NCBI RefSeq assembly: GCF_030070105.2
Contig: NZ_CP194951.1
Span: 537,981-569,980 of the forward strand
Length of the DNA stretch: 32,000 nucleotides
Direction of reading: 5' to 3'
Origin: Bermanella sp. WJH001
GTDB lineage: Bacteria > Pseudomonadota > Gammaproteobacteria > Pseudomonadales > Oceanobacteraceae
Shown here piece after piece: positions 1-32,000 of this stretch. Each line of letters opens with the position of its first letter. Positions within the stretch are counted from its first letter, which is position 1. The notes beneath the pieces are model-generated. The model saw only the letters and a program-made list of their open reading frames with translations. It had not been told where the DNA came from and ran no database searches. The position numbers and the translations under genes were made by a program.

Positions 1-141
1 CAGCGCTTCATTGTCGTCAAGGGGTTGTAAATCTTTATAATTGTGCATTTCGGGAAAAGCATTGGTCGAAATTGACCAGAAAAATATGACTAGATATGTA
101 TATTTTAAAAAAAGCATTCTCATCCTTGATTTTTTATTGTT

Positions 142-972
142 TTAAAATTTATTTTTTATGTTAGATAGACTTGATGTTAGAGGTGTTAATTTCCCATGCA
201 GCATAGGATTAGAACGAAGGGCATCAATTCGTGATTGTGTGTTAGGGTGGGTATTAAAAAACTCAACGCTTAAATCATTGCCATGTTCGTTAAGCATGGC
301 AGTAAAGAATTCATCAGCACCTTGGGTGTGGCCATAAATTTCGCCAATGGTTCTCAGAGCAGAGGTGTCAGCTTCTCTTTCCATATCACGATTAAAGCGC
401 AGCAAGGTTATGAGCCCAGCTTGATTTAATAATGTACCGGCTGAGCTATCAGAAAAAATCATGGCGCTTACTAATTGAATAATCAACCCGCGGCTTAATG
501 ATTGAATGGGGTGGCGGTGTTGAATATGGGCCATTTCATGGGCCAGTACCATGGCTAAACCATTTTCACTTTTAATATTTTTAATTAAACCTGTGGTCAC
601 AAAGATTTGTCCGCCAAGGGTAGCAAATGCATTTGGCGTGTCATCATCAAGTAGCTGCACGTTATAACTAATATCGATTTGATTTTGCGGTGCGAGTTTG
701 TGCAATAAGTCTTGCAAGGCGATCTGTGCCTCTTGCATGATTTGATTTTCTTCTTCTGCTTCATCTGCTTGAATAACCACAGACGACACCCAAGATTTCT
801 CCCACGCAAACGGAATATAAGGGGAAAGGGCTTGTGCAAAGTATGTCACGCAAGCCACAAACACAACGATGGTTAGCACAACCCCAGTCACCAGTAGAAA
901 AAATTCTTTTAATGGCTGTTCTTGTGATGTGTTGATGCCCTCTGGAAACTTAGGATTTTGTTTTGTTGTCAT
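142..972 (-). CDS. M48 family zinc metallopeptidase, membrane anchored
   Basis: The 276-aa ORF has an HEMAH zinc motif (LAHEMAHIQHRH) and a downstream EREAD glutamate. An N-terminal hydrophobic helix (FFLLVTGVVLTIVVFVACV) is present. The start overlaps the upstream stop as ATGA at 969-972. Confidence 0.85.
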   Translation of the reverse strand: MTTKQNPKFPEGINTSQEQPLKEFFLLVTGVVLTIVVFVACVTYFAQALSPYIPFAWEKSWVSSVVIQADEAEEENQIMQEAQIALQDLLHKLAPQNQIDISYNVQLLDDDTPNAFATLGGQIFVTTGLIKNIKSENGLAMVLAHEMAHIQHRHPIQSLSRGLIIQLVSAMIFSDSSAGTLLNQAGLITLLRFNRDMEREADTSALRTIGEIYGHTQGADEFFTAMLNEHGNDLSVEFFNTHPNTQSRIDALRSNPMLHGKLTPLTSSLSNIKNKF

Positions 973-1427
973 GACTTAGCAATCATTCCTGTGCCATAGG
1001 CCAGGACTTCAATTGATCCTAAACTTTTGTTGGCATTGCCAGAAATACGGCTGGTTTCGAACTTTGTATTTATGATTGCTTGCGCGCCGATGTCACTGGC
1101 CTCTTGTTGCATACGTAAAATGGCTTCACGGCGAGCTCGATCGAGTAATGATTCATAAGAGGTTAAGTGACCACCTACCAAGGTTTTTAAACCGGCAATA
1201 ATGACTTTAAAATAATCCACTGAAATTACCACACTGCCCATTACTAACTGAGTGTCATGGCGAATGTATTCTCCGCTTGGCAGGCGTTCGGTTGAAACAA
1301 AAATATGTCGAAACTGATCTTCGCGTTGGCTAATACTTTGATAGTGCTTTTTTTCAGCACGACGACCAAAAAAATAGCCTAAAAAAATCAGGGTGATGAA
1401 TATCCCAAGTTGGATAAAACTTTCCAT
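969..1427 (-). CDS. YbjQ/UPF0145-family protein with N-terminal transmembrane anchor
   Basis: The 152-aa ORF starts with a TM helix (IQLGIFITLIFLGYFF). The C-terminal region has a YbjQ-like pattern (GGHLTSYESLLDRARREA...GAQAIIN...LAYGTG). A GAGGG Shine-Dalgarno sits 6 nt upstream, and the start lies 2 nt after the upstream stop. Confidence 0.8.
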   Translation of the reverse strand: MESFIQLGIFITLIFLGYFFGRRAEKKHYQSISQREDQFRHIFVSTERLPSGEYIRHDTQLVMGSVVISVDYFKVIIAGLKTLVGGHLTSYESLLDRARREAILRMQQEASDIGAQAIINTKFETSRISGNANKSLGSIEVLAYGTGMIAKS

Positions 1428-1429
1428 GT

Positions 1430-1747
1430 TTAGCCCTCAATGATAACCGCAGTACCGTAGGCTAAAATCTCAGATGCACCAGCTGTAATGGAGGACGTAG
1501 AAAAGCGCACATTGATCACTGCATTAGCACCAATGGCTTTTGCTTGCTCGCACATACGATCAACGGCTTCTTGACGGGATTCTTGTAGTAACTCGGTATA
1601 CCCTTTTAACTCACCACCCACGATATTTTTAAAGCCTGCCATGATATCTCGACCGGCATGTTTTGCACGCACCGTACTGCCTTGTACAAGCCCAAGATGA
1701 TTGCTAACACGTTTGCCTGGGATAATTTCAATATTGCTGATGAGCAT
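1430..1747 (-). CDS. YbjQ/UPF0145-family protein (soluble paralog)
   Basis: The sequence MLISNIEIIPGKRV...GGELKGYTELLQESRQEA...GANAVINVRF...LAYGTAV colinearly resembles E. coli YbjQ (about 105 aa). I moved the start to the ATG at 1747, which has an AAGGA Shine-Dalgarno 5 nt upstream. The 150-aa track ORF (to 1882) adds a non-homologous extension. Confidence 0.8.
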   Translation of the reverse strand: MLISNIEIIPGKRVSNHLGLVQGSTVRAKHAGRDIMAGFKNIVGGELKGYTELLQESRQEAVDRMCEQAKAIGANAVINVRFSTSSITAGASEILAYGTAVIIEG

Positions 1748-1908
1748 GTTGATCCTTAACATAGAAGTAGATAAATCAGGCGAGGGAATTTGCCAGAAAA
1801 TCACAATAAAGTCGAATCCAGTTTTTAGATGCGCCGCGATTAACCTGTGTGAAAAGAGTATGTATGGCCACTGCAGTCCCACAAATAAAATTTGATTATC
1901 CTTATCGA

Positions 1909-2039
1909 AAAAACGTCACTCCCGACGCGCGCAGCGCTTTGATCGGGGATCCACTTCTACTTTTGTGAAAGATTTGAGTGTTTCATCGGTGAGATTATGG
2001 AATTGAACCCTCGTGTTCGCGGGGGAGACGTTGATTTTC
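1909..2039 (+). repeat. Dispersed intergenic GC-hairpin element, copy A (about 130 nt)
   Basis: It aligns along its length with 22635-22785. Shared blocks are AAAACGT, CCCGACGCGCG(C/A)AGCGCTTTGATCGGGGA, ACTTTTGTGAA, TGAGTGTTTCATC and GGGGG..CGTTGA. It contains the hairpin TCCCGA/TCGGGGA. Confidence 0.6.
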
Positions 2040-2161
2040 TATTAATTTTCAAACTATGGGGCAGTAGTGCATGTGTGACAACTTTTACAGTCGCTGCCAT
2101 GAAACAGGTGGGAGTGTGCTTGCACGGGACAAGCCAATTAGAAACACGGAACTAAAGGCAT

Positions 2162-2202
2162 AAAAAAACCGTTTACACATAAAGCGTAAACGGTTTGATT
2201 TT
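2162..2202. terminator. Bidirectional rho-independent terminator
   Basis: A 9-bp stem ACCGTTTAC/GTAAACGGT with a 9-nt loop is flanked by A7 on the left and TTGATTTT on the right. On the minus strand the hairpin is followed by TTTTTTT, so it closes the thiolase transcript after the heptamer array. Confidence 0.7.
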
Positions 2203-2203
2203 G

Positions 2204-2315
2204 TCTAACGTCTAACGTCTAACGTCTAACGTCTAACGTCTAACGTCTAACGTCTAACGTCTAACGTCTAACGTCTAACGTCTAACGTCTAACGTCTAAC
2301 GTCTAACGTCTAACG
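2204..2315. repeat. Perfect heptanucleotide tandem array (TCTAACG)x16
   Basis: I counted 16 uninterrupted identical copies (112 nt). The array ends 1 nt before the thiolase stop codon (2317-2319) and reads CGUUAGA x16 in the thiolase 3' UTR. Confidence 0.98.
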
Positions 2316-2316
2316 A

Positions 2317-3504
2317 TTAAATCAATTCAATCGCCATAGCTGTCGCTTCACCGCCACCAATACAAAGTGCCGCAACCCCTTTGGTTTTGCCTTTTACTTT
2401 CAGTGCGTTCATTAGGGTTACAATTAAACGTGAACCCGTTGAACCCACTGGGTGGCCTTGTGCACAAGCACCACCAAAAATGTTCACAGTTTCAGGGTCT
2501 AAACCTAGATCCAAGATTGGCATCATGGCAACCATGGCAAACGCTTCGTTGATCTCAAATAAATCAACATCGTTTTTAGTCCAACCTGTTTTAGCAAATA
2601 AGTTTTCAATGGCGCCAACAGGAGCAATGGTGAACTCACTAGGGTGTTGTGATTGTGTGGCGTGACCCACAATACGCGCAAGAGGCTTAAGGCCACGTGC
2701 AGCCGCTTCGCTTTCGCTCATTAATAACAGTGCAGACGCACCGTCAGAAATGGATGACGCGTTAGCAGCAGTAATGGTGCCGTCTTTTTTAAATGCTGGG
2801 CGAAGCGTTGGGATTTTTTCAATGTTCGCATTAAAAGGCTGCTCGTCATGCTCAACAACGGTTTCACCACGACGATTGGTAACCGTCACAGGTACGATTT
2901 CATCTTTTAGTAAACCCGCTTCAATAGCGGCTTTTGCACGGCTTAAAGATTGAATGGCGTAGTTATCCATGTCTTCACGGCTGTAGCCTTTTTTATCAGC
3001 AACGTCTTGCGCAAAGCTGCCCATTAAGCGACCGGTTTCAGCGTCTTCTAGGCCATCTAAAAACATGTGGTCCATTGCTTGATCCGCATGGCCCATACGG
3101 TAACCTTTACGTGCGTTTGGCAAAATATAAGGCGCGTTAGACATGCTCTCCATACCGCCCGCGATCATCACTGTATTCGTACCAGCCTTGATTAGATCGT
3201 GTGCAAACATAGTGGCTTTCATACCTGAGCCACACAATTTGTTGATAGTGGTCGCACCGGTGAAATCAGGTAAACCTGCTTTACGCATGGCCTGACGAGC
3301 AGGGCCTTGTTTTAAGCCAGCAGGTAATACGTTACCCATGATCACTTCTTGAACATCTTCTGGTTTTAAACCAGCGCGCTCAACCACCTCTTTAATAACA
3401 ATGGCACCCAGATCAGTGGCAGAAACCTCAGAAAGGCTACCCTGAAAACCACCCATAGGTGTACGCACACCACTTACGATTACAACAGAATCTTGATTAG
3501 ACAT
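2317..3504 (-). CDS. Acetyl-CoA C-acetyltransferase / thiolase II
   Basis: Thiolase signatures are present: NKLCGSGMKA (nucleophilic Cys), GHPVGSTGSR, and CIGGGEATAMAIE near the C-terminus. I moved the start to the ATG at 3504 (MSNQDSVVIVSGVRTPMGGF), which has GAGG 6 nt upstream. The track ORF start at 3597 adds 31 unrelated residues. Confidence 0.95.
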   Translation of the reverse strand: MSNQDSVVIVSGVRTPMGGFQGSLSEVSATDLGAIVIKEVVERAGLKPEDVQEVIMGNVLPAGLKQGPARQAMRKAGLPDFTGATTINKLCGSGMKATMFAHDLIKAGTNTVMIAGGMESMSNAPYILPNARKGYRMGHADQAMDHMFLDGLEDAETGRLMGSFAQDVADKKGYSREDMDNYAIQSLSRAKAAIEAGLLKDEIVPVTVTNRRGETVVEHDEQPFNANIEKIPTLRPAFKKDGTITAANASSISDGASALLLMSESEAAARGLKPLARIVGHATQSQHPSEFTIAPVGAIENLFAKTGWTKNDVDLFEINEAFAMVAMMPILDLGLDPETVNIFGGACAQGHPVGSTGSRLIVTLMNALKVKGKTKGVAALCIGGGEATAMAIELI

Positions 3505-3784
3505 AACAAACCTCATACTGAAACAGGGCACACCCTGGGAAGACCCACTTAAGCGAGCCAAGGAATAAAGGGCGCAAATTGTAGCAAGCTTCGCCAAAAG
3601 CCACCATGGTCAGCTTACTTGAGTGAAGCCGTGTTTGAATATTGTACTTAGGCCACAAAATTAACCTTTTTTGACCGTAAATGTATGAATTGGAAGCATA
3701 TTTACCTTGCTGAGCGCTCAAAAAGACTTCATATTGGCTGCACTTAGTGTAATCACTCTAAAAGTAGAACAGATGTACCGTGTT

Positions 3785-3798
3785 CAAACGGTTGTTTG
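3785..3798. promoter_or_regulatory. CAAAC-N4-GTTTG inverted repeat (PsrA-type fatty-acid-responsive operator form)
   Basis: The sequence CAAACGGTTGTTTG lies in the thiolase/lipase divergent intergenic region. It fits the published PsrA box form (G/C)AAAC-N2-4-GTTT(G/C). No TetR/PsrA gene is in the window. Confidence 0.3.
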
Positions 3799-3811
3799 AT
3801 TAAAAACGTCA

Positions 3812-3837
3812 ATTAACCCCCCTGCTATGGGGTTAAT
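3812..3837. promoter_or_regulatory. 9-bp perfect inverted repeat ATTAACCCC-N8-GGGGTTAAT
   Basis: Read directly from the sequence. It lies about 120 nt upstream of the lipase ATG and may be an operator or a small hairpin. Confidence 0.3.
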
Positions 3838-3956
3838 CATACTTTAGTGTGATCTTATTTGAGTGGCCCTTAGATATATTCGGGGCTGTTCAATGGTCTA
3901 TGGCCTCAACAATTAAGCAAGTCCTAACAATCATAAAAACAAGGGGAACTACTCCT

Positions 3957-6794
3957 ATGCTTAAAAAATCCCTATTAAGCCTTGCCGTCACCACCTCGCT
4001 GGTGGGACTTGCAGGCTGTAATATCAGCAGCACCTCAGACAACACAGGCACCAAGCCTGTTGTGCAAACTCAAAATGAGACACAGGCTTCTACCAAGGTT
4101 TACCCATTGTTTAACCCAGCTCGCTCAGTGCTGCCGGTGGGTATCGATTTATTATTTGCTAAAGCATCAACCACTGACGGCACAGCAGATGTAGGTAATG
4201 ACCAAGGTAACCCAGTTAAAAAAGCATTGAACGATATGGACGGTATTTCGACTCTTGCTCCTATCGATGTTCAGTTTAATAAATCTATTGACCCTACGTC
4301 TGCGGTTGCGGGTTCAACTGTATTCCTAGTGAAGCTACCAAATGCTGCGAGTGTTGGTGATGCCGTAGCAAACCAAGTATTGCCAACGGTTTATGATTAT
4401 GGTGATGGAGAGGGTGCTGTCGCTACTAAGCCAGTTGATGCATTGAGCTTAGCTACAATCGCGCCATTTTTTGCAACTACTAAAGTAGATGGTACGGCAG
4501 CAGCCAGCCAGTTAGAAACGGTTGCGGCTCGTAATTTATTTGGTACTACTTTTGATGGAAGCGATCCTGCCACGATTACAGATGGTTTATTAGCTGATCA
4601 GCCTAAACCTGGTGTTGATTACGAAGTAGTAGTGGTTGGTCTTGATGGTACTGATGATAATACCATTCGCATTAATCCACTTAAGCCATTAGACAGCAAA
4701 ACCAAGTATGTAGTATTTGTTACAGGTTCGGTTAAGGATGCCAGTGGCGCTAAAGTTTCCCCATCACCTGATTATGCCTCTATTACAGGCACTGGTGACC
4801 TAGTATCGCCATCACTTGCACCAGTAAGAACGCTTGTTGATACACTTGAGCAATTAGGCGGTCAAATCTTGACTTCTGGTGGCACTAATCTGACCCCTTT
4901 AGCTGACGGGATTGTGTTCTCTGCACCGTTTACAACAACCGACCCTGATACGGTTCTGAAGTCTATGGCAGATCCAGGTTATTGGGCGCCAAACGTTATT
5001 ACTAATAATACAATTGCGGATGCGGTTATTACTGCAGGTGGTATTGATGCATCCGGTGTGGCTGATGCTGCAAAAATTCCAACTGCAATCGGAGTGGCGC
5101 GTGCAGCTCTTACTGCGGCTAATCCAAATTTAGGGAATGCTACAGCATACGAACACCCTCGTGCTCGTACTGTTGAGACAATTCTAGTTGCTGCAAATAC
5201 GGCTTTACGTTTGACACCTGCTCAGATAACAGCGGAATTTGATACGCCTTTAACTGAAGACGTAAAAGTTGGTCAAGCTGCCATTGAATTACCACAGTAC
5301 ACGGCCAAGTTTGATGCTACAGATGCGACCACTTTTTCTGACATCTGGAGTGGCAATGCAACAGTAGGTGCGGTTCTTGATGGAGCATTAGGTCAAGATA
5401 GTGGTACTACCCCTCCAAGTGATACTGATGAGTCTAAAAATGTGACTTATCGTTTTCCGTTTGCCATGGAAAAACGTAAGGCGGTTGTGCCATTCTTAAC
5501 GTTTGAACCTCAGGCTGGTAGTACAGGCCCTGGTGGTGCTGGTTGTACTAAGCCGGGAGCAGGTTGGCCTGTTGTTATCATGCAACATGGTTTTACTTCC
5601 GACCGTACTGGGAACTTGATTAACGGCATTAAAGTGGCGGATCTAACCTGTCATGCGGTTATCGCAATGGATCTTCCTCATCACGGTATCGCGCCAACGA
5701 ATGATGCTTTAGCCTTGAATGTGGATTACACAAATTCAACTGATGCGACAAAGACACCATTTGCAGCAGCTATTGCGTCAACCGTTGCAGCGGCAACGAC
5801 AGCAGAAACACTAGATCAAACCATTCTTGATGATATTGCAGAGCGTCATGAAGGTTTCTACGGAGTATCCGGTGCACCAACACCTGTGACTTATGCTGAT
5901 GATCCTGATAATGGCGTTGGCGGTTCAGGTAGTCTTTGGATTCGTTTAGATAACTTCCAGCGTACTCGTGACAACGTTCGTCAAGCGGTAATGGATTTGA
6001 TGAATCTAAATGCATCACTAGGAAATATTGATCTAGATGGTGACGGTAATCCAGACTTAGATACAACTAAGGTTAATTATATCGGCCACTCTTTAGGAGC
6101 TATTGTAGGTACAACCTTTATTGCGGTTAACAACCAGTCAGCGAACACAAACCTTTACCCTATCAATAAGGCTGTGTTAGCAACTCCTGGTGGTCATTTA
6201 ACCAAGTTGATTGAAAACTCTGTTGGCATTGGTGCAGACGTGATTGCAGGCTTAGGTGGTCTTGGTATTACTCAGGGTAGTTCAAGCTTTGAAAGCTATA
6301 TGAAAGTATTCCAAGCTACTGTTGATTCAGGTGATCCAATGAACTTCATCTCTGAATTGAGTGCAACAGGTGTGAATATTCCAACTGTAATTGTGGGTAT
6401 GTATGGCTCACTGCAAGACGGTGTTCCGGGTGATCTAGTTGTACCTGTAAACGGTGACGGTATCCAAGTAGCAGCAGATACTTTTGTACTTGCTGACGGT
6501 TCAACCAGTCAGCCAGAAACAGCTCGTAACCCGCTAACAGGTTTAGACTCAATGCTAACTTTAATTGGTGCTGAAAATATTAAAGATACACCAACAGGTA
6601 CCAAGTATGTGGCTAAGTATAACGAAGGTGGTCACGGTACGTTCTCATCTGCTGGTACTCGCGGAACAGGTGCGCCTAACTTTGATTCAGCCGATGCTTT
6701 TGCTGAAATGCTAAATCAAACAGTGACGTTATTGCTAACAGGTACTCCAGCAATTAATGATGGCGACTTATTAATCTCTGATGTAACGCCTTAA
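3957..6794 (+). CDS. Large surface lipoprotein lipase, VolA/Pla-1-like (GHSLG serine hydrolase)
   Basis: The start at ATG 3957 (MLKKSLLSLAVTTSLVGLAGCN) gives a signal peptide plus an LAGC lipobox with Asn at +2. The nucleophile elbow GHSLG lies at 6084-6098, with MQHGF oxyanion-type and GGHGT motifs also present. The long T/A/G-rich N-terminal region resembles the bacterial virulence-factor lipase N-terminal region. A GGGGA Shine-Dalgarno is upstream. Confidence 0.85.
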   Translation: MLKKSLLSLAVTTSLVGLAGCNISSTSDNTGTKPVVQTQNETQASTKVYPLFNPARSVLPVGIDLLFAKASTTDGTADVGNDQGNPVKKALNDMDGISTLAPIDVQFNKSIDPTSAVAGSTVFLVKLPNAASVGDAVANQVLPTVYDYGDGEGAVATKPVDALSLATIAPFFATTKVDGTAAASQLETVAARNLFGTTFDGSDPATITDGLLADQPKPGVDYEVVVVGLDGTDDNTIRINPLKPLDSKTKYVVFVTGSVKDASGAKVSPSPDYASITGTGDLVSPSLAPVRTLVDTLEQLGGQILTSGGTNLTPLADGIVFSAPFTTTDPDTVLKSMADPGYWAPNVITNNTIADAVITAGGIDASGVADAAKIPTAIGVARAALTAANPNLGNATAYEHPRARTVETILVAANTALRLTPAQITAEFDTPLTEDVKVGQAAIELPQYTAKFDATDATTFSDIWSGNATVGAVLDGALGQDSGTTPPSDTDESKNVTYRFPFAMEKRKAVVPFLTFEPQAGSTGPGGAGCTKPGAGWPVVIMQHGFTSDRTGNLINGIKVADLTCHAVIAMDLPHHGIAPTNDALALNVDYTNSTDATKTPFAAAIASTVAAATTAETLDQTILDDIAERHEGFYGVSGAPTPVTYADDPDNGVGGSGSLWIRLDNFQRTRDNVRQAVMDLMNLNASLGNIDLDGDGNPDLDTTKVNYIGHSLGAIVGTTFIAVNNQSANTNLYPINKAVLATPGGHLTKLIENSVGIGADVIAGLGGLGITQGSSSFESYMKVFQATVDSGDPMNFISELSATGVNIPTVIVGMYGSLQDGVPGDLVVPVNGDGIQVAADTFVLADGSTSQPETARNPLTGLDSMLTLIGAENIKDTPTGTKYVAKYNEGGHGTFSSAGTRGTGAPNFDSADAFAEMLNQTVTLLLTGTPAINDGDLLISDVTP

Positions 6795-6841
6795 TTAAGA
6801 CCTAAACCATGACAAAAAATATAAATAATAAGAGGTCTGGA

Positions 6842-8779
6842 ATGAATAAATTAAAAACCTTAACACTAGCTGTTGCCGCCATCAGTGCGGCTAGCAGCCA
6901 AGCGATAGAATTTGAAGCGGGGCCAATAACGGCCCAGCTAAATACCAGCTTATCTTGGGGTGTGGCAATGCGCACCGAAGACCCAGATACAGCTCACATT
7001 CACCCAGCTAACGCAGCAGCAATCGGTATGCCGGTTGCCAATACTCAAGCGGGTTCAACGTATAACTATGATGACGGTACCCTTAACTACGAGAAAAATG
7101 ATCTGATCAGTAATGTTGTTAAAGGCAACATGGATCTAGAGCTTGTATGGGGCGACGCGGGTGCGTTTGTTCGTGGTACCGCGTTTTACGATACGGTGAT
7201 TATGGATGAAGATCCAAACTTCAAGCCTTATAACGATGAAACCAAGGATGCCGCGGGTAAAGGTTATGACCTACTTGATGCGTTTGTTTGGTACAACACG
7301 TATATGGGCGATACGCCGGTATCGTTGCGTTTAGGTCGTCAAGTGGTGAGCTGGGGTGAAAGTACCTTTATTCAAGGTGGTATCAACTCTATTAACCCAA
7401 TTAACGCCTCAGCGGTTCGTAAGCCAGGTGTTGAAGTAAAAGAAGTGTTGTTGCCAGTTAACATGGCCTACGGCTCGTTTGGTTTAACTGATAACGTTAC
7501 CTTAGAAGCGTTTTACCAACTAGAGTGGGAGAAAACCCGTGTCGATGGTTGTGGTACTTTCTTCTCGACCGCTGACTTCGTAGCGGACGGTTGTGGTCCT
7601 GTAATCTTGGGCGGTATCTCTGATGAGCGTCAAATCCTAGAAGATTACCAAAACGGTTCTGGCGCCATGCCAATTGCCACCTATAACAGAACGGACGAAC
7701 CTTCTGATGATGGCCAATATGGTTTAGCTCTACGTTGGTACTCTGAAGCACTAGGTGATACTGAGTTTGGTTTGTACTTCATGAATATTCATAGTCGAGT
7801 GCCTATGATTTCAGGTTTTGCAGCCAACACTATCGACCCTGCAGATGGAAGTCCTTTCAACGCCTCAAACGATTTTGGTGCGTATCCTGAGTACATCATT
7901 AAATACCCAGAAGACATCAAGTTAATGGGTGTATCTTTCAACCGTACACTGGATAGCGGCTGGTCTATTAGTGGTGAAGTGAGCATGACGCAAGATCGCC
8001 CAATTCAGCACAATACCTTTGAGCTGCTATTGGCGGGTAACTTGTTACAAACGTCTAAACTGTTTAAACAGCGTTACGAAGAAGCAACCGGTAATACGTT
8101 AGATATCAATGACCCTGCTCAAGTGAGAGCTGCTAAAGAAGCTTTAGCTGGTGAAGAGTTTGATGGTTTTGACCGTATGGATGTTGTGCAAGCACAAATG
8201 ACCTTCTTGCGTTTCTTTGACCAAGTAATGGGTGCCTCTCGTTTAACTTTCATCAGTGAAGTGGGTGTTACTCATATCCCTGATTTACCAGACCGTTCAG
8301 ATGCGCGTTATGGCCGTAGCGGTACTACTGGTATGGGTGGATTCACTCCTGTTGCTCACGATGCAACTGGTGATGGCATTGTAGATGGCTTTTTAACGTG
8401 TGATGCAAGTGCTACAGGTTCATTAGCACAAGGTGTTGACGGTGATGCGGGTAGTAACATCAATCCTACTTACTGTACAAATGACGGTTATGTGAATAAA
8501 ACGTCTGGCGGTATTCGTGCTCGTGCGATCCTTGATTATCCAAATGCTTTCCTTGGTGTAAATATGAAACCAGGTATCGCAGTGGGTATGGACTTTGGTA
8601 ACGGCCCAGAGCCTGCTAGCCAGTTCATTGATGAACGTATGCAGCTTGGTTTGAGTGTAAACTTTGATTACCTAAATAAATACAGTGGTGGTATTTCGTA
8701 CACCATGTTTGAAGGCGGCGATTATGATGCATTGAATGATCGCGACAATGTTAGCTTAAACCTGAAAGTGAATTTCTAA
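6842..8779 (+). CDS. DUF1302-family outer-membrane beta-barrel-like protein
   Basis: The signal peptide is MNKLKTLTLAVAAISAASSQA. The N-terminal pattern FEAGPITAQLNTSLSWGVAMRTEDPD is typical of DUF1302 as I recall it. The protein ends in an aromatic residue (KVNF). GAGG lies 7 nt upstream of the ATG at 6842. Confidence 0.85.
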   Translation: MNKLKTLTLAVAAISAASSQAIEFEAGPITAQLNTSLSWGVAMRTEDPDTAHIHPANAAAIGMPVANTQAGSTYNYDDGTLNYEKNDLISNVVKGNMDLELVWGDAGAFVRGTAFYDTVIMDEDPNFKPYNDETKDAAGKGYDLLDAFVWYNTYMGDTPVSLRLGRQVVSWGESTFIQGGINSINPINASAVRKPGVEVKEVLLPVNMAYGSFGLTDNVTLEAFYQLEWEKTRVDGCGTFFSTADFVADGCGPVILGGISDERQILEDYQNGSGAMPIATYNRTDEPSDDGQYGLALRWYSEALGDTEFGLYFMNIHSRVPMISGFAANTIDPADGSPFNASNDFGAYPEYIIKYPEDIKLMGVSFNRTLDSGWSISGEVSMTQDRPIQHNTFELLLAGNLLQTSKLFKQRYEEATGNTLDINDPAQVRAAKEALAGEEFDGFDRMDVVQAQMTFLRFFDQVMGASRLTFISEVGVTHIPDLPDRSDARYGRSGTTGMGGFTPVAHDATGDGIVDGFLTCDASATGSLAQGVDGDAGSNINPTYCTNDGYVNKTSGGIRARAILDYPNAFLGVNMKPGIAVGMDFGNGPEPASQFIDERMQLGLSVNFDYLNKYSGGISYTMFEGGDYDALNDRDNVSLNLKVNF

Positions 8780-8821
8780 CTGCTACACTTTTTGTAAGCT
8801 CATAATTGTTAAGGAATAGAT

Positions 8822-10186
8822 ATGTTAATGAAGAAAACGTTAATCGGGTCAGCCATTGCGCTGACCCTAGCTGCCGGCAACGTGCTGGCAGCGGTATCAG
8901 CTACAGAAGCAGCCCGTTTAGGTAAAGACCTGACGCCAATGGGTGCTGAGAAAAATGGTAACGGTGGTGCCATCCCAGCTTGGACGGGTGGCATTGAGTC
9001 GCCAGCTGGCTTTAAAGTGGGCAGCAAGCACATTGACCCATTTGCTGGTGATAAAGTGCAGTTCACCATTACGGCTCAAAACTACACCAAGTACGCAGCA
9101 AACTTGACCGAAGGTCAGATTGCTATGTTTAAGAAATACCCAGAAACCTACAAAATGCCGGTTTATCAAACTCGCCGTAGTTCTGCGTACCCACAAAACG
9201 TGTATGACAAGACTAAAGAGAACGCCACGGCCACTAAGCTAGTTGGCGGTGGTAATGGTTTGTCTAACTATGATGTGGGTGTACCGTTCCCAATTCCAGC
9301 GGATGGCATTGAAGTGATTTGGAATCACATTGTACGTTACCGTGGTGGTAGTGTGAGCCGTGTGGTTGGTCAAGCCACTCCACAGCCAAACGGTACTTAC
9401 ACCATGGTGAAGTTTAAAGATGAATTCACCTTTAAAAACAAACTGTCTGACTATGATCCAGCAACCATGAAAGACAACAATATCTTGTTTTATTTCAAGC
9501 AAGATGTTGTGTCACCTGCTCGTTTAGCGGGTAACGTTTTACTTGTTCACGAAACACTAGACCAAGTAAAAGAGCCGCGTAAAGCATGGATCTATAACGC
9601 AGGTCAGCGTCGTGTTCGTCGTGCACCTCAGGTAGCCTATGACGGTCCAGGTACTGCATCTGATGGTCTTCGTACTTCTGATAACTTCGATATGTATAAC
9701 GGTGCACCTGACCGTTACACTTGGAAGTTGATTGGTAAAAAAGAAGTCTACATTCCATACAACTCTTATAAGCTAAACTCTGGCGACCTTAAATATGATG
9801 ACATCATCAAAGCGGGTCACATTAACCAAGATCTAACTCGTTACGAGTTGCACCGTGTATGGCATGTTGAAGCGACACTTAAAGATGGCCAGCGTCATAT
9901 TTATGGTAAGCGTACCTTCTATATTGATGAAGATACTTGGCAAGCCACTGAAATTGACCATTTCGACGGCCGTGGTGAGTTATGGCGTGTAGCAGAAGCA
10001 CACAACATTTACTTCTATGATCGTAAAGTGCCTTGGTACACCATCGAAACATTATATGACTTGCAGTCTGGTCGTTACCTAGCACTTGGTCTAGATAACG
10101 AAGAAACCAAGCCATATGACTTTGGTTTTACTCGTAGTGAAAAAGATTACACCCCAGCAGCGCTTCGCCGCTCAGGTGTGCGTTAA
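8822..10186 (+). CDS. DUF1329-family (LolA-like fold) periplasmic/outer-membrane protein
   Basis: The signal peptide is MLMKKTLIGSAIALTLAAGNVLA. The hallmark GKDLTPMGAEKNGNGGAIPAWTGG is typical of DUF1329 as I recall it. An AAGGA Shine-Dalgarno is present, and the gene lies 42 nt after the DUF1302 gene. Confidence 0.85.
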   Translation: MLMKKTLIGSAIALTLAAGNVLAAVSATEAARLGKDLTPMGAEKNGNGGAIPAWTGGIESPAGFKVGSKHIDPFAGDKVQFTITAQNYTKYAANLTEGQIAMFKKYPETYKMPVYQTRRSSAYPQNVYDKTKENATATKLVGGGNGLSNYDVGVPFPIPADGIEVIWNHIVRYRGGSVSRVVGQATPQPNGTYTMVKFKDEFTFKNKLSDYDPATMKDNNILFYFKQDVVSPARLAGNVLLVHETLDQVKEPRKAWIYNAGQRRVRRAPQVAYDGPGTASDGLRTSDNFDMYNGAPDRYTWKLIGKKEVYIPYNSYKLNSGDLKYDDIIKAGHINQDLTRYELHRVWHVEATLKDGQRHIYGKRTFYIDEDTWQATEIDHFDGRGELWRVAEAHNIYFYDRKVPWYTIETLYDLQSGRYLALGLDNEETKPYDFGFTRSEKDYTPAALRRSGVR

Positions 10187-10213
10187 TTAGCTCCGGTTAA
10201 TTAGCTTTTGTGA

Positions 10214-10246
10214 AAGCCCTTGTTCTTGGACAAGGGCTTTTTTATT
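10214..10246 (+). terminator. Rho-independent terminator of the lipase-DUF1302-DUF1329 operon
   Basis: A 9-bp stem AGCCCTTGT/ACAAGGGCT with a 6-nt loop is followed by TTTTTTATT. It is immediately preceded by the TTTTGTGAAAG 11-mer. Confidence 0.8.
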
Positions 10247-10426
10247 GCCTTGTTGTACGTAAAGTAATGCTGAGTTAACCCAAATGGATTGGGTGATTTG
10301 CGCCATTGTTGCCAAATCACAATCTATTCTTGATATTGCTAATGCTAAGTGTTCTTATGCAAAGAGCTGGCGTATTCCGTCTGAGCATATAGATTAAAAA
10401 ATAATAAGAATATCTGGGGATTAGTT

Positions 10427-13129
10427 GTGTTTTCCATTGAAAACTCTGTCGTTAAAACTCTCTCTGAAAGCCGTGTGCGTGTTTTGGCAATGAAGCTTCA
10501 ATTGCCATTGTTACCTCTGCACTTTATTCGCCGTGACTCGGTGATGGAAAAACTGGATAAAGCCTCCCAATCTCGCTTTTTTGTATTTGAAGCAGCCGCC
10601 GGTTATGGCAAGTCATTATCTTTAGCGCAATGGCTTCACCAAAAAAAACAACACAAAGAAGCGGTTGCTTGGCTAACCCTTGATCCAAAAGAAAACGACC
10701 CCTTTCGTTTATTAACATACCTTATTTGTGCCATTCATTCTGCTGATAATAAAAGTGTTCCAAAGACACTTAAGGCATTGGAGGAAGCAAAATCAATTGA
10801 TGAAATAGTGACTTTATTGCATCTTGAGTTGGCAGCCATTTCCCATGTTTTGCATTTGGCATTAGATGATATTCACCATATCAGCAGTGAAGAAAGTTTA
10901 GAGTTAATAGAGCAGCTCGTCGCTCATACCCCCGCCAATTTAAAAATATACTTTACCGCCACATCGTTATTTCCAATTGATATGTCACGTGCAATTGGCC
11001 AAGGACAATGTGTGTTTATTGATGAGAAGAATCTGGCCTTAAATAAAGAAGAAGCAAAACAGTGGCTGAGTTATGCGATTAAAGCGCCACTTGAAGAAAA
11101 TCAAATTAACGACATCTTTTTACAAAGCGAAGGCTGGTTTACAGGTTTGGTTTTGATTAAGTATTTATATGAAAACGATCAGCCTACGAAGGTCAAAGGT
11201 GATGAAAAAATCATTACAGACTATTTTGAACAACAGTGGCGCCCATCAATAAATGAAGATGAATATGTGCTGTGTAGTCAATTGTCCCACATAGGAAAAG
11301 CCAGTGGCTTATATTTGGATGCGGTATATGAAACATCGGACAGCCAAACCCTATTAGGTTCTTTAACTAAAAAGCATGCCCTAGTGATTGCCGATAAAGA
11401 ACGCAACAGCTGGTATCACGTTCACCCACTTTTAAGTGCTTATTTATCGAATTTAAGTGATGGTCTTGCTCGGGTTTCAGAATTAGAAAAAGCCAGCGTT
11501 TGGCTTAATCAACATGGTTATTATGTTGAGGCGGTGGAGATGGCTCTAAAAGCAGGAAATAAGCAGCAAGCCGCGCAATTACTGCAAACAACCGCTGAAA
11601 CGATTTTAGAAGAACAAGACATTGCTCAATTGCTGCAATGGAAAAAACAATTACCCGATGATGTGATTACCGTCTCGCCACGCTTGGTCATTATTTTTAG
11701 TTGGACTTTAGCGTTTGCACAACAACTTGATGATGCCGAGCGTTTGATGGCACAAATGGATCGCTTTTTAGTGACAGGTAGCGGTGCCATTACCGACGGT
11801 GTATCCGGACAATTATTTGCAATACGGGCTTACATTGCCCGTTGTCGTGGCAAAATCAGTAACGCGATTCAGTTGTGTAAGCAAGCTCTGGATAAGTTAG
11901 ACGATACAAACTACGTCGCAAAATCTGTTACTTATTTTAACTTATCCAATGTCTATATGACGTTGAACAAGGTGAGTGAAGCCCGTCATTATAATCGGCT
12001 ATCATTTGAGACTGCTCGTGCAGTGGGCAGCATACATTTAGAGATGCTTGCCCTGCATGAACAGGCTCGTATCGAGCAAGTGAAAGGTAACTTATACCTA
12101 GCAGAAAAAATATTAAACGAAGGATTGGCTTTGTCTGAAAGGCTACCCAATCGCAATAAAGCGGCAGCTTATGGAAGGTTGCTTGTTTATAAGGGTTATA
12201 TCGTTTGGTTGCGCAACCATAAAGATGAAGCAGAGCAACTATTATTACAAGGCATTGAAATATCAGAGCAATGCCATGACTCCTACATCATCATGGGTTA
12301 TGTATTACTGAATAACTTAGCGCGCCAGCGTGGCCAAATCGAAAAAGCATACGATTATTTATCCAAGGTAGAAGCGATACTGCAATATTGGTCGGTACCT
12401 GGATTTATATACCAGCCTTGGCTGTCTACCATGCGTGTCAACTTATTGATTGATGAAAACAAAATTGACACCGCTCAGGCAAACCTTAAGCATTTACAAG
12501 GTTTGCTTGAGCAAAATGAATATGCGCTTTCGCCAGAACATTATCCGGACCTCAAAGGTTTGGTCGAAGTATTTTCAGTCAGAGCCAAGTCAATTGCAGG
12601 CCAGCATAAAACGGCCCTTAAGCAACTGGATAAAAAACTAGAAGGTGGCTCTCAAGACCAGCAAGGTTTTTCAATGATCTTTATCTATTTGATGCGCGCA
12701 TTGTTGCGTTATCAATTGGGTCAGGAAGATAATGCGCTACAAGACTTCCGCAAGGCCATATCCATGGCAGAAAAGAATTTTTGTATTATGCCGTTTATTG
12801 AATATAGCCCAGGCATGGCGGCGCTGTATCAACAACTGCCAAGCAATATCAAACAAAAAGAGTTCATTCGAACCATCCTAAGTAATATTGAGCTAAATGA
12901 CCAAGGTCATCACAATCAGGCCTTTGCTCAAATTCGCAGTATCATTAGTCAACGGGAGTTAGCCGTACTTAAGCTCATTGCAGAAGGTCTTAGCAACCAA
13001 GAGATTGCTGAGCGCTTGTTTATTAGCTTACATACAGTGAAAACCCATGCACGACGCATTAATGGCAAGCTGGCGGTTAAGAGTCGCACCCAAGCCATTA
13101 TCAAAGCACGAGAGATCGGCGTGATTTAG
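10427..13129 (+). CDS. MalT-type STAND ATPase / LuxR-family transcriptional activator
   Basis: The roughly 900-aa protein aligns at its N-terminus with E. coli MalT ([21 protein letters not shown]...[15 protein letters not shown]-loop). It has a long helical/TPR-like middle and a C-terminal LuxR HTH ([39 protein letters not shown]). The GTG at 10427 has GGGGA 6 nt upstream; ATG 10490 is an alternative start. Confidence 0.85.
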
Positions 13130-13193
13130 CGTTCGCACTTGGCAATTATTCGTTCATGAGCTAAACCTAAATAATAATCATAGGTATAGAATC

Positions 13194-14369
13194 ATGGATG
13201 GCGACAACATTATCTCTATATTAAGTGAACGCCCACGGCTATTGGATGATAGCCTTGGAAAGCGTTACACACTTAAGCAATATCCCATTGAAGCTCAACT
13301 ATTAAGTAAGCTTGACCCTGACACCAAGCTGATTGTTTTAGATTTTATTGAGCACGGCCCAGAAGCATTAGAATTGATCAAAAACATCCGAAATAAAGGT
13401 GGTTTTGATCAAGTACCCATTATTGTATTAGAAGGGGAGCACCTTCATCACTCAAGCATTCAAGCCTTTGAGATGGGCTGCGATGACATCATTGATAAAG
13501 GGGTCAATGAAGCTGAGATAGCTCTTCGCTGCGAAAAACTCATCTTCAACAAAATCGCCAGTGATCAACTACAAGCTCAGGTTAAACAAGCCACTGAGCT
13601 GGCCTTTATTGCCATGTCAGATACTTCTGACTTGGGTATTAACATTCAGTTTTTACTTGAAGTACATCAATGCAGTAATTTAGACGAATTGGGCATGCGG
13701 CTTTTACAAGCAGTCAATGCTTACGGACTAAAAGCAAGTGTCCAGCTACGAAGTGAAATGGGCACAAAAAACATGGAAGCCTCAGGCATGGAGCGTGAGT
13801 TAGAATCAAAGCTAATGTGGGAGCTAAAGGATGACGGGCGCTACATTGACTTTGGCAAACGCAGCGTGATGAATTACGAGCAAGTTTCAGTGTTAGTCAA
13901 AGACATGCCGGTTGATGATGAAAAAAAATACGGCGCTTTAAAAGATAACCTGTTTTCGTTATTGCAAGGTGCAGATGCAAGACTAAAAGCACTAGAAAAT
14001 GTACAACAAGTGGAAGATCAGCAACAAATGGTCAGAAGCTTATCCATCAAAATGCAAAATATGATGGAAGACATTGATGATGGTTATCAAAGCGTGATGA
14101 AAAGCATCGCGGATGTGGTTGAAAACATGTCAGATGGAATAAATGAAGTGATCATGAATCTTGCTTTGCATGAAGAACAAGAACGTGCCTTAGAAAAAGT
14201 AATGGAATACGGGTTGCAAACCACAAATGCAATATTTTCTAAAGGCTTGCAACTAGATGAGGATTTCCAAAACGTAATTAAAGAGCTCGGCGTCTTTTTA
14301 TCAAATGATAAAGTGAAATTTACCGCCGAGCAGCGCAAGAAATTATTAAAAATCATCAATGAAAGCTAA
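13194..14369 (+). CDS. Atypical receiver (REC)-like domain protein with uncharacterised coiled-coil C-terminal domain
   Basis: Residues of about 6-120 follow the CheY-fold pattern. The phospho-acceptor-position Asp (LIVLDF) and conserved Lys (IIDKG) are present. The N-terminal acidic pair is replaced (ISILSERP). The remaining roughly 270 aa match no family I recognise. Confidence 0.6.
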   Translation: MDGDNIISILSERPRLLDDSLGKRYTLKQYPIEAQLLSKLDPDTKLIVLDFIEHGPEALELIKNIRNKGGFDQVPIIVLEGEHLHHSSIQAFEMGCDDIIDKGVNEAEIALRCEKLIFNKIASDQLQAQVKQATELAFIAMSDTSDLGINIQFLLEVHQCSNLDELGMRLLQAVNAYGLKASVQLRSEMGTKNMEASGMERELESKLMWELKDDGRYIDFGKRSVMNYEQVSVLVKDMPVDDEKKYGALKDNLFSLLQGADARLKALENVQQVEDQQQMVRSLSIKMQNMMEDIDDGYQSVMKSIADVVENMSDGINEVIMNLALHEEQERALEKVMEYGLQTTNAIFSKGLQLDEDFQNVIKELGVFLSNDKVKFTAEQRKKLLKIINES

Positions 14370-14380
14370 GTGCTGTGCAC

Positions 14381-15316
14381 TTAGCGATTCAATGCCCCGC
14401 AGCTATGCATATCTGAAAAATCCACATTCCAAGGTTGTTCTGAACGCAGTTCCTCCACAATAAAGTCCACAAACGATCTGACCTTTACACTTAAATGGCG
14501 GTTGCTTGGATAAAGCGCGTGTATTGGTGTACTGGTATTAGACCAATCACAAAGCAAAGGAATCAAACGGCCAGCTTTAATATCTTCTGCACACAAAAAT
14601 GCCGGTAAGCGAGAAACCCCTAAGCCATTAAGCGCCATTTTCCGCATGCTTAAGGCATCGTTTACTTGCACCTTTGGTTTTAAATCAACACTCACGGCTT
14701 CTGGTGTATCGTATTCCCAAGTATTACGTGCGCTCCAACCAAGGGTTGTGTGCTCATATAATTCTTTAGGGTGACTTGGAGAGCCGTGTTTTTCTATGTA
14801 TGCAGGGCTTGCACAAGTTACCGTTTGCACGCTGCCAAGAGAGCGGGCAATTAATGATGAATCGGCAAGGTGGCCCACACGAAAAGCCACATCGATGCCT
14901 TCTTGTATTAAATCCAATGGTTGATCGGTTAACACGATGTCTAGCTGGATCTCAGGATTCTTTTGTAAAAACTCCGACACAAGATCACTTAGCACCTCGG
15001 CGCCAAACAACATGGGGGCGGTGATGCGCAGTAAACCTTTAGGCTTGGACTGCATCTCAGTGACCGCAATGTTGGCTTCTTCCACATCACCAATAATGCG
15101 TGAGCATTGATTGTAATAGGCACTGCCAGTATCCGTTAAGCTTAACGTGCGTGTGGTGCGCTGAAGTAAGCGCACGCCAAGGCGTTCTTCAAGCTGCGTG
15201 ATCTTTCGGCTCACGGTGGATTTAGGTAGTCCAAGGTTTTTAGCGGCTCCTGTAAAGCTGCCCGCATCGACGACTTTAACGAAGATGGCAATTTCGTTGA
15301 GATCAAATTGTTCCAT
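14381..15316 (-). CDS. LysR-family transcriptional regulator
   Basis: The N-terminal winged HTH is FVKVVDAGSFTGAAKNLGLPKSTVSRKITQLEERLGVRLLQRTTR, followed by a LysR substrate-binding-type C-terminus. The gene is divergent from the FadL gene. Confidence 0.9.
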   Translation of the reverse strand: MEQFDLNEIAIFVKVVDAGSFTGAAKNLGLPKSTVSRKITQLEERLGVRLLQRTTRTLSLTDTGSAYYNQCSRIIGDVEEANIAVTEMQSKPKGLLRITAPMLFGAEVLSDLVSEFLQKNPEIQLDIVLTDQPLDLIQEGIDVAFRVGHLADSSLIARSLGSVQTVTCASPAYIEKHGSPSHPKELYEHTTLGWSARNTWEYDTPEAVSVDLKPKVQVNDALSMRKMALNGLGVSRLPAFLCAEDIKAGRLIPLLCDWSNTSTPIHALYPSNRHLSVKVRSFVDFIVEELRSEQPWNVDFSDMHSCGALNR

Positions 15317-15337
15317 GGTAATGCCCGTTTAAAATCT

Positions 15338-15365
15338 ATTACTGTTCGTATTGTGGAACAATAAT
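15338..15365. promoter_or_regulatory. Imperfect inverted repeat ATTACTGTTC-N8-GAACAATAAT (candidate LysR-type operator)
   Basis: Read directly from the sequence, with 9 of 10 arm positions complementary. It lies 22 nt upstream of the LysR start in the LysR/FadL divergent region. A separate 12-bp perfect palindrome GTACATATGTAC lies at 15392-15403. Confidence 0.35.
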
Positions 15366-15602
15366 CCCGTTCGCGCCAGTTCTTTTTAATGGTACATATG
15401 TACTCTATATTTTATTGGCTTGATTGTTTATTGATCAAATTAGTATAAAACAGTGAGTTTTTAGTTAAATTTCAGTGGTGGCTTCTTTTGTCCATTGGCA
15501 TACTTCGGCGCAATTTTTCCAATTATAAAAATAAACGTGGAAGACAGGGCCGTACAGATTTTAGTTACGGCGTACTCTAGCTTGTTAAATAAGGTGAATA
15601 TC

Positions 15603-17153
15603 GTGATCAACAAAAAAATAGCACTAAGATCAGCGATCGTGGCGGCGAGCATCCTGCCATCTCTTGCAATGGCCTCTGGTTATAAACTAAACGAACAATC
15701 TGCTGCTGGTATGGGTACTGCCCACGCTGGCCGCGCAGCCATGGCTGACGACGCGTCTGTTGTATTCTACAACCCAGCGGCCATGACTGAATTAGACCGT
15801 GCACAACTAACGGCTGGTTTTACTTACATTAAAGGTCACGGTGAGTTCACTGGTAATGCTACAAATGCTGGTGGCTTTGATATTACAGGCGCGGATGATT
15901 CAGATCCTTACTCTGACGGTGGTAATTACCTAGGCGAGTCATTCATCCCATTCTTCTACTATGCGCGCCCAATTAATGAGAAGTTGTCTGTGGGCCTTGG
16001 TGTATTTACTCCATTTGGCACCAAAACCAACTATGAAGATGACTTTGTAGGTGGTGGTTTTGCAGATGAAACTTCACTTATCTCTTTAGAGTTAGCCCCT
16101 ACTTTTGCTTACAAGGTAAATGAGCAATTAAGTATCGGTGGTGGTCTTGATATCGTTTATATGGAAGGTTTGCTATCCAAGTTTGTTGACACGGTTCCTT
16201 ATAGTGCGCAACTAGCTGGACTTTATGCTCAAACAGAAGCAGCAGGTGGTGACGGTGATGCAGCTCTTAAAAATCAGGGCTTAGCGCAAGGTGAAAACTC
16301 TCCTCTTATAGATTCAACAAATGCCGGCTTTGAAAACCATTACGAAGTAAAAGGCGACGACTGGGGTATTGGTTGGAATTTTGCGGCTTATTATGAGCTA
16401 AGTGAAAAAACAACACTTGGCTTCACTTATCGTTCAGAAATTGAATTTGAACTTGAAGGTGATTCGAAGTTTGATGGTGCGGATACTTTCTATGTTTACT
16501 CTCAAGCAAACGATGCCAAAGTACCAGTTGGTGCTTTACTGGGGACAGCGCAAACATCTATTGCACCACAAGCCTCAAAAGTACCTTTAACCACTCCTGC
16601 TTCAGCAACTTTAGCGGTAACTCACCAGTTCAACGATGAGTTGCTACTTCAAGCGGGCGCAACTTGGACGGGTTGGTCTTCATTTCAATCATTTGATGTG
16701 ATTGCTACAGAAGACACTGCGGGTCTAGCTGATGGTGTTGCTCACATATCGGATATTTCAGAATTAAACGGTCTTGAAGACGGTTATATCGGTCACATTG
16801 ATGAGCGTTGGGTGGATGTATGGGCGGTTGCGTTTGGTGGTACTTACCAGCTAAACGACAAACTAGCACTGCGTGCCGGTTACGCTTATGACCAATCTCC
16901 AGTGCGTGATGAATACCGTACTGCCCGTGTGCCTTCTTCTGACCGTCAGTGGGTAACACTGGGTGCGGGTTATACTGTTAACCAAGATCTGTCTTTTGAT
17001 GTAGCGGCGGGTTACTTGTTCATGTACCCAATGGACTTGAATGAAGTAAACAAGGATCTTGATAACAACCCTACTTCTAGTAAAGCCAGTGTAACAGGCG
17101 AATACGAAATCGACGTATTTGGTTTGTCTGCTCAGGTGAACTACAAGTTCTAA
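15603..17153 (+). CDS. fadL: FadL/OmpP1/TodX-family outer-membrane long-chain fatty acid or hydrophobic compound channel
   Basis: After the signal peptide (INKKIALRSAIVAASILPSLAMA), the mature N-terminus SGYKLNEQSAAGMGTAHAGRAA matches the FadL hatch motif. The protein ends with a terminal Phe (VNYKF). The proposed start is GTG 15603, with AGGTGA 5 nt upstream. The track ORF from 15495 adds a non-signal extension. Confidence 0.9.
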   Translation: MINKKIALRSAIVAASILPSLAMASGYKLNEQSAAGMGTAHAGRAAMADDASVVFYNPAAMTELDRAQLTAGFTYIKGHGEFTGNATNAGGFDITGADDSDPYSDGGNYLGESFIPFFYYARPINEKLSVGLGVFTPFGTKTNYEDDFVGGGFADETSLISLELAPTFAYKVNEQLSIGGGLDIVYMEGLLSKFVDTVPYSAQLAGLYAQTEAAGGDGDAALKNQGLAQGENSPLIDSTNAGFENHYEVKGDDWGIGWNFAAYYELSEKTTLGFTYRSEIEFELEGDSKFDGADTFYVYSQANDAKVPVGALLGTAQTSIAPQASKVPLTTPASATLAVTHQFNDELLLQAGATWTGWSSFQSFDVIATEDTAGLADGVAHISDISELNGLEDGYIGHIDERWVDVWAVAFGGTYQLNDKLALRAGYAYDQSPVRDEYRTARVPSSDRQWVTLGAGYTVNQDLSFDVAAGYLFMYPMDLNEVNKDLDNNPTSSKASVTGEYEIDVFGLSAQVNYKF

Positions 17154-17192
17154 TTTGAACTTTAGAAATGTTTTAAACAAGTTGTCTCTTGT

Positions 17193-17228
17193 GCGCATCT
17201 CAGCTTAGCTGGGGTGCGCTTTTTTTTG
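17193..17228 (+). terminator. Rho-independent terminator after fadL
   Basis: A 12-bp stem GCGCATCTCAGC/GCTGGGGTGCGC (2 G-U pairs) with a TTA loop is followed by T8. Confidence 0.8.
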
Positions 17229-17280
17229 CCTGTTGTTTTTGTATTAGCAATGAAGGTAAGTTTTGTGAAAGCTTGATACT

Positions 17281-17344
17281 TGTGGGAGGGCGCTCGCGCG
17301 CGACATTCATATCTTAGTTTGTCGCGCGCGAGCGCCCTCCCACA
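17281..17344. repeat. 24-bp perfect GC-rich palindrome (REP-like) with 16-nt loop
   Basis: The arms are TGTGGGAGGGCGCTCGCGCGCGAC and GTCGCGCGCGAGCGCCCTCCCACA. The arm core GTCGCGCGCGAGCGC resembles GACGCGCGCAGCGC of the dispersed element. TTTTGTGAAAG lies 10 nt upstream. Confidence 0.9.
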
Positions 17345-17571
17345 TTGTTATGAATAACATTATTACATTCGGCTTTGAGTCATTACTTAATACCAGCTTA
17401 ATATGTTGTGGCAAAGAGGATTTCTAGGCGGTTTTTCGAGAGGGGTTATGCCGCTTTCTTTTGGTGCACTCAAAAGATTAGACGAAATACGCATTAAATT
17501 TGTGCTGTCTTTTGATGCTTGGGTGCACAAGGGTAGGGCGGTGAGATAGGGTAGAGTCTTTAATCTAGCTC

Positions 17572-17584
17572 TAAGCTATTGATT
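17572..17584 (+). promoter_or_regulatory. IHF-consensus site TAAGCTATTGATT
   Basis: It is a perfect match to the reverse complement of WATCAANNNNTTR. It lies between the upstream GTGCAC repeats and the sigma-54 element. Confidence 0.4.
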
Positions 17585-17601
17585 TTACTTGAATATAAAA
17601 T

Positions 17602-17617
17602 TGGTACGAGGATTGCT
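17602..17617 (+). promoter_or_regulatory. Sigma-54 (-24/-12) promoter TGGTACGAGGATTGCT
   Basis: It matches TGGCACG-N4-TTGCW at every specified position except one (C to T at position 4). The GG-N10-GC spacing is correct. It lies 36-48 nt upstream of the 17653/17665 start codons. Confidence 0.55.
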
Positions 17618-17652
17618 AAATGTAAATATCATTTATTTAAAGTGGCACAAAA

Positions 17653-18528
17653 GTGAAGCAGCCTATGTACAGCGCCGAAGCAGATATGAGTAACCTGGCC
17701 GCATTGCATCAAAATCAGCAATTGCGCATCAAGGCGTTAGATTTAGTGAAATCCCTATTTGAGCAGGTACGTGTTGTACAGCAACACCGTGCTGCAACAA
17801 ACGCGGCCCTTGCGGGCAATCCGTTCTTTGAGAGCAAGACACGTGTGCTTGCCCGTGAAGTGAATTCACGTTTTAAGGAATTGGAGCGTCAACAACAAGA
17901 TTGCCTTGATGTAATCGACTCACGCCAGTGGGATGATATTCGTAACGCATGGCAAACGGTGCATTTGCAATGGCGCCAAGATGAAATCATTGAAAACTTT
18001 GAATTACACAGCCACCTCGTTAAACAACTCTTGTCGTATATCTCGATCTTGGGGAATAAGGTTGAAGACTTAATTGAAACAGGCAGCCAGCATCAAGCCT
18101 TAAGCCACTATGTGTTAAACGATGTACCGTCTTTTATTGAGCTACTTGGGCAAATACGTGCACTGGGTACCTCAACGGCGGTTGTGGGGATTATGGATGA
18201 TGCCTGTGATATGCGTTTACGCTTTTTAATGGGGCAGTTACAAAAACAACAAATCAAGGTGAAACAACAAGCTCATCATTTAAGCCAAGAGGCTTTAGAC
18301 ATTACCTCATCACTGATTGATGCTCTTTTATGTGAGCCTAAGCTTGAACGTTTAACCGGTATTGTGATGCATGATTTACTCAGTGGCCGCGATATTGTGA
18401 CCAGTGCGGATGAAATATTTACCTTAAGCACTCAAATTATTGATGCTCATTATAATGTGATGAATGAAGGGTTACGGATGTTGCGTCTAAGTATGGATAA
18501 GCGCATGCAGGCTTGGGTAAGCCGTTAA
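17653..18528 (+). CDS. Hypothetical all-helical protein (weak NIT-like N-terminal pattern, unconfirmed)
   Basis: The ORF is 291 aa from GTG 17653, or 287 aa from ATG 17665. It has no signal peptide or TM segment and no family I can name with confidence. It is preceded by the sigma-54 architecture. Confidence 0.6.
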   Translation: MKQPMYSAEADMSNLAALHQNQQLRIKALDLVKSLFEQVRVVQQHRAATNAALAGNPFFESKTRVLAREVNSRFKELERQQQDCLDVIDSRQWDDIRNAWQTVHLQWRQDEIIENFELHSHLVKQLLSYISILGNKVEDLIETGSQHQALSHYVLNDVPSFIELLGQIRALGTSTAVVGIMDDACDMRLRFLMGQLQKQQIKVKQQAHHLSQEALDITSSLIDALLCEPKLERLTGIVMHDLLSGRDIVTSADEIFTLSTQIIDAHYNVMNEGLRMLRLSMDKRMQAWVSR

Positions 18529-18648
18529 TGATTCACTCGCGGGGGCGAGTTAATAGCAGGTTATGTTTCATTTCTAAACGGTTTAGAGTATGTCGGGCAT
18601 GGCCCGACACAAGCAGTTGTCGGTGGTCAGTGCCCACCCTACAAACTA

Positions 18649-18676
18649 TCTAACATCTAACATCTAACATCTAACA
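18649..18676. repeat. Heptanucleotide tandem array (TCTAACA)x4
   Basis: Four perfect copies end 8 nt before the TonB-dependent receptor stop codon (18685-18687). The unit differs from the 2204-2315 unit only at the last base. Confidence 0.95.
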
Positions 18677-18684
18677 CGTCACGA

Positions 18685-20748
18685 TCAAAATACCAGTTTG
18701 GTACCCACTGAGAATATGGTCGGCAGTGATGTCACGTCTTCGGCCTCGGTATAGTCTTTGTTATAACTAATGTCACTTACGTTGGCGCGATTATATAAAT
18801 TGATGATTTCAAAATATAAGGTGCTGCGCCCTGATAAATCGTGATCAATACGGAAGTCTAAGCGATGATAAGCCGACAGACGTTGTGAGTTTGGTTTGCC
18901 TTCGATTGGGTCGTAAATGTAAGGGTCTGAATTACAACCGGCTTCGATGGTGCTGGAGTATTGTGGGTTACCGTTGCCATCTAGGCCACAACTATAAAAC
19001 GGCGTTGCACCGGTTATGGGTGTGACTAAGCTGCCACTTTGATAGCGCCATTTAAAGCCATACGAGGTTTTCTCGTTCTTTTGATAATTAGCCACTAGGT
19101 TAACAATCCAAGGGCGGTCAAGCTCGTAATCAATTTCTAGTCCAGAGTCTTCATTTTCACGCTTGGTTTTACTGTAGGCCACACTTAACCAGCCATACCA
19201 TTTATCGGTTAGATTTTTATTAATCAGTAATTCAAGACCATAGGCTGTGCCGTTAGCATTATTTAAATACGGTGGCGTGGTGTTTTTGGTGTTAGCAGCC
19301 ACAAGGTTATCAATGTCTTTGTAATATACTTCTAGCTTGGTGCTTAATGAGTCATCAATTTGGTGCTCAAAACCCACTACATAGTGGTTAGCAATGGGTT
19401 GTTTTAGGTCTGGGTTACCCAACTCTTTTGCAATAAAACGAAACTCACGAATAAACTGGCTATGACGACCAACGGCGGCAGTTAATGTCCAGCTGTCATT
19501 CAAGCTATAACGGCTGGAAATTCTAGGTTGTAGAAGTTGCTCTTCGTTAAAGTCGTTGTAGCTGTTACCTAAACCAAGGGTTACTTCTAGGTCTGGTGTC
19601 GCTAACCAGTCATAGGCCACAAATGTATAGAGCCCGTTGATGGTGAGTGAGTCTTCATTATCAAATACTTCACCCAGTGAAGCAGGTGGGCACTCATCGC
19701 CTACTTCATCATTACAAGGGGAGTACAGGCCGCTGGCGGTGTATTCAATTTCTGTGTTGCTCAGGTCAAAACCATAACGAAACGTGTCGCCATTATTAAG
19801 AGGCGTAAAGTAATAGTTTTTTAAGCGGTATTCGTAGTTGATGGCATCTAACTCAAATAATGTGCCCACAGAAAAACTCACGTCTTCTTCTTTACGACTT
19901 AAAGACAAGATAGTGGCGGTGCCACCATCCAAAACGGTATCAAACACGATGCCTTGGTTGTGATAATAGGTGTCGGCGTCTAGCCCGCCAGCAAGCGCCG
20001 GCTCACGAGCAAGGTCATCGGACTCAGGACCAAAGTCGATGCCCACGCTGTCGTTTGCACCGGTGGCAATAAAACGCAAATTTGAAACCGGGCTCATGCG
20101 CCATTGATATTTAAATTGATAGTCGCTGTTTTTAGGCACCTCAGTGAAGGTCAGCTCATCTTCATCCACAAAGTTTTCTACATAAAACTCTAATAAACTG
20201 CGGCGATAGGAAAAATAAAAGGCGCTGTCATCGCTTACGGCCCCTTCAACTAAACCACCTGCCCGTAAAAAACTTAAGTCTAATGTAGTGCGAATAGGTT
20301 CTTGGTATGGATCGCGCAGTTTTGTCGCTAAAACAGCACCAATGGCATTGCTGTATTCAGGCCCCCAAGCGCCTGCTTTAAGACTGAAGTCTTCGATGAT
20401 GTTGTCGTTATAGGTGCTTCCGCCGTCGTTATGGAAAACATAACCAACAGGCAAAAAGTCAGTGATATAAATATTATCGTTAGGGCTTGAGCCCCTTACA
20501 GCAGGAACACTAAATGGGCCGAATCCACCCAGTACAACACCAGGAAGGGCTTCTACGGCTTTTAAGGGGTCGTTGCCAGCACCTGGCACTTTTAATAGTT
20601 TCTCAGTGCTGATTTGCGGACCTTTGAGTTCGCTGCCACTGACATTAATGGTAGAAAGCTCAGCCACATCCTCATCAGAGGTTTGTGCATGGCTAAACAC
20701 ACTTAGAGCACTTAAAGACAATGCTGTGAGTAAAATAGAGCGATTCAT
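18685..20748 (-). CDS. TonB-dependent outer-membrane receptor
   Basis: The signal peptide is MNRSILLTALSLSALSVFSHA. A plug-type motif (NDPLKAVEALPGV) is present. A long beta-rich barrel region ends with a C-terminal aromatic residue (GTKLVF). Confidence 0.9.
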   Translation of the reverse strand: MNRSILLTALSLSALSVFSHAQTSDEDVAELSTINVSGSELKGPQISTEKLLKVPGAGNDPLKAVEALPGVVLGGFGPFSVPAVRGSSPNDNIYITDFLPVGYVFHNDGGSTYNDNIIEDFSLKAGAWGPEYSNAIGAVLATKLRDPYQEPIRTTLDLSFLRAGGLVEGAVSDDSAFYFSYRRSLLEFYVENFVDEDELTFTEVPKNSDYQFKYQWRMSPVSNLRFIATGANDSVGIDFGPESDDLAREPALAGGLDADTYYHNQGIVFDTVLDGGTATILSLSRKEEDVSFSVGTLFELDAINYEYRLKNYYFTPLNNGDTFRYGFDLSNTEIEYTASGLYSPCNDEVGDECPPASLGEVFDNEDSLTINGLYTFVAYDWLATPDLEVTLGLGNSYNDFNEEQLLQPRISSRYSLNDSWTLTAAVGRHSQFIREFRFIAKELGNPDLKQPIANHYVVGFEHQIDDSLSTKLEVYYKDIDNLVAANTKNTTPPYLNNANGTAYGLELLINKNLTDKWYGWLSVAYSKTKRENEDSGLEIDYELDRPWIVNLVANYQKNEKTSYGFKWRYQSGSLVTPITGATPFYSCGLDGNGNPQYSSTIEAGCNSDPYIYDPIEGKPNSQRLSAYHRLDFRIDHDLSGRSTLYFEIINLYNRANVSDISYNKDYTEAEDVTSLPTIFSVGTKLVF

Positions 20749-20788
20749 ATAGCGATCCTGCTATGTTTTTATTTTGCGCAGACTGTAA

Positions 20789-20821
20789 CAAAAAACCAGC
20801 AAGGAAAGAACGCCTTGCTGG
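20789..20821 (-). terminator. Rho-independent terminator after the DUF523/DUF1722 gene
   Basis: A 9-bp stem CCAGCAAGG/CCTTGCTGG with an 8-nt loop is followed on the minus strand by TTTTTTGTT. Confidence 0.75.
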
Positions 20822-20844
20822 TGGGTTAATGAATATTTAATAAA

Positions 20845-21804
20845 TTAGATGGCGTTACGTAAGCCCAGTTCATAAGGGTGAGGGTTTAGGTATTTTTGTT
20901 TTCGTAAATAATTATCGTCATCTGTGTGTTTCTTAATGTGATGATTAAGTAATGTCAGAGGCACAACAATAGGCACCAAGCCAGTACGATACTGGTTAAC
21001 CAACTCTAGCATTTCTTGTTTCTCATCGGCACTTAAGTCGTTTTTAAGGTAGCCCTGCAAGTGCTGCAGAACATTGGTATTTTTTTTGCGATTAGCAATG
21101 TGCTTCAGGGCGTCCATAAACGTTGTAATGTAATCATGAGCAATTTCATTTAACGGTTTAGCTTTTAAGTTGCTTAATGACTGGCCAAGTATTTGGTAAC
21201 TTTGAATATGGTGTGCCATGAGTAAATATTTATAGCGCACATGGAAGTCTAATAAATTTTTAGAAGTGATGTTGCTGGCAACATTTTCTTGCCAGTCATG
21301 AAAGGCCATCACGCGGGTAATGAAATTTTCTCGGATCATGGCATCACTTAAACGCCCAGCTTCTTCTTTGGGCATCAAAGGCAGCAGACGATCTAGCTCA
21401 GCGGCGTATATACCTTGTGCTACTTCTAAAGGGTTTCCATTCTCATGATAAAGTTTGACGCGGGTGTAACCGCAACTTGGGCTTTTTTGCATAAAAATGT
21501 AGCCGCAACTATCTGTTAGTTGGCTTGCTTGGTGTTTGGCGTAATCTTTAAGTTGTTGAGTAAAGCGCACATTGTTGTCATCACTTAATGCGGCTTCTAT
21601 GCCCGTTTCATTATTACCAGATGTGGTGATTAAACGAATGGGTTTTCTAGGTACACCCATACCTATGCCCATTTCAGGGCAAATGGGGGTGTAATCAAAA
21701 TATTCTGATAAGACGTCCTCTAAGTAGCGAGAGCGCTTATGACCACCATTGTATCGGACTTTTTCACCCAGTAAGCAAGCACTGATGCCAACTTTAATTC
21801 CCAT
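20845..21804 (-). CDS. DUF523 (TudS-like) + DUF1722 (YbgA-like) fusion protein
   Basis: The N-terminus MGIKVGISACLLGEKVRYNGGHK is typical of DUF523. The helical C-terminal half is typical of YbgA/DUF1722. Confidence 0.85.
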   Translation of the reverse strand: MGIKVGISACLLGEKVRYNGGHKRSRYLEDVLSEYFDYTPICPEMGIGMGVPRKPIRLITTSGNNETGIEAALSDDNNVRFTQQLKDYAKHQASQLTDSCGYIFMQKSPSCGYTRVKLYHENGNPLEVAQGIYAAELDRLLPLMPKEEAGRLSDAMIRENFITRVMAFHDWQENVASNITSKNLLDFHVRYKYLLMAHHIQSYQILGQSLSNLKAKPLNEIAHDYITTFMDALKHIANRKKNTNVLQHLQGYLKNDLSADEKQEMLELVNQYRTGLVPIVVPLTLLNHHIKKHTDDDNYLRKQKYLNPHPYELGLRNAI

Positions 21805-22176
21805 TTTCTACTCCGAATATGCAGAATATATTGTGACTACCATAGTCTATTTCTGTGTAACTGTGTATTTGTACGCTTGTAATAATGGTTTGGACCTTTT
21901 TCGCTGACTTATCTTTATATGCATTAATTGTCAGTTTGTGTCTATTTTTTATCTATTAAGTGAATAAGGCTTGGTGTTTAATGAAGATGTAACATATTTC
22001 AGGGTGTGAGCAGGATTTTAAGAATATCAAGGCAGGTACACATAAGAATTTAGCTGAATTAGCTATAAGTATTACAGCTTTAATTATTTGTTAGTTTTTA
22101 TGGGGCTTGTCTTTGCAAACCGAGTTAAACCGGACTAGATATTTAATATAGGGTTTCATTTACTAGGTTGATTAAT

Positions 22177-22506
22177 ATGAGTCTAAGCAAGCAACAAAGC
22201 GCACAAGTACTATTTCAATTCGATTCATCGTTTGAAGTGAGTTATGTGAATTACTACCGTGGTAATGAATTAGCCGACCCCCAGCTTGTGGTGACACTAG
22301 AACGCGATAATGAGCGTCAGAGCTTTGCATTTATGCATCCTCATTTTAATGACGTTGACCGTAACTTAATCAGTGCTCAGGGCTTGGCGATTAGCTCTGT
22401 TAAGTTATCGCCTTTTGGTCAAAACCAAATTGAAGTGGCCGACTTAAAAGATGGCATTGTGTACTTCACCTCAAGAGTGGTCAAAAACATCACCCCAACT
22501 GCTTAG
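22177..22506 (+). CDS. Hypothetical protein (109 aa)
   Basis: The ORF runs from ATG 22177 (the track start 22168 is TTG). It is followed by a clean terminator. No recognisable motifs were found. Confidence 0.5.
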   Translation: MSLSKQQSAQVLFQFDSSFEVSYVNYYRGNELADPQLVVTLERDNERQSFAFMHPHFNDVDRNLISAQGLAISSVKLSPFGQNQIEVADLKDGIVYFTSRVVKNITPTA

Positions 22507-22525
22507 TTTAGATTTGAGCTTAATT

Positions 22526-22556
22526 AAAAAACCAAGACGAGTTCTTGGTTTTTTTG
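22526..22556. terminator. Bidirectional rho-independent terminator
   Basis: An 8-bp stem AACCAAGA/TCTTGGTT with a 5-nt loop is flanked by A6 upstream and T7 downstream. Confidence 0.8.
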
Positions 22557-22634
22557 TGCCTGTAAAAAGTGGGAAGGAGGTATTACATATTAAAAACACC
22601 GGTGGACAGCACCACTGTCACACAATTTGATCAT

Positions 22635-22785
22635 AAAAACGTTTATCCCCGACGCGCGAAGCGCTTTGATCGGGGACCTATTTTTACTTTTGTGAAGAAT
22701 CTGAGTGTTTCATCAGGCAGGTTAAGGGATTGCCCCCGCTTTGGCTGCGTCGCTTTTCGCGTCGAGGGGGCGTTGAATCTCGGTT
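22635..22785 (+). repeat. Dispersed intergenic GC-hairpin element, copy B (about 150 nt)
   Basis: It is colinear with 1909-2039 in the same orientation. It has the hairpin TCCCCGA/TCGGGGA and the core GACGCGCGAAGCGC. It carries about 25 nt extra (GCTTTGGCTGCGTCGCTTTTCGCGTC) relative to copy A. Confidence 0.6.
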
Positions 22786-22852
22786 GAAGATCACACTACG
22801 GGGCCGCAGTGCAGTCTACTGTGGCTTTATATGAGGTAGAACAAAATTCAGC

Positions 22853-23269
22853 TTAGTGAAGCTGTAAAACCAGTGCTGCTTTTTCGCAATAGTCTTTTTG
22901 TTTGGTGTCGTTTTTCTGTTTACTTTGGCTGGATTTAATCCAAATGTAGCTCGAAGATTTGCCTTTACACATTTCTAAACCTAATACCGAGTTTTTCGAT
23001 TTTACAAAGAGGTTCATAGTGATCTCACCGCGGCCCATGGTGCGCAAGTGCATTTTTTTAGGTGAAAGAGTGTATGACTTAATACCGCTGCGGCCATTCA
23101 CACTGATGGTTTTTCCTGGAGGGGCGTTGACCCACTCAGCATCATCGCGAATCTCGATGCTTGTCCAACTGCTGTCAGTGGAAACAGAAAGCTCGTATAT
23201 GGTGTCATTACCTTCAGCTGCCATGGCTGAGGTGCTTAACAGGGCTAAGAAAAGCCATATTCCCTTCAT
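22853..23269 (-). CDS. Hypothetical secreted protein (138 aa)
   Basis: The start at ATG 23269 (AAGGA 8 nt upstream) gives the signal peptide MKGIWLFLALLSTSAMA. No family was recognised. Confidence 0.55.
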   Translation of the reverse strand: MKGIWLFLALLSTSAMAAEGNDTIYELSVSTDSSWTSIEIRDDAEWVNAPPGKTISVNGRSGIKSYTLSPKKMHLRTMGRGEITMNLFVKSKNSVLGLEMCKGKSSSYIWIKSSQSKQKNDTKQKDYCEKAALVLQLH

Positions 23270-23340
23270 ATTTATTATCCTTGGCATTTATACCTATTAA
23301 AAATTTAGGTAAAGAAGGGCATTTCGTCAAATGGGTGGAT

Positions 23341-23377
23341 TTCGCCATTCTCATTAAATGTGGATGAGAATGGCGAA
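23341..23377. other. 14-bp perfect inverted repeat TTCGCCATTCTCAT-N9-ATGAGAATGGCGAA
   Basis: Read directly from the sequence. It lies 12 nt downstream of the PhoH2 stop and upstream of the 22853-23269 gene. Neither side has a U-tract, so it is either a terminator without a tail or a protein-binding site. Confidence 0.5.
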
Positions 23378-23388
23378 TACATGAATGT

Positions 23389-24762
23389 TTATAAGTGCGT
23401 TTCTGCGTATTCCGCCAATGCAGATCTTGGCACCCCTTGAAGTTCTATACCACCACCTAACGAGAAACCTTTAAAGCGTTCGTTAAGGTAGGTGAGGCCA
23501 GAGCTGGTTGCATTTAAGTATGGCGTGTCGATTTGGGCTAAGTTACCCAAACACACCACTTTAGAACCAGCACCGGCTCGAGTGATTATGGTCTTCATTT
23601 GGTGTGGGGTTAGATTTTGGCTTTCATCAATTATGATGAGGCTTTTTTGAAAGCTGCGCCCTCGAATATAATTGAGGGATTTAAAGTGCAGCGGCACTTT
23701 TTGTAAAATGTAATCAATGCTGCCATGGGTGCTTTCATCTTCCATGTGAAGGGCTTCAAGGTTATCTGTGATTGCACCCAACCAAGGCTCCATTTTTTCG
23801 GCCTCAGTTCCGGGTAAAAAACCAATGTCTTCATCTAGGCCGCGCACACTTCGGGTGGCAATGATGCGTGTATAGCGATTTTGTGAAACGGTCATATCAA
23901 TGGCCGCAGCCAGTGCCAATATGGTTTTACCTGAGCCTGCGGCACCGGTTAAATTCACTAGATGAATGTCTGGATCCAGTAGTAAATCCAGTGCAACGGC
24001 TTGGTAAATATCACGTGGCGTTAACCCCCACGCTTGTTGTTGCATTAAGTGATCGCGTGAGCGATCCCATAGGGTGACAATCTTATCGTCCATATCACAA
24101 ATTCGTGCAACAAATCCTTGTTCATCAATAATGTATTGATTAATGAACACATCTTTTGATAACTCTTCTCGTGCAATTTTATGAACGGTGCGGCCAGGCT
24201 CGTGTGCGGTTTCAACTTTATTTATGGTGTCCCAAAAACTATTTTTAAATTCGTGGAAACCTTTTGTGAGTGATTCAATATCACTGACCAGCTGGTCATT
24301 GTGATAATCCTCTGCTGCAATACCACAACCACGCGCTTTAAGTCGCATGTTGATATCTTTAGTGACCAGTACAATTTGTGTTTTAGGTCGCTGCTGCTGT
24401 AAAAAAATCAAACTATTGATGATTTTGTTATCATTTAAATCGTTAGGTAAAACAGTGCTTTGTTGAACAGGTTTATCCATTAACACACTTAAAAAACCGT
24501 GTTTTTCACCCGCTGCGGGCATGGCGACACCATCGCTAATTTCTTCAGGGCTGGCTTCGCCTAAAATTTTATCGATATTGCGAATGGCTTGTCGGCATTC
24601 CATGGAAACGCCAGACTTTGAAAGTTTAAGGTGGTCGAGTTCTTCTAACACGGTCATGGGGATGACCACTTGATGTTCTTCAAAATTAAATATTGCGGAG
24701 GGGTCGTGAATTAAAACATTAGTATCAATAACGTAAGCTTTGGTACGACGGCGGTTGGGCAT
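23389..24762 (-). CDS. PhoH2-type protein: N-terminal PIN domain fused to PhoH-like ATPase
   Basis: The N-terminus is PIN-like (YVIDTNVLIHDP...TVLEELD...LVTKDINMRLKA). The C-terminal PhoH region has Walker A GAAGSGKT and IIIDESQNL. An AAAGGAG Shine-Dalgarno is upstream. Confidence 0.9.
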   Translation of the reverse strand: MPNRRRTKAYVIDTNVLIHDPSAIFNFEEHQVVIPMTVLEELDHLKLSKSGVSMECRQAIRNIDKILGEASPEEISDGVAMPAAGEKHGFLSVLMDKPVQQSTVLPNDLNDNKIINSLIFLQQQRPKTQIVLVTKDINMRLKARGCGIAAEDYHNDQLVSDIESLTKGFHEFKNSFWDTINKVETAHEPGRTVHKIAREELSKDVFINQYIIDEQGFVARICDMDDKIVTLWDRSRDHLMQQQAWGLTPRDIYQAVALDLLLDPDIHLVNLTGAAGSGKTILALAAAIDMTVSQNRYTRIIATRSVRGLDEDIGFLPGTEAEKMEPWLGAITDNLEALHMEDESTHGSIDYILQKVPLHFKSLNYIRGRSFQKSLIIIDESQNLTPHQMKTIITRAGAGSKVVCLGNLAQIDTPYLNATSSGLTYLNERFKGFSLGGGIELQGVPRSALAEYAETHL

Positions 24763-25000
24763 TCAGCACTCCTTTTAGCGAACGCGCAGGCGATGCGTAA
24801 ACCGTAAGCGACTACCTTCTGCTTTAGGCGTGGGCCATTTTGGTATTAGCAGCCCTGTGAGTTCGAAATGAACTTGCACTTCCATTCAACTGGTATTTGT
24901 CGTGCTTGGCAACGATTTTTTTCGCTTTTTTATCTCCTTTTATATCGCATTAAATAATTTAGAAAGCTTACGCCAACGTCTGGTTTATTGTGAATAGCGT

Positions 25001-25714
25001 TTAATGCACACGAATGCGAATACTAGATTGATCTGAAAAACGAATATTACTGACGACCACATCACCCAAGGTGCGACCGGATTGATCGCCCTTAACGCGT
25101 AGATTACGAAAAGCAATTTCTTCAATTTCACTAGGCAGTGCCAATTCAATACTGCCGTCTGCGTTCAGCTTGGTTTGTTTGTTGGTATTTTGTTTAACCC
25201 CTTTGATGGTGATGTCCGCATCTAACACACTGGCAATAGGGTTTAGCAGTGTGGCTAGCTCATCGAGAGCACCAAGGTTGTTTTCATCACTAATATCGCC
25301 ACCTTGTGCTTGGTCTATTAGGTTGTTAAAGGCGTCTTGGGCATTTTGAAAACCTTGGCCATCAATGCTGGCTAATTCATCGTCATCAAGTGCTTTTAGG
25401 CCTTGATACTGACTCATTAAGGACGAACTTGTGGCTTCGTTTTGAGATGAATTAGATTGACTCGCAAATGCACCAAATGACATGGGGCCAAGGAGTACGG
25501 CAATCATCGCGGCCCATAGGCGGTGGCGATTTTGTTTCTTCAGGGCTTTTTTAAGTTGGCGCTCGGTTAAGATGCCTTGCTCAATTAGCGCTTCACCCAA
25601 GCGTAAGCCTGAAGTGAGCTGAGATTTAAGGGCGGTATCAAGTTGTAGTTGAGTAATTAATCCCTTTTTGATTAATAACGATCCGAGGCGGCTCTTTTGA
25701 ATGTGGTCGGTCAT
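25001..25714 (-). CDS. Stand-alone MshEN (T2SSE_N) domain membrane protein, putative c-di-GMP receptor
   Basis: The start is ATG 25714, with AGGA 6 nt upstream. Residues 9-61 are RLGSLLIKKGLITQLQLDTALKSQ, then LTSGL, then RLGEALIEQGILTERQLKKALKKQ. These are two perfect copies of the 24-residue MshEN motif separated by a 5-residue spacer. A TM helix (LWAAMIAVLLGPMSFGAFA) and about 150 aa of unknown extracytoplasmic domain follow. Confidence 0.75.
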   Translation of the reverse strand: MTDHIQKSRLGSLLIKKGLITQLQLDTALKSQLTSGLRLGEALIEQGILTERQLKKALKKQNRHRLWAAMIAVLLGPMSFGAFASQSNSSQNEATSSSLMSQYQGLKALDDDELASIDGQGFQNAQDAFNNLIDQAQGGDISDENNLGALDELATLLNPIASVLDADITIKGVKQNTNKQTKLNADGSIELALPSEIEEIAFRNLRVKGDQSGRTLGDVVVSNIRFSDQSSIRIRVH

Positions 25715-26106
25715 GAAAGGTCCTGTGGATAAAACGCCAAAAACGAATAAATATTGAACGTATATTGATTTTGGTTGGGGAGAGAGGCACCCGCAAGCAC
25801 GGGTAATTGACACATGGCATGTCGAGTGCGCGTAGCTTTTCTAAGTATTTGATTTGTATCAGGTAATGAGGTTTAGGCATGCTTAAGCTTTTATTGAGTA
25901 CACTTGTGCTAGTGGCTTATTAGGCAGAATTAATGAGGCAGATAGTAAGATTTAATGGTGCGTTTTATGAAACAGCCCATATAGTGATAAAGGCTCAAGC
26001 TTTACAGATTTTTTTGCTATAGTGCCGCCCTTGTTCTGCTAAGCTCATTGAAAATTGCCAAAAGCAATTTGGAATAATGATCTTATTGCCAAATTGTTTT
26101 GATTAA

Positions 26107-27069
<963 letters not shown>

Positions 27070-27083
27070 CCGAAGCATCAGTT

Positions 27084-27113
27084 AAAAAAGCGAGCTTAGG
27101 CTCGCTTTTTTTA
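27084..27113. terminator. Bidirectional rho-independent terminator (trxB / ppiC convergent)
   Basis: A 7-bp stem AGCGAGC/GCTCGCT with a TTAG loop is flanked by A6 and T7. Confidence 0.85.
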
Positions 27114-27121
27114 TGTCTCAA

Positions 27122-27388
27122 TTAAAGGCCTTCTAGTTTGATGAGGTGCAGGCCATGGCGGCTTTCAAGTGGGCCAATGACATCGCCGATGTTCGCTTCG
27201 TTTAGAGCCTCAAGAATCGATTGAGGTAACACCGACTGATCCAGTTTCCCCCAGTCGCCACCATTGCTGCCACTTGGGCAGGCACTGTGTTCACGAGCAA
27301 GCTGCGCAAAGTCAGCCCCTTGATTGATCGCCTGAAGAATGGGTTCTACTAATAAAGGGGTTTTTAATAAAATATGCTTTGCTTCCAT
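27122..27388 (-). CDS. ppiC: Parvulin-type peptidyl-prolyl cis-trans isomerase C
   Basis: The protein is colinear with E. coli PpiC (HIL.K...GADFAQLAREHSACPSG..GGD.G...GLHLIK). I prefer ATG 27388 over the GTG at 27397 used by the track. Confidence 0.85.
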   Translation of the reverse strand: MEAKHILLKTPLLVEPILQAINQGADFAQLAREHSACPSGSNGGDWGKLDQSVLPQSILEALNEANIGDVIGPLESRHGLHLIKLEGL

Positions 27389-27513
27389 GATTTTCACTCA
27401 AGGGCGGTTCATTTACAGTCTAGACTATTAACACAAGGTTCAAGTAGGTAGAATGCGTCGCCCACGAGGCAGTCGTTACTGCCAATAAAGATCATGAGTA
27501 TTAGGGGGAGTAC

Positions 27514-27801
27514 ATGGCTCGAGGTGGATTTCGTCGCAACAAGGTTCAAAAGCAACAAGGTAAGGGTGAGTTACAGGCCGTTACCAGCGAAGGTCCCTTC
27601 ATAGAGTGGGTAGGCAAACCTGAATACTATCGTCATCAACTGACCATTGATGGCAGCCAGTACCGTTACGAAAGCGACAGTACAGACTTAGGCGTAGCCA
27701 TTGGTGATATGGTGGTGTTTCGCTTTGTTGATCATGCGGATGGTTTAATCGTCGATCGTCGCTCTTTAGGCAAGTGGATCGACCCTGCCAGTTTTTCATA
27801 A
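27514..27801 (+). CDS. Hypothetical protein (95 aa)
   Basis: It has a strong Shine-Dalgarno (GGGGGAG) and a clean terminator downstream. The N-terminus is basic. No family was recognised. Confidence 0.55.
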   Translation: MARGGFRRNKVQKQQGKGELQAVTSEGPFIEWVGKPEYYRHQLTIDGSQYRYESDSTDLGVAIGDMVVFRFVDHADGLIVDRRSLGKWIDPASFS

Positions 27802-27821
27802 TCTGAAAAACTTACGAGCAT

Positions 27822-27852
27822 AAAAAAACGCCAGCTTAGCTGGCGTTTTTTG
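27822..27852. terminator. Bidirectional rho-independent terminator (95-aa gene / minE convergent)
   Basis: The stem CGCCAGC/GCTGGCG with a TTA loop is flanked by A7 and T6. Confidence 0.85.
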
Positions 27853-27869
27853 TGTCACTTGATCAGGCA

Positions 27870-28118
27870 TCAATTTGGTAGCGTGATATTCAGCTCAAGC
27901 ACGGATAACTGTTCATGGTTATCAATTTGAACATTGATGTCTTCGTCACCAACATTCACGTATTTTGAAACAACCGCCATGATTTCACGCTGTAATGCCG
28001 GCAGGTAGTCAGGTGCATTGCGTTGGTTACGCTCGTGGGTGACCAAAATCTGTAAGCGTTCTTTTGCAACAGATGCGCTTTTAGGCTCTTCGTTTTTAAA
28101 TAGTCCAAGTAGTCCCAT
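27870..28118 (-). CDS. minE: Cell division topological specificity factor MinE
   Basis: The 82-aa protein starts MGLLGLFKN...SASVAKERLQILV. It starts 1 nt after the minD stop, with GGAGG inside the minD end. Confidence 0.95.
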   Translation of the reverse strand: MGLLGLFKNEEPKSASVAKERLQILVTHERNQRNAPDYLPALQREIMAVVSKYVNVGDEDINVQIDNHEQLSVLELNITLPN

Positions 28119-28119
28119 G

Positions 28120-28926
28120 TTAGCCTCCGAATACGCGTGCCAAGAAGCCTTTTTTCTGAGCTTCTAGGAATCGGTGAGGGATGTCTTGGCCAATTAAGCG
28201 CTTCACTGCATCGCTGTATGCTTGGCCGGCATCACTGGTGTTTTCTAAAATAACCGGTGTGCCTTGGTTGGATGCTTTTAGTACATCTTGTGATTCAGGG
28301 ATCACACCTAATAAATCCACCGCTAAAATGTCTTCAACATCGGTGACACTTAGCATCTCACCTTCGGTGACACGTTTAGGGTTATAGCGAGTGAGCAATA
28401 GATGTTCTTTAACTTGCTCACCGTTTTCAGCTTTACGGCTTTTGCTTTGCAAAATACCAATGATGCGATCGCTATCACGCACTGAACTGACTTCTGGGTT
28501 GGTCACTATGATGGCTTCATCCGCAAAGTACAGTGCCATTTGAGCCCCTTGCTCAATACCGGCTGGGCTGTCACAAATGATGTAATCAAAGTCTTTACTG
28601 AGTTCATTTAACACGCGCTCAACCCCTTCACGGTTAAGGGCGTCTTTATCTCGAGTTTGTGATGCAGGCAGCACATATAGGTTTTCAGTGCGTTTGTCTT
28701 TAATAAGGGTTTGTTTGAGGTTGGACTCACCGTTAATCACGTTTACGAAGTCATACACCACGCGGCGCTCACAACCCATAATCAAATCTAGATTACGTAG
28801 ACCCACGTCAAAATCAATGACCACAGTTTTATAGCCATTTAGAGCAAGCCCCGTGCTGATTGCTGCGCTTGTGGTGGTTTTACCCACACCACCTTTGCCT
28901 GAGGTTACTACGATGATTTTAGACAT
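28120..28926 (-). CDS. minD: Septum site-determining ATPase MinD
   Basis: It has the deviant Walker A SGKGGVGKTT and a C-terminal amphipathic helix (KKGFLARVFGG). Confidence 0.97.
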   Translation of the reverse strand: MSKIIVVTSGKGGVGKTTTSAAISTGLALNGYKTVVIDFDVGLRNLDLIMGCERRVVYDFVNVINGESNLKQTLIKDKRTENLYVLPASQTRDKDALNREGVERVLNELSKDFDYIICDSPAGIEQGAQMALYFADEAIIVTNPEVSSVRDSDRIIGILQSKSRKAENGEQVKEHLLLTRYNPKRVTEGEMLSVTDVEDILAVDLLGVIPESQDVLKASNQGTPVILENTSDAGQAYSDAVKRLIGQDIPHRFLEAQKKGFLARVFGG

Positions 28927-28990
28927 GTGCTGAACTCGCTTAAGCAGTGAACATCCTGCTTTATATTAATTATTGTCTGGTGAGTATTTA

Positions 28991-29665
28991 TTAAACGCTT
29001 TCTATAATCAAGCGCTCTTCTTTAAGGTGTATGTGGCAGGTTTTCTGCCAGTGCTCACTGGCCAAGTCATCGCTCACTTGATATTGCCCGGCGATGGCCA
29101 GTAGTTCACTTTCTAATTTCTGGCAGGTAATACTGGCACTGGTGTCGCCATTAATACCGGCCAGTGCACGTCCATAAAGGGTGCCGTAAATATGAATGCT
29201 GCCGCTGGCTAGCACTTCTGCCCCTTGCCCGACATTGCCAAATACCACTAAATCCCCATTGGGATTGATAACTTGCTGGCCACTGCGAACCGCTTGTTTT
29301 ACAAATTTAGCGGGTTGGGGTGTTGGCGCTGCCGCTTTTTGTGATTTGGGTGAATCATTAAAAAGAGGTAGGTTTAAGTGTTCAGCTACCAGGTGTTGGT
29401 CTTGTTCACAGCGCAGACCCACAGGAATAAATCCTAATTTTTTTAGGGTTTCTATTAGGCTTTCGCTCCACTCAAGTGAGATGGGCTGATTCGGCAGTGC
29501 AATGACCACTGGAGCGTTTTTAAGTAATTGGGGGGCTTTCGCTAGACGTTGTTGTAAGTCGAATTGAATGGCCGATATATCTAAGCTTTCAAGCTGCAAC
29601 AAGGTAAATGGGTGCAGGCTGGCTTTGAGTTGTAAAACCGGGGTTGTATTACGGGCCGCGTCCAT
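28991..29665 (-). CDS. minC: Septum site-determining protein MinC
   Basis: The N-terminus is PVLQLKASLHPFTLLQL and the C-terminal beta-helix carries GTLYGRALAG. The start is set at ATG 29665, with AAGGAA 7 nt upstream. The longer track ORF (to 29701) would run into the upstream terminator hairpin. Confidence 0.9.
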   Translation of the reverse strand: MDAARNTTPVLQLKASLHPFTLLQLESLDISAIQFDLQQRLAKAPQLLKNAPVVIALPNQPISLEWSESLIETLKKLGFIPVGLRCEQDQHLVAEHLNLPLFNDSPKSQKAAAPTPQPAKFVKQAVRSGQQVINPNGDLVVFGNVGQGAEVLASGSIHIYGTLYGRALAGINGDTSASITCQKLESELLAIAGQYQVSDDLASEHWQKTCHIHLKEERLIIESV

Positions 29666-29684
29666 GACTGTGTTCCTTGCGCGT

Positions 29685-29710
29685 GAAAAAGGCCAGTGCA
29701 TTCACTGGCC
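29685..29710 (-). terminator. Rho-independent terminator after the DUF1244-HopJ gene
   Basis: An 8-bp stem GGCCAGTG/CACTGGCC with a 4-nt loop is followed on the minus strand by TTTTT. Confidence 0.7.
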
Positions 29711-29732
29711 AGTTACTTTACTGCTTTGTGGC

Positions 29733-30377
29733 TTATGCCTCAACGGCTTTTAGGCTTAAAGGGGCGTGTTCAAATTGAATGCCAGCCCAGCCATGGCGCA
29801 TGAATTGACGGATATTCTGATGGTCCGATCCATCAGGGGTCGCCAATACATCACGGTAATGCTCACCAAAGCTTTTAAGGGCTTGTTCTGGGGTGAAACC
29901 GTTTAAACGGCCCAATGCAAATACTTTTAGGCTACCTTCGTTTTTGCCTTGTTCGTTTTTGGCGGCTTGCTCATCTAGGCCGTTGGTGAAAGCAGTTGGG
30001 TGCAGGTCATACCATTTTTCAACTAAGGCTAAGGTTTCACTGAATTGATTATCACCGCTTTCTAAGCGAGAACGGAACGCGCTCATGTCTTTTTGTAATG
30101 CTTGTTGTTGATTAAACAAGGCCATCTCATGGGCGGAGCTGTCTAGTTGATACTGCTTTTTCCATTCATCTTGAGGCATGCCATAGGCCCACTCACGTTC
30201 AGCGCCATCCGCCAACGCTATGCCGGCTTCTTGGGCTGCACTTTTATACCATTTGCCTAAACAGTTTCGGCAAAACCCAGCAAGGGTCATTAACTGAATA
30301 TTTTGAACGTCTTTGCGGGTATCTAGGTGTTTTAAAAAGCGGCGCATGACGGCGGCTTCAATGGCGTTTTTATCCAT
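29733..30377 (-). CDS. DUF1244 domain fused to HopJ type III effector-family domain
   Basis: The N-terminal half (DVQNIQLMTLAGFCRNCLGKWY...YGMPQDEWKKQYQ) matches DUF1244 as I recall it. The C-terminal half (NEGSLKVFALGRLNGF...HYRDVLATPDGSDHQNIRQFMRHGWAGIQF) matches the HopJ family. Confidence 0.8.
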   Translation of the reverse strand: MDKNAIEAAVMRRFLKHLDTRKDVQNIQLMTLAGFCRNCLGKWYKSAAQEAGIALADGAEREWAYGMPQDEWKKQYQLDSSAHEMALFNQQQALQKDMSAFRSRLESGDNQFSETLALVEKWYDLHPTAFTNGLDEQAAKNEQGKNEGSLKVFALGRLNGFTPEQALKSFGEHYRDVLATPDGSDHQNIRQFMRHGWAGIQFEHAPLSLKAVEA

Positions 30378-30470
30378 GAAAAGTACTTATTTTTTAACAA
30401 ATGTGGCGCTATTGTACTGGCCTTCGCCACAAGGGCAAATACCTTGTCGGTATATAACACGCCAAATAGG

Positions 30471-31373
30471 TTAACGATTACGAAACGGCACGTTATGGGT
30501 GCAAAGATAACGCCCCCATTCGATGACTCCACGAGGAAAGTGGCGGTGAAATAATGCTTCTACAATTTGTGCGGTGCGGTAGTCGGTTTTTTTAAGGACT
30601 AAAAAAACTAAGTCGCTGCGACGCCATTCAAACTCCGCTAATTGGCAGGGTATTTTTGAGGCGCGAACAAGATAGGCAATTTGATAGGCCGATTCACGTT
30701 TCATTAACAGCACCCAATACCGGCTGCGCATGATTTCAACGGTTCTCATGTCAATATGCTGAATTTCGATATCCGCTTTGACAGTCAGGTCTCGGCCTTT
30801 GTCACGACAATGCATAAGCAATGAGGCAAAGTTTCTGGGCTCGCCATCGTTACAAAAATAATAGCGCCCATCCCACTCTCGATAGGCAAAAGGAAAGTGC
30901 TGGCTTTTGTCTCCAAACACTTCATAGGTTAATTGATCAAAGTGTTCGGCATGGTGTTTGGGAATATCCTTACATTCGTTTTCGGCGTATTCAACGATAT
31001 CTTGGTAATCGTAATCAACCACACTGGACTCAACGGCCGTAATATTGCGCATGGATAGATAGCGCTTGTAACGCTTGGTTTTATAGATTTTCTTTAAAAG
31101 CTGAGCGCAATCCTTCCACTGATCACCGGCCTGTTCTAACGAGTTTGCGGCTGCGGTATTGGCCGCTGATACGGATAACCAGCGATGGCTTAAGAAACTT
31201 CGAGGGTTGATGTCGCCAATCATTTCCATTGGCATTTCAGAGACATAACGTACGCAATACCAAACCGGAAACAGTTTTTGTAATAGCACATTTGCCCAGG
31301 TTTCAATATCCACAGGACCCGACTTGGGTTTTTTAGGGCTGCCACTTGGGCTGGGTAGATTGGCATCACTCAT
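30471..31373 (-). CDS. Hypothetical protein (300 aa)
   Basis: A long ORF with no signal peptide or TM segment and no family I can name. Confidence 0.6.
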   Translation of the reverse strand: MSDANLPSPSGSPKKPKSGPVDIETWANVLLQKLFPVWYCVRYVSEMPMEMIGDINPRSFLSHRWLSVSAANTAAANSLEQAGDQWKDCAQLLKKIYKTKRYKRYLSMRNITAVESSVVDYDYQDIVEYAENECKDIPKHHAEHFDQLTYEVFGDKSQHFPFAYREWDGRYYFCNDGEPRNFASLLMHCRDKGRDLTVKADIEIQHIDMRTVEIMRSRYWVLLMKRESAYQIAYLVRASKIPCQLAEFEWRRSDLVFLVLKKTDYRTAQIVEALFHRHFPRGVIEWGRYLCTHNVPFRNR

Positions 31374-31524
31374 AGGCTGATTACAACATTCCTTAATGCC
31401 CGCTAAAGCGTATTGGCGGCTTAGATTGGGTAGAGTCCTTTGGGTTTATGTCGGCCTAAAACTCGACAACTTTAATGAACTCTGCTTAAAACTAAGTAGG
31501 TGTATTAGAGTATAGGGGAAAAAT

Positions 31525-31992
31525 ATGGCTAAGCCCCAAGATGATAGCCAACCCAAATATATGCATATTGAGGGTAAAACTCAGTATGAAATGGCCCAGT
31601 CTATTGACGCTGCATTTGCGGCGGCGGAAGCGTCCATTCATCACCAATCCGAAGAAGTGGCGCTACAGTGGTGGTATCAGCAGTTTGAGTTGCAGATTCA
31701 AGAGGAATTCAATGTCCCTGACTCATGTTTGCCCAGTGGTAATGTGACAAACGAACAGAGCTTTTTGCAGCTGTATCTGGCACTGGTCAAGCGTACATTG
31801 CAAATACAGGGTGATCCAAAGCAAAAACTCAGTGCCGGTATTACAATTAATTTATTATTAGAGCGAAGCTTGTTAGACGCTATTGATATGATGCAGGCGA
31901 AACAAATATGGCGGTTTGATCTGCAACGTAAGTTACAAACTTTGCAAGGACGATTGATTAATGAGCGCCCCTCCCCAGCTGCCTCCTCCTAA
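31525..31992 (+). CDS. Hypothetical protein (155 aa)
   Basis: A complete ORF with a GGGGAAAAAT-ATG Shine-Dalgarno, divergent from the 300-aa gene. No family was recognised. Confidence 0.5.
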   Translation: MAKPQDDSQPKYMHIEGKTQYEMAQSIDAAFAAAEASIHHQSEEVALQWWYQQFELQIQEEFNVPDSCLPSGNVTNEQSFLQLYLALVKRTLQIQGDPKQKLSAGITINLLLERSLLDAIDMMQAKQIWRFDLQRKLQTLQGRLINERPSPAASS

Positions 31993-32000
31993 AGCGCAGC

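What the first reader, a model, noticed from the sequence alone, without database searches (positions are those of the whole stretch)
2204..2315. Perfect 16-copy heptamer microsatellite (TCTAACG) filling the thiolase 3' UTR between stop codon and terminator
I counted sixteen uninterrupted, mutation-free copies (112 nt). The array starts directly after the terminator hairpin (2162-2202) and ends 1 nt before the thiolase stop. It is therefore transcribed as (CGUUAGA)16 between the stop codon and the terminator. Perfect long heptamer arrays are unusual in bacterial chromosomes. The absence of any degenerate copy implies recent or ongoing expansion by slipped-strand mispairing, or selection on the repeat. 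Possible roles are a length-variable 3' UTR affecting mRNA stability or termination, a protein or RNA-chaperone binding platform, or a hypervariable VNTR marker.
Basis: seen in the sequence. Interest (0 to 1): 0.6.

Follow-up and report, generated by a model that had tools for sequence, protein, structure and literature searches.

The report
Strand-polar heptamer microsatellite after thiolase gene
The 16-copy TCTAACG array is real and is one of about 25 hypervariable 7-base repeats in this Bermanella-like genome, nearly all placed just after the stop codon of genes transcribed against replication, which suggests that transcription-replication collisions make them.

Summary
Window 2204-2315 holds 16 perfect TCTAACG units. 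They lie 1 nt after the thiolase stop codon and 7 nt before an intrinsic terminator.

It is not an isolated oddity. The genome has about 25 loci with perfect heptamer arrays. Nearly all share one core, read RGAYGNN on the sense strand.
- 23 of 25 loci carry that strand on the replication lagging strand.
- 21 of 22 arrays that abut a stop codon follow head-on genes, where 41% is expected.
- Two-copy seeds show no such bias.

Copy number and even the unit differ at the orthologous thiolase site: 16x, 10x, 7x of CTAGACG, a 2-unit remnant, or none. This is a VNTR under concerted evolution.

The same family with the same lagging-strand polarity occurs in 8 of 23 genomes of the genus. It also occurs in 26 of 251 genomes of the order (31 of 34 arrays tested by local GC skew).

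Best explanation (inferred): unit- and orientation-specific replication slippage in the ribosome-free transcribed spacer of head-on genes, driven by RNA polymerase pausing or R-loop conflict with the replisome. A selected RNA or ssDNA platform is not excluded.

First readers flagged sister arrays elsewhere in this genome. None had been followed up.

The parts
2204..2315 (-). Perfect heptamer array. It reads (TCTAACG)16 on the + strand and (CGTTAGA)16 on the thiolase sense strand. In the family frame the unit is AGACGTT (RGAYGNN).
   Evidence: TRF gives 16.1 copies at 100% identity. Sequence read directly.
2317..3597 (-). Acetyl-CoA C-acetyltransferase (thiolase) ORF, with its TAA stop at 2317-2319. 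It lies on the lagging strand, so it is head-on to replication. The true start is probably some 30 codons inside the listed ORF, because Pfam and most relatives align only from residues 32-38.
   Evidence: Replichore assignment from GC skew: origin near 0, terminus near 1.82 Mb, window at 0.54 Mb.
2156..2196 (-). Intrinsic terminator of the thiolase transcript: 13-pair stem-loop at 2196-2166, followed by a T run.
   Evidence: The hairpin is kept in the RNA fold of the whole 3' UTR. The orthologous terminator is present in relatives both with and without the array.
18648..18676 (-). Second family member in the window: (TGTTAGA)4.1 on the sense strand, unit AGATGTT. It starts 8 nt after the TGA stop of the minus-strand ORF 18685-20748 and is followed by a REP-like double hairpin.
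   Evidence: The orthologous locus carries arrays with three different units in G033, G013 and G016.
18685..20748 (-). 687-aa head-on ORF with only weak similarity to TonB-dependent receptors, far below the curated cut-offs.
   Evidence: It is conserved in relatives.
18590..18647 (-). REP-like element directly downstream of the second array: two short GC-rich hairpins with a GTAG-type head on the sense strand. The same element follows other TTAGATG arrays in this genome and in relatives.

Best explanation
**Shown**
- The array is a hypervariable heptanucleotide simple-sequence repeat (VNTR).
- It belongs to a family with consensus RGAYGNN on the sense strand.
- Family members lie in the short untranslated spacer between the stop codon and the terminator (or a REP-like hairpin) of genes transcribed head-on to replication. 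The RGAYG strand is therefore the lagging strand.
- Only units with this core, in this orientation, grow beyond two copies.
- Arrays are homogenised. At one locus, different species carry different units and copy numbers.

**Inferred mechanism**
1. Past the stop codon the nascent RNA is free of ribosomes.
2. In a tandem heptamer, G2, Y4 and G5 of every unit fall on G-10, Y-1 and G+1 of the consensus elemental pause of RNA polymerase, because -10 equals -3 modulo 7. The G-rich, C-poor, mostly purine-rich RNA would also favour RNA-DNA hybrids.
3. A slowed polymerase or an R-loop on the lagging-strand template then meets the replisome head-on.
4. The stalled fork realigns out of register within the repeat and adds or removes 7-nt units.
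5. More units give more stalling, so arrays grow and stay perfect.

On this reading the array is a mutational by-product. It changes the length of the thiolase 3' UTR but is probably near-neutral for expression.
For: **Family and core**
- Census of G000: of 33 perfect heptamer runs with at least 3 copies, 29 have the RGAYG core. The 239 two-copy runs include only 10 with that core, split 5 and 5 between strands.

**Replication polarity**
- 27 of 29 runs, or 23 of 25 loci, have RGAYG on the lagging strand (binomial p about 2e-5).
- Single heptamers show no such skew.

**Gene polarity and position**
- 21 of 22 arrays that start within about 10 nt of a stop codon follow head-on genes. The null is 41%, from 426 head-on and 602 co-directional operon-end-like 3' ends (p about 1e-7).
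- The genes are genuine housekeeping genes whose Pfam domains reach the C-terminus.

**Independent loci in relatives**
- 30 of 31 arrays in seven other genomes of the genus map to head-on orthologues. At least 12 of these are loci where G000 has no array.
- In other families of the order, local GC skew puts RGAYG on the lagging strand for 18 of 20 and 13 of 14 arrays.

**Turnover**
- The thiolase site carries 16x TTAGACG, 10x TTAGACG, 7x CTAGACG, a 2-unit remnant or nothing, all with the same orthologous terminator.
- The TonB-like locus carries three different units that all keep the core.

**Link to transcription**
- Arrays lie in the few bases between stop and terminator, not in the much longer untranscribed spacer beyond.
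- Array-bearing head-on genes have higher codon adaptation than other head-on operon ends (median 0.590 against 0.566, one-sided p = 0.006; thiolase at the 93rd percentile).

**Pause consensus**
- g-11 G-10 t-3 g-2 Y-1 G+1, from PMC6062546 and PMC11077087.
Against: - No transcript, pausing, R-loop or mutation-rate data exist for this organism, so the mechanism is inference.
- The match to the pause consensus is weak evidence. About 1 random heptamer in 5 has a rotation G.YG. The conserved A3 is not explained. Position -3 is G, where the consensus prefers T.
- Three lagging-oriented arrays in G000 (at about 1.096, 2.657 and 3.046 Mb) lie upstream of co-directional genes rather than in 3' UTRs. 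Several arrays in distant genomes do not abut a long ORF. Replication polarity is therefore more universal than sense transcription.
- Only 8 of 23 genomes of the genus and about 10% of genomes of the order carry such arrays, although RNA polymerase and the replisome are universal. RNase HI is present in all of them.
- The codon-adaptation difference is modest, and the background set comes from crude ORF calls.
Confidence: 0.5

Rival explanations
1. Selected cis-element. The repeated RGAYG core at 7-nt register is a binding platform, in RNA or in lagging-strand ssDNA, for a conserved protein. Alternatively it forms a long G.U-rich hairpin that buffers the 3' end of the mRNA. It would be maintained by selection in the 3' UTRs of head-on genes, for example to park RNA polymerase, recruit a conflict-resolving factor or stabilise the transcript.
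For: - The core G2, A3, G5 stays fixed while R1, Y4, N6 and N7 vary between loci and species, even at one orthologous locus.
- G048 has imperfect arrays in which every unit differs in NN but keeps AGAYG.
- Arrays persist at the same loci across species: gatB, the GATase gene, thiolase and the TonB-like gene.
- The thiolase 3' UTR RNA folds into a long imperfect hairpin: -71.8 kcal/mol, z = -8.4.
- Heptad-spaced RNA sites have a precedent in HutP, which binds UAG-N4 repeats (from memory, not tested).
Against: - Array-bearing genes share no functional theme.
- Orthologous genes in close relatives do without any array.
- Copy number ranges from 3 to about 50 and is not conserved.
- Many unit types have no predicted structure as RNA or DNA.
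- The pattern search itself selects for arrays with an intact core.
- No candidate binding protein was identified.
- A function in mRNA would not by itself explain restriction to head-on genes.
Confidence: 0.2
2. Replication-only asymmetry plus a selection filter. Slippage expands the tract only when the G/T-rich strand is the nascent lagging strand. The cause would be a hairpin in the Okazaki fragment, as proposed for CTG repeats, or stalling of the lagging-strand polymerase at the terminator or REP hairpin on the single-stranded template. Arrays would then survive only where they are harmless.
For: - Replication polarity (23 of 25 loci) is more general than transcription polarity.
- As ssDNA, the RGAYG strand is predicted to be more stable than its complement in 17 of 24 unit types and never less stable.
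- Most arrays are followed within 4-13 nt by a hairpin.
Against: - Several abundant units (TTAGATG, GTGAGAT, GAGATGA) have 0 kcal/mol on both strands.
- Hairpins next to arrays are no stronger than at ordinary 3' ends (-6.7 against -6.1 kcal/mol). Long arrays exist without one, for example 20.9 copies at 3.0586 Mb.
- The model predicts arrays in untranscribed spacers and on the far side of co-directional terminators. None was seen.
- It does not explain why arrays sit in the few bases right after the stop codon, nor the RGAYG specificity.
Confidence: 0.2
3. Enzyme-made repeats. A Y1/HUH single-strand DNA transposase (RAYT or IS200/IS605-like) acts next to REP-like hairpins on the lagging-strand template. 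It cuts and rejoins at RGAYG sites, which are complementary to the CGTC head of the REP element, and so adds or removes heptamers.
For: - In G048, 7 of 14 arrays are followed at a constant 5-6 nt by one REP-like element with an ATCGTCAC head.
- GGAGACG arrays in the genus join one conserved element at an identical junction. TTAGATG arrays join a GTAG-headed REP.
- Y1_Tnp genes are present in 7 of 8 array-bearing genomes of the genus.
- Such enzymes are known to be ssDNA- and lagging-strand-specific (from memory).
Against: - Across the order, Y1_Tnp is found in 19 of 26 array-bearing genomes against 124 of 225 without arrays. That is no clear association.
- Complete or near-complete array-bearing genomes lack it: G087, G020, G230, G160, G127.
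- About half of the G000 arrays, including the thiolase one, are followed by ordinary terminators that are orthologous to those of array-less relatives.
- REP-like elements in G000 show no strong replication polarity.
Confidence: 0.05

Closest known systems
Long simple sequence repeats of 5-11 nt (LSSR5-11) in free-living bacteria (Mrazek et al. 2007, as summarised in PMC4679880)
   Same: Perfect tandem heptamers, mostly intergenic, variable in length. Heptamers are the commonest unit class. They were proposed to reflect a general tendency to expand by polymerase slippage rather than a function.
   Different: Here, expansion is confined to one core motif and to one orientation relative to replication and to the adjacent gene. 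That survey, as summarised, did not report such polarity.
GGGAATC (Xanthomonas) and GGGGAYT (Nostoc, STRR-type) heptamer repeats (Rehm et al. 2015, PMC4692102)
   Same: Genome-wide heptamer families. [quoted passage not shown] They are G-rich on that strand, transcribed, and variable in copy number.
   Different: Those units have G-tracts, form G-quadruplexes and prefer four units. The authors state there is no leading or lagging preference. The Bermanella units have no G-tracts, run to 3-28 copies in this genome (up to about 50 in other genomes of the order) and are about 90% lagging-strand.
TAACTGA direct repeats of marine Beggiatoaceae, Cyanobacteria and Bacteroidetes (MacGregor 2015, PMC4679880)
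   Same: A heptamer family with one preferred unit, intergenic, oriented relative to the neighbouring gene, phylogenetically patchy.
   Different: Those repeats lie just upstream of start codons, usually as 2-6 copies, and were read as translational control sites. No replication polarity was examined.
Orientation-dependent instability of disease-type repeats (CTG/CAG, GAA) and transcription-replication conflict mutagenesis
   Same: Repeat gain or loss depends on which strand is lagging and on transcription and RNA-DNA hybrids. Head-on conflicts raise indels (PMC5909440; reviews PMC6672053, PMC10710837; Kang and Wells 1995 from memory).
   Different: Those are experimental systems with trinucleotides. 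Here the pattern is a natural, genome-wide footprint with heptamers. In the yeast GAA system, orientation did not matter in RNase H mutants.
Phase-variable contingency loci (SSRs in ORFs or promoters of host-adapted pathogens)
   Same: Perfect, hypermutable simple repeats generated by slippage.
   Different: The array lies after the stop codon and before the terminator. It can therefore neither shift a reading frame nor change promoter spacing. The genes concerned are housekeeping genes.

Membership tests
Bacterial long simple sequence repeat (LSSR5-11) / VNTR | Head-to-tail copies of a 5-11 nt unit, longer than chance allows | tested here: met
   16.1 perfect copies, TRF score 226. Two-copy runs of other units almost never reach 3 copies.
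Bacterial long simple sequence repeat (LSSR5-11) / VNTR | Copy number differs between strains or species at the same locus | tested here: met
   16, 10, 7, about 2 and 0 copies downstream of orthologous thiolase genes.
Phase-variation contingency locus | The repeat lies inside an ORF or between promoter elements, so that unit changes switch expression | tested here: not met
   The array starts 1 nt after the TAA stop and ends 7 nt before the terminator stem.
G-quadruplex heptamer repeats (GGGAATC / GGGGAYT) | G-tract of at least 3 in each unit; no replication-strand preference | tested here: not met
   Units such as TTAGACG and TTAGATG have no G-tract. 23 of 25 loci are lagging-strand oriented. 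Compare PMC4692102.
TAACTGA repeat family | Unit TAACTGA, located a few nt upstream of start codons | tested here: not met
   The unit is different. 21 of 25 loci abut stop codons.
REP/BIME or MITE | Imperfect palindrome of 20-40 nt or terminal inverted repeats; dispersed copies of one element | tested here: not met
   The array itself is a direct repeat. REP-like hairpins occur beside some arrays but not beside the thiolase array, whose neighbour is an orthologous terminator.
Known RNA families (Rfam 15) | Match at or above the gathering score | tested here: not met
   The best hits score 17-27 bits against gathering scores of 43-99.
Tandem consensus elemental pause sites of RNA polymerase (works-like claim, not a family) | G at -10, pyrimidine at -1, G at +1 on the non-template strand | tested here: inconclusive
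   Every unit of an RGAYGNN array meets the three core positions by arithmetic (-10 = -3 mod 7). Consensus from PMC6062546 and PMC11077087. About 20% of random heptamers would also meet them. No pausing data exist.

The most novel reading that the evidence does not exclude
(RGAYGNN)n arrays are a natural footprint of head-on transcription-replication conflict. A tandem array of RNA polymerase pause or R-loop-prone sites amplifies itself in the ribosome-free 3' UTR of lagging-strand genes across many gammaproteobacterial lineages. Alternatively, they are the sites of an as yet unknown conserved factor that reads RGAYG at heptad spacing on lagging-strand ssDNA or RNA. Either way, it would be a sequence-specific, doubly polar mode of microsatellite genesis that I did not find described for bacteria.
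Probability: 0.35. Interest if true: 0.8.

Novelty: new variant of a known kind. Interest (0 to 1): 0.6.

Why it matters
Heptamer repeats are the commonest long simple repeats in free-living bacteria, yet their origin is unexplained.

Here one motif class accounts for nearly all arrays, and it shows about 90% polarity to both replication and transcription. The pattern repeats in independent loci, species and families.

If head-on conflicts cause it, these arrays are genomic recorders of where RNA polymerase and the replisome collide. They would also be a tractable natural model for orientation-dependent repeat expansion.

In practice they are ready-made VNTR markers for strain typing of Bermanella-like bacteria. 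They are also a recurrent cause of contig breaks in short-read assemblies, since several arrays sit at contig ends.

Tried and rejected
- **DNA-uptake-sequence idea.** The terminators after many arrays contain ACAAGCGGT, which resembles a Pasteurellaceae uptake sequence. It occurs only 74 times, with about 28 expected, so it was rejected.
- **REP polarity.** The REP-like heads (GTAGGATGGGTTA, 40 copies) show no strong replication bias.
- **Gene-content correlates.** RNase HI is present in all genomes. Y1_Tnp shows no convincing association in the genus or the order.
- **Hairpin-stall model.** Hairpins next to arrays are no stronger than at ordinary 3' ends.
- **ssDNA structure asymmetry.** It is small, and absent for several common units.
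- **All-frame stop-codon insurance.** TTAGACG gives TAG in all three frames, but units such as GGAGACG, CGGATGT and CAGATGT contain no stop. Rejected as a general explanation.
- **Primase sites.** CTG or CTA sites on the lagging template are absent from GGAGACG and CGGATGT units (sequence inspection).
- **Rfam.** Nothing near the thresholds.
- **Literature.** Searches for the units themselves, and for head-on or lagging polarity of bacterial microsatellites, found no description. Mrazek 2007 is not in the library and is cited through PMC4679880.
- **Reversed-pattern control.** Its hits turned out to be only three arrays, in two genomes.

Full report
**1. The observation**

- Window 2204-2315 is 16 uninterrupted TCTAACG units. 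TRF reports 2203-2315, period 7, 16.1 copies, 100% identity.
- The minus-strand ORF 2317-3597 is a thiolase. Pfam Thiolase_N and Thiolase_C run to residue 424 of 426, and NCBIfam gives acetyl-CoA C-acetyltransferase.
- Its TAA stop at 2317-2319 is one base from the array.
- On the other side, 7 nt away, is a minus-strand intrinsic-terminator-like hairpin: stem 2196-2166, 13 pairs, T tail.
- The array therefore fills the spacer between stop and terminator. If transcribed, it reads (CGUUAGA)16. No RNA data were available because the look-up of sequencing runs was out of service.

**2. It is one member of a genome-wide family**

The window lies at 0.538-0.570 Mb of a 3.64-Mb chromosome. The genome also has an 80-kb second contig and is 42.7% G+C. 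The thiolase is 94% identical to that of a Bermanella sp. MAG.

A census of all perfect period-7 runs gave these counts:

| Copies | Runs with RGAYG core | Runs with other units |
|---|---|---|
| 2 to 2.9 | 10 (5 on each strand) | 229 |
| 3 or more | 29 | 4 |

- Read on one strand, the 29 longer runs share the core RGAYG followed by two free bases. Examples are AGACGTT, AGATGTT, AGACGTG, AGATGTC, GGATGTC, AGACGGG, AGACGCT and AGATGAG.
- Three of the four exceptions are near-variants or adjoin a family array.
- Growth beyond two copies is therefore unit-specific, not generic.

**3. Double polarity**

- Cumulative GC skew puts the origin near 0 and the terminus near 1.82 Mb.
- The RGAYG strand is the lagging strand in 27 of 29 runs, or 23 of 25 distinct loci (p about 2e-5).
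- Single heptamers are not skewed that way. AGATG alone is in fact commoner on the leading strand.
- With crude ORF calls and oriented flanks, 22 arrays start between -4 and about +10 nt from a stop codon. The stop is often part of the first unit. All 22 have RGAYG on the sense strand.
- 21 of the 22 genes are head-on to replication. Among operon-end-like 3' ends, 426 are head-on and 602 co-directional, so 41% is expected (p about 1e-7).
- The one exception, at 2.8948 Mb, keeps the gene-relative orientation.
- The genes are genuine and unrelated in function: leuS, valS, acnB, rsgA, ychF, gatB, maf, an hldE-like gene, an acrB-like gene, thiolase and others. Their Pfam domains run to the last residues.
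- Downstream, within 4-13 nt, usually comes a terminator or a REP-like hairpin.
- Three lagging-oriented arrays lie instead upstream of co-directional genes.

**4. Relatives**

At the orthologous thiolase 3' end:

| Genome | Array after the stop |
|---|---|
| G000 | 16 x TTAGACG |
| Bermanella MAG FR12gam3 (G033) | 10 x TTAGACG |
| G006 | 7 x CTAGACG (a different unit in every copy) |
| G002 | two degenerate units |
| Five other species | stop followed directly by the orthologous terminator |

- The array therefore arose in situ, varies in length and is homogenised (concerted evolution).
- A (RGAYGNN)x5 pattern finds arrays in 8 of 23 genomes of the genus. The reversed-pattern control gives 0-1 hits.
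- I fetched 34 arrays from seven of these genomes. Nearly all start -19 to +36 nt from a stop codon, most between -5 and +11.
- 30 of the 31 with a G000 orthologue map to head-on genes. At least 12 are loci where G000 has no array.
- At the TonB-like locus of this window, three species carry three different units: TTAGATG, GGACGCT and CGGATGT. All keep the core.

**5. Beyond the genus**

- In 251 genomes sampled across the order, 26 genomes (19 of 125 genera) have such arrays.
- The reversed control is essentially three arrays in two genomes.
- Local 20-kb GC skew puts the RGAYG strand on the lagging strand in 18 of 20 arrays from nine genomes of other families (GC 44-68%), and in 13 of 14 arrays of G048.
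- This runs against the usual G excess of the leading strand, so the array's own composition cannot have produced it.
- Many, but not all, of these arrays again follow the stop of a long ORF in sense orientation.
- G048 also has imperfect arrays whose units differ in the two free bases but keep AGAYG.

**6. What it is not**

- Not a contingency locus. It lies outside the ORF and the promoter.
- Not a G-quadruplex repeat. There are no G-tracts.
- Not a TAACTGA-type element, not REP or CRISPR, and not a known RNA family.
- Not tied to a functional class of genes.
- Not explained by loss of RNase HI.
- Not explained by Y1/HUH transposases. These occur in 19 of 26 array-bearing genomes against 124 of 225 without arrays, and several complete array-bearing genomes lack them.
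- Not explained by unusually strong neighbouring hairpins.
- Not explained by ssDNA structure asymmetry, which is small and absent for TTAGATG, GTGAGAT and GAGATGA.
- The thiolase 3' UTR RNA is predicted to fold on itself through the GACGUU quasi-palindrome (-71.8 kcal/mol, z = -8.4) without disturbing the terminator hairpin. This property is not shared by all units.

**7. Most likely mechanism (inference)**

Four facts have to be explained together:
- Arrays sit in the few transcribed but untranslated bases after the stop, not in the much longer untranscribed spacers.
- The sense strand carries RGAYG.
- The gene is head-on.
- Only this core expands.

A transcription-replication conflict model fits all four:
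1. After the stop codon, RNA polymerase is no longer followed by a ribosome, so the nascent RNA is naked.
2. In a tandem heptamer, G2, Y4 and G5 of each unit coincide with G-10, Y-1 and G+1 of the consensus elemental pause, because -10 = -3 mod 7. The consensus is taken from PMC6062546 and PMC11077087.
3. The sense RNA is G-rich, C-poor and mostly purine-rich, which favours RNA-DNA hybrids.
4. In head-on genes, the transcribed strand is the lagging-strand template on which the replicative helicase travels.
5. Stalling inside a repeat invites out-of-register realignment.

The higher codon adaptation of array-bearing head-on genes is consistent with a role for transcription (median 0.590 against 0.566, p = 0.006; thiolase at the 93rd percentile, acnB at the 99th).

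Weak points:
- The pause match has about a 1 in 5 chance expectation.
- The conserved A3 is unexplained.
- Three arrays are not in 3' UTRs.
- Only about 10% of genomes show arrays.
- Nothing was measured.

I put this model at about 0.5. The rivals are a selected RNA or ssDNA platform (0.2), replication-only asymmetry with a selection filter (0.2) and an HUH-enzyme origin (0.05).

**8. Comparison with the literature**

- Heptamers are the commonest long SSR class in many bacteria and were attributed to polymerase slippage (Mrazek 2007, via PMC4679880).
- Xanthomonas GGGAATC and Nostoc GGGGAYT repeats also cluster within 50 bp of stop codons on the sense strand. However, they are G-quadruplex formers, and the authors state there is no leading or lagging preference (PMC4692102).
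- TAACTGA repeats lie upstream of start codons (PMC4679880).
- I found no paper describing a lagging-strand or head-on polarity of bacterial heptamer repeats, or these particular units. The library is incomplete, so this is not proof of novelty.

**9. Verdict**

The array is a new variant of a known kind (bacterial heptamer LSSR). Its unusual feature is a reproducible polarity to both replication and transcription.

First readers had noted sister arrays in this genome, at window 18649-18676 and about 398 kb beyond the window's end next to maf. None had been followed up.

Noticed in passing
window 1883-2070 (+): A dispersed non-coding repeat of about 190 nt lies just beyond the thiolase terminator. 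It has at least 8 further copies in G000 at 71-89% identity, for example near 2.275, 1.650, 1.494 and 3.318 Mb. Copies also occur in G002, G006 and G015. It contains a CGTCACTCC...hairpin head like the REP-like elements seen after arrays in other genomes.
   Followed up: partly
window 18590-18647; also G000 C1 near 3.0489 Mb; L118, L121, L138: A REP-like double-hairpin element with a GTAG-type head follows TTAGATG-type arrays at a nearly constant junction, in several loci and species.
   Followed up: partly
G000 C1 near 103.7 kb and 385.9 kb; L111, L114, L125-L127, L129: GGAGACG and GAGATGA arrays are joined, at an identical junction, to a conserved motif of about 35 nt (CAGCTAAAGTTTTCG ... 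GTCAA). That motif is followed by a GTCATTCCGG-type hairpin element. It may be the structured repeat described in an earlier follow-up on this genome.
   Followed up: no
L164-L169, L173 (G048, another family of the order): 7 of 14 arrays are followed, after 5-6 nt, by one REP-like element (ATCGTCACTCCAGCG..CGCTGGAGTCCAGC). The array core GACG is complementary to the CGTC head of the element.
   Followed up: partly
G000 C1 1,037,448-1,039,039: A cluster of 9-nt tandem repeats (AACTGGATC and variants, several blocks of 3-10 copies), presumably inside a repeat-protein gene.
   Followed up: no
G002 C432, G013 C93 and C280, G143 C17, G016 C3, G048 C6 and C8: Heptamer arrays sit at contig ends in several draft genomes. 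They break short-read assemblies, so counts in MAGs are lower bounds.
   Followed up: no
G000 C1 3,014,175-3,014,241: Two different heptamer arrays lie back to back after ychF: (TTAATGT)4.6, then (TAGACGC)5.1. The first has AATG in place of GAYG.
   Followed up: no

Follow-up and report, generated by a model that had tools for sequence, protein, structure and literature searches.

In Bermanella sp. WJH001, a lipoprotein lipase gene shares a conserved operon with genes for a DUF1302 and a DUF1329 protein, and we consider it probable, at about 0.6, that this locus is an outer-membrane module for the acquisition of lipids or fatty esters. The window, i.e. the whole stretch of 32,000 nucleotides that was analysed, contains the following features:

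2317-3504, minus strand: acetyl-CoA C-acyltransferase (thiolase), divergent from the lipase operon (Pfam Thiolase_N/C, E 5e-88)
3785-3798, no strand: perfect palindrome CAAAC-GGTT-GTTTG, putative PsrA-binding site by its match to the operator consensus, single copy in the window
3836-3854, no strand: conserved 19-nt box ATCAyACTTTnGnGyGATs (18-bp palindrome ATCA-N10-TGAT), candidate LuxR-type activator operator
3957-6794, plus strand: lipoprotein serine lipase/esterase, predicted at the outer membrane, long-form VolA/Pla-1 relative (family matches, lipobox, catalytic residues)
6842-8779, plus strand: DUF1302 outer-membrane beta-barrel with signal peptide and C-terminal Phe (Pfam E 5e-167)
8822-10186, plus strand: DUF1329 periplasmic LolA-like protein (Pfam DUF1329 E 7e-165; LolA_like E 4e-10)
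10212-10246, plus strand: intrinsic terminator at the 3' end of the three-gene operon
10427-13129, plus strand: MalT-type activator, STAND NTPase/TPR_MalT/LuxR (TPR_MalT E 3e-35; GerE E 1e-18)
13194-14369, plus strand: accessory pseudo-receiver protein, 391 aa, sub-cutoff REC match, conserved unannotated C-terminal domain
14381-15316, minus strand: LysR-family regulator, divergent from FadL (Pfam HTH_1 and LysR_substrate)
15603-17153, plus strand: FadL-family outer-membrane long-chain fatty-acid channel, own transcription unit (Pfam Toluene_X E 6e-111)

The lipase, DUF1302 and DUF1329 genes lie on one strand and are separated by 47 and 42 nt. A preliminary description of this DNA had seen no hairpins in these gaps, and indeed their folding does not go beyond that of shuffled sequences (z -1.0 and +0.7, respectively). 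The strong terminator that it had placed at 10214-10246 was recovered as a hairpin with a 13-bp stem (10212-10241) followed by a T-run reaching 10246 (dG -20.1 kcal/mol, z -3.9); it was not called by the automatic terminator scan. The proposed second unit at 10427-14369, encoding a MalT-like LuxR regulator and a receiver-like protein, was confirmed as well, as were the positions of all other features. Further downstream, the FadL gene has a GTG start at 15603 with a Shine-Dalgarno sequence and its own terminator (17193-17219, dG -21.2).

The lipase has the 945 aa, the lipobox and the GHSLG motif ascribed to it from the sequence: The lipobox L-A-G-C (residues 18-21), the motif G710-H-S712-L-G714, D826, H893 and the oxyanion motif H544-G545 are all invariant in 82 homologues. 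In the AF2 model (pLDDT 88.6, pTM 0.91), the catalytic residues occupy the canonical alpha/beta-hydrolase positions, and a Foldseek search with this model returned generic esterases and lipases only. The searches with family models assigned Lipase_bact_N (36.7 bits, cutoff 22.3) as well as DUF1302 and DUF1329. The designation as VolA-like holds in part: the match to the NCBIfam VolA/Pla-1 model is significant (E 7e-55), but its 186.6 bits are below the curated cutoff of 383.9, and the protein is a divergent long form, about 250 aa longer than the short-form relatives, that is not co-transcribed with FadL.

The assignments of the two partner proteins, including the terminal Phe of the DUF1302 protein (...KVNF), proved correct. 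The AF2 model of the DUF1302 protein (pLDDT 78) has roughly 18-20 strands, and its top Foldseek matches are the porin-type barrels MOMP, chitoporin, AlgE and OccAB; the FadL fold is not among them. The DUF1329 protein is 78% identical to TOL_0636 of Thalassolituus oleivorans, and published AlphaFold co-folding predicts a complex of the barrel with DUF1329. Both families had been described as lacking a known function; this left out published genetics on AmeAB and PP_0765/6 as well as a transport hypothesis.

The adjacency of lipase and DUF1302 is conserved beyond this genome, and it exceeds chance: among 77 independent lipase loci from species-representative genomes, 36 have DUF1302 directly 3' of the lipase on the same strand, whereas the lone lipases are surrounded by unrelated housekeeping genes. 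The linked loci belong to Oceanospirillales, Nevskiales, one Rhodanobacteraceae MAG and two Desulfuromonadota/delta MAGs, and their lipases fall at at least four separate places in the lipase tree. The order divergent thiolase, lipase, DUF1302, DUF1329 was present in 7 of the 7 contexts looked up, with lipase identities from 80% down to 35%, and also in Bermanella marisrubri; the thiolase adjoins the lipase divergently in every Oceanospirillales-type locus, and loci with a MalT-LuxR gene conserve the LysR gene beside FadL. Two observations count against an acquisition module: The Nevskiales loci (GlpD-like/lipase/DUF1302) lack DUF1329, and in Marinobacter, Hahella and many short-form lipases DUF1302 is not a neighbour, which means that a linked barrel is dispensable for the lipase.

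Published proteomics of T. oleivorans, which we re-read, gave the following spectral counts for the orthologues during growth on C14, C28 and Tween 80:

Lipase: C14 19.6; C28 71.1; Tween 80 26.5
DUF1302: C14 14.9; C28 42.4; Tween 80 14.5
DUF1329: C14 45.5; C28 74.3; Tween 80 42.5

The three proteins share one pattern: they are made together and induced on n-C28. They are not induced on the ester Tween 80, which speaks against the acquisition of esters. The same organism induces TOL_3187/TOL_3188, an MMPL-LolA-like fusion and a porin, on n-C28 (PMC6304351). Both systems of this hydrocarbon degrader have a LolA-like module alongside an outer-membrane barrel. This likeness concerns the domain type; the proteins and the architecture differ, and TOL_3187/TOL_3188 has no lipase.

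To judge by the sequences, the window locus corresponds by synteny to PA3925-PA3921 / PP_0763-0767 of Pseudomonas. The Pseudomonas order thiolase, medium-chain fatty-acid-CoA ligase, DUF1302, DUF1329, LuxR agrees with that of the window in position and orientation, and the identities to P. aeruginosa are 74% for the thiolase, 68% for DUF1329 (the PA3922-position protein), 39% for DUF1302 and 29% over the full length for the regulator. Moreover, both loci have a PhoH-like gene nearby and the 18-bp box upstream. They differ in the first operon position, which is held by the CoA ligase in Pseudomonas but by the lipase in the window, and the receiver-like, LysR and FadL genes are missing from the P. 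aeruginosa stretch. In published pooled RB-TnSeq assays of P. putida, PP_0765/6/7 were specifically required on Tween 20, and the DUF1302 and DUF1329 genes PP_0765/6 also on butyl stearate, whereas none of the three was needed for growth on laurate or on myristate; an esterase was not identified for this system. These genetics argue for a step at or before hydrolysis that would be private to the cell.

Based on this context, we suggest that the serine lipase, probably sorted by the Lol system and anchored in the outer membrane, deacylates hydrophobic esters there, and that the co-transcribed DUF1302 barrel and LolA-like DUF1329 protein would move the substrate and/or the acyl product across outer membrane and periplasm in a capture private to the cell. 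We infer a physical or functional coupling of lipase and barrel, and likewise what the cargo is and which way it moves. Released fatty acid could then enter beta-oxidation, with the divergent thiolase and the nearby FadL at hand.

The operon may be turned on by the MalT-type LuxR activator encoded next to it, which occupies the position of P. putida PP_0767. This protein has the P-loop AAAGYGKS and scores 308 bits against the NCBIfam MalT model, under the cutoff of 537. It probably binds the ATCA-N10-TGAT box, which is located 121 nt 5' of the lipase start. Almost every long-form lipase locus, Marinobacter included, has this box ahead of the lipase gene, and in P. aeruginosa it is located 85-89 nt 5' of both the CoA-ligase and the DUF1302 gene. 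The box precedes regulon genes in three families, and the window holds one exact copy, with about one chance match expected at up to three mismatches. The upstream palindrome, positionally conserved in the loci L001, L004, L005, L010, L011 and L088, agrees with the PsrA consensus C/GAAAC-N2-4-GTTTG/C (PMC13104628) and suggests an additional fatty-acid-responsive repression. Of the dedicated regulatory pair that had been proposed, the LuxR activator and the receiver-like gene are both present, but the latter is accessory and confined to a subclade. Its REC score is 21.5 (Pfam cutoff 30.2); D50 is retained, but S-E takes the place of the acidic pair and the Lys position is variable. The family is large (1111 cluster representatives at E<=1e-10), and distant members have true REC domains.

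In Vibrio cholerae, the lysophospholipase VolA is a surface lipoprotein that shares a transcript with FadL (PMC3656444), and the preliminary description had proposed, by analogy, that DUF1302 and DUF1329 act as a conduit or chaperone for hydrophobic products released at the cell surface; spelled out, this would make them FadL-like carriers of fatty acids freed by a surface-exposed lipase, working without RND/BNR partners. The parallel itself is sound: VolA and the window lipase are both lipobox lipases with Lipase_bact_N, a lipase and a barrel of the outer membrane are paired in each system, and the neighbour alternates between FadL and DUF1302 across the family tree. True FadL-lipase pairs occur in six other loci of the family; in five, a secreted, chalcone-isomerase-like Chalcone_3 protein that parallels DUF1329 comes next, and a long gene recognised by eye as acyl-CoA-dehydrogenase-like lies alongside; these loci appear to follow the same logic of channel, lipase and periplasmic binder. 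However, in the window the operon partners are a porin/AlgE-like DUF1302 barrel, not a FadL-like one, and DUF1329, and a FadL gene is already present in this clade 5 kb downstream, as a separate unit behind the LysR gene. Moreover, the ester-only phenotype of the Pseudomonas orthologues in the pooled assay speaks against a simple channel that takes up fatty acid after its release. The families, the adjacency, the VolA-FadL parallel and the co-expression in T. oleivorans stand, but we regard a conduit for the product as rather unlikely. Nor is the lack of RND/BNR genes distinctive: the window is free of propeller and MMPL genes, as are the 10 kb around every related locus, the orthologous Pseudomonas locus lacks them as well, and this is the norm for the subfamily, yet the P. 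putida locus is cofit with unlinked BNR/RND genes.

This cofitness in trans bears on an alternative that we hold to be unlikely, namely that DUF1302/DUF1329 and an RND/YCF48-like pair encoded elsewhere move cargo outward, perhaps a lipid of the envelope or a surfactant needed for reaching hydrophobic substrates, or else the lipase, which would thereby be displayed at the surface. Export is the usual role of MMPL/RND proteins, and lipoproteins are the cargo of LolA, which DUF1329 resembles. [quoted passage not shown] A response of PA3923 to the perturbed envelope of a ctpA mutant also fits export. Separately, an association of PA3923 with laminin binding and biofilm has been described, which counts against an acquisition module. 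AmeABCD and similar clusters share with the window the DUF1302/DUF1329 pair and, presumably, hydrophobic substrates, but they include a COG4447/YCF48-like propeller and MMPL/RND; Ame-type plasmid examples (only 36-38% identity to the window for DUF1329, 27-28% for DUF1302) lie in aromatic-catabolic contexts and have no lipase. Outward transport also fits poorly with lipases of the same family that have no linked DUF1302, with Vibrio VolA, which is surface-displayed beside FadL only, with the Nevskiales loci devoid of DUF1329 and with neighbours that are catabolic (thiolase, CoA ligase, GlpD-like, FadL) rather than related to envelope biogenesis.

Finally, a lack of functional coupling, in which the lipase gene merely came to lie among genes of fatty-acid catabolism and the shared order reflects inherited synteny, is very improbable: 25 of the 36 linked loci are from Oceanospirillales, so the count is inflated by vertical inheritance, but the linkage recurs in the other lineages with lipases from different branches, the gaps in related loci are 20-74 nt with no terminator, the T. 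oleivorans proteins share their expression pattern, and in Oleispira the lipase-DUF1302 unit is tandemly duplicated as a whole.

Taken as an acquisition module, this conserved lipase operon in a relative of marine oil degraders would provide a testable role in lipid or ester acquisition for two widespread uncharacterised families.

What is new in Bermanella sp. WJH001 is that a module already known, DUF1302/DUF1329/LuxR, has a lipase related to VolA as part of its operon. The genes concerned and their neighbours are as follows:

2317-3504, divergent, upstream of the lipase: thiolase gene
3957-6794, plus strand: lipase, 945 aa, with lipobox L-A-G-C, GHSLG motif, Pfam Lipase_bact_N and Big_5
6842-8779, plus strand: DUF1302 protein, 645 aa, Pfam E 5e-167, C-terminus ...KVNF
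8822-10186, plus strand: DUF1329 protein, 454 aa, Pfam E 7e-165, also matching LolA_like
10212-10241, T-run to 10246: terminator hairpin, dG -20.1 kcal/mol, z -3.9
10427-13129, downstream of the operon terminator: MalT-like protein with P-loop, TPR_MalT and GerE domains
13194-14369: 391-aa protein with a sub-threshold receiver domain
Between the receiver-like gene and the FadL gene, minus strand: LysR gene
From the GTG start at 15603: FadL gene with its own strong terminator

This anatomy is as the preliminary description had it, with two short gaps without hairpins, a single strong terminator and a second unit behind it. Neither the 47-nt nor the 42-nt gap folds better than shuffled sequence does (z -1.0 and +0.7), and the hairpin at 10212-10241 is unlisted by the automatic terminator scan. 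Pfam also assigns Lipase_bact_N, DUF1302 and DUF1329 to the three genes, as had been expected. The base composition is even across the locus and thus gives no hint of an island, and Bermanella marisrubri (CP051183) has the full arrangement including the receiver-like gene, the LysR gene, FadL and the next two genes.

Several features of the window lie outside this locus. Just past the FadL terminator, at 17281-17344, there is a perfect 25-bp G+C-rich inverted repeat, GTGGGAGGGCGCTCGCGCGCGACA ... TGTCGCGCGCGAGCGCCCTCCCAC (dG -63 kcal/mol, z -11), in a region of 43% G+C; it has no second copy in the window, none of the 88 related loci has it, and Rfam gave only spurious miRNA-like matches. The 687-aa ORF at 18685-20748 (minus strand) and the 291-aa ORF at 17653-18528 (plus strand) have no Pfam match, and B. 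marisrubri has counterparts of 697 and 299 aa at conserved positions. At 969-1882 and 142-972 (both minus strand) lie two tandem YbjQ_1 (putative heavy-metal-binding) paralogues and, behind them, an M48 peptidase gene, the start of which overlaps the last 4 nt of the second. Finally, one ORF at 29733-30377 (minus strand) combines DUF1244 with a HopJ type III effector-like domain.

Judged by its sequence, the lipase is a protein of the VolA/Pla-1 type with respect to its lipobox and its Lipase_bact_N domain (PF12262, 36.7 bits against a cutoff of 22.3). The earlier designation as VolA-like is borne out by these features, by the catalytic motif and by the match to the VolA/Pla-1 model TIGR03502 (E 7e-55), but the score of 186.6 bits stays below the curated cutoff of 383.9; short-form relatives lie around this cutoff (365-392 bits), and the long forms, that of the window included, score 187-228 bits (long-form relatives of it 211-228). 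In an alignment of 82 lipases, C21 (the lipidated cysteine), H544-G545, G710-H-S712-L-G714, D826 and H893 are invariant. In the AlphaFold2 model built from this alignment (pLDDT 88.6, pTM 0.91, with a disordered tether following the cysteine), Ser712 occupies a nucleophile elbow of the strand-turn-helix kind, and Asp826 and His893 follow the later strands. By alignment and model, the protein is equipped with the catalytic apparatus of a serine hydrolase, and activity is predicted. A PDB sequence search gave no match, and Foldseek with the model returned only generic alpha/beta-hydrolase esterases and lipases (sterol esterase, Xanthomonas LipA, Lp-PLA2; TM at most 0.21 on the query). According to the Lol sorting rules, the residue after the lipidated cysteine sets the destination of a lipoprotein; since this residue is Asn, an outer-membrane destination is expected. 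The lipase should therefore be an outer-membrane lipoprotein, which, by its sequence, may sit on either face.

The DUF1302 protein (PF06980, 557.7 bits; cutoff 23.2) carries a signal peptide, and its last residue is F. Its AlphaFold2 model (pLDDT 78) shows a large barrel with some 18-20 strands and porin-type barrels as best Foldseek matches (MOMP, chitoporin, AlgE, OccAB), in agreement with a published analysis of the family; as modelled, the fold is not that of FadL. The DUF1329 protein scores 549.2 bits with PF07044 and 40.2 bits with LolA_like, and its signal peptide, read by eye, ends ...VLA-AV. VolA of Vibrio cholerae is a surface lipoprotein lysophospholipase that is co-expressed with FadL (PMC3656444). 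At the window locus, the lipase is not co-transcribed with an adjacent FadL gene: FadL lies 5.4 kb past the operon terminator, behind the divergent LysR gene.

The order thiolase (minus strand), lipase, DUF1302, DUF1329 was found in seven of seven homologue contexts, with lipase identities from 80% down to 35% and gaps of 20-74 nt. A scan with the lipase alignment, with one genome per species, yielded 77 distinct loci that were annotated with HMMs from the window and its relatives. Three arrangements can be told apart: (i) DUF1302 lies directly 3' of the lipase on the same strand in 36 of the 77 loci, so that the adjacency seen in the window is not unique to this genome and extends over several orders. 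Twenty-five of these are of the Oceanospirillales type (Bermanella, Thalassolituus, Oleispira, Bacterioplanes, Oceanobacter and others), and DUF1329 comes next wherever the contig does not stop first. Eight are from Nevskiales (loci L045, L046, L047, L049, L064, L068, L069 and L070), with a glycerol-3-phosphate-dehydrogenase-like gene, the lipase and a genuine DUF1302 (Pfam E 2e-155) in a row; no DUF1329 was found, even at E 0.01, in their stored flanks, which reach about 2.5-8 kb past DUF1302 in the different loci, and thus the linkage of barrel and lipase is possible without the LolA-like partner. The other three come from a Rhodanobacteraceae, a Geopsychrobacter and a deltaproteobacterial MAG. 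(ii) FadL lies directly 5' of the lipase in six loci (Granulosicoccus, Halioglobus and others). In five of them (L058, L074, L076, L079 and L080, from Granulosicoccus, Halioglobus and other gammaproteobacterial MAGs), the lipase is VolA-like and of the short form, and is followed by a secreted chalcone-isomerase-like protein (Chalcone_3, E 1e-49). The 811-824-aa neighbours of FadL-linked lipases had been considered as RND permeases; by eye, in place of a family scan, they are long acyl-CoA-dehydrogenase-like (FadE-type) proteins encoded near the FadL/lipase/Chalcone_3 loci. To our knowledge, this compact lipid-scavenging arrangement has not been described. (iii) The lipase stands alone among unrelated housekeeping genes in 35 loci (Marinobacter, Hahella, Competibacteraceae, Steroidobacteraceae, Planctomycetes).

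In a rough neighbour-joining tree of 84 lipases, the DUF1302-linked genes are scattered over four or more positions, with FadL-linked ones between them. Even with linkage counts that are inflated by shared ancestry, such a recurrence across orders is, from the sequences, hard to explain without functional coupling. Among individual loci, two Oleispira MAGs (L032 and L036) have a tandem duplication, lipase-DUF1302 and then lipase-DUF1302-DUF1329, and the Nevskiales locus L064 has an extra Alginate_exp-like barrel. The assembly GCA_052920985.1 is labelled 'Pseudomonas sp. HK3'; given its lipase, 80% identical to that of the window, and its Bermanella-like synteny, it is probably not a Pseudomonas.

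The DUF1302 family search gave 4856 matches among the candidates scored; the best 120 were all orthologues with at least 51% identity and uninformative for the wider contexts of DUF1302, which were sampled from annotated plasmid records instead. There, the best DUF1329 match was in the P. aeruginosa record CP109682, in a stretch with cioAB ... thiolase (minus strand), fatty-acid-CoA ligase, DUF1302, DUF1329, a 906-aa HTH regulator, copA1 and PhoH, which we take to be the chromosomal region PA3930-PA3920; the record (CP109682.1) is a 425-kb 'plasmid' with a chromosomal-looking cioAB-copA1 region. Identities to the window are 74% for the thiolase, 68% for DUF1329, 39% for DUF1302, 29% over 889 residues for the regulator and 66% for the PhoH-like protein. 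From gene order and identities, we conclude that the window locus is the syntenic counterpart of the Pseudomonas locus: PA3923-PA3921 and PP_0765-PP_0767 share with it the divergent thiolase, a first gene, DUF1302, DUF1329 and a large LuxR-type regulator. The two differ in the first operon position, which is held by a CoA ligase in Pseudomonas and by the lipase in the window. In P. putida, the members of the locus are PP_0765, PP_0766 and PP_0767, and an ester-specific growth requirement is known only there.

Four-gene clusters of DUF1302, DUF1329, a YCF48-related protein and an MMPL protein were found among aromatic-catabolic genes on plasmids of Vibrio alfacsensis and P. putida. They resemble AmeABCD of Castellaniella and are, with 36-38% (DUF1329) and 27-28% (DUF1302) identity, much more distant from the window than the Pseudomonas locus is. 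Clusters of the AmeABCD type have an adjacent COG4447/YCF48-like propeller and an MMPL/RND permease, whereas the 32-kb window has neither BNR/YCF48-like nor MMPL/RND genes. The preliminary description had argued for its mechanism from this absence; this argument does not hold, as the flanks of the related loci, B. marisrubri included, lack propeller and permease genes too.

Published proposals for DUF1302 and DUF1329 range from esterase to exporter and transporter, with no agreed biochemical role, and our literature search found no relevant connection between DUF1329 and a lipase. The two families are widespread; the pair is reported to be near-universal in P. aeruginosa and gives strong phenotypes on esters and terpenes. 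In a P. putida fitness study, PP_0765/6 mutants had defects on butyl stearate relative to myristate, as had mutants of PP_2018 and PP_2019, BNR and RND genes that are not linked to the locus; no esterase was identified, and the authors pointed out that a shared extracellular esterase would show no defect in a pooled library. For the orthologous locus of Thalassolituus oleivorans MIL-1, we re-read the supplementary proteome table (sequences and spectral counts), in which TOL_0633-0636 were found by sequence: TOL_0634 is 42-49% identical to the window lipase over the stored N-terminal part, and TOL_0636 is 78% identical to DUF1329.

Spectral counts of the T. oleivorans proteins on three carbon sources
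Lipase TOL_0634: n-C14 19.6; n-C28 71.1; Tween 80 26.5; P 6e-5
DUF1302 TOL_0635: n-C14 14.9; n-C28 42.4; Tween 80 14.5; P 2e-4
DUF1329 TOL_0636: n-C14 45.5; n-C28 74.3; Tween 80 42.5; P 1.5e-3
Thiolase TOL_0633: n-C14 110.6; n-C28 76.8; Tween 80 126.7; P 0.024

Thus, the three operon proteins are produced and follow one common pattern, with an increase on the solid long-chain alkane; the thiolase shows the opposite trend. These proteins were not discussed by the authors of the proteome study.

The region 5' of the lipase is strikingly conserved among the related loci. A 19-nt box, ATCAyACTTTnGnGyGATs (3836-3854), lies upstream of almost every long-form lipase (most of L001-L066, from Oceanospirillales and Marinobacter), also at lone Marinobacter lipases and at loci without an adjacent LuxR gene. 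In the P. aeruginosa locus (positions 5032 and 6930 of L085, from CP109682.1), similar boxes precede both the CoA-ligase gene and the DUF1302 gene by 85-89 nt. One exact copy occurs in the window, and 32 kb of sequence should by chance contain about one match with up to three mismatches. An RNA element was considered and rejected: by eye, the variation keeps no pairing beyond the outer 4 bp, and Rfam has no relevant family for the conserved leader, and we therefore read the box as a DNA site. With its 18-bp ATCA-N10-TGAT symmetry, the box would fit a dimeric HTH protein, and we propose it as a candidate operator of the MalT-LuxR activator and its regulon. In addition, a perfect CAAAC-N4-GTTTG palindrome at 3785-3798, kept in the closest loci including B. 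marisrubri, matches the published operator consensus of PsrA, a fatty-acid-responsive TetR repressor (PMC13104628), which suggests putative control by long-chain fatty acids.

The regulator itself has the P-loop STAND, TPR_MalT and GerE architecture but scores 307.8 bits with the MalT equivalog model NF003420, below the cutoff of 537; it is thus MalT-like rather than MalT. The protein encoded at 13194-14369 falls short of a response regulator both in score (PF00072, 21.5 bits against 30.2) and in its phosphorylation residues: Asp50 is retained, S11-E12 stands in place of the acidic pair, and the orthologues do not share the Lys. The gene is confined to a subclade. Its wider family has 1771 cluster representatives at E<=0.001, with members of about 380 aa that consist of a receiver domain and a conserved C-terminal domain; the latter, some 260 aa long, is covered by no Pfam or NCBIfam model. 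Distant members combine true receiver domains with the same unannotated C-terminal domain. From these sequence features, we treat the protein as a presumably accessory, phosphorylation-independent component.

Several lines of reasoning suggest that barrel and lipase act on the same substrates: their linkage is recurrent, the alternative FadL linkage comes with a periplasmic binder of its own, the neighbours are catabolic, the locus is orthologous to an ester-utilisation locus, and its proteins share an expression pattern. The best-supported reading is a lipid or ester acquisition module, in which an outer-membrane lipase, a barrel and a periplasmic carrier of hydrophobic ligands would feed beta-oxidation. 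The finding of the preliminary description is real, and its core idea of a lipid-harvesting system is sound; the conduit for released products that it proposed becomes one option among several. In Pseudomonas, the locus is needed on esters and not on free acids, and this is visible in a pool, which favours a private step at or before hydrolysis; this step might be the import of intact esters or tightly coupled hydrolysis and capture. The induction on n-C28 rather than on Tween 80 is a warning that, in nature, the module may handle a wider range of cargo or another cargo.

It is tempting to go one step further, although we regard this version as doubtful, at roughly three chances in ten: DUF1302-DUF1329 would be a second, FadL-independent outer-membrane importer of bulky hydrophobic compounds, coupled to an outer-membrane lipoprotein lipase that docks onto it or feeds it. 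By a logic like that of SusCD, here for lipids, each cell would hydrolyse esters, acylglycerols, wax esters or lysolipids and capture them for itself, and the ester phenotype of Pseudomonas would reflect the same machine with an unlinked hydrolase. A role in export or assembly, with RND and propeller partners encoded elsewhere, is possible but less likely than acquisition. Price et al. found the four genes (DUF1302, DUF1329, BNR and RND) to be cofit in several species and proposed that they export a component of the envelope; a transport system in which barrel and DUF1329 form a complex was suggested by later AlphaFold co-folding. The catabolic neighbours speak against export. A plain channel for released fatty acids is not favoured by the Pseudomonas data.

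For the acquisition module, the lipase directly before DUF1302 and DUF1329 supplies the hydrolase that the P. putida study could not find, and in a lipase-led operon the DUF proteins need not themselves be the esterase. With the operon present in the cultured B. marisrubri and T. oleivorans, a compact three-gene system is at hand for genetics and reconstitution, with relevance for the turnover of lipids and oil by marine hydrocarbon degraders and for the passage of hydrophobic nutrients across the outer membrane.

Follow-up and report, generated by a model that had tools for sequence, protein, structure and literature searches.

A PA3740-family protein of Bermanella joins an MshEN c-di-GMP module to an exported domain: a candidate receptor acting across the inner membrane

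What could an MshEN module control in a protein that has no secretion ATPase behind it? The question is raised by a gene of Bermanella sp. WJH001 lying in the window, as we call the whole stretch of 32,000 nucleotides analysed here, where a first-pass annotation had proposed a stand-alone membrane protein made of a c-di-GMP-binding module, one transmembrane helix and about 150 residues of no recognisable family. By translation, the reading frame is complete, with 237 amino acids plus stop:

25001..25714, reverse strand: complete open reading frame of a PA3740-family protein, with 41% identity to P. aeruginosa PA3740 and 93 homologues, mostly full-length
25721..25724, reverse strand: Shine-Dalgarno AGGA, 6 nt before the ATG at 25714

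An in-frame extension to 25813, which would have altered the predicted topology, had been named as a possible alternative start. Judged by its sequence context, the ATG at 25714 is the true start codon, because it follows this AGGA, because the homologues begin 5-9 residues ahead of KSRLG in the alignment, and because the frame upstream is not conserved in an 80%-identical relative and runs into stops in six other relatives. A scan for promoters and terminators around the gene gave no signal above that of shuffled sequences.

The N-terminal part of the protein is made of three elements:

25619..25690, reverse strand: MshEN motif I, residues 9-32, with all fixed positions, within the NF053729 match
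25604..25618, reverse strand: spacer LTSGL, 5 residues (33-37), in agreement with the length given by Wang et al. 2016 (PMC5013675)
25532..25603, reverse strand: MshEN motif II, residues 38-61, with the fixed positions and within NF053729; predicted four-helix bundle, with a Foldseek match to 5HTL

Both halves (nt 25532-25690) present every fixed position of RLGxx(L/V/I)(L/V/I)xxG(L/V/I)(L/V/I)xxxxLxxxLxxQ, the 24-residue MshEN motif as printed in PMC5013675 and PMC12943098, just as the annotation had read them. The HMM search proposed as a check agrees with it, since the NCBIfam model NF053729 (“c-di-GMP_motif, MshE-related”) aligns over its full length, positions 1-53 of 53, with residues 9-61, at 61.5 bits against a cut-off of 38 and an E-value of 4.9e-17. 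A chance resemblance to the motif can be discounted because this model covers the same residues above its cut-off. AF2 models the module as a four-helix bundle (pLDDT 82-86 over residues 11-50), and Foldseek places the predicted N-domain on 5htl_B with an rmsd of 1.4 Å over 56 residues, 43% identity and a probability of 1.00. Among 73 homologues, the ligand contacts R9, L10, G11, L25, L39 and Q61 are invariant, and Q32, R38, G40, L54 and L58 are conserved in at least 90%. By motif and modelled fold, the protein begins with an intact MshEN_N module for c-di-GMP and is a putative receptor, binding having been reported for PA3740; its own genome holds 37 GGDEF matches.

A degenerate module, whose MshEN-like helices would not bind c-di-GMP and would merely cap a membrane-anchored structural protein on the cytoplasmic side, is very improbable. 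Binding has indeed been lost in some MshEN homologues, such as XpsE (PMC5013675), but the XpsE substitutions responsible are all absent here, where G11, L19, L29, R38, G40, L54, L58 and Q61 are kept; the motif is strongly conserved in the 73 homologues and, according to a review (PMC8789108), the P. aeruginosa homologue has been reported to bind c-di-GMP.

Behind the module, neither the MshEN_C subdomain nor the T2SSE ATPase was found (no T2SSE match in Pfam), and the match to TIGR02538 (PilB) is limited to the 53-residue motif; what follows up to residue 237, where the protein ends, is a single hydrophobic stretch and an exported part some 150 aa long, so the reading of a module without its ATPase is upheld. 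The 53-residue two-motif site and its four-helix bundle are shared with V. cholerae MshE (5HTL) and the GSPII domains of T. thermophilus PilF (profile E-values of 5.4e-13 and 4e-24), whereas the lack of MshEN_C and ATPase, as well as a last helix that enters the membrane segment, set the protein apart from both. Closer in general plan are E. coli NfrB and Methylobacillus EpsG, which likewise carry MshEN at the inner membrane without dependence on an ATPase, and whose NCBIfam models match the MshEN part with E-values of 5.9e-8 and 7.9e-6. In these proteins, however, MshEN regulates a cytoplasmic glycosyltransferase or kinase of the same polypeptide, whereas the present one carries no cytoplasmic output domain.

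The family itself is known already, contrary to the novelty implied by the first-pass annotation: PA3740 figures in the literature among the MshEN receptors for c-di-GMP, and a swarming phenotype is given for it (PMC5013675, PMC8789108). Our BLASTP comparison aligns residues 6-234 with residues 7-224 of P. aeruginosa PA3740, colinearly and with an E-value of 3e-43, and a joint alignment of 73 sequences contains 14 invariant columns spread across sensor and outer domains. By sequence, the gene is a PA3740-family member, a membership established in this analysis, and probably the PA3740 orthologue. Both proteins show, in the same order, MshEN_N, basic residues, a short hydrophobic segment with S/G-P, a small-x-small site, an L-x-D-x-E-M/L-x-x-V-x-A/G-Q-G motif and a beta-rich C-terminus. 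They differ in length (228 aa in PA3740) and in gene neighbourhood, and Pseudomonas has a shorter hydrophobic segment and a linker that is not rich in Ser and Gln. The outer domain occurs once in the Bermanella genome, as it does in each Pseudomonas-like genome searched, while one genus has additional secreted paralogues and shows a tandem of the fused form with two of them. A profile search with a 5-sequence alignment recovered only close kin (Thalassolituus, Oleispira, Bacterioplanes, Saccharospirillaceae) and two MshE-type ATPases.

Previous work on PA3740 can be traced with some confidence to the P. aeruginosa homologue used here, whose N-terminus agrees with the PA3740 residues in the supplement of PMC5013675, bar scattered differences in what is a machine-read table, and which includes LKKALKKQTNLR, a peptide for which c-di-GMP binding is reported (PMC8789108). 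In Wang et al. 2016 (PMC5013675), PA3740 appears among the MshEN proteins, with a part in swarming; for the binding of its peptides to c-di-GMP, the review PMC8789108 credits Duvel et al. The same 2016 study saw a “highly divergent T2SSE_N1 domain” in what follows the motif, a description that finds no support in our analysis, where this stretch reads instead as a hydrophobic segment with an exported domain behind it.

The way in which sensor and outer domain are connected is the crux of the problem:

25463..25531, reverse strand: signal-peptide-like segment, residues 62-84, with an NRHR n-region, hydrophobic core 66-75, G76-P77 and a c-region ending in A82-F83-A84
25403..25462, reverse strand: Ser/Gln-rich low-complexity linker, residues 85-104, with pLDDT <50 and with length and sequence that vary among homologues

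The proposal of one transmembrane helix stands insofar as there is a single hydrophobic stretch (residues 66-84, with the hydropathy peak at residue 68), but its anatomy, as revealed by column counts over the 73 homologues, is that of a signal peptide. A basic n-region precedes an h-region of about 13-15 residues, a helix-breaking Pro77 and a conserved small-x-small site, and only the N-terminal extension of 60 aa is atypical; R65 and A68 are present in all 73 sequences, P77 in 72, and about 69-70 of them carry small residues at what would be positions -3 and -1. The site is kept across groups with differing flanks (AFA/S, MASA/N, MASA/D and VKA/D, with the slash after position -1). Whether the segment is a membrane anchor or a cleaved signal peptide decides if signalling across the membrane is possible at all.

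The protein may hence be a pre-protein, with a Sec signal peptide bearing the MshEN extension, in which c-di-GMP gates targeting, translocation or cleavage; signal peptidase I would cut after A84 (after ASA in Pseudomonas) and free the periplasmic domain, and the messenger would control the supply of a periplasmic subunit, with no conformational signal through the membrane. We regard this alternative as a serious one, albeit on the unlikely side. It draws on the n/h/c anatomy just described, and a distance of only 4 residues between Q61 of the binding motif and R65 at the start of the segment would also suit it. The short segment and conserved small-x-small site favour cleavage, which would uncouple the sensor from the outer domain and thus speaks against an anchor. 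On the other hand, the 19 residues from 66 to 84 are long enough for a membrane span, and there would be less reason for R65, A68 and A72 to be so strongly conserved if the segment were cut off and lost. In the AF2 model, moreover, helix 51-79 is continuous, with MshEN helix 4 running into the hydrophobic segment, and we counted this continuity in favour of coupling across the membrane.

What lies beyond the segment was described as having no recognisable family:

25349..25402, reverse strand: GLKALDDDELASIDGQGF, residues 105-122, DUF6160-like entry motif of the outer domain, with G105, L109, Q120 and G121 at least 90% conserved
25004..25348, reverse strand: body of the exported domain, residues 123-237, helical over 123-162 and beta-rich over 163-237, ending in TLGDVVVSNIRFSDQSSIRIRVH

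That description holds for Pfam and NCBIfam, where the outer domain matches no family, but not beyond them, given the PA3740 family over the full length and the relatives of the domain alone. A phmmer search with residues 93-237 gave 106 matches among 50%-identity cluster representatives, which refutes the idea of a domain without relatives. It is as strongly conserved as the sensor in the 73-homologue alignment, with D186, G187, P194 and I197 invariant. Its structure, whose prediction had been advised, was only partly informative: a first AF2 model was poor (pLDDT 55.6), and a deeper alignment raised the value to 64.1 overall and to about 78 for the beta part, yet Foldseek against the PDB matched the MshEN part only and gave no fold for the outer domain.

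These relatives bear directly on the pre-protein alternative. The outer domain, of about 135-150 aa, also occurs as predicted Sec-secreted stand-alone proteins of about 160 aa, in which the entry motif follows directly after an ordinary signal peptide. MshEN is present in 44 of 105 outer-domain representatives and absent from the other 61 (median 164 aa), some of which are fragments, and most of the MshEN-less ones examined have a plain signal peptide at the same place, as cleavage would lead one to expect. The 20-30-residue linker, however, is absent in the stand-alone forms and fits a tether. In a class-level search, the stand-alone form was found in 2 of 400 genomes.

The entry motif is also the stretch that matches Pfam DUF6160 in the stand-alone relatives, and it links the domain to a larger group of secreted proteins. 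DUF6160 (PF19657) proteins and Acinetobacter FilA (NF050077, “putative pilus system protein”) share with it the post-signal motif h-x-D-x-E-h-x-x-h-x-G/A-Q-G and a strand pair S-h-G-x-h-x-h-x-x-h-x-h...h-x-h at the very end of the protein. The similarity is faint: the 237-aa protein has no match to PF19657 even at an E-value of 10, nor to NF050077 at its cut-off of 220 bits, while stand-alone relatives score 12-28.5 bits with PF19657 (cut-off 27) over model positions 1-38 only, and a distant one scores 19.4 bits with NF050077. With a broadened domain HMM, the top non-self matches in its own genome are DUF6160 proteins (E-values of 0.0024, 0.0097 and 0.042), the matches falling at the post-signal motif and the extreme C-terminus; hhalign also aligns the extreme C-termini with DUF6160/FilA-like proteins of this genome, below significance (probability <2%). 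Membership in FilA or DUF6160 was rejected, as the scores stay below the curated thresholds and indicate a remote relation only; in our best reading of these sub-threshold similarities, the outer domain would be related, as a small form, to the secreted DUF6160/FilA-like proteins.

The phyletic distribution also links the two, in that the outer domain occurs almost only in genomes holding DUF6160 genes. Among 401 order-level genomes, DUF6160 is found in all 29 that bear the domain versus 22 of the 372 others, and the 151 Pseudomonadaceae genomes divide into 32 with both, 1 with the domain only, 2 with DUF6160 only and 116 with neither, the lone domain-only copy being interrupted by a TAG stop. 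The Fisher p of about 1e-30 for this co-occurrence overstates independence, as the genomes counted are related. In one genus, the two are found together in the same 2 of 14 genomes. DUF6160 proteins are usually of 150-900 aa, with ordinary signal peptides and in three-gene clusters, two of which lie in the Bermanella genome; the gene was never seen adjacent to them in the genomes examined, and lies about 200 kb from the cluster in four Pseudomonadaceae genomes with both on one contig.

If the segment is cleaved, this coupling suggests a more specific version, in which MshEN extends a Sec signal peptide under the control of its ligand and c-di-GMP meters the supply of a nucleating or capping subunit for DUF6160 proteins; we hold it as rather doubtful. 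The reading that we prefer, with a probability of roughly 55%, is that of a PA3740-type receptor through which c-di-GMP would act, across the inner membrane, on envelope proteins of the DUF6160 type. In the cytoplasm, an MshEN_N four-helix bundle, of which our analysis established the motif and the predicted fold, would bind c-di-GMP, an activity reported in published work for the P. aeruginosa homologue. The protein would be anchored in the inner membrane, N-in/C-out, with its outer domain, about 135 aa long, facing the periplasm, and occupancy of the site, 4 residues away from the membrane segment, would change the position or oligomeric state of that domain. This change would in turn control how the DUF6160 envelope proteins, whose genes lie elsewhere in the genome, are anchored, assembled or released, so that inside-out signalling could govern a surface behaviour such as swarming, a phenotype likewise known from the literature on that homologue. 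Here we infer the topology, the membrane retention and the target, while the relatives of the domain and its phyletic coupling to DUF6160 were observed directly.

LapD of Pseudomonas fluorescens offers a precedent for such a circuit, with a degenerate EAL domain that binds c-di-GMP, two transmembrane helices, a HAMP domain and a periplasmic domain that sequesters the protease LapG. The likeness would lie in the proposed logic only, where cytoplasmic c-di-GMP is read out by a periplasmic domain acting on an envelope or surface protein; unlike LapD, the 237-aa protein has no match to GGDEF, EAL or HAMP in Pfam and NCBIfam.

A third possibility, which we consider improbable, is that MshEN acts on a cytoplasmic or inner-membrane partner, such as the flagellar or pilus machinery, with the outer domain doing no more than place or stabilise the protein in the envelope. 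The swarming role mentioned above points in this direction, together with the fall of PA3740 mRNA in a motABmotCD stator mutant (PMC3174259) and the precedent of MshE, PilB and NfrB, where the domain regulated by MshEN is cytoplasmic and catalytic. In one family, moreover, flgA and flgN adjoin the gene (four loci read, with FlgA, FlgN and a cyclophilin confirmed by Pfam at one of them), but they do so in convergent orientation and in this family only. Deletion of PA3740 had no biofilm effect in a FleS/FleR study (PMC8335546), and such an output would leave unexplained both the strict coupling to secreted DUF6160 proteins and a conservation of the outer domain equal to that of the sensor.

The survey of homologues and neighbours that had been recommended did find homologues, but no conserved operon partner. 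The divergent trxB and the downstream PIN-PhoH gene are syntenic within the own family only, and relatives from other families adjoin flgA/flgN and a cyclophilin, or an AMP-ligase, or lie upstream of a DctM permease. Because contexts differ between families, the neighbours were rejected as functional or operon partners, and none of them supports the receptor model. Some relatives carry, between the gene and PhoH, an acidic lipoprotein of 993-1191 aa that belongs to no family; it was likewise discarded as a conserved partner, having no homologue in the Bermanella genome.

Although PA3740 has figured among the c-di-GMP receptors since 2016 at the latest, no mechanism accompanied it, and the picture of its family changes here from a diverged cytoplasmic T2SSE_N1 to a sensor placed on a signal-peptide-like segment and followed by an exported domain. 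The signal-peptide anatomy, the secreted relatives of the outer domain and the co-occurrence with DUF6160 appear not to have been described so far. An orphan receptor and an orphan family of secreted proteins can now be tested as a pair, in an organism for which ordered mutant libraries exist. MshEN connected with an exported domain by a membrane or signal segment may be a general route for c-di-GMP to the envelope that needs neither an ATPase nor a LapD-type receptor; if export gating were the true reading, it would amount to post-translational, messenger-gated protein export and give the first functional handle on DUF6160 (“Fil-like”) proteins.

The string DDDELASIDGQGF (residues 110-122) within the entry motif also deserves a comment. 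A double-glycine leader reading of LDDDELASIDGQG was rejected, as the motif comes after a Sec-type segment, on the periplasmic side, its Glu is not conserved and the consensus is A/G-Q-G. C39 peptidase domains are cytoplasmic, and hence away from a motif on the periplasmic side. In some stand-alone relatives the motif ends in GG and shows a weak match to bacteriocin-leader models.

Every fixed position of the published 24-residue MshEN motif is present in both residues 9-32 and residues 38-61 of the following product, and the two motifs are linked by five residues, LTSGL:

25001..25714, minus strand: PA3740-family open reading frame of 237 aa (ORF translation)

The protein matches the NCBIfam model NF053729 (‘c-di-GMP_motif, MshE-related’) over the model's full length at 61.5 bits (E 4.9e-17), the curated cut-off being 38 bits, and a profile of 73 family sequences matches both V. 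cholerae MshE (5HTL, E 5.4e-13) and T. thermophilus PilF (E 4e-24). In the AlphaFold model, residues 9-61 form a four-helix bundle (pLDDT 82-86), which fits onto 5HTL with an rmsd of 1.4 A and 43% identity. A match of this quality lies well outside what chance would give; it would have gone unseen by Pfam alone, which returns a borderline DUF4388 match only. The first-pass annotation had thus been right about the two-part motif and its position at nt 25532-25690. The substitutions that cost XpsE its binding are all absent here, and a degenerate MshEN module is highly improbable. The start codon also stands at the ATG at 25714, with AGGA 6 nt upstream: in the homologue alignment KSRLG is invariant and the proteins begin 5-9 residues ahead of it, while the in-frame stretch up to 25813, earlier raised as a possible true start, shows no conservation even in an 80%-identical relative and runs into stop codons in six others.

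The database search turned up 93 homologues, almost all of them full length (233-287 aa), those with a named source being annotated as ‘hypothetical’ and coming from Bermanella and related marine gammaproteobacteria; relatives occur, among others, in genomes of Thalassolituus, Oleispira, Bacterioplanes and Saccharospirillaceae. When the C-terminal 145 residues alone served as query, 29 of the 401 genomes searched within the same order had the domain, several of the 29 being large Pseudomonas-like genomes whose proteins (225-239 aa) share the architecture. A search from one of these led to a 228-aa protein, P0247, with 491 member sequences named P. aeruginosa. Its N-terminus agrees, bar scattered differences, with the PA3740 residues that Wang et al. 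2016 give in their supplement (PMC5013675; machine-read table), and it contains LKKALKKQTNLR, the c-di-GMP-binding stretch of PA3740 that a passage of a review (PMC8789108) credits to Duvel et al. The Bermanella protein is 41% identical to P0247 across residues 6-234 (E 3e-43), and is therefore a new member of the known PA3740 family. Since PA3740 already figures in Wang et al. (PMC5013675) as an MshEN protein with a part in swarming, and later literature speaks of ‘the MshEN PA3740’ (PMC7122816), the initial idea of a novel receptor type was overstated; what survives of that interpretation is the intact receptor module with one hydrophobic segment and an exported domain behind it, not the novelty nor the supposed lack of domain relatives. 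We add here a corrected architecture for the family, secreted relatives of its outer domain (the C-terminal exported part) and a near-perfect co-occurrence of this domain with DUF6160 proteins, which together give PA3740 a concrete candidate partner.

Wang et al. 2016 (PMC5013675) assigned the whole PA3740 region behind the motif to a ‘highly divergent T2SSE_N1 domain’, a reading that we do not find supported, as a signal-peptide-like segment, a linker and the outer domain follow. In the predicted structure, helix 4 of the bundle extends unbroken to residue 79, and column counts over 73 homologues reveal a common signal-peptide anatomy in residues 62-84: a basic n-region with invariant R65, a hydrophobic core of ~13-15 residues (A68 invariant, A72 in 71/73), G/S at 76 followed by P77 (72/73), and a small-x-small site six to nine residues past P77, which reads AFA|S in our protein, MASA|N in Thalassolituus/Oleispira, MASA|D in Pseudomonas and VKA|D in another group. 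Beyond it lie:

Residues 85-104: Ser/Gln-rich linker, variable among homologues, low-confidence model
Residues 105-121: conserved motif G-L-x-x-L-x-D-x-x-L/M-x-x-V/I-x-G/A-Q-G, preceding a helical stretch
Residues 163-237: beta-rich end of the outer domain, pLDDT ~78

The structure prediction proposed for the C-terminal domain yielded a modelled beta-rich end; a Foldseek search turned up no similar solved structure for the domain.

The outer part had been described as having no recognisable family, but a phmmer search with residues 93-237 returned 106 matches among 1.84 billion representatives. MshEN is carried by 44 of the 105 analysed, and the remaining 61 (median length 164 aa, some being fragments) lack it; those examined have an ordinary Sec signal peptide, with the domain starting directly with M/L-x-D-x-E-L-x-x-V-S-A-Q-G. 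Because the domain exists alone behind Sec signal peptides, the MshEN unit seems to have been added ahead of a secreted protein that already existed. In one genus (g3) of Bermanella's own taxonomic family, each of the five genomes sampled holds two or three copies of the domain, as in one tandem trio:

L051:341-2632 (genus g3): fused MshEN form of 242 aa, then two signal-peptide-only paralogues of 204 and 173 aa

The conserved cleavage-site pattern and these signal-peptide-only relatives make a serious alternative, and the main rival, of a reading in which the hydrophobic segment would act as a true signal peptide and free the domain, with c-di-GMP gating export or cleavage and no transmembrane conformational change; we consider it possible but less probable than membrane anchoring.

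The strongest new result is the co-occurrence with DUF6160. Among the same 401 genomes, the outer domain is present in 29 and DUF6160 (E at most 1e-5) in 51; all 29 hold DUF6160, against just 22 of the other 372. Among 151 Pseudomonadaceae genomes, 32 have both, 1 the domain only, 2 DUF6160 only and 116 neither; the six of 21 genera with the domain are the identical six with DUF6160, and in one genus both occur in the same 2/14 genomes. The sole domain-only genome, which has no DUF6160 gene, carries a decayed copy:

G907 C3:171380-171619 (Pseudomonadaceae): PA3740-type gene reduced to a 94-aa frame, with an in-frame TAG

The Fisher p-values (~1e-30) overstate independence, since the sampled genomes are related; concordance inside a genus and joint decay do speak for a functional link. 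The DUF6160 genes are separate from and non-adjacent to the PA3740-type gene, lying ~200 kb away in the four genomes where both are placed on one contig. On its contig C1 the Bermanella genome carries DUF6160 genes in two tandem clusters of three, neither of them flanked by a recognisable chaperone, usher or further assembly gene:

L064:4285-8349 (C1 ~734-738 kb): DUF6160 proteins of 391/191/774 aa
L063:3919-8191 (C1 ~1093-1097 kb): DUF6160 proteins of 460/170/391 aa

A 366/204/783-aa frame pattern recurs among Pseudomonas-like genomes.

The outer domain and DUF6160 are likely, albeit unproven, remote relatives. The stand-alone forms match Pfam DUF6160 across its first 38 positions (signal peptide plus motif; best score 28.5 bits, cut-off 27) and, weakly, NCBIfam FilA (‘putative pilus system protein’); the Bermanella protein matches neither. 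When an HMM of all outer-domain representatives was run on all 12,440 ORFs of this genome, the top non-self matches were DUF6160 proteins (E 0.0024, 0.0097 and 0.042, with three more between 0.5 and 2), aligned at the post-signal motif and the extreme C-terminus; hhalign pairs the same terminal strands, without significance. The most likely reading, to which we give a probability of roughly 55%, is that of a c-di-GMP receptor anchored in the inner membrane, whose outer domain would engage DUF6160 envelope proteins, so that c-di-GMP may control an envelope or surface structure from inside. Its logic would be like that of LapD, with entirely different parts.

The neighbourhood names no operon partner, either for this gene or for its relatives. 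trxB is the divergent neighbour and PIN-PhoH follows 238 bp downstream, an order kept only inside the taxonomic family, and the conserved-neighbour survey suggested at first pass found that neighbours differ between families. In some relatives a lipoprotein of 993-1191 aa, matched by neither Pfam nor NCBIfam and lacking a homologue in the Bermanella genome, is inserted between the PA3740-type gene and PIN-PhoH:

L007:7081-10656 and L009:6997-9978 (two relatives' loci): very acidic lipoprotein, lipobox LAGC/LSGC

In another family (f24; L039, L040, L046, L050) the gene is convergent to flgA and flgN and adjoins a secreted cyclophilin (FlgA, FlgN and Pro_isomerase confirmed by Pfam at L039), a weak hint of motility that agrees with the reported PA3740 swarming phenotype. 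A purely cytoplasmic output tied to the motility machinery seems unlikely.

Three MshEN proteins are encoded in the Bermanella genome, the one studied here and two others:

L011 (C1 ~174-177 kb): canonical MshE-type ATPase of an msh-type locus, MshEN motif intact (67 bits)
L013:1168-1719 (C1 ~40.1-40.7 kb, outside the window), minus strand: second small MshEN protein, ~168 aa, start ~MKPNYRLGDLL, NF053729 58 bits

The ATPase is preceded by an ExeA/MshM-like ATPase and a putative MshN-like protein (MshN by eye), and the genome would thus also have a classical MSHA-type pilus controlled by c-di-GMP. The second small protein has a similar basic and hydrophobic segment (…KQHWLRKVAAITALVMAPLSF) and is alike in design, but its short outer part (~85 aa) is unrelated and matches no family. 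The genome is well provided with c-di-GMP signalling: GGDEF gave 37 matches, some of them duplicated on a second contig; those on C2 are identical in E-value and frame length to matches at C1 ~1.296-1.331 Mb, so that C2 looks like a duplicate of this segment, be it a true repeat or a redundancy of the assembly.
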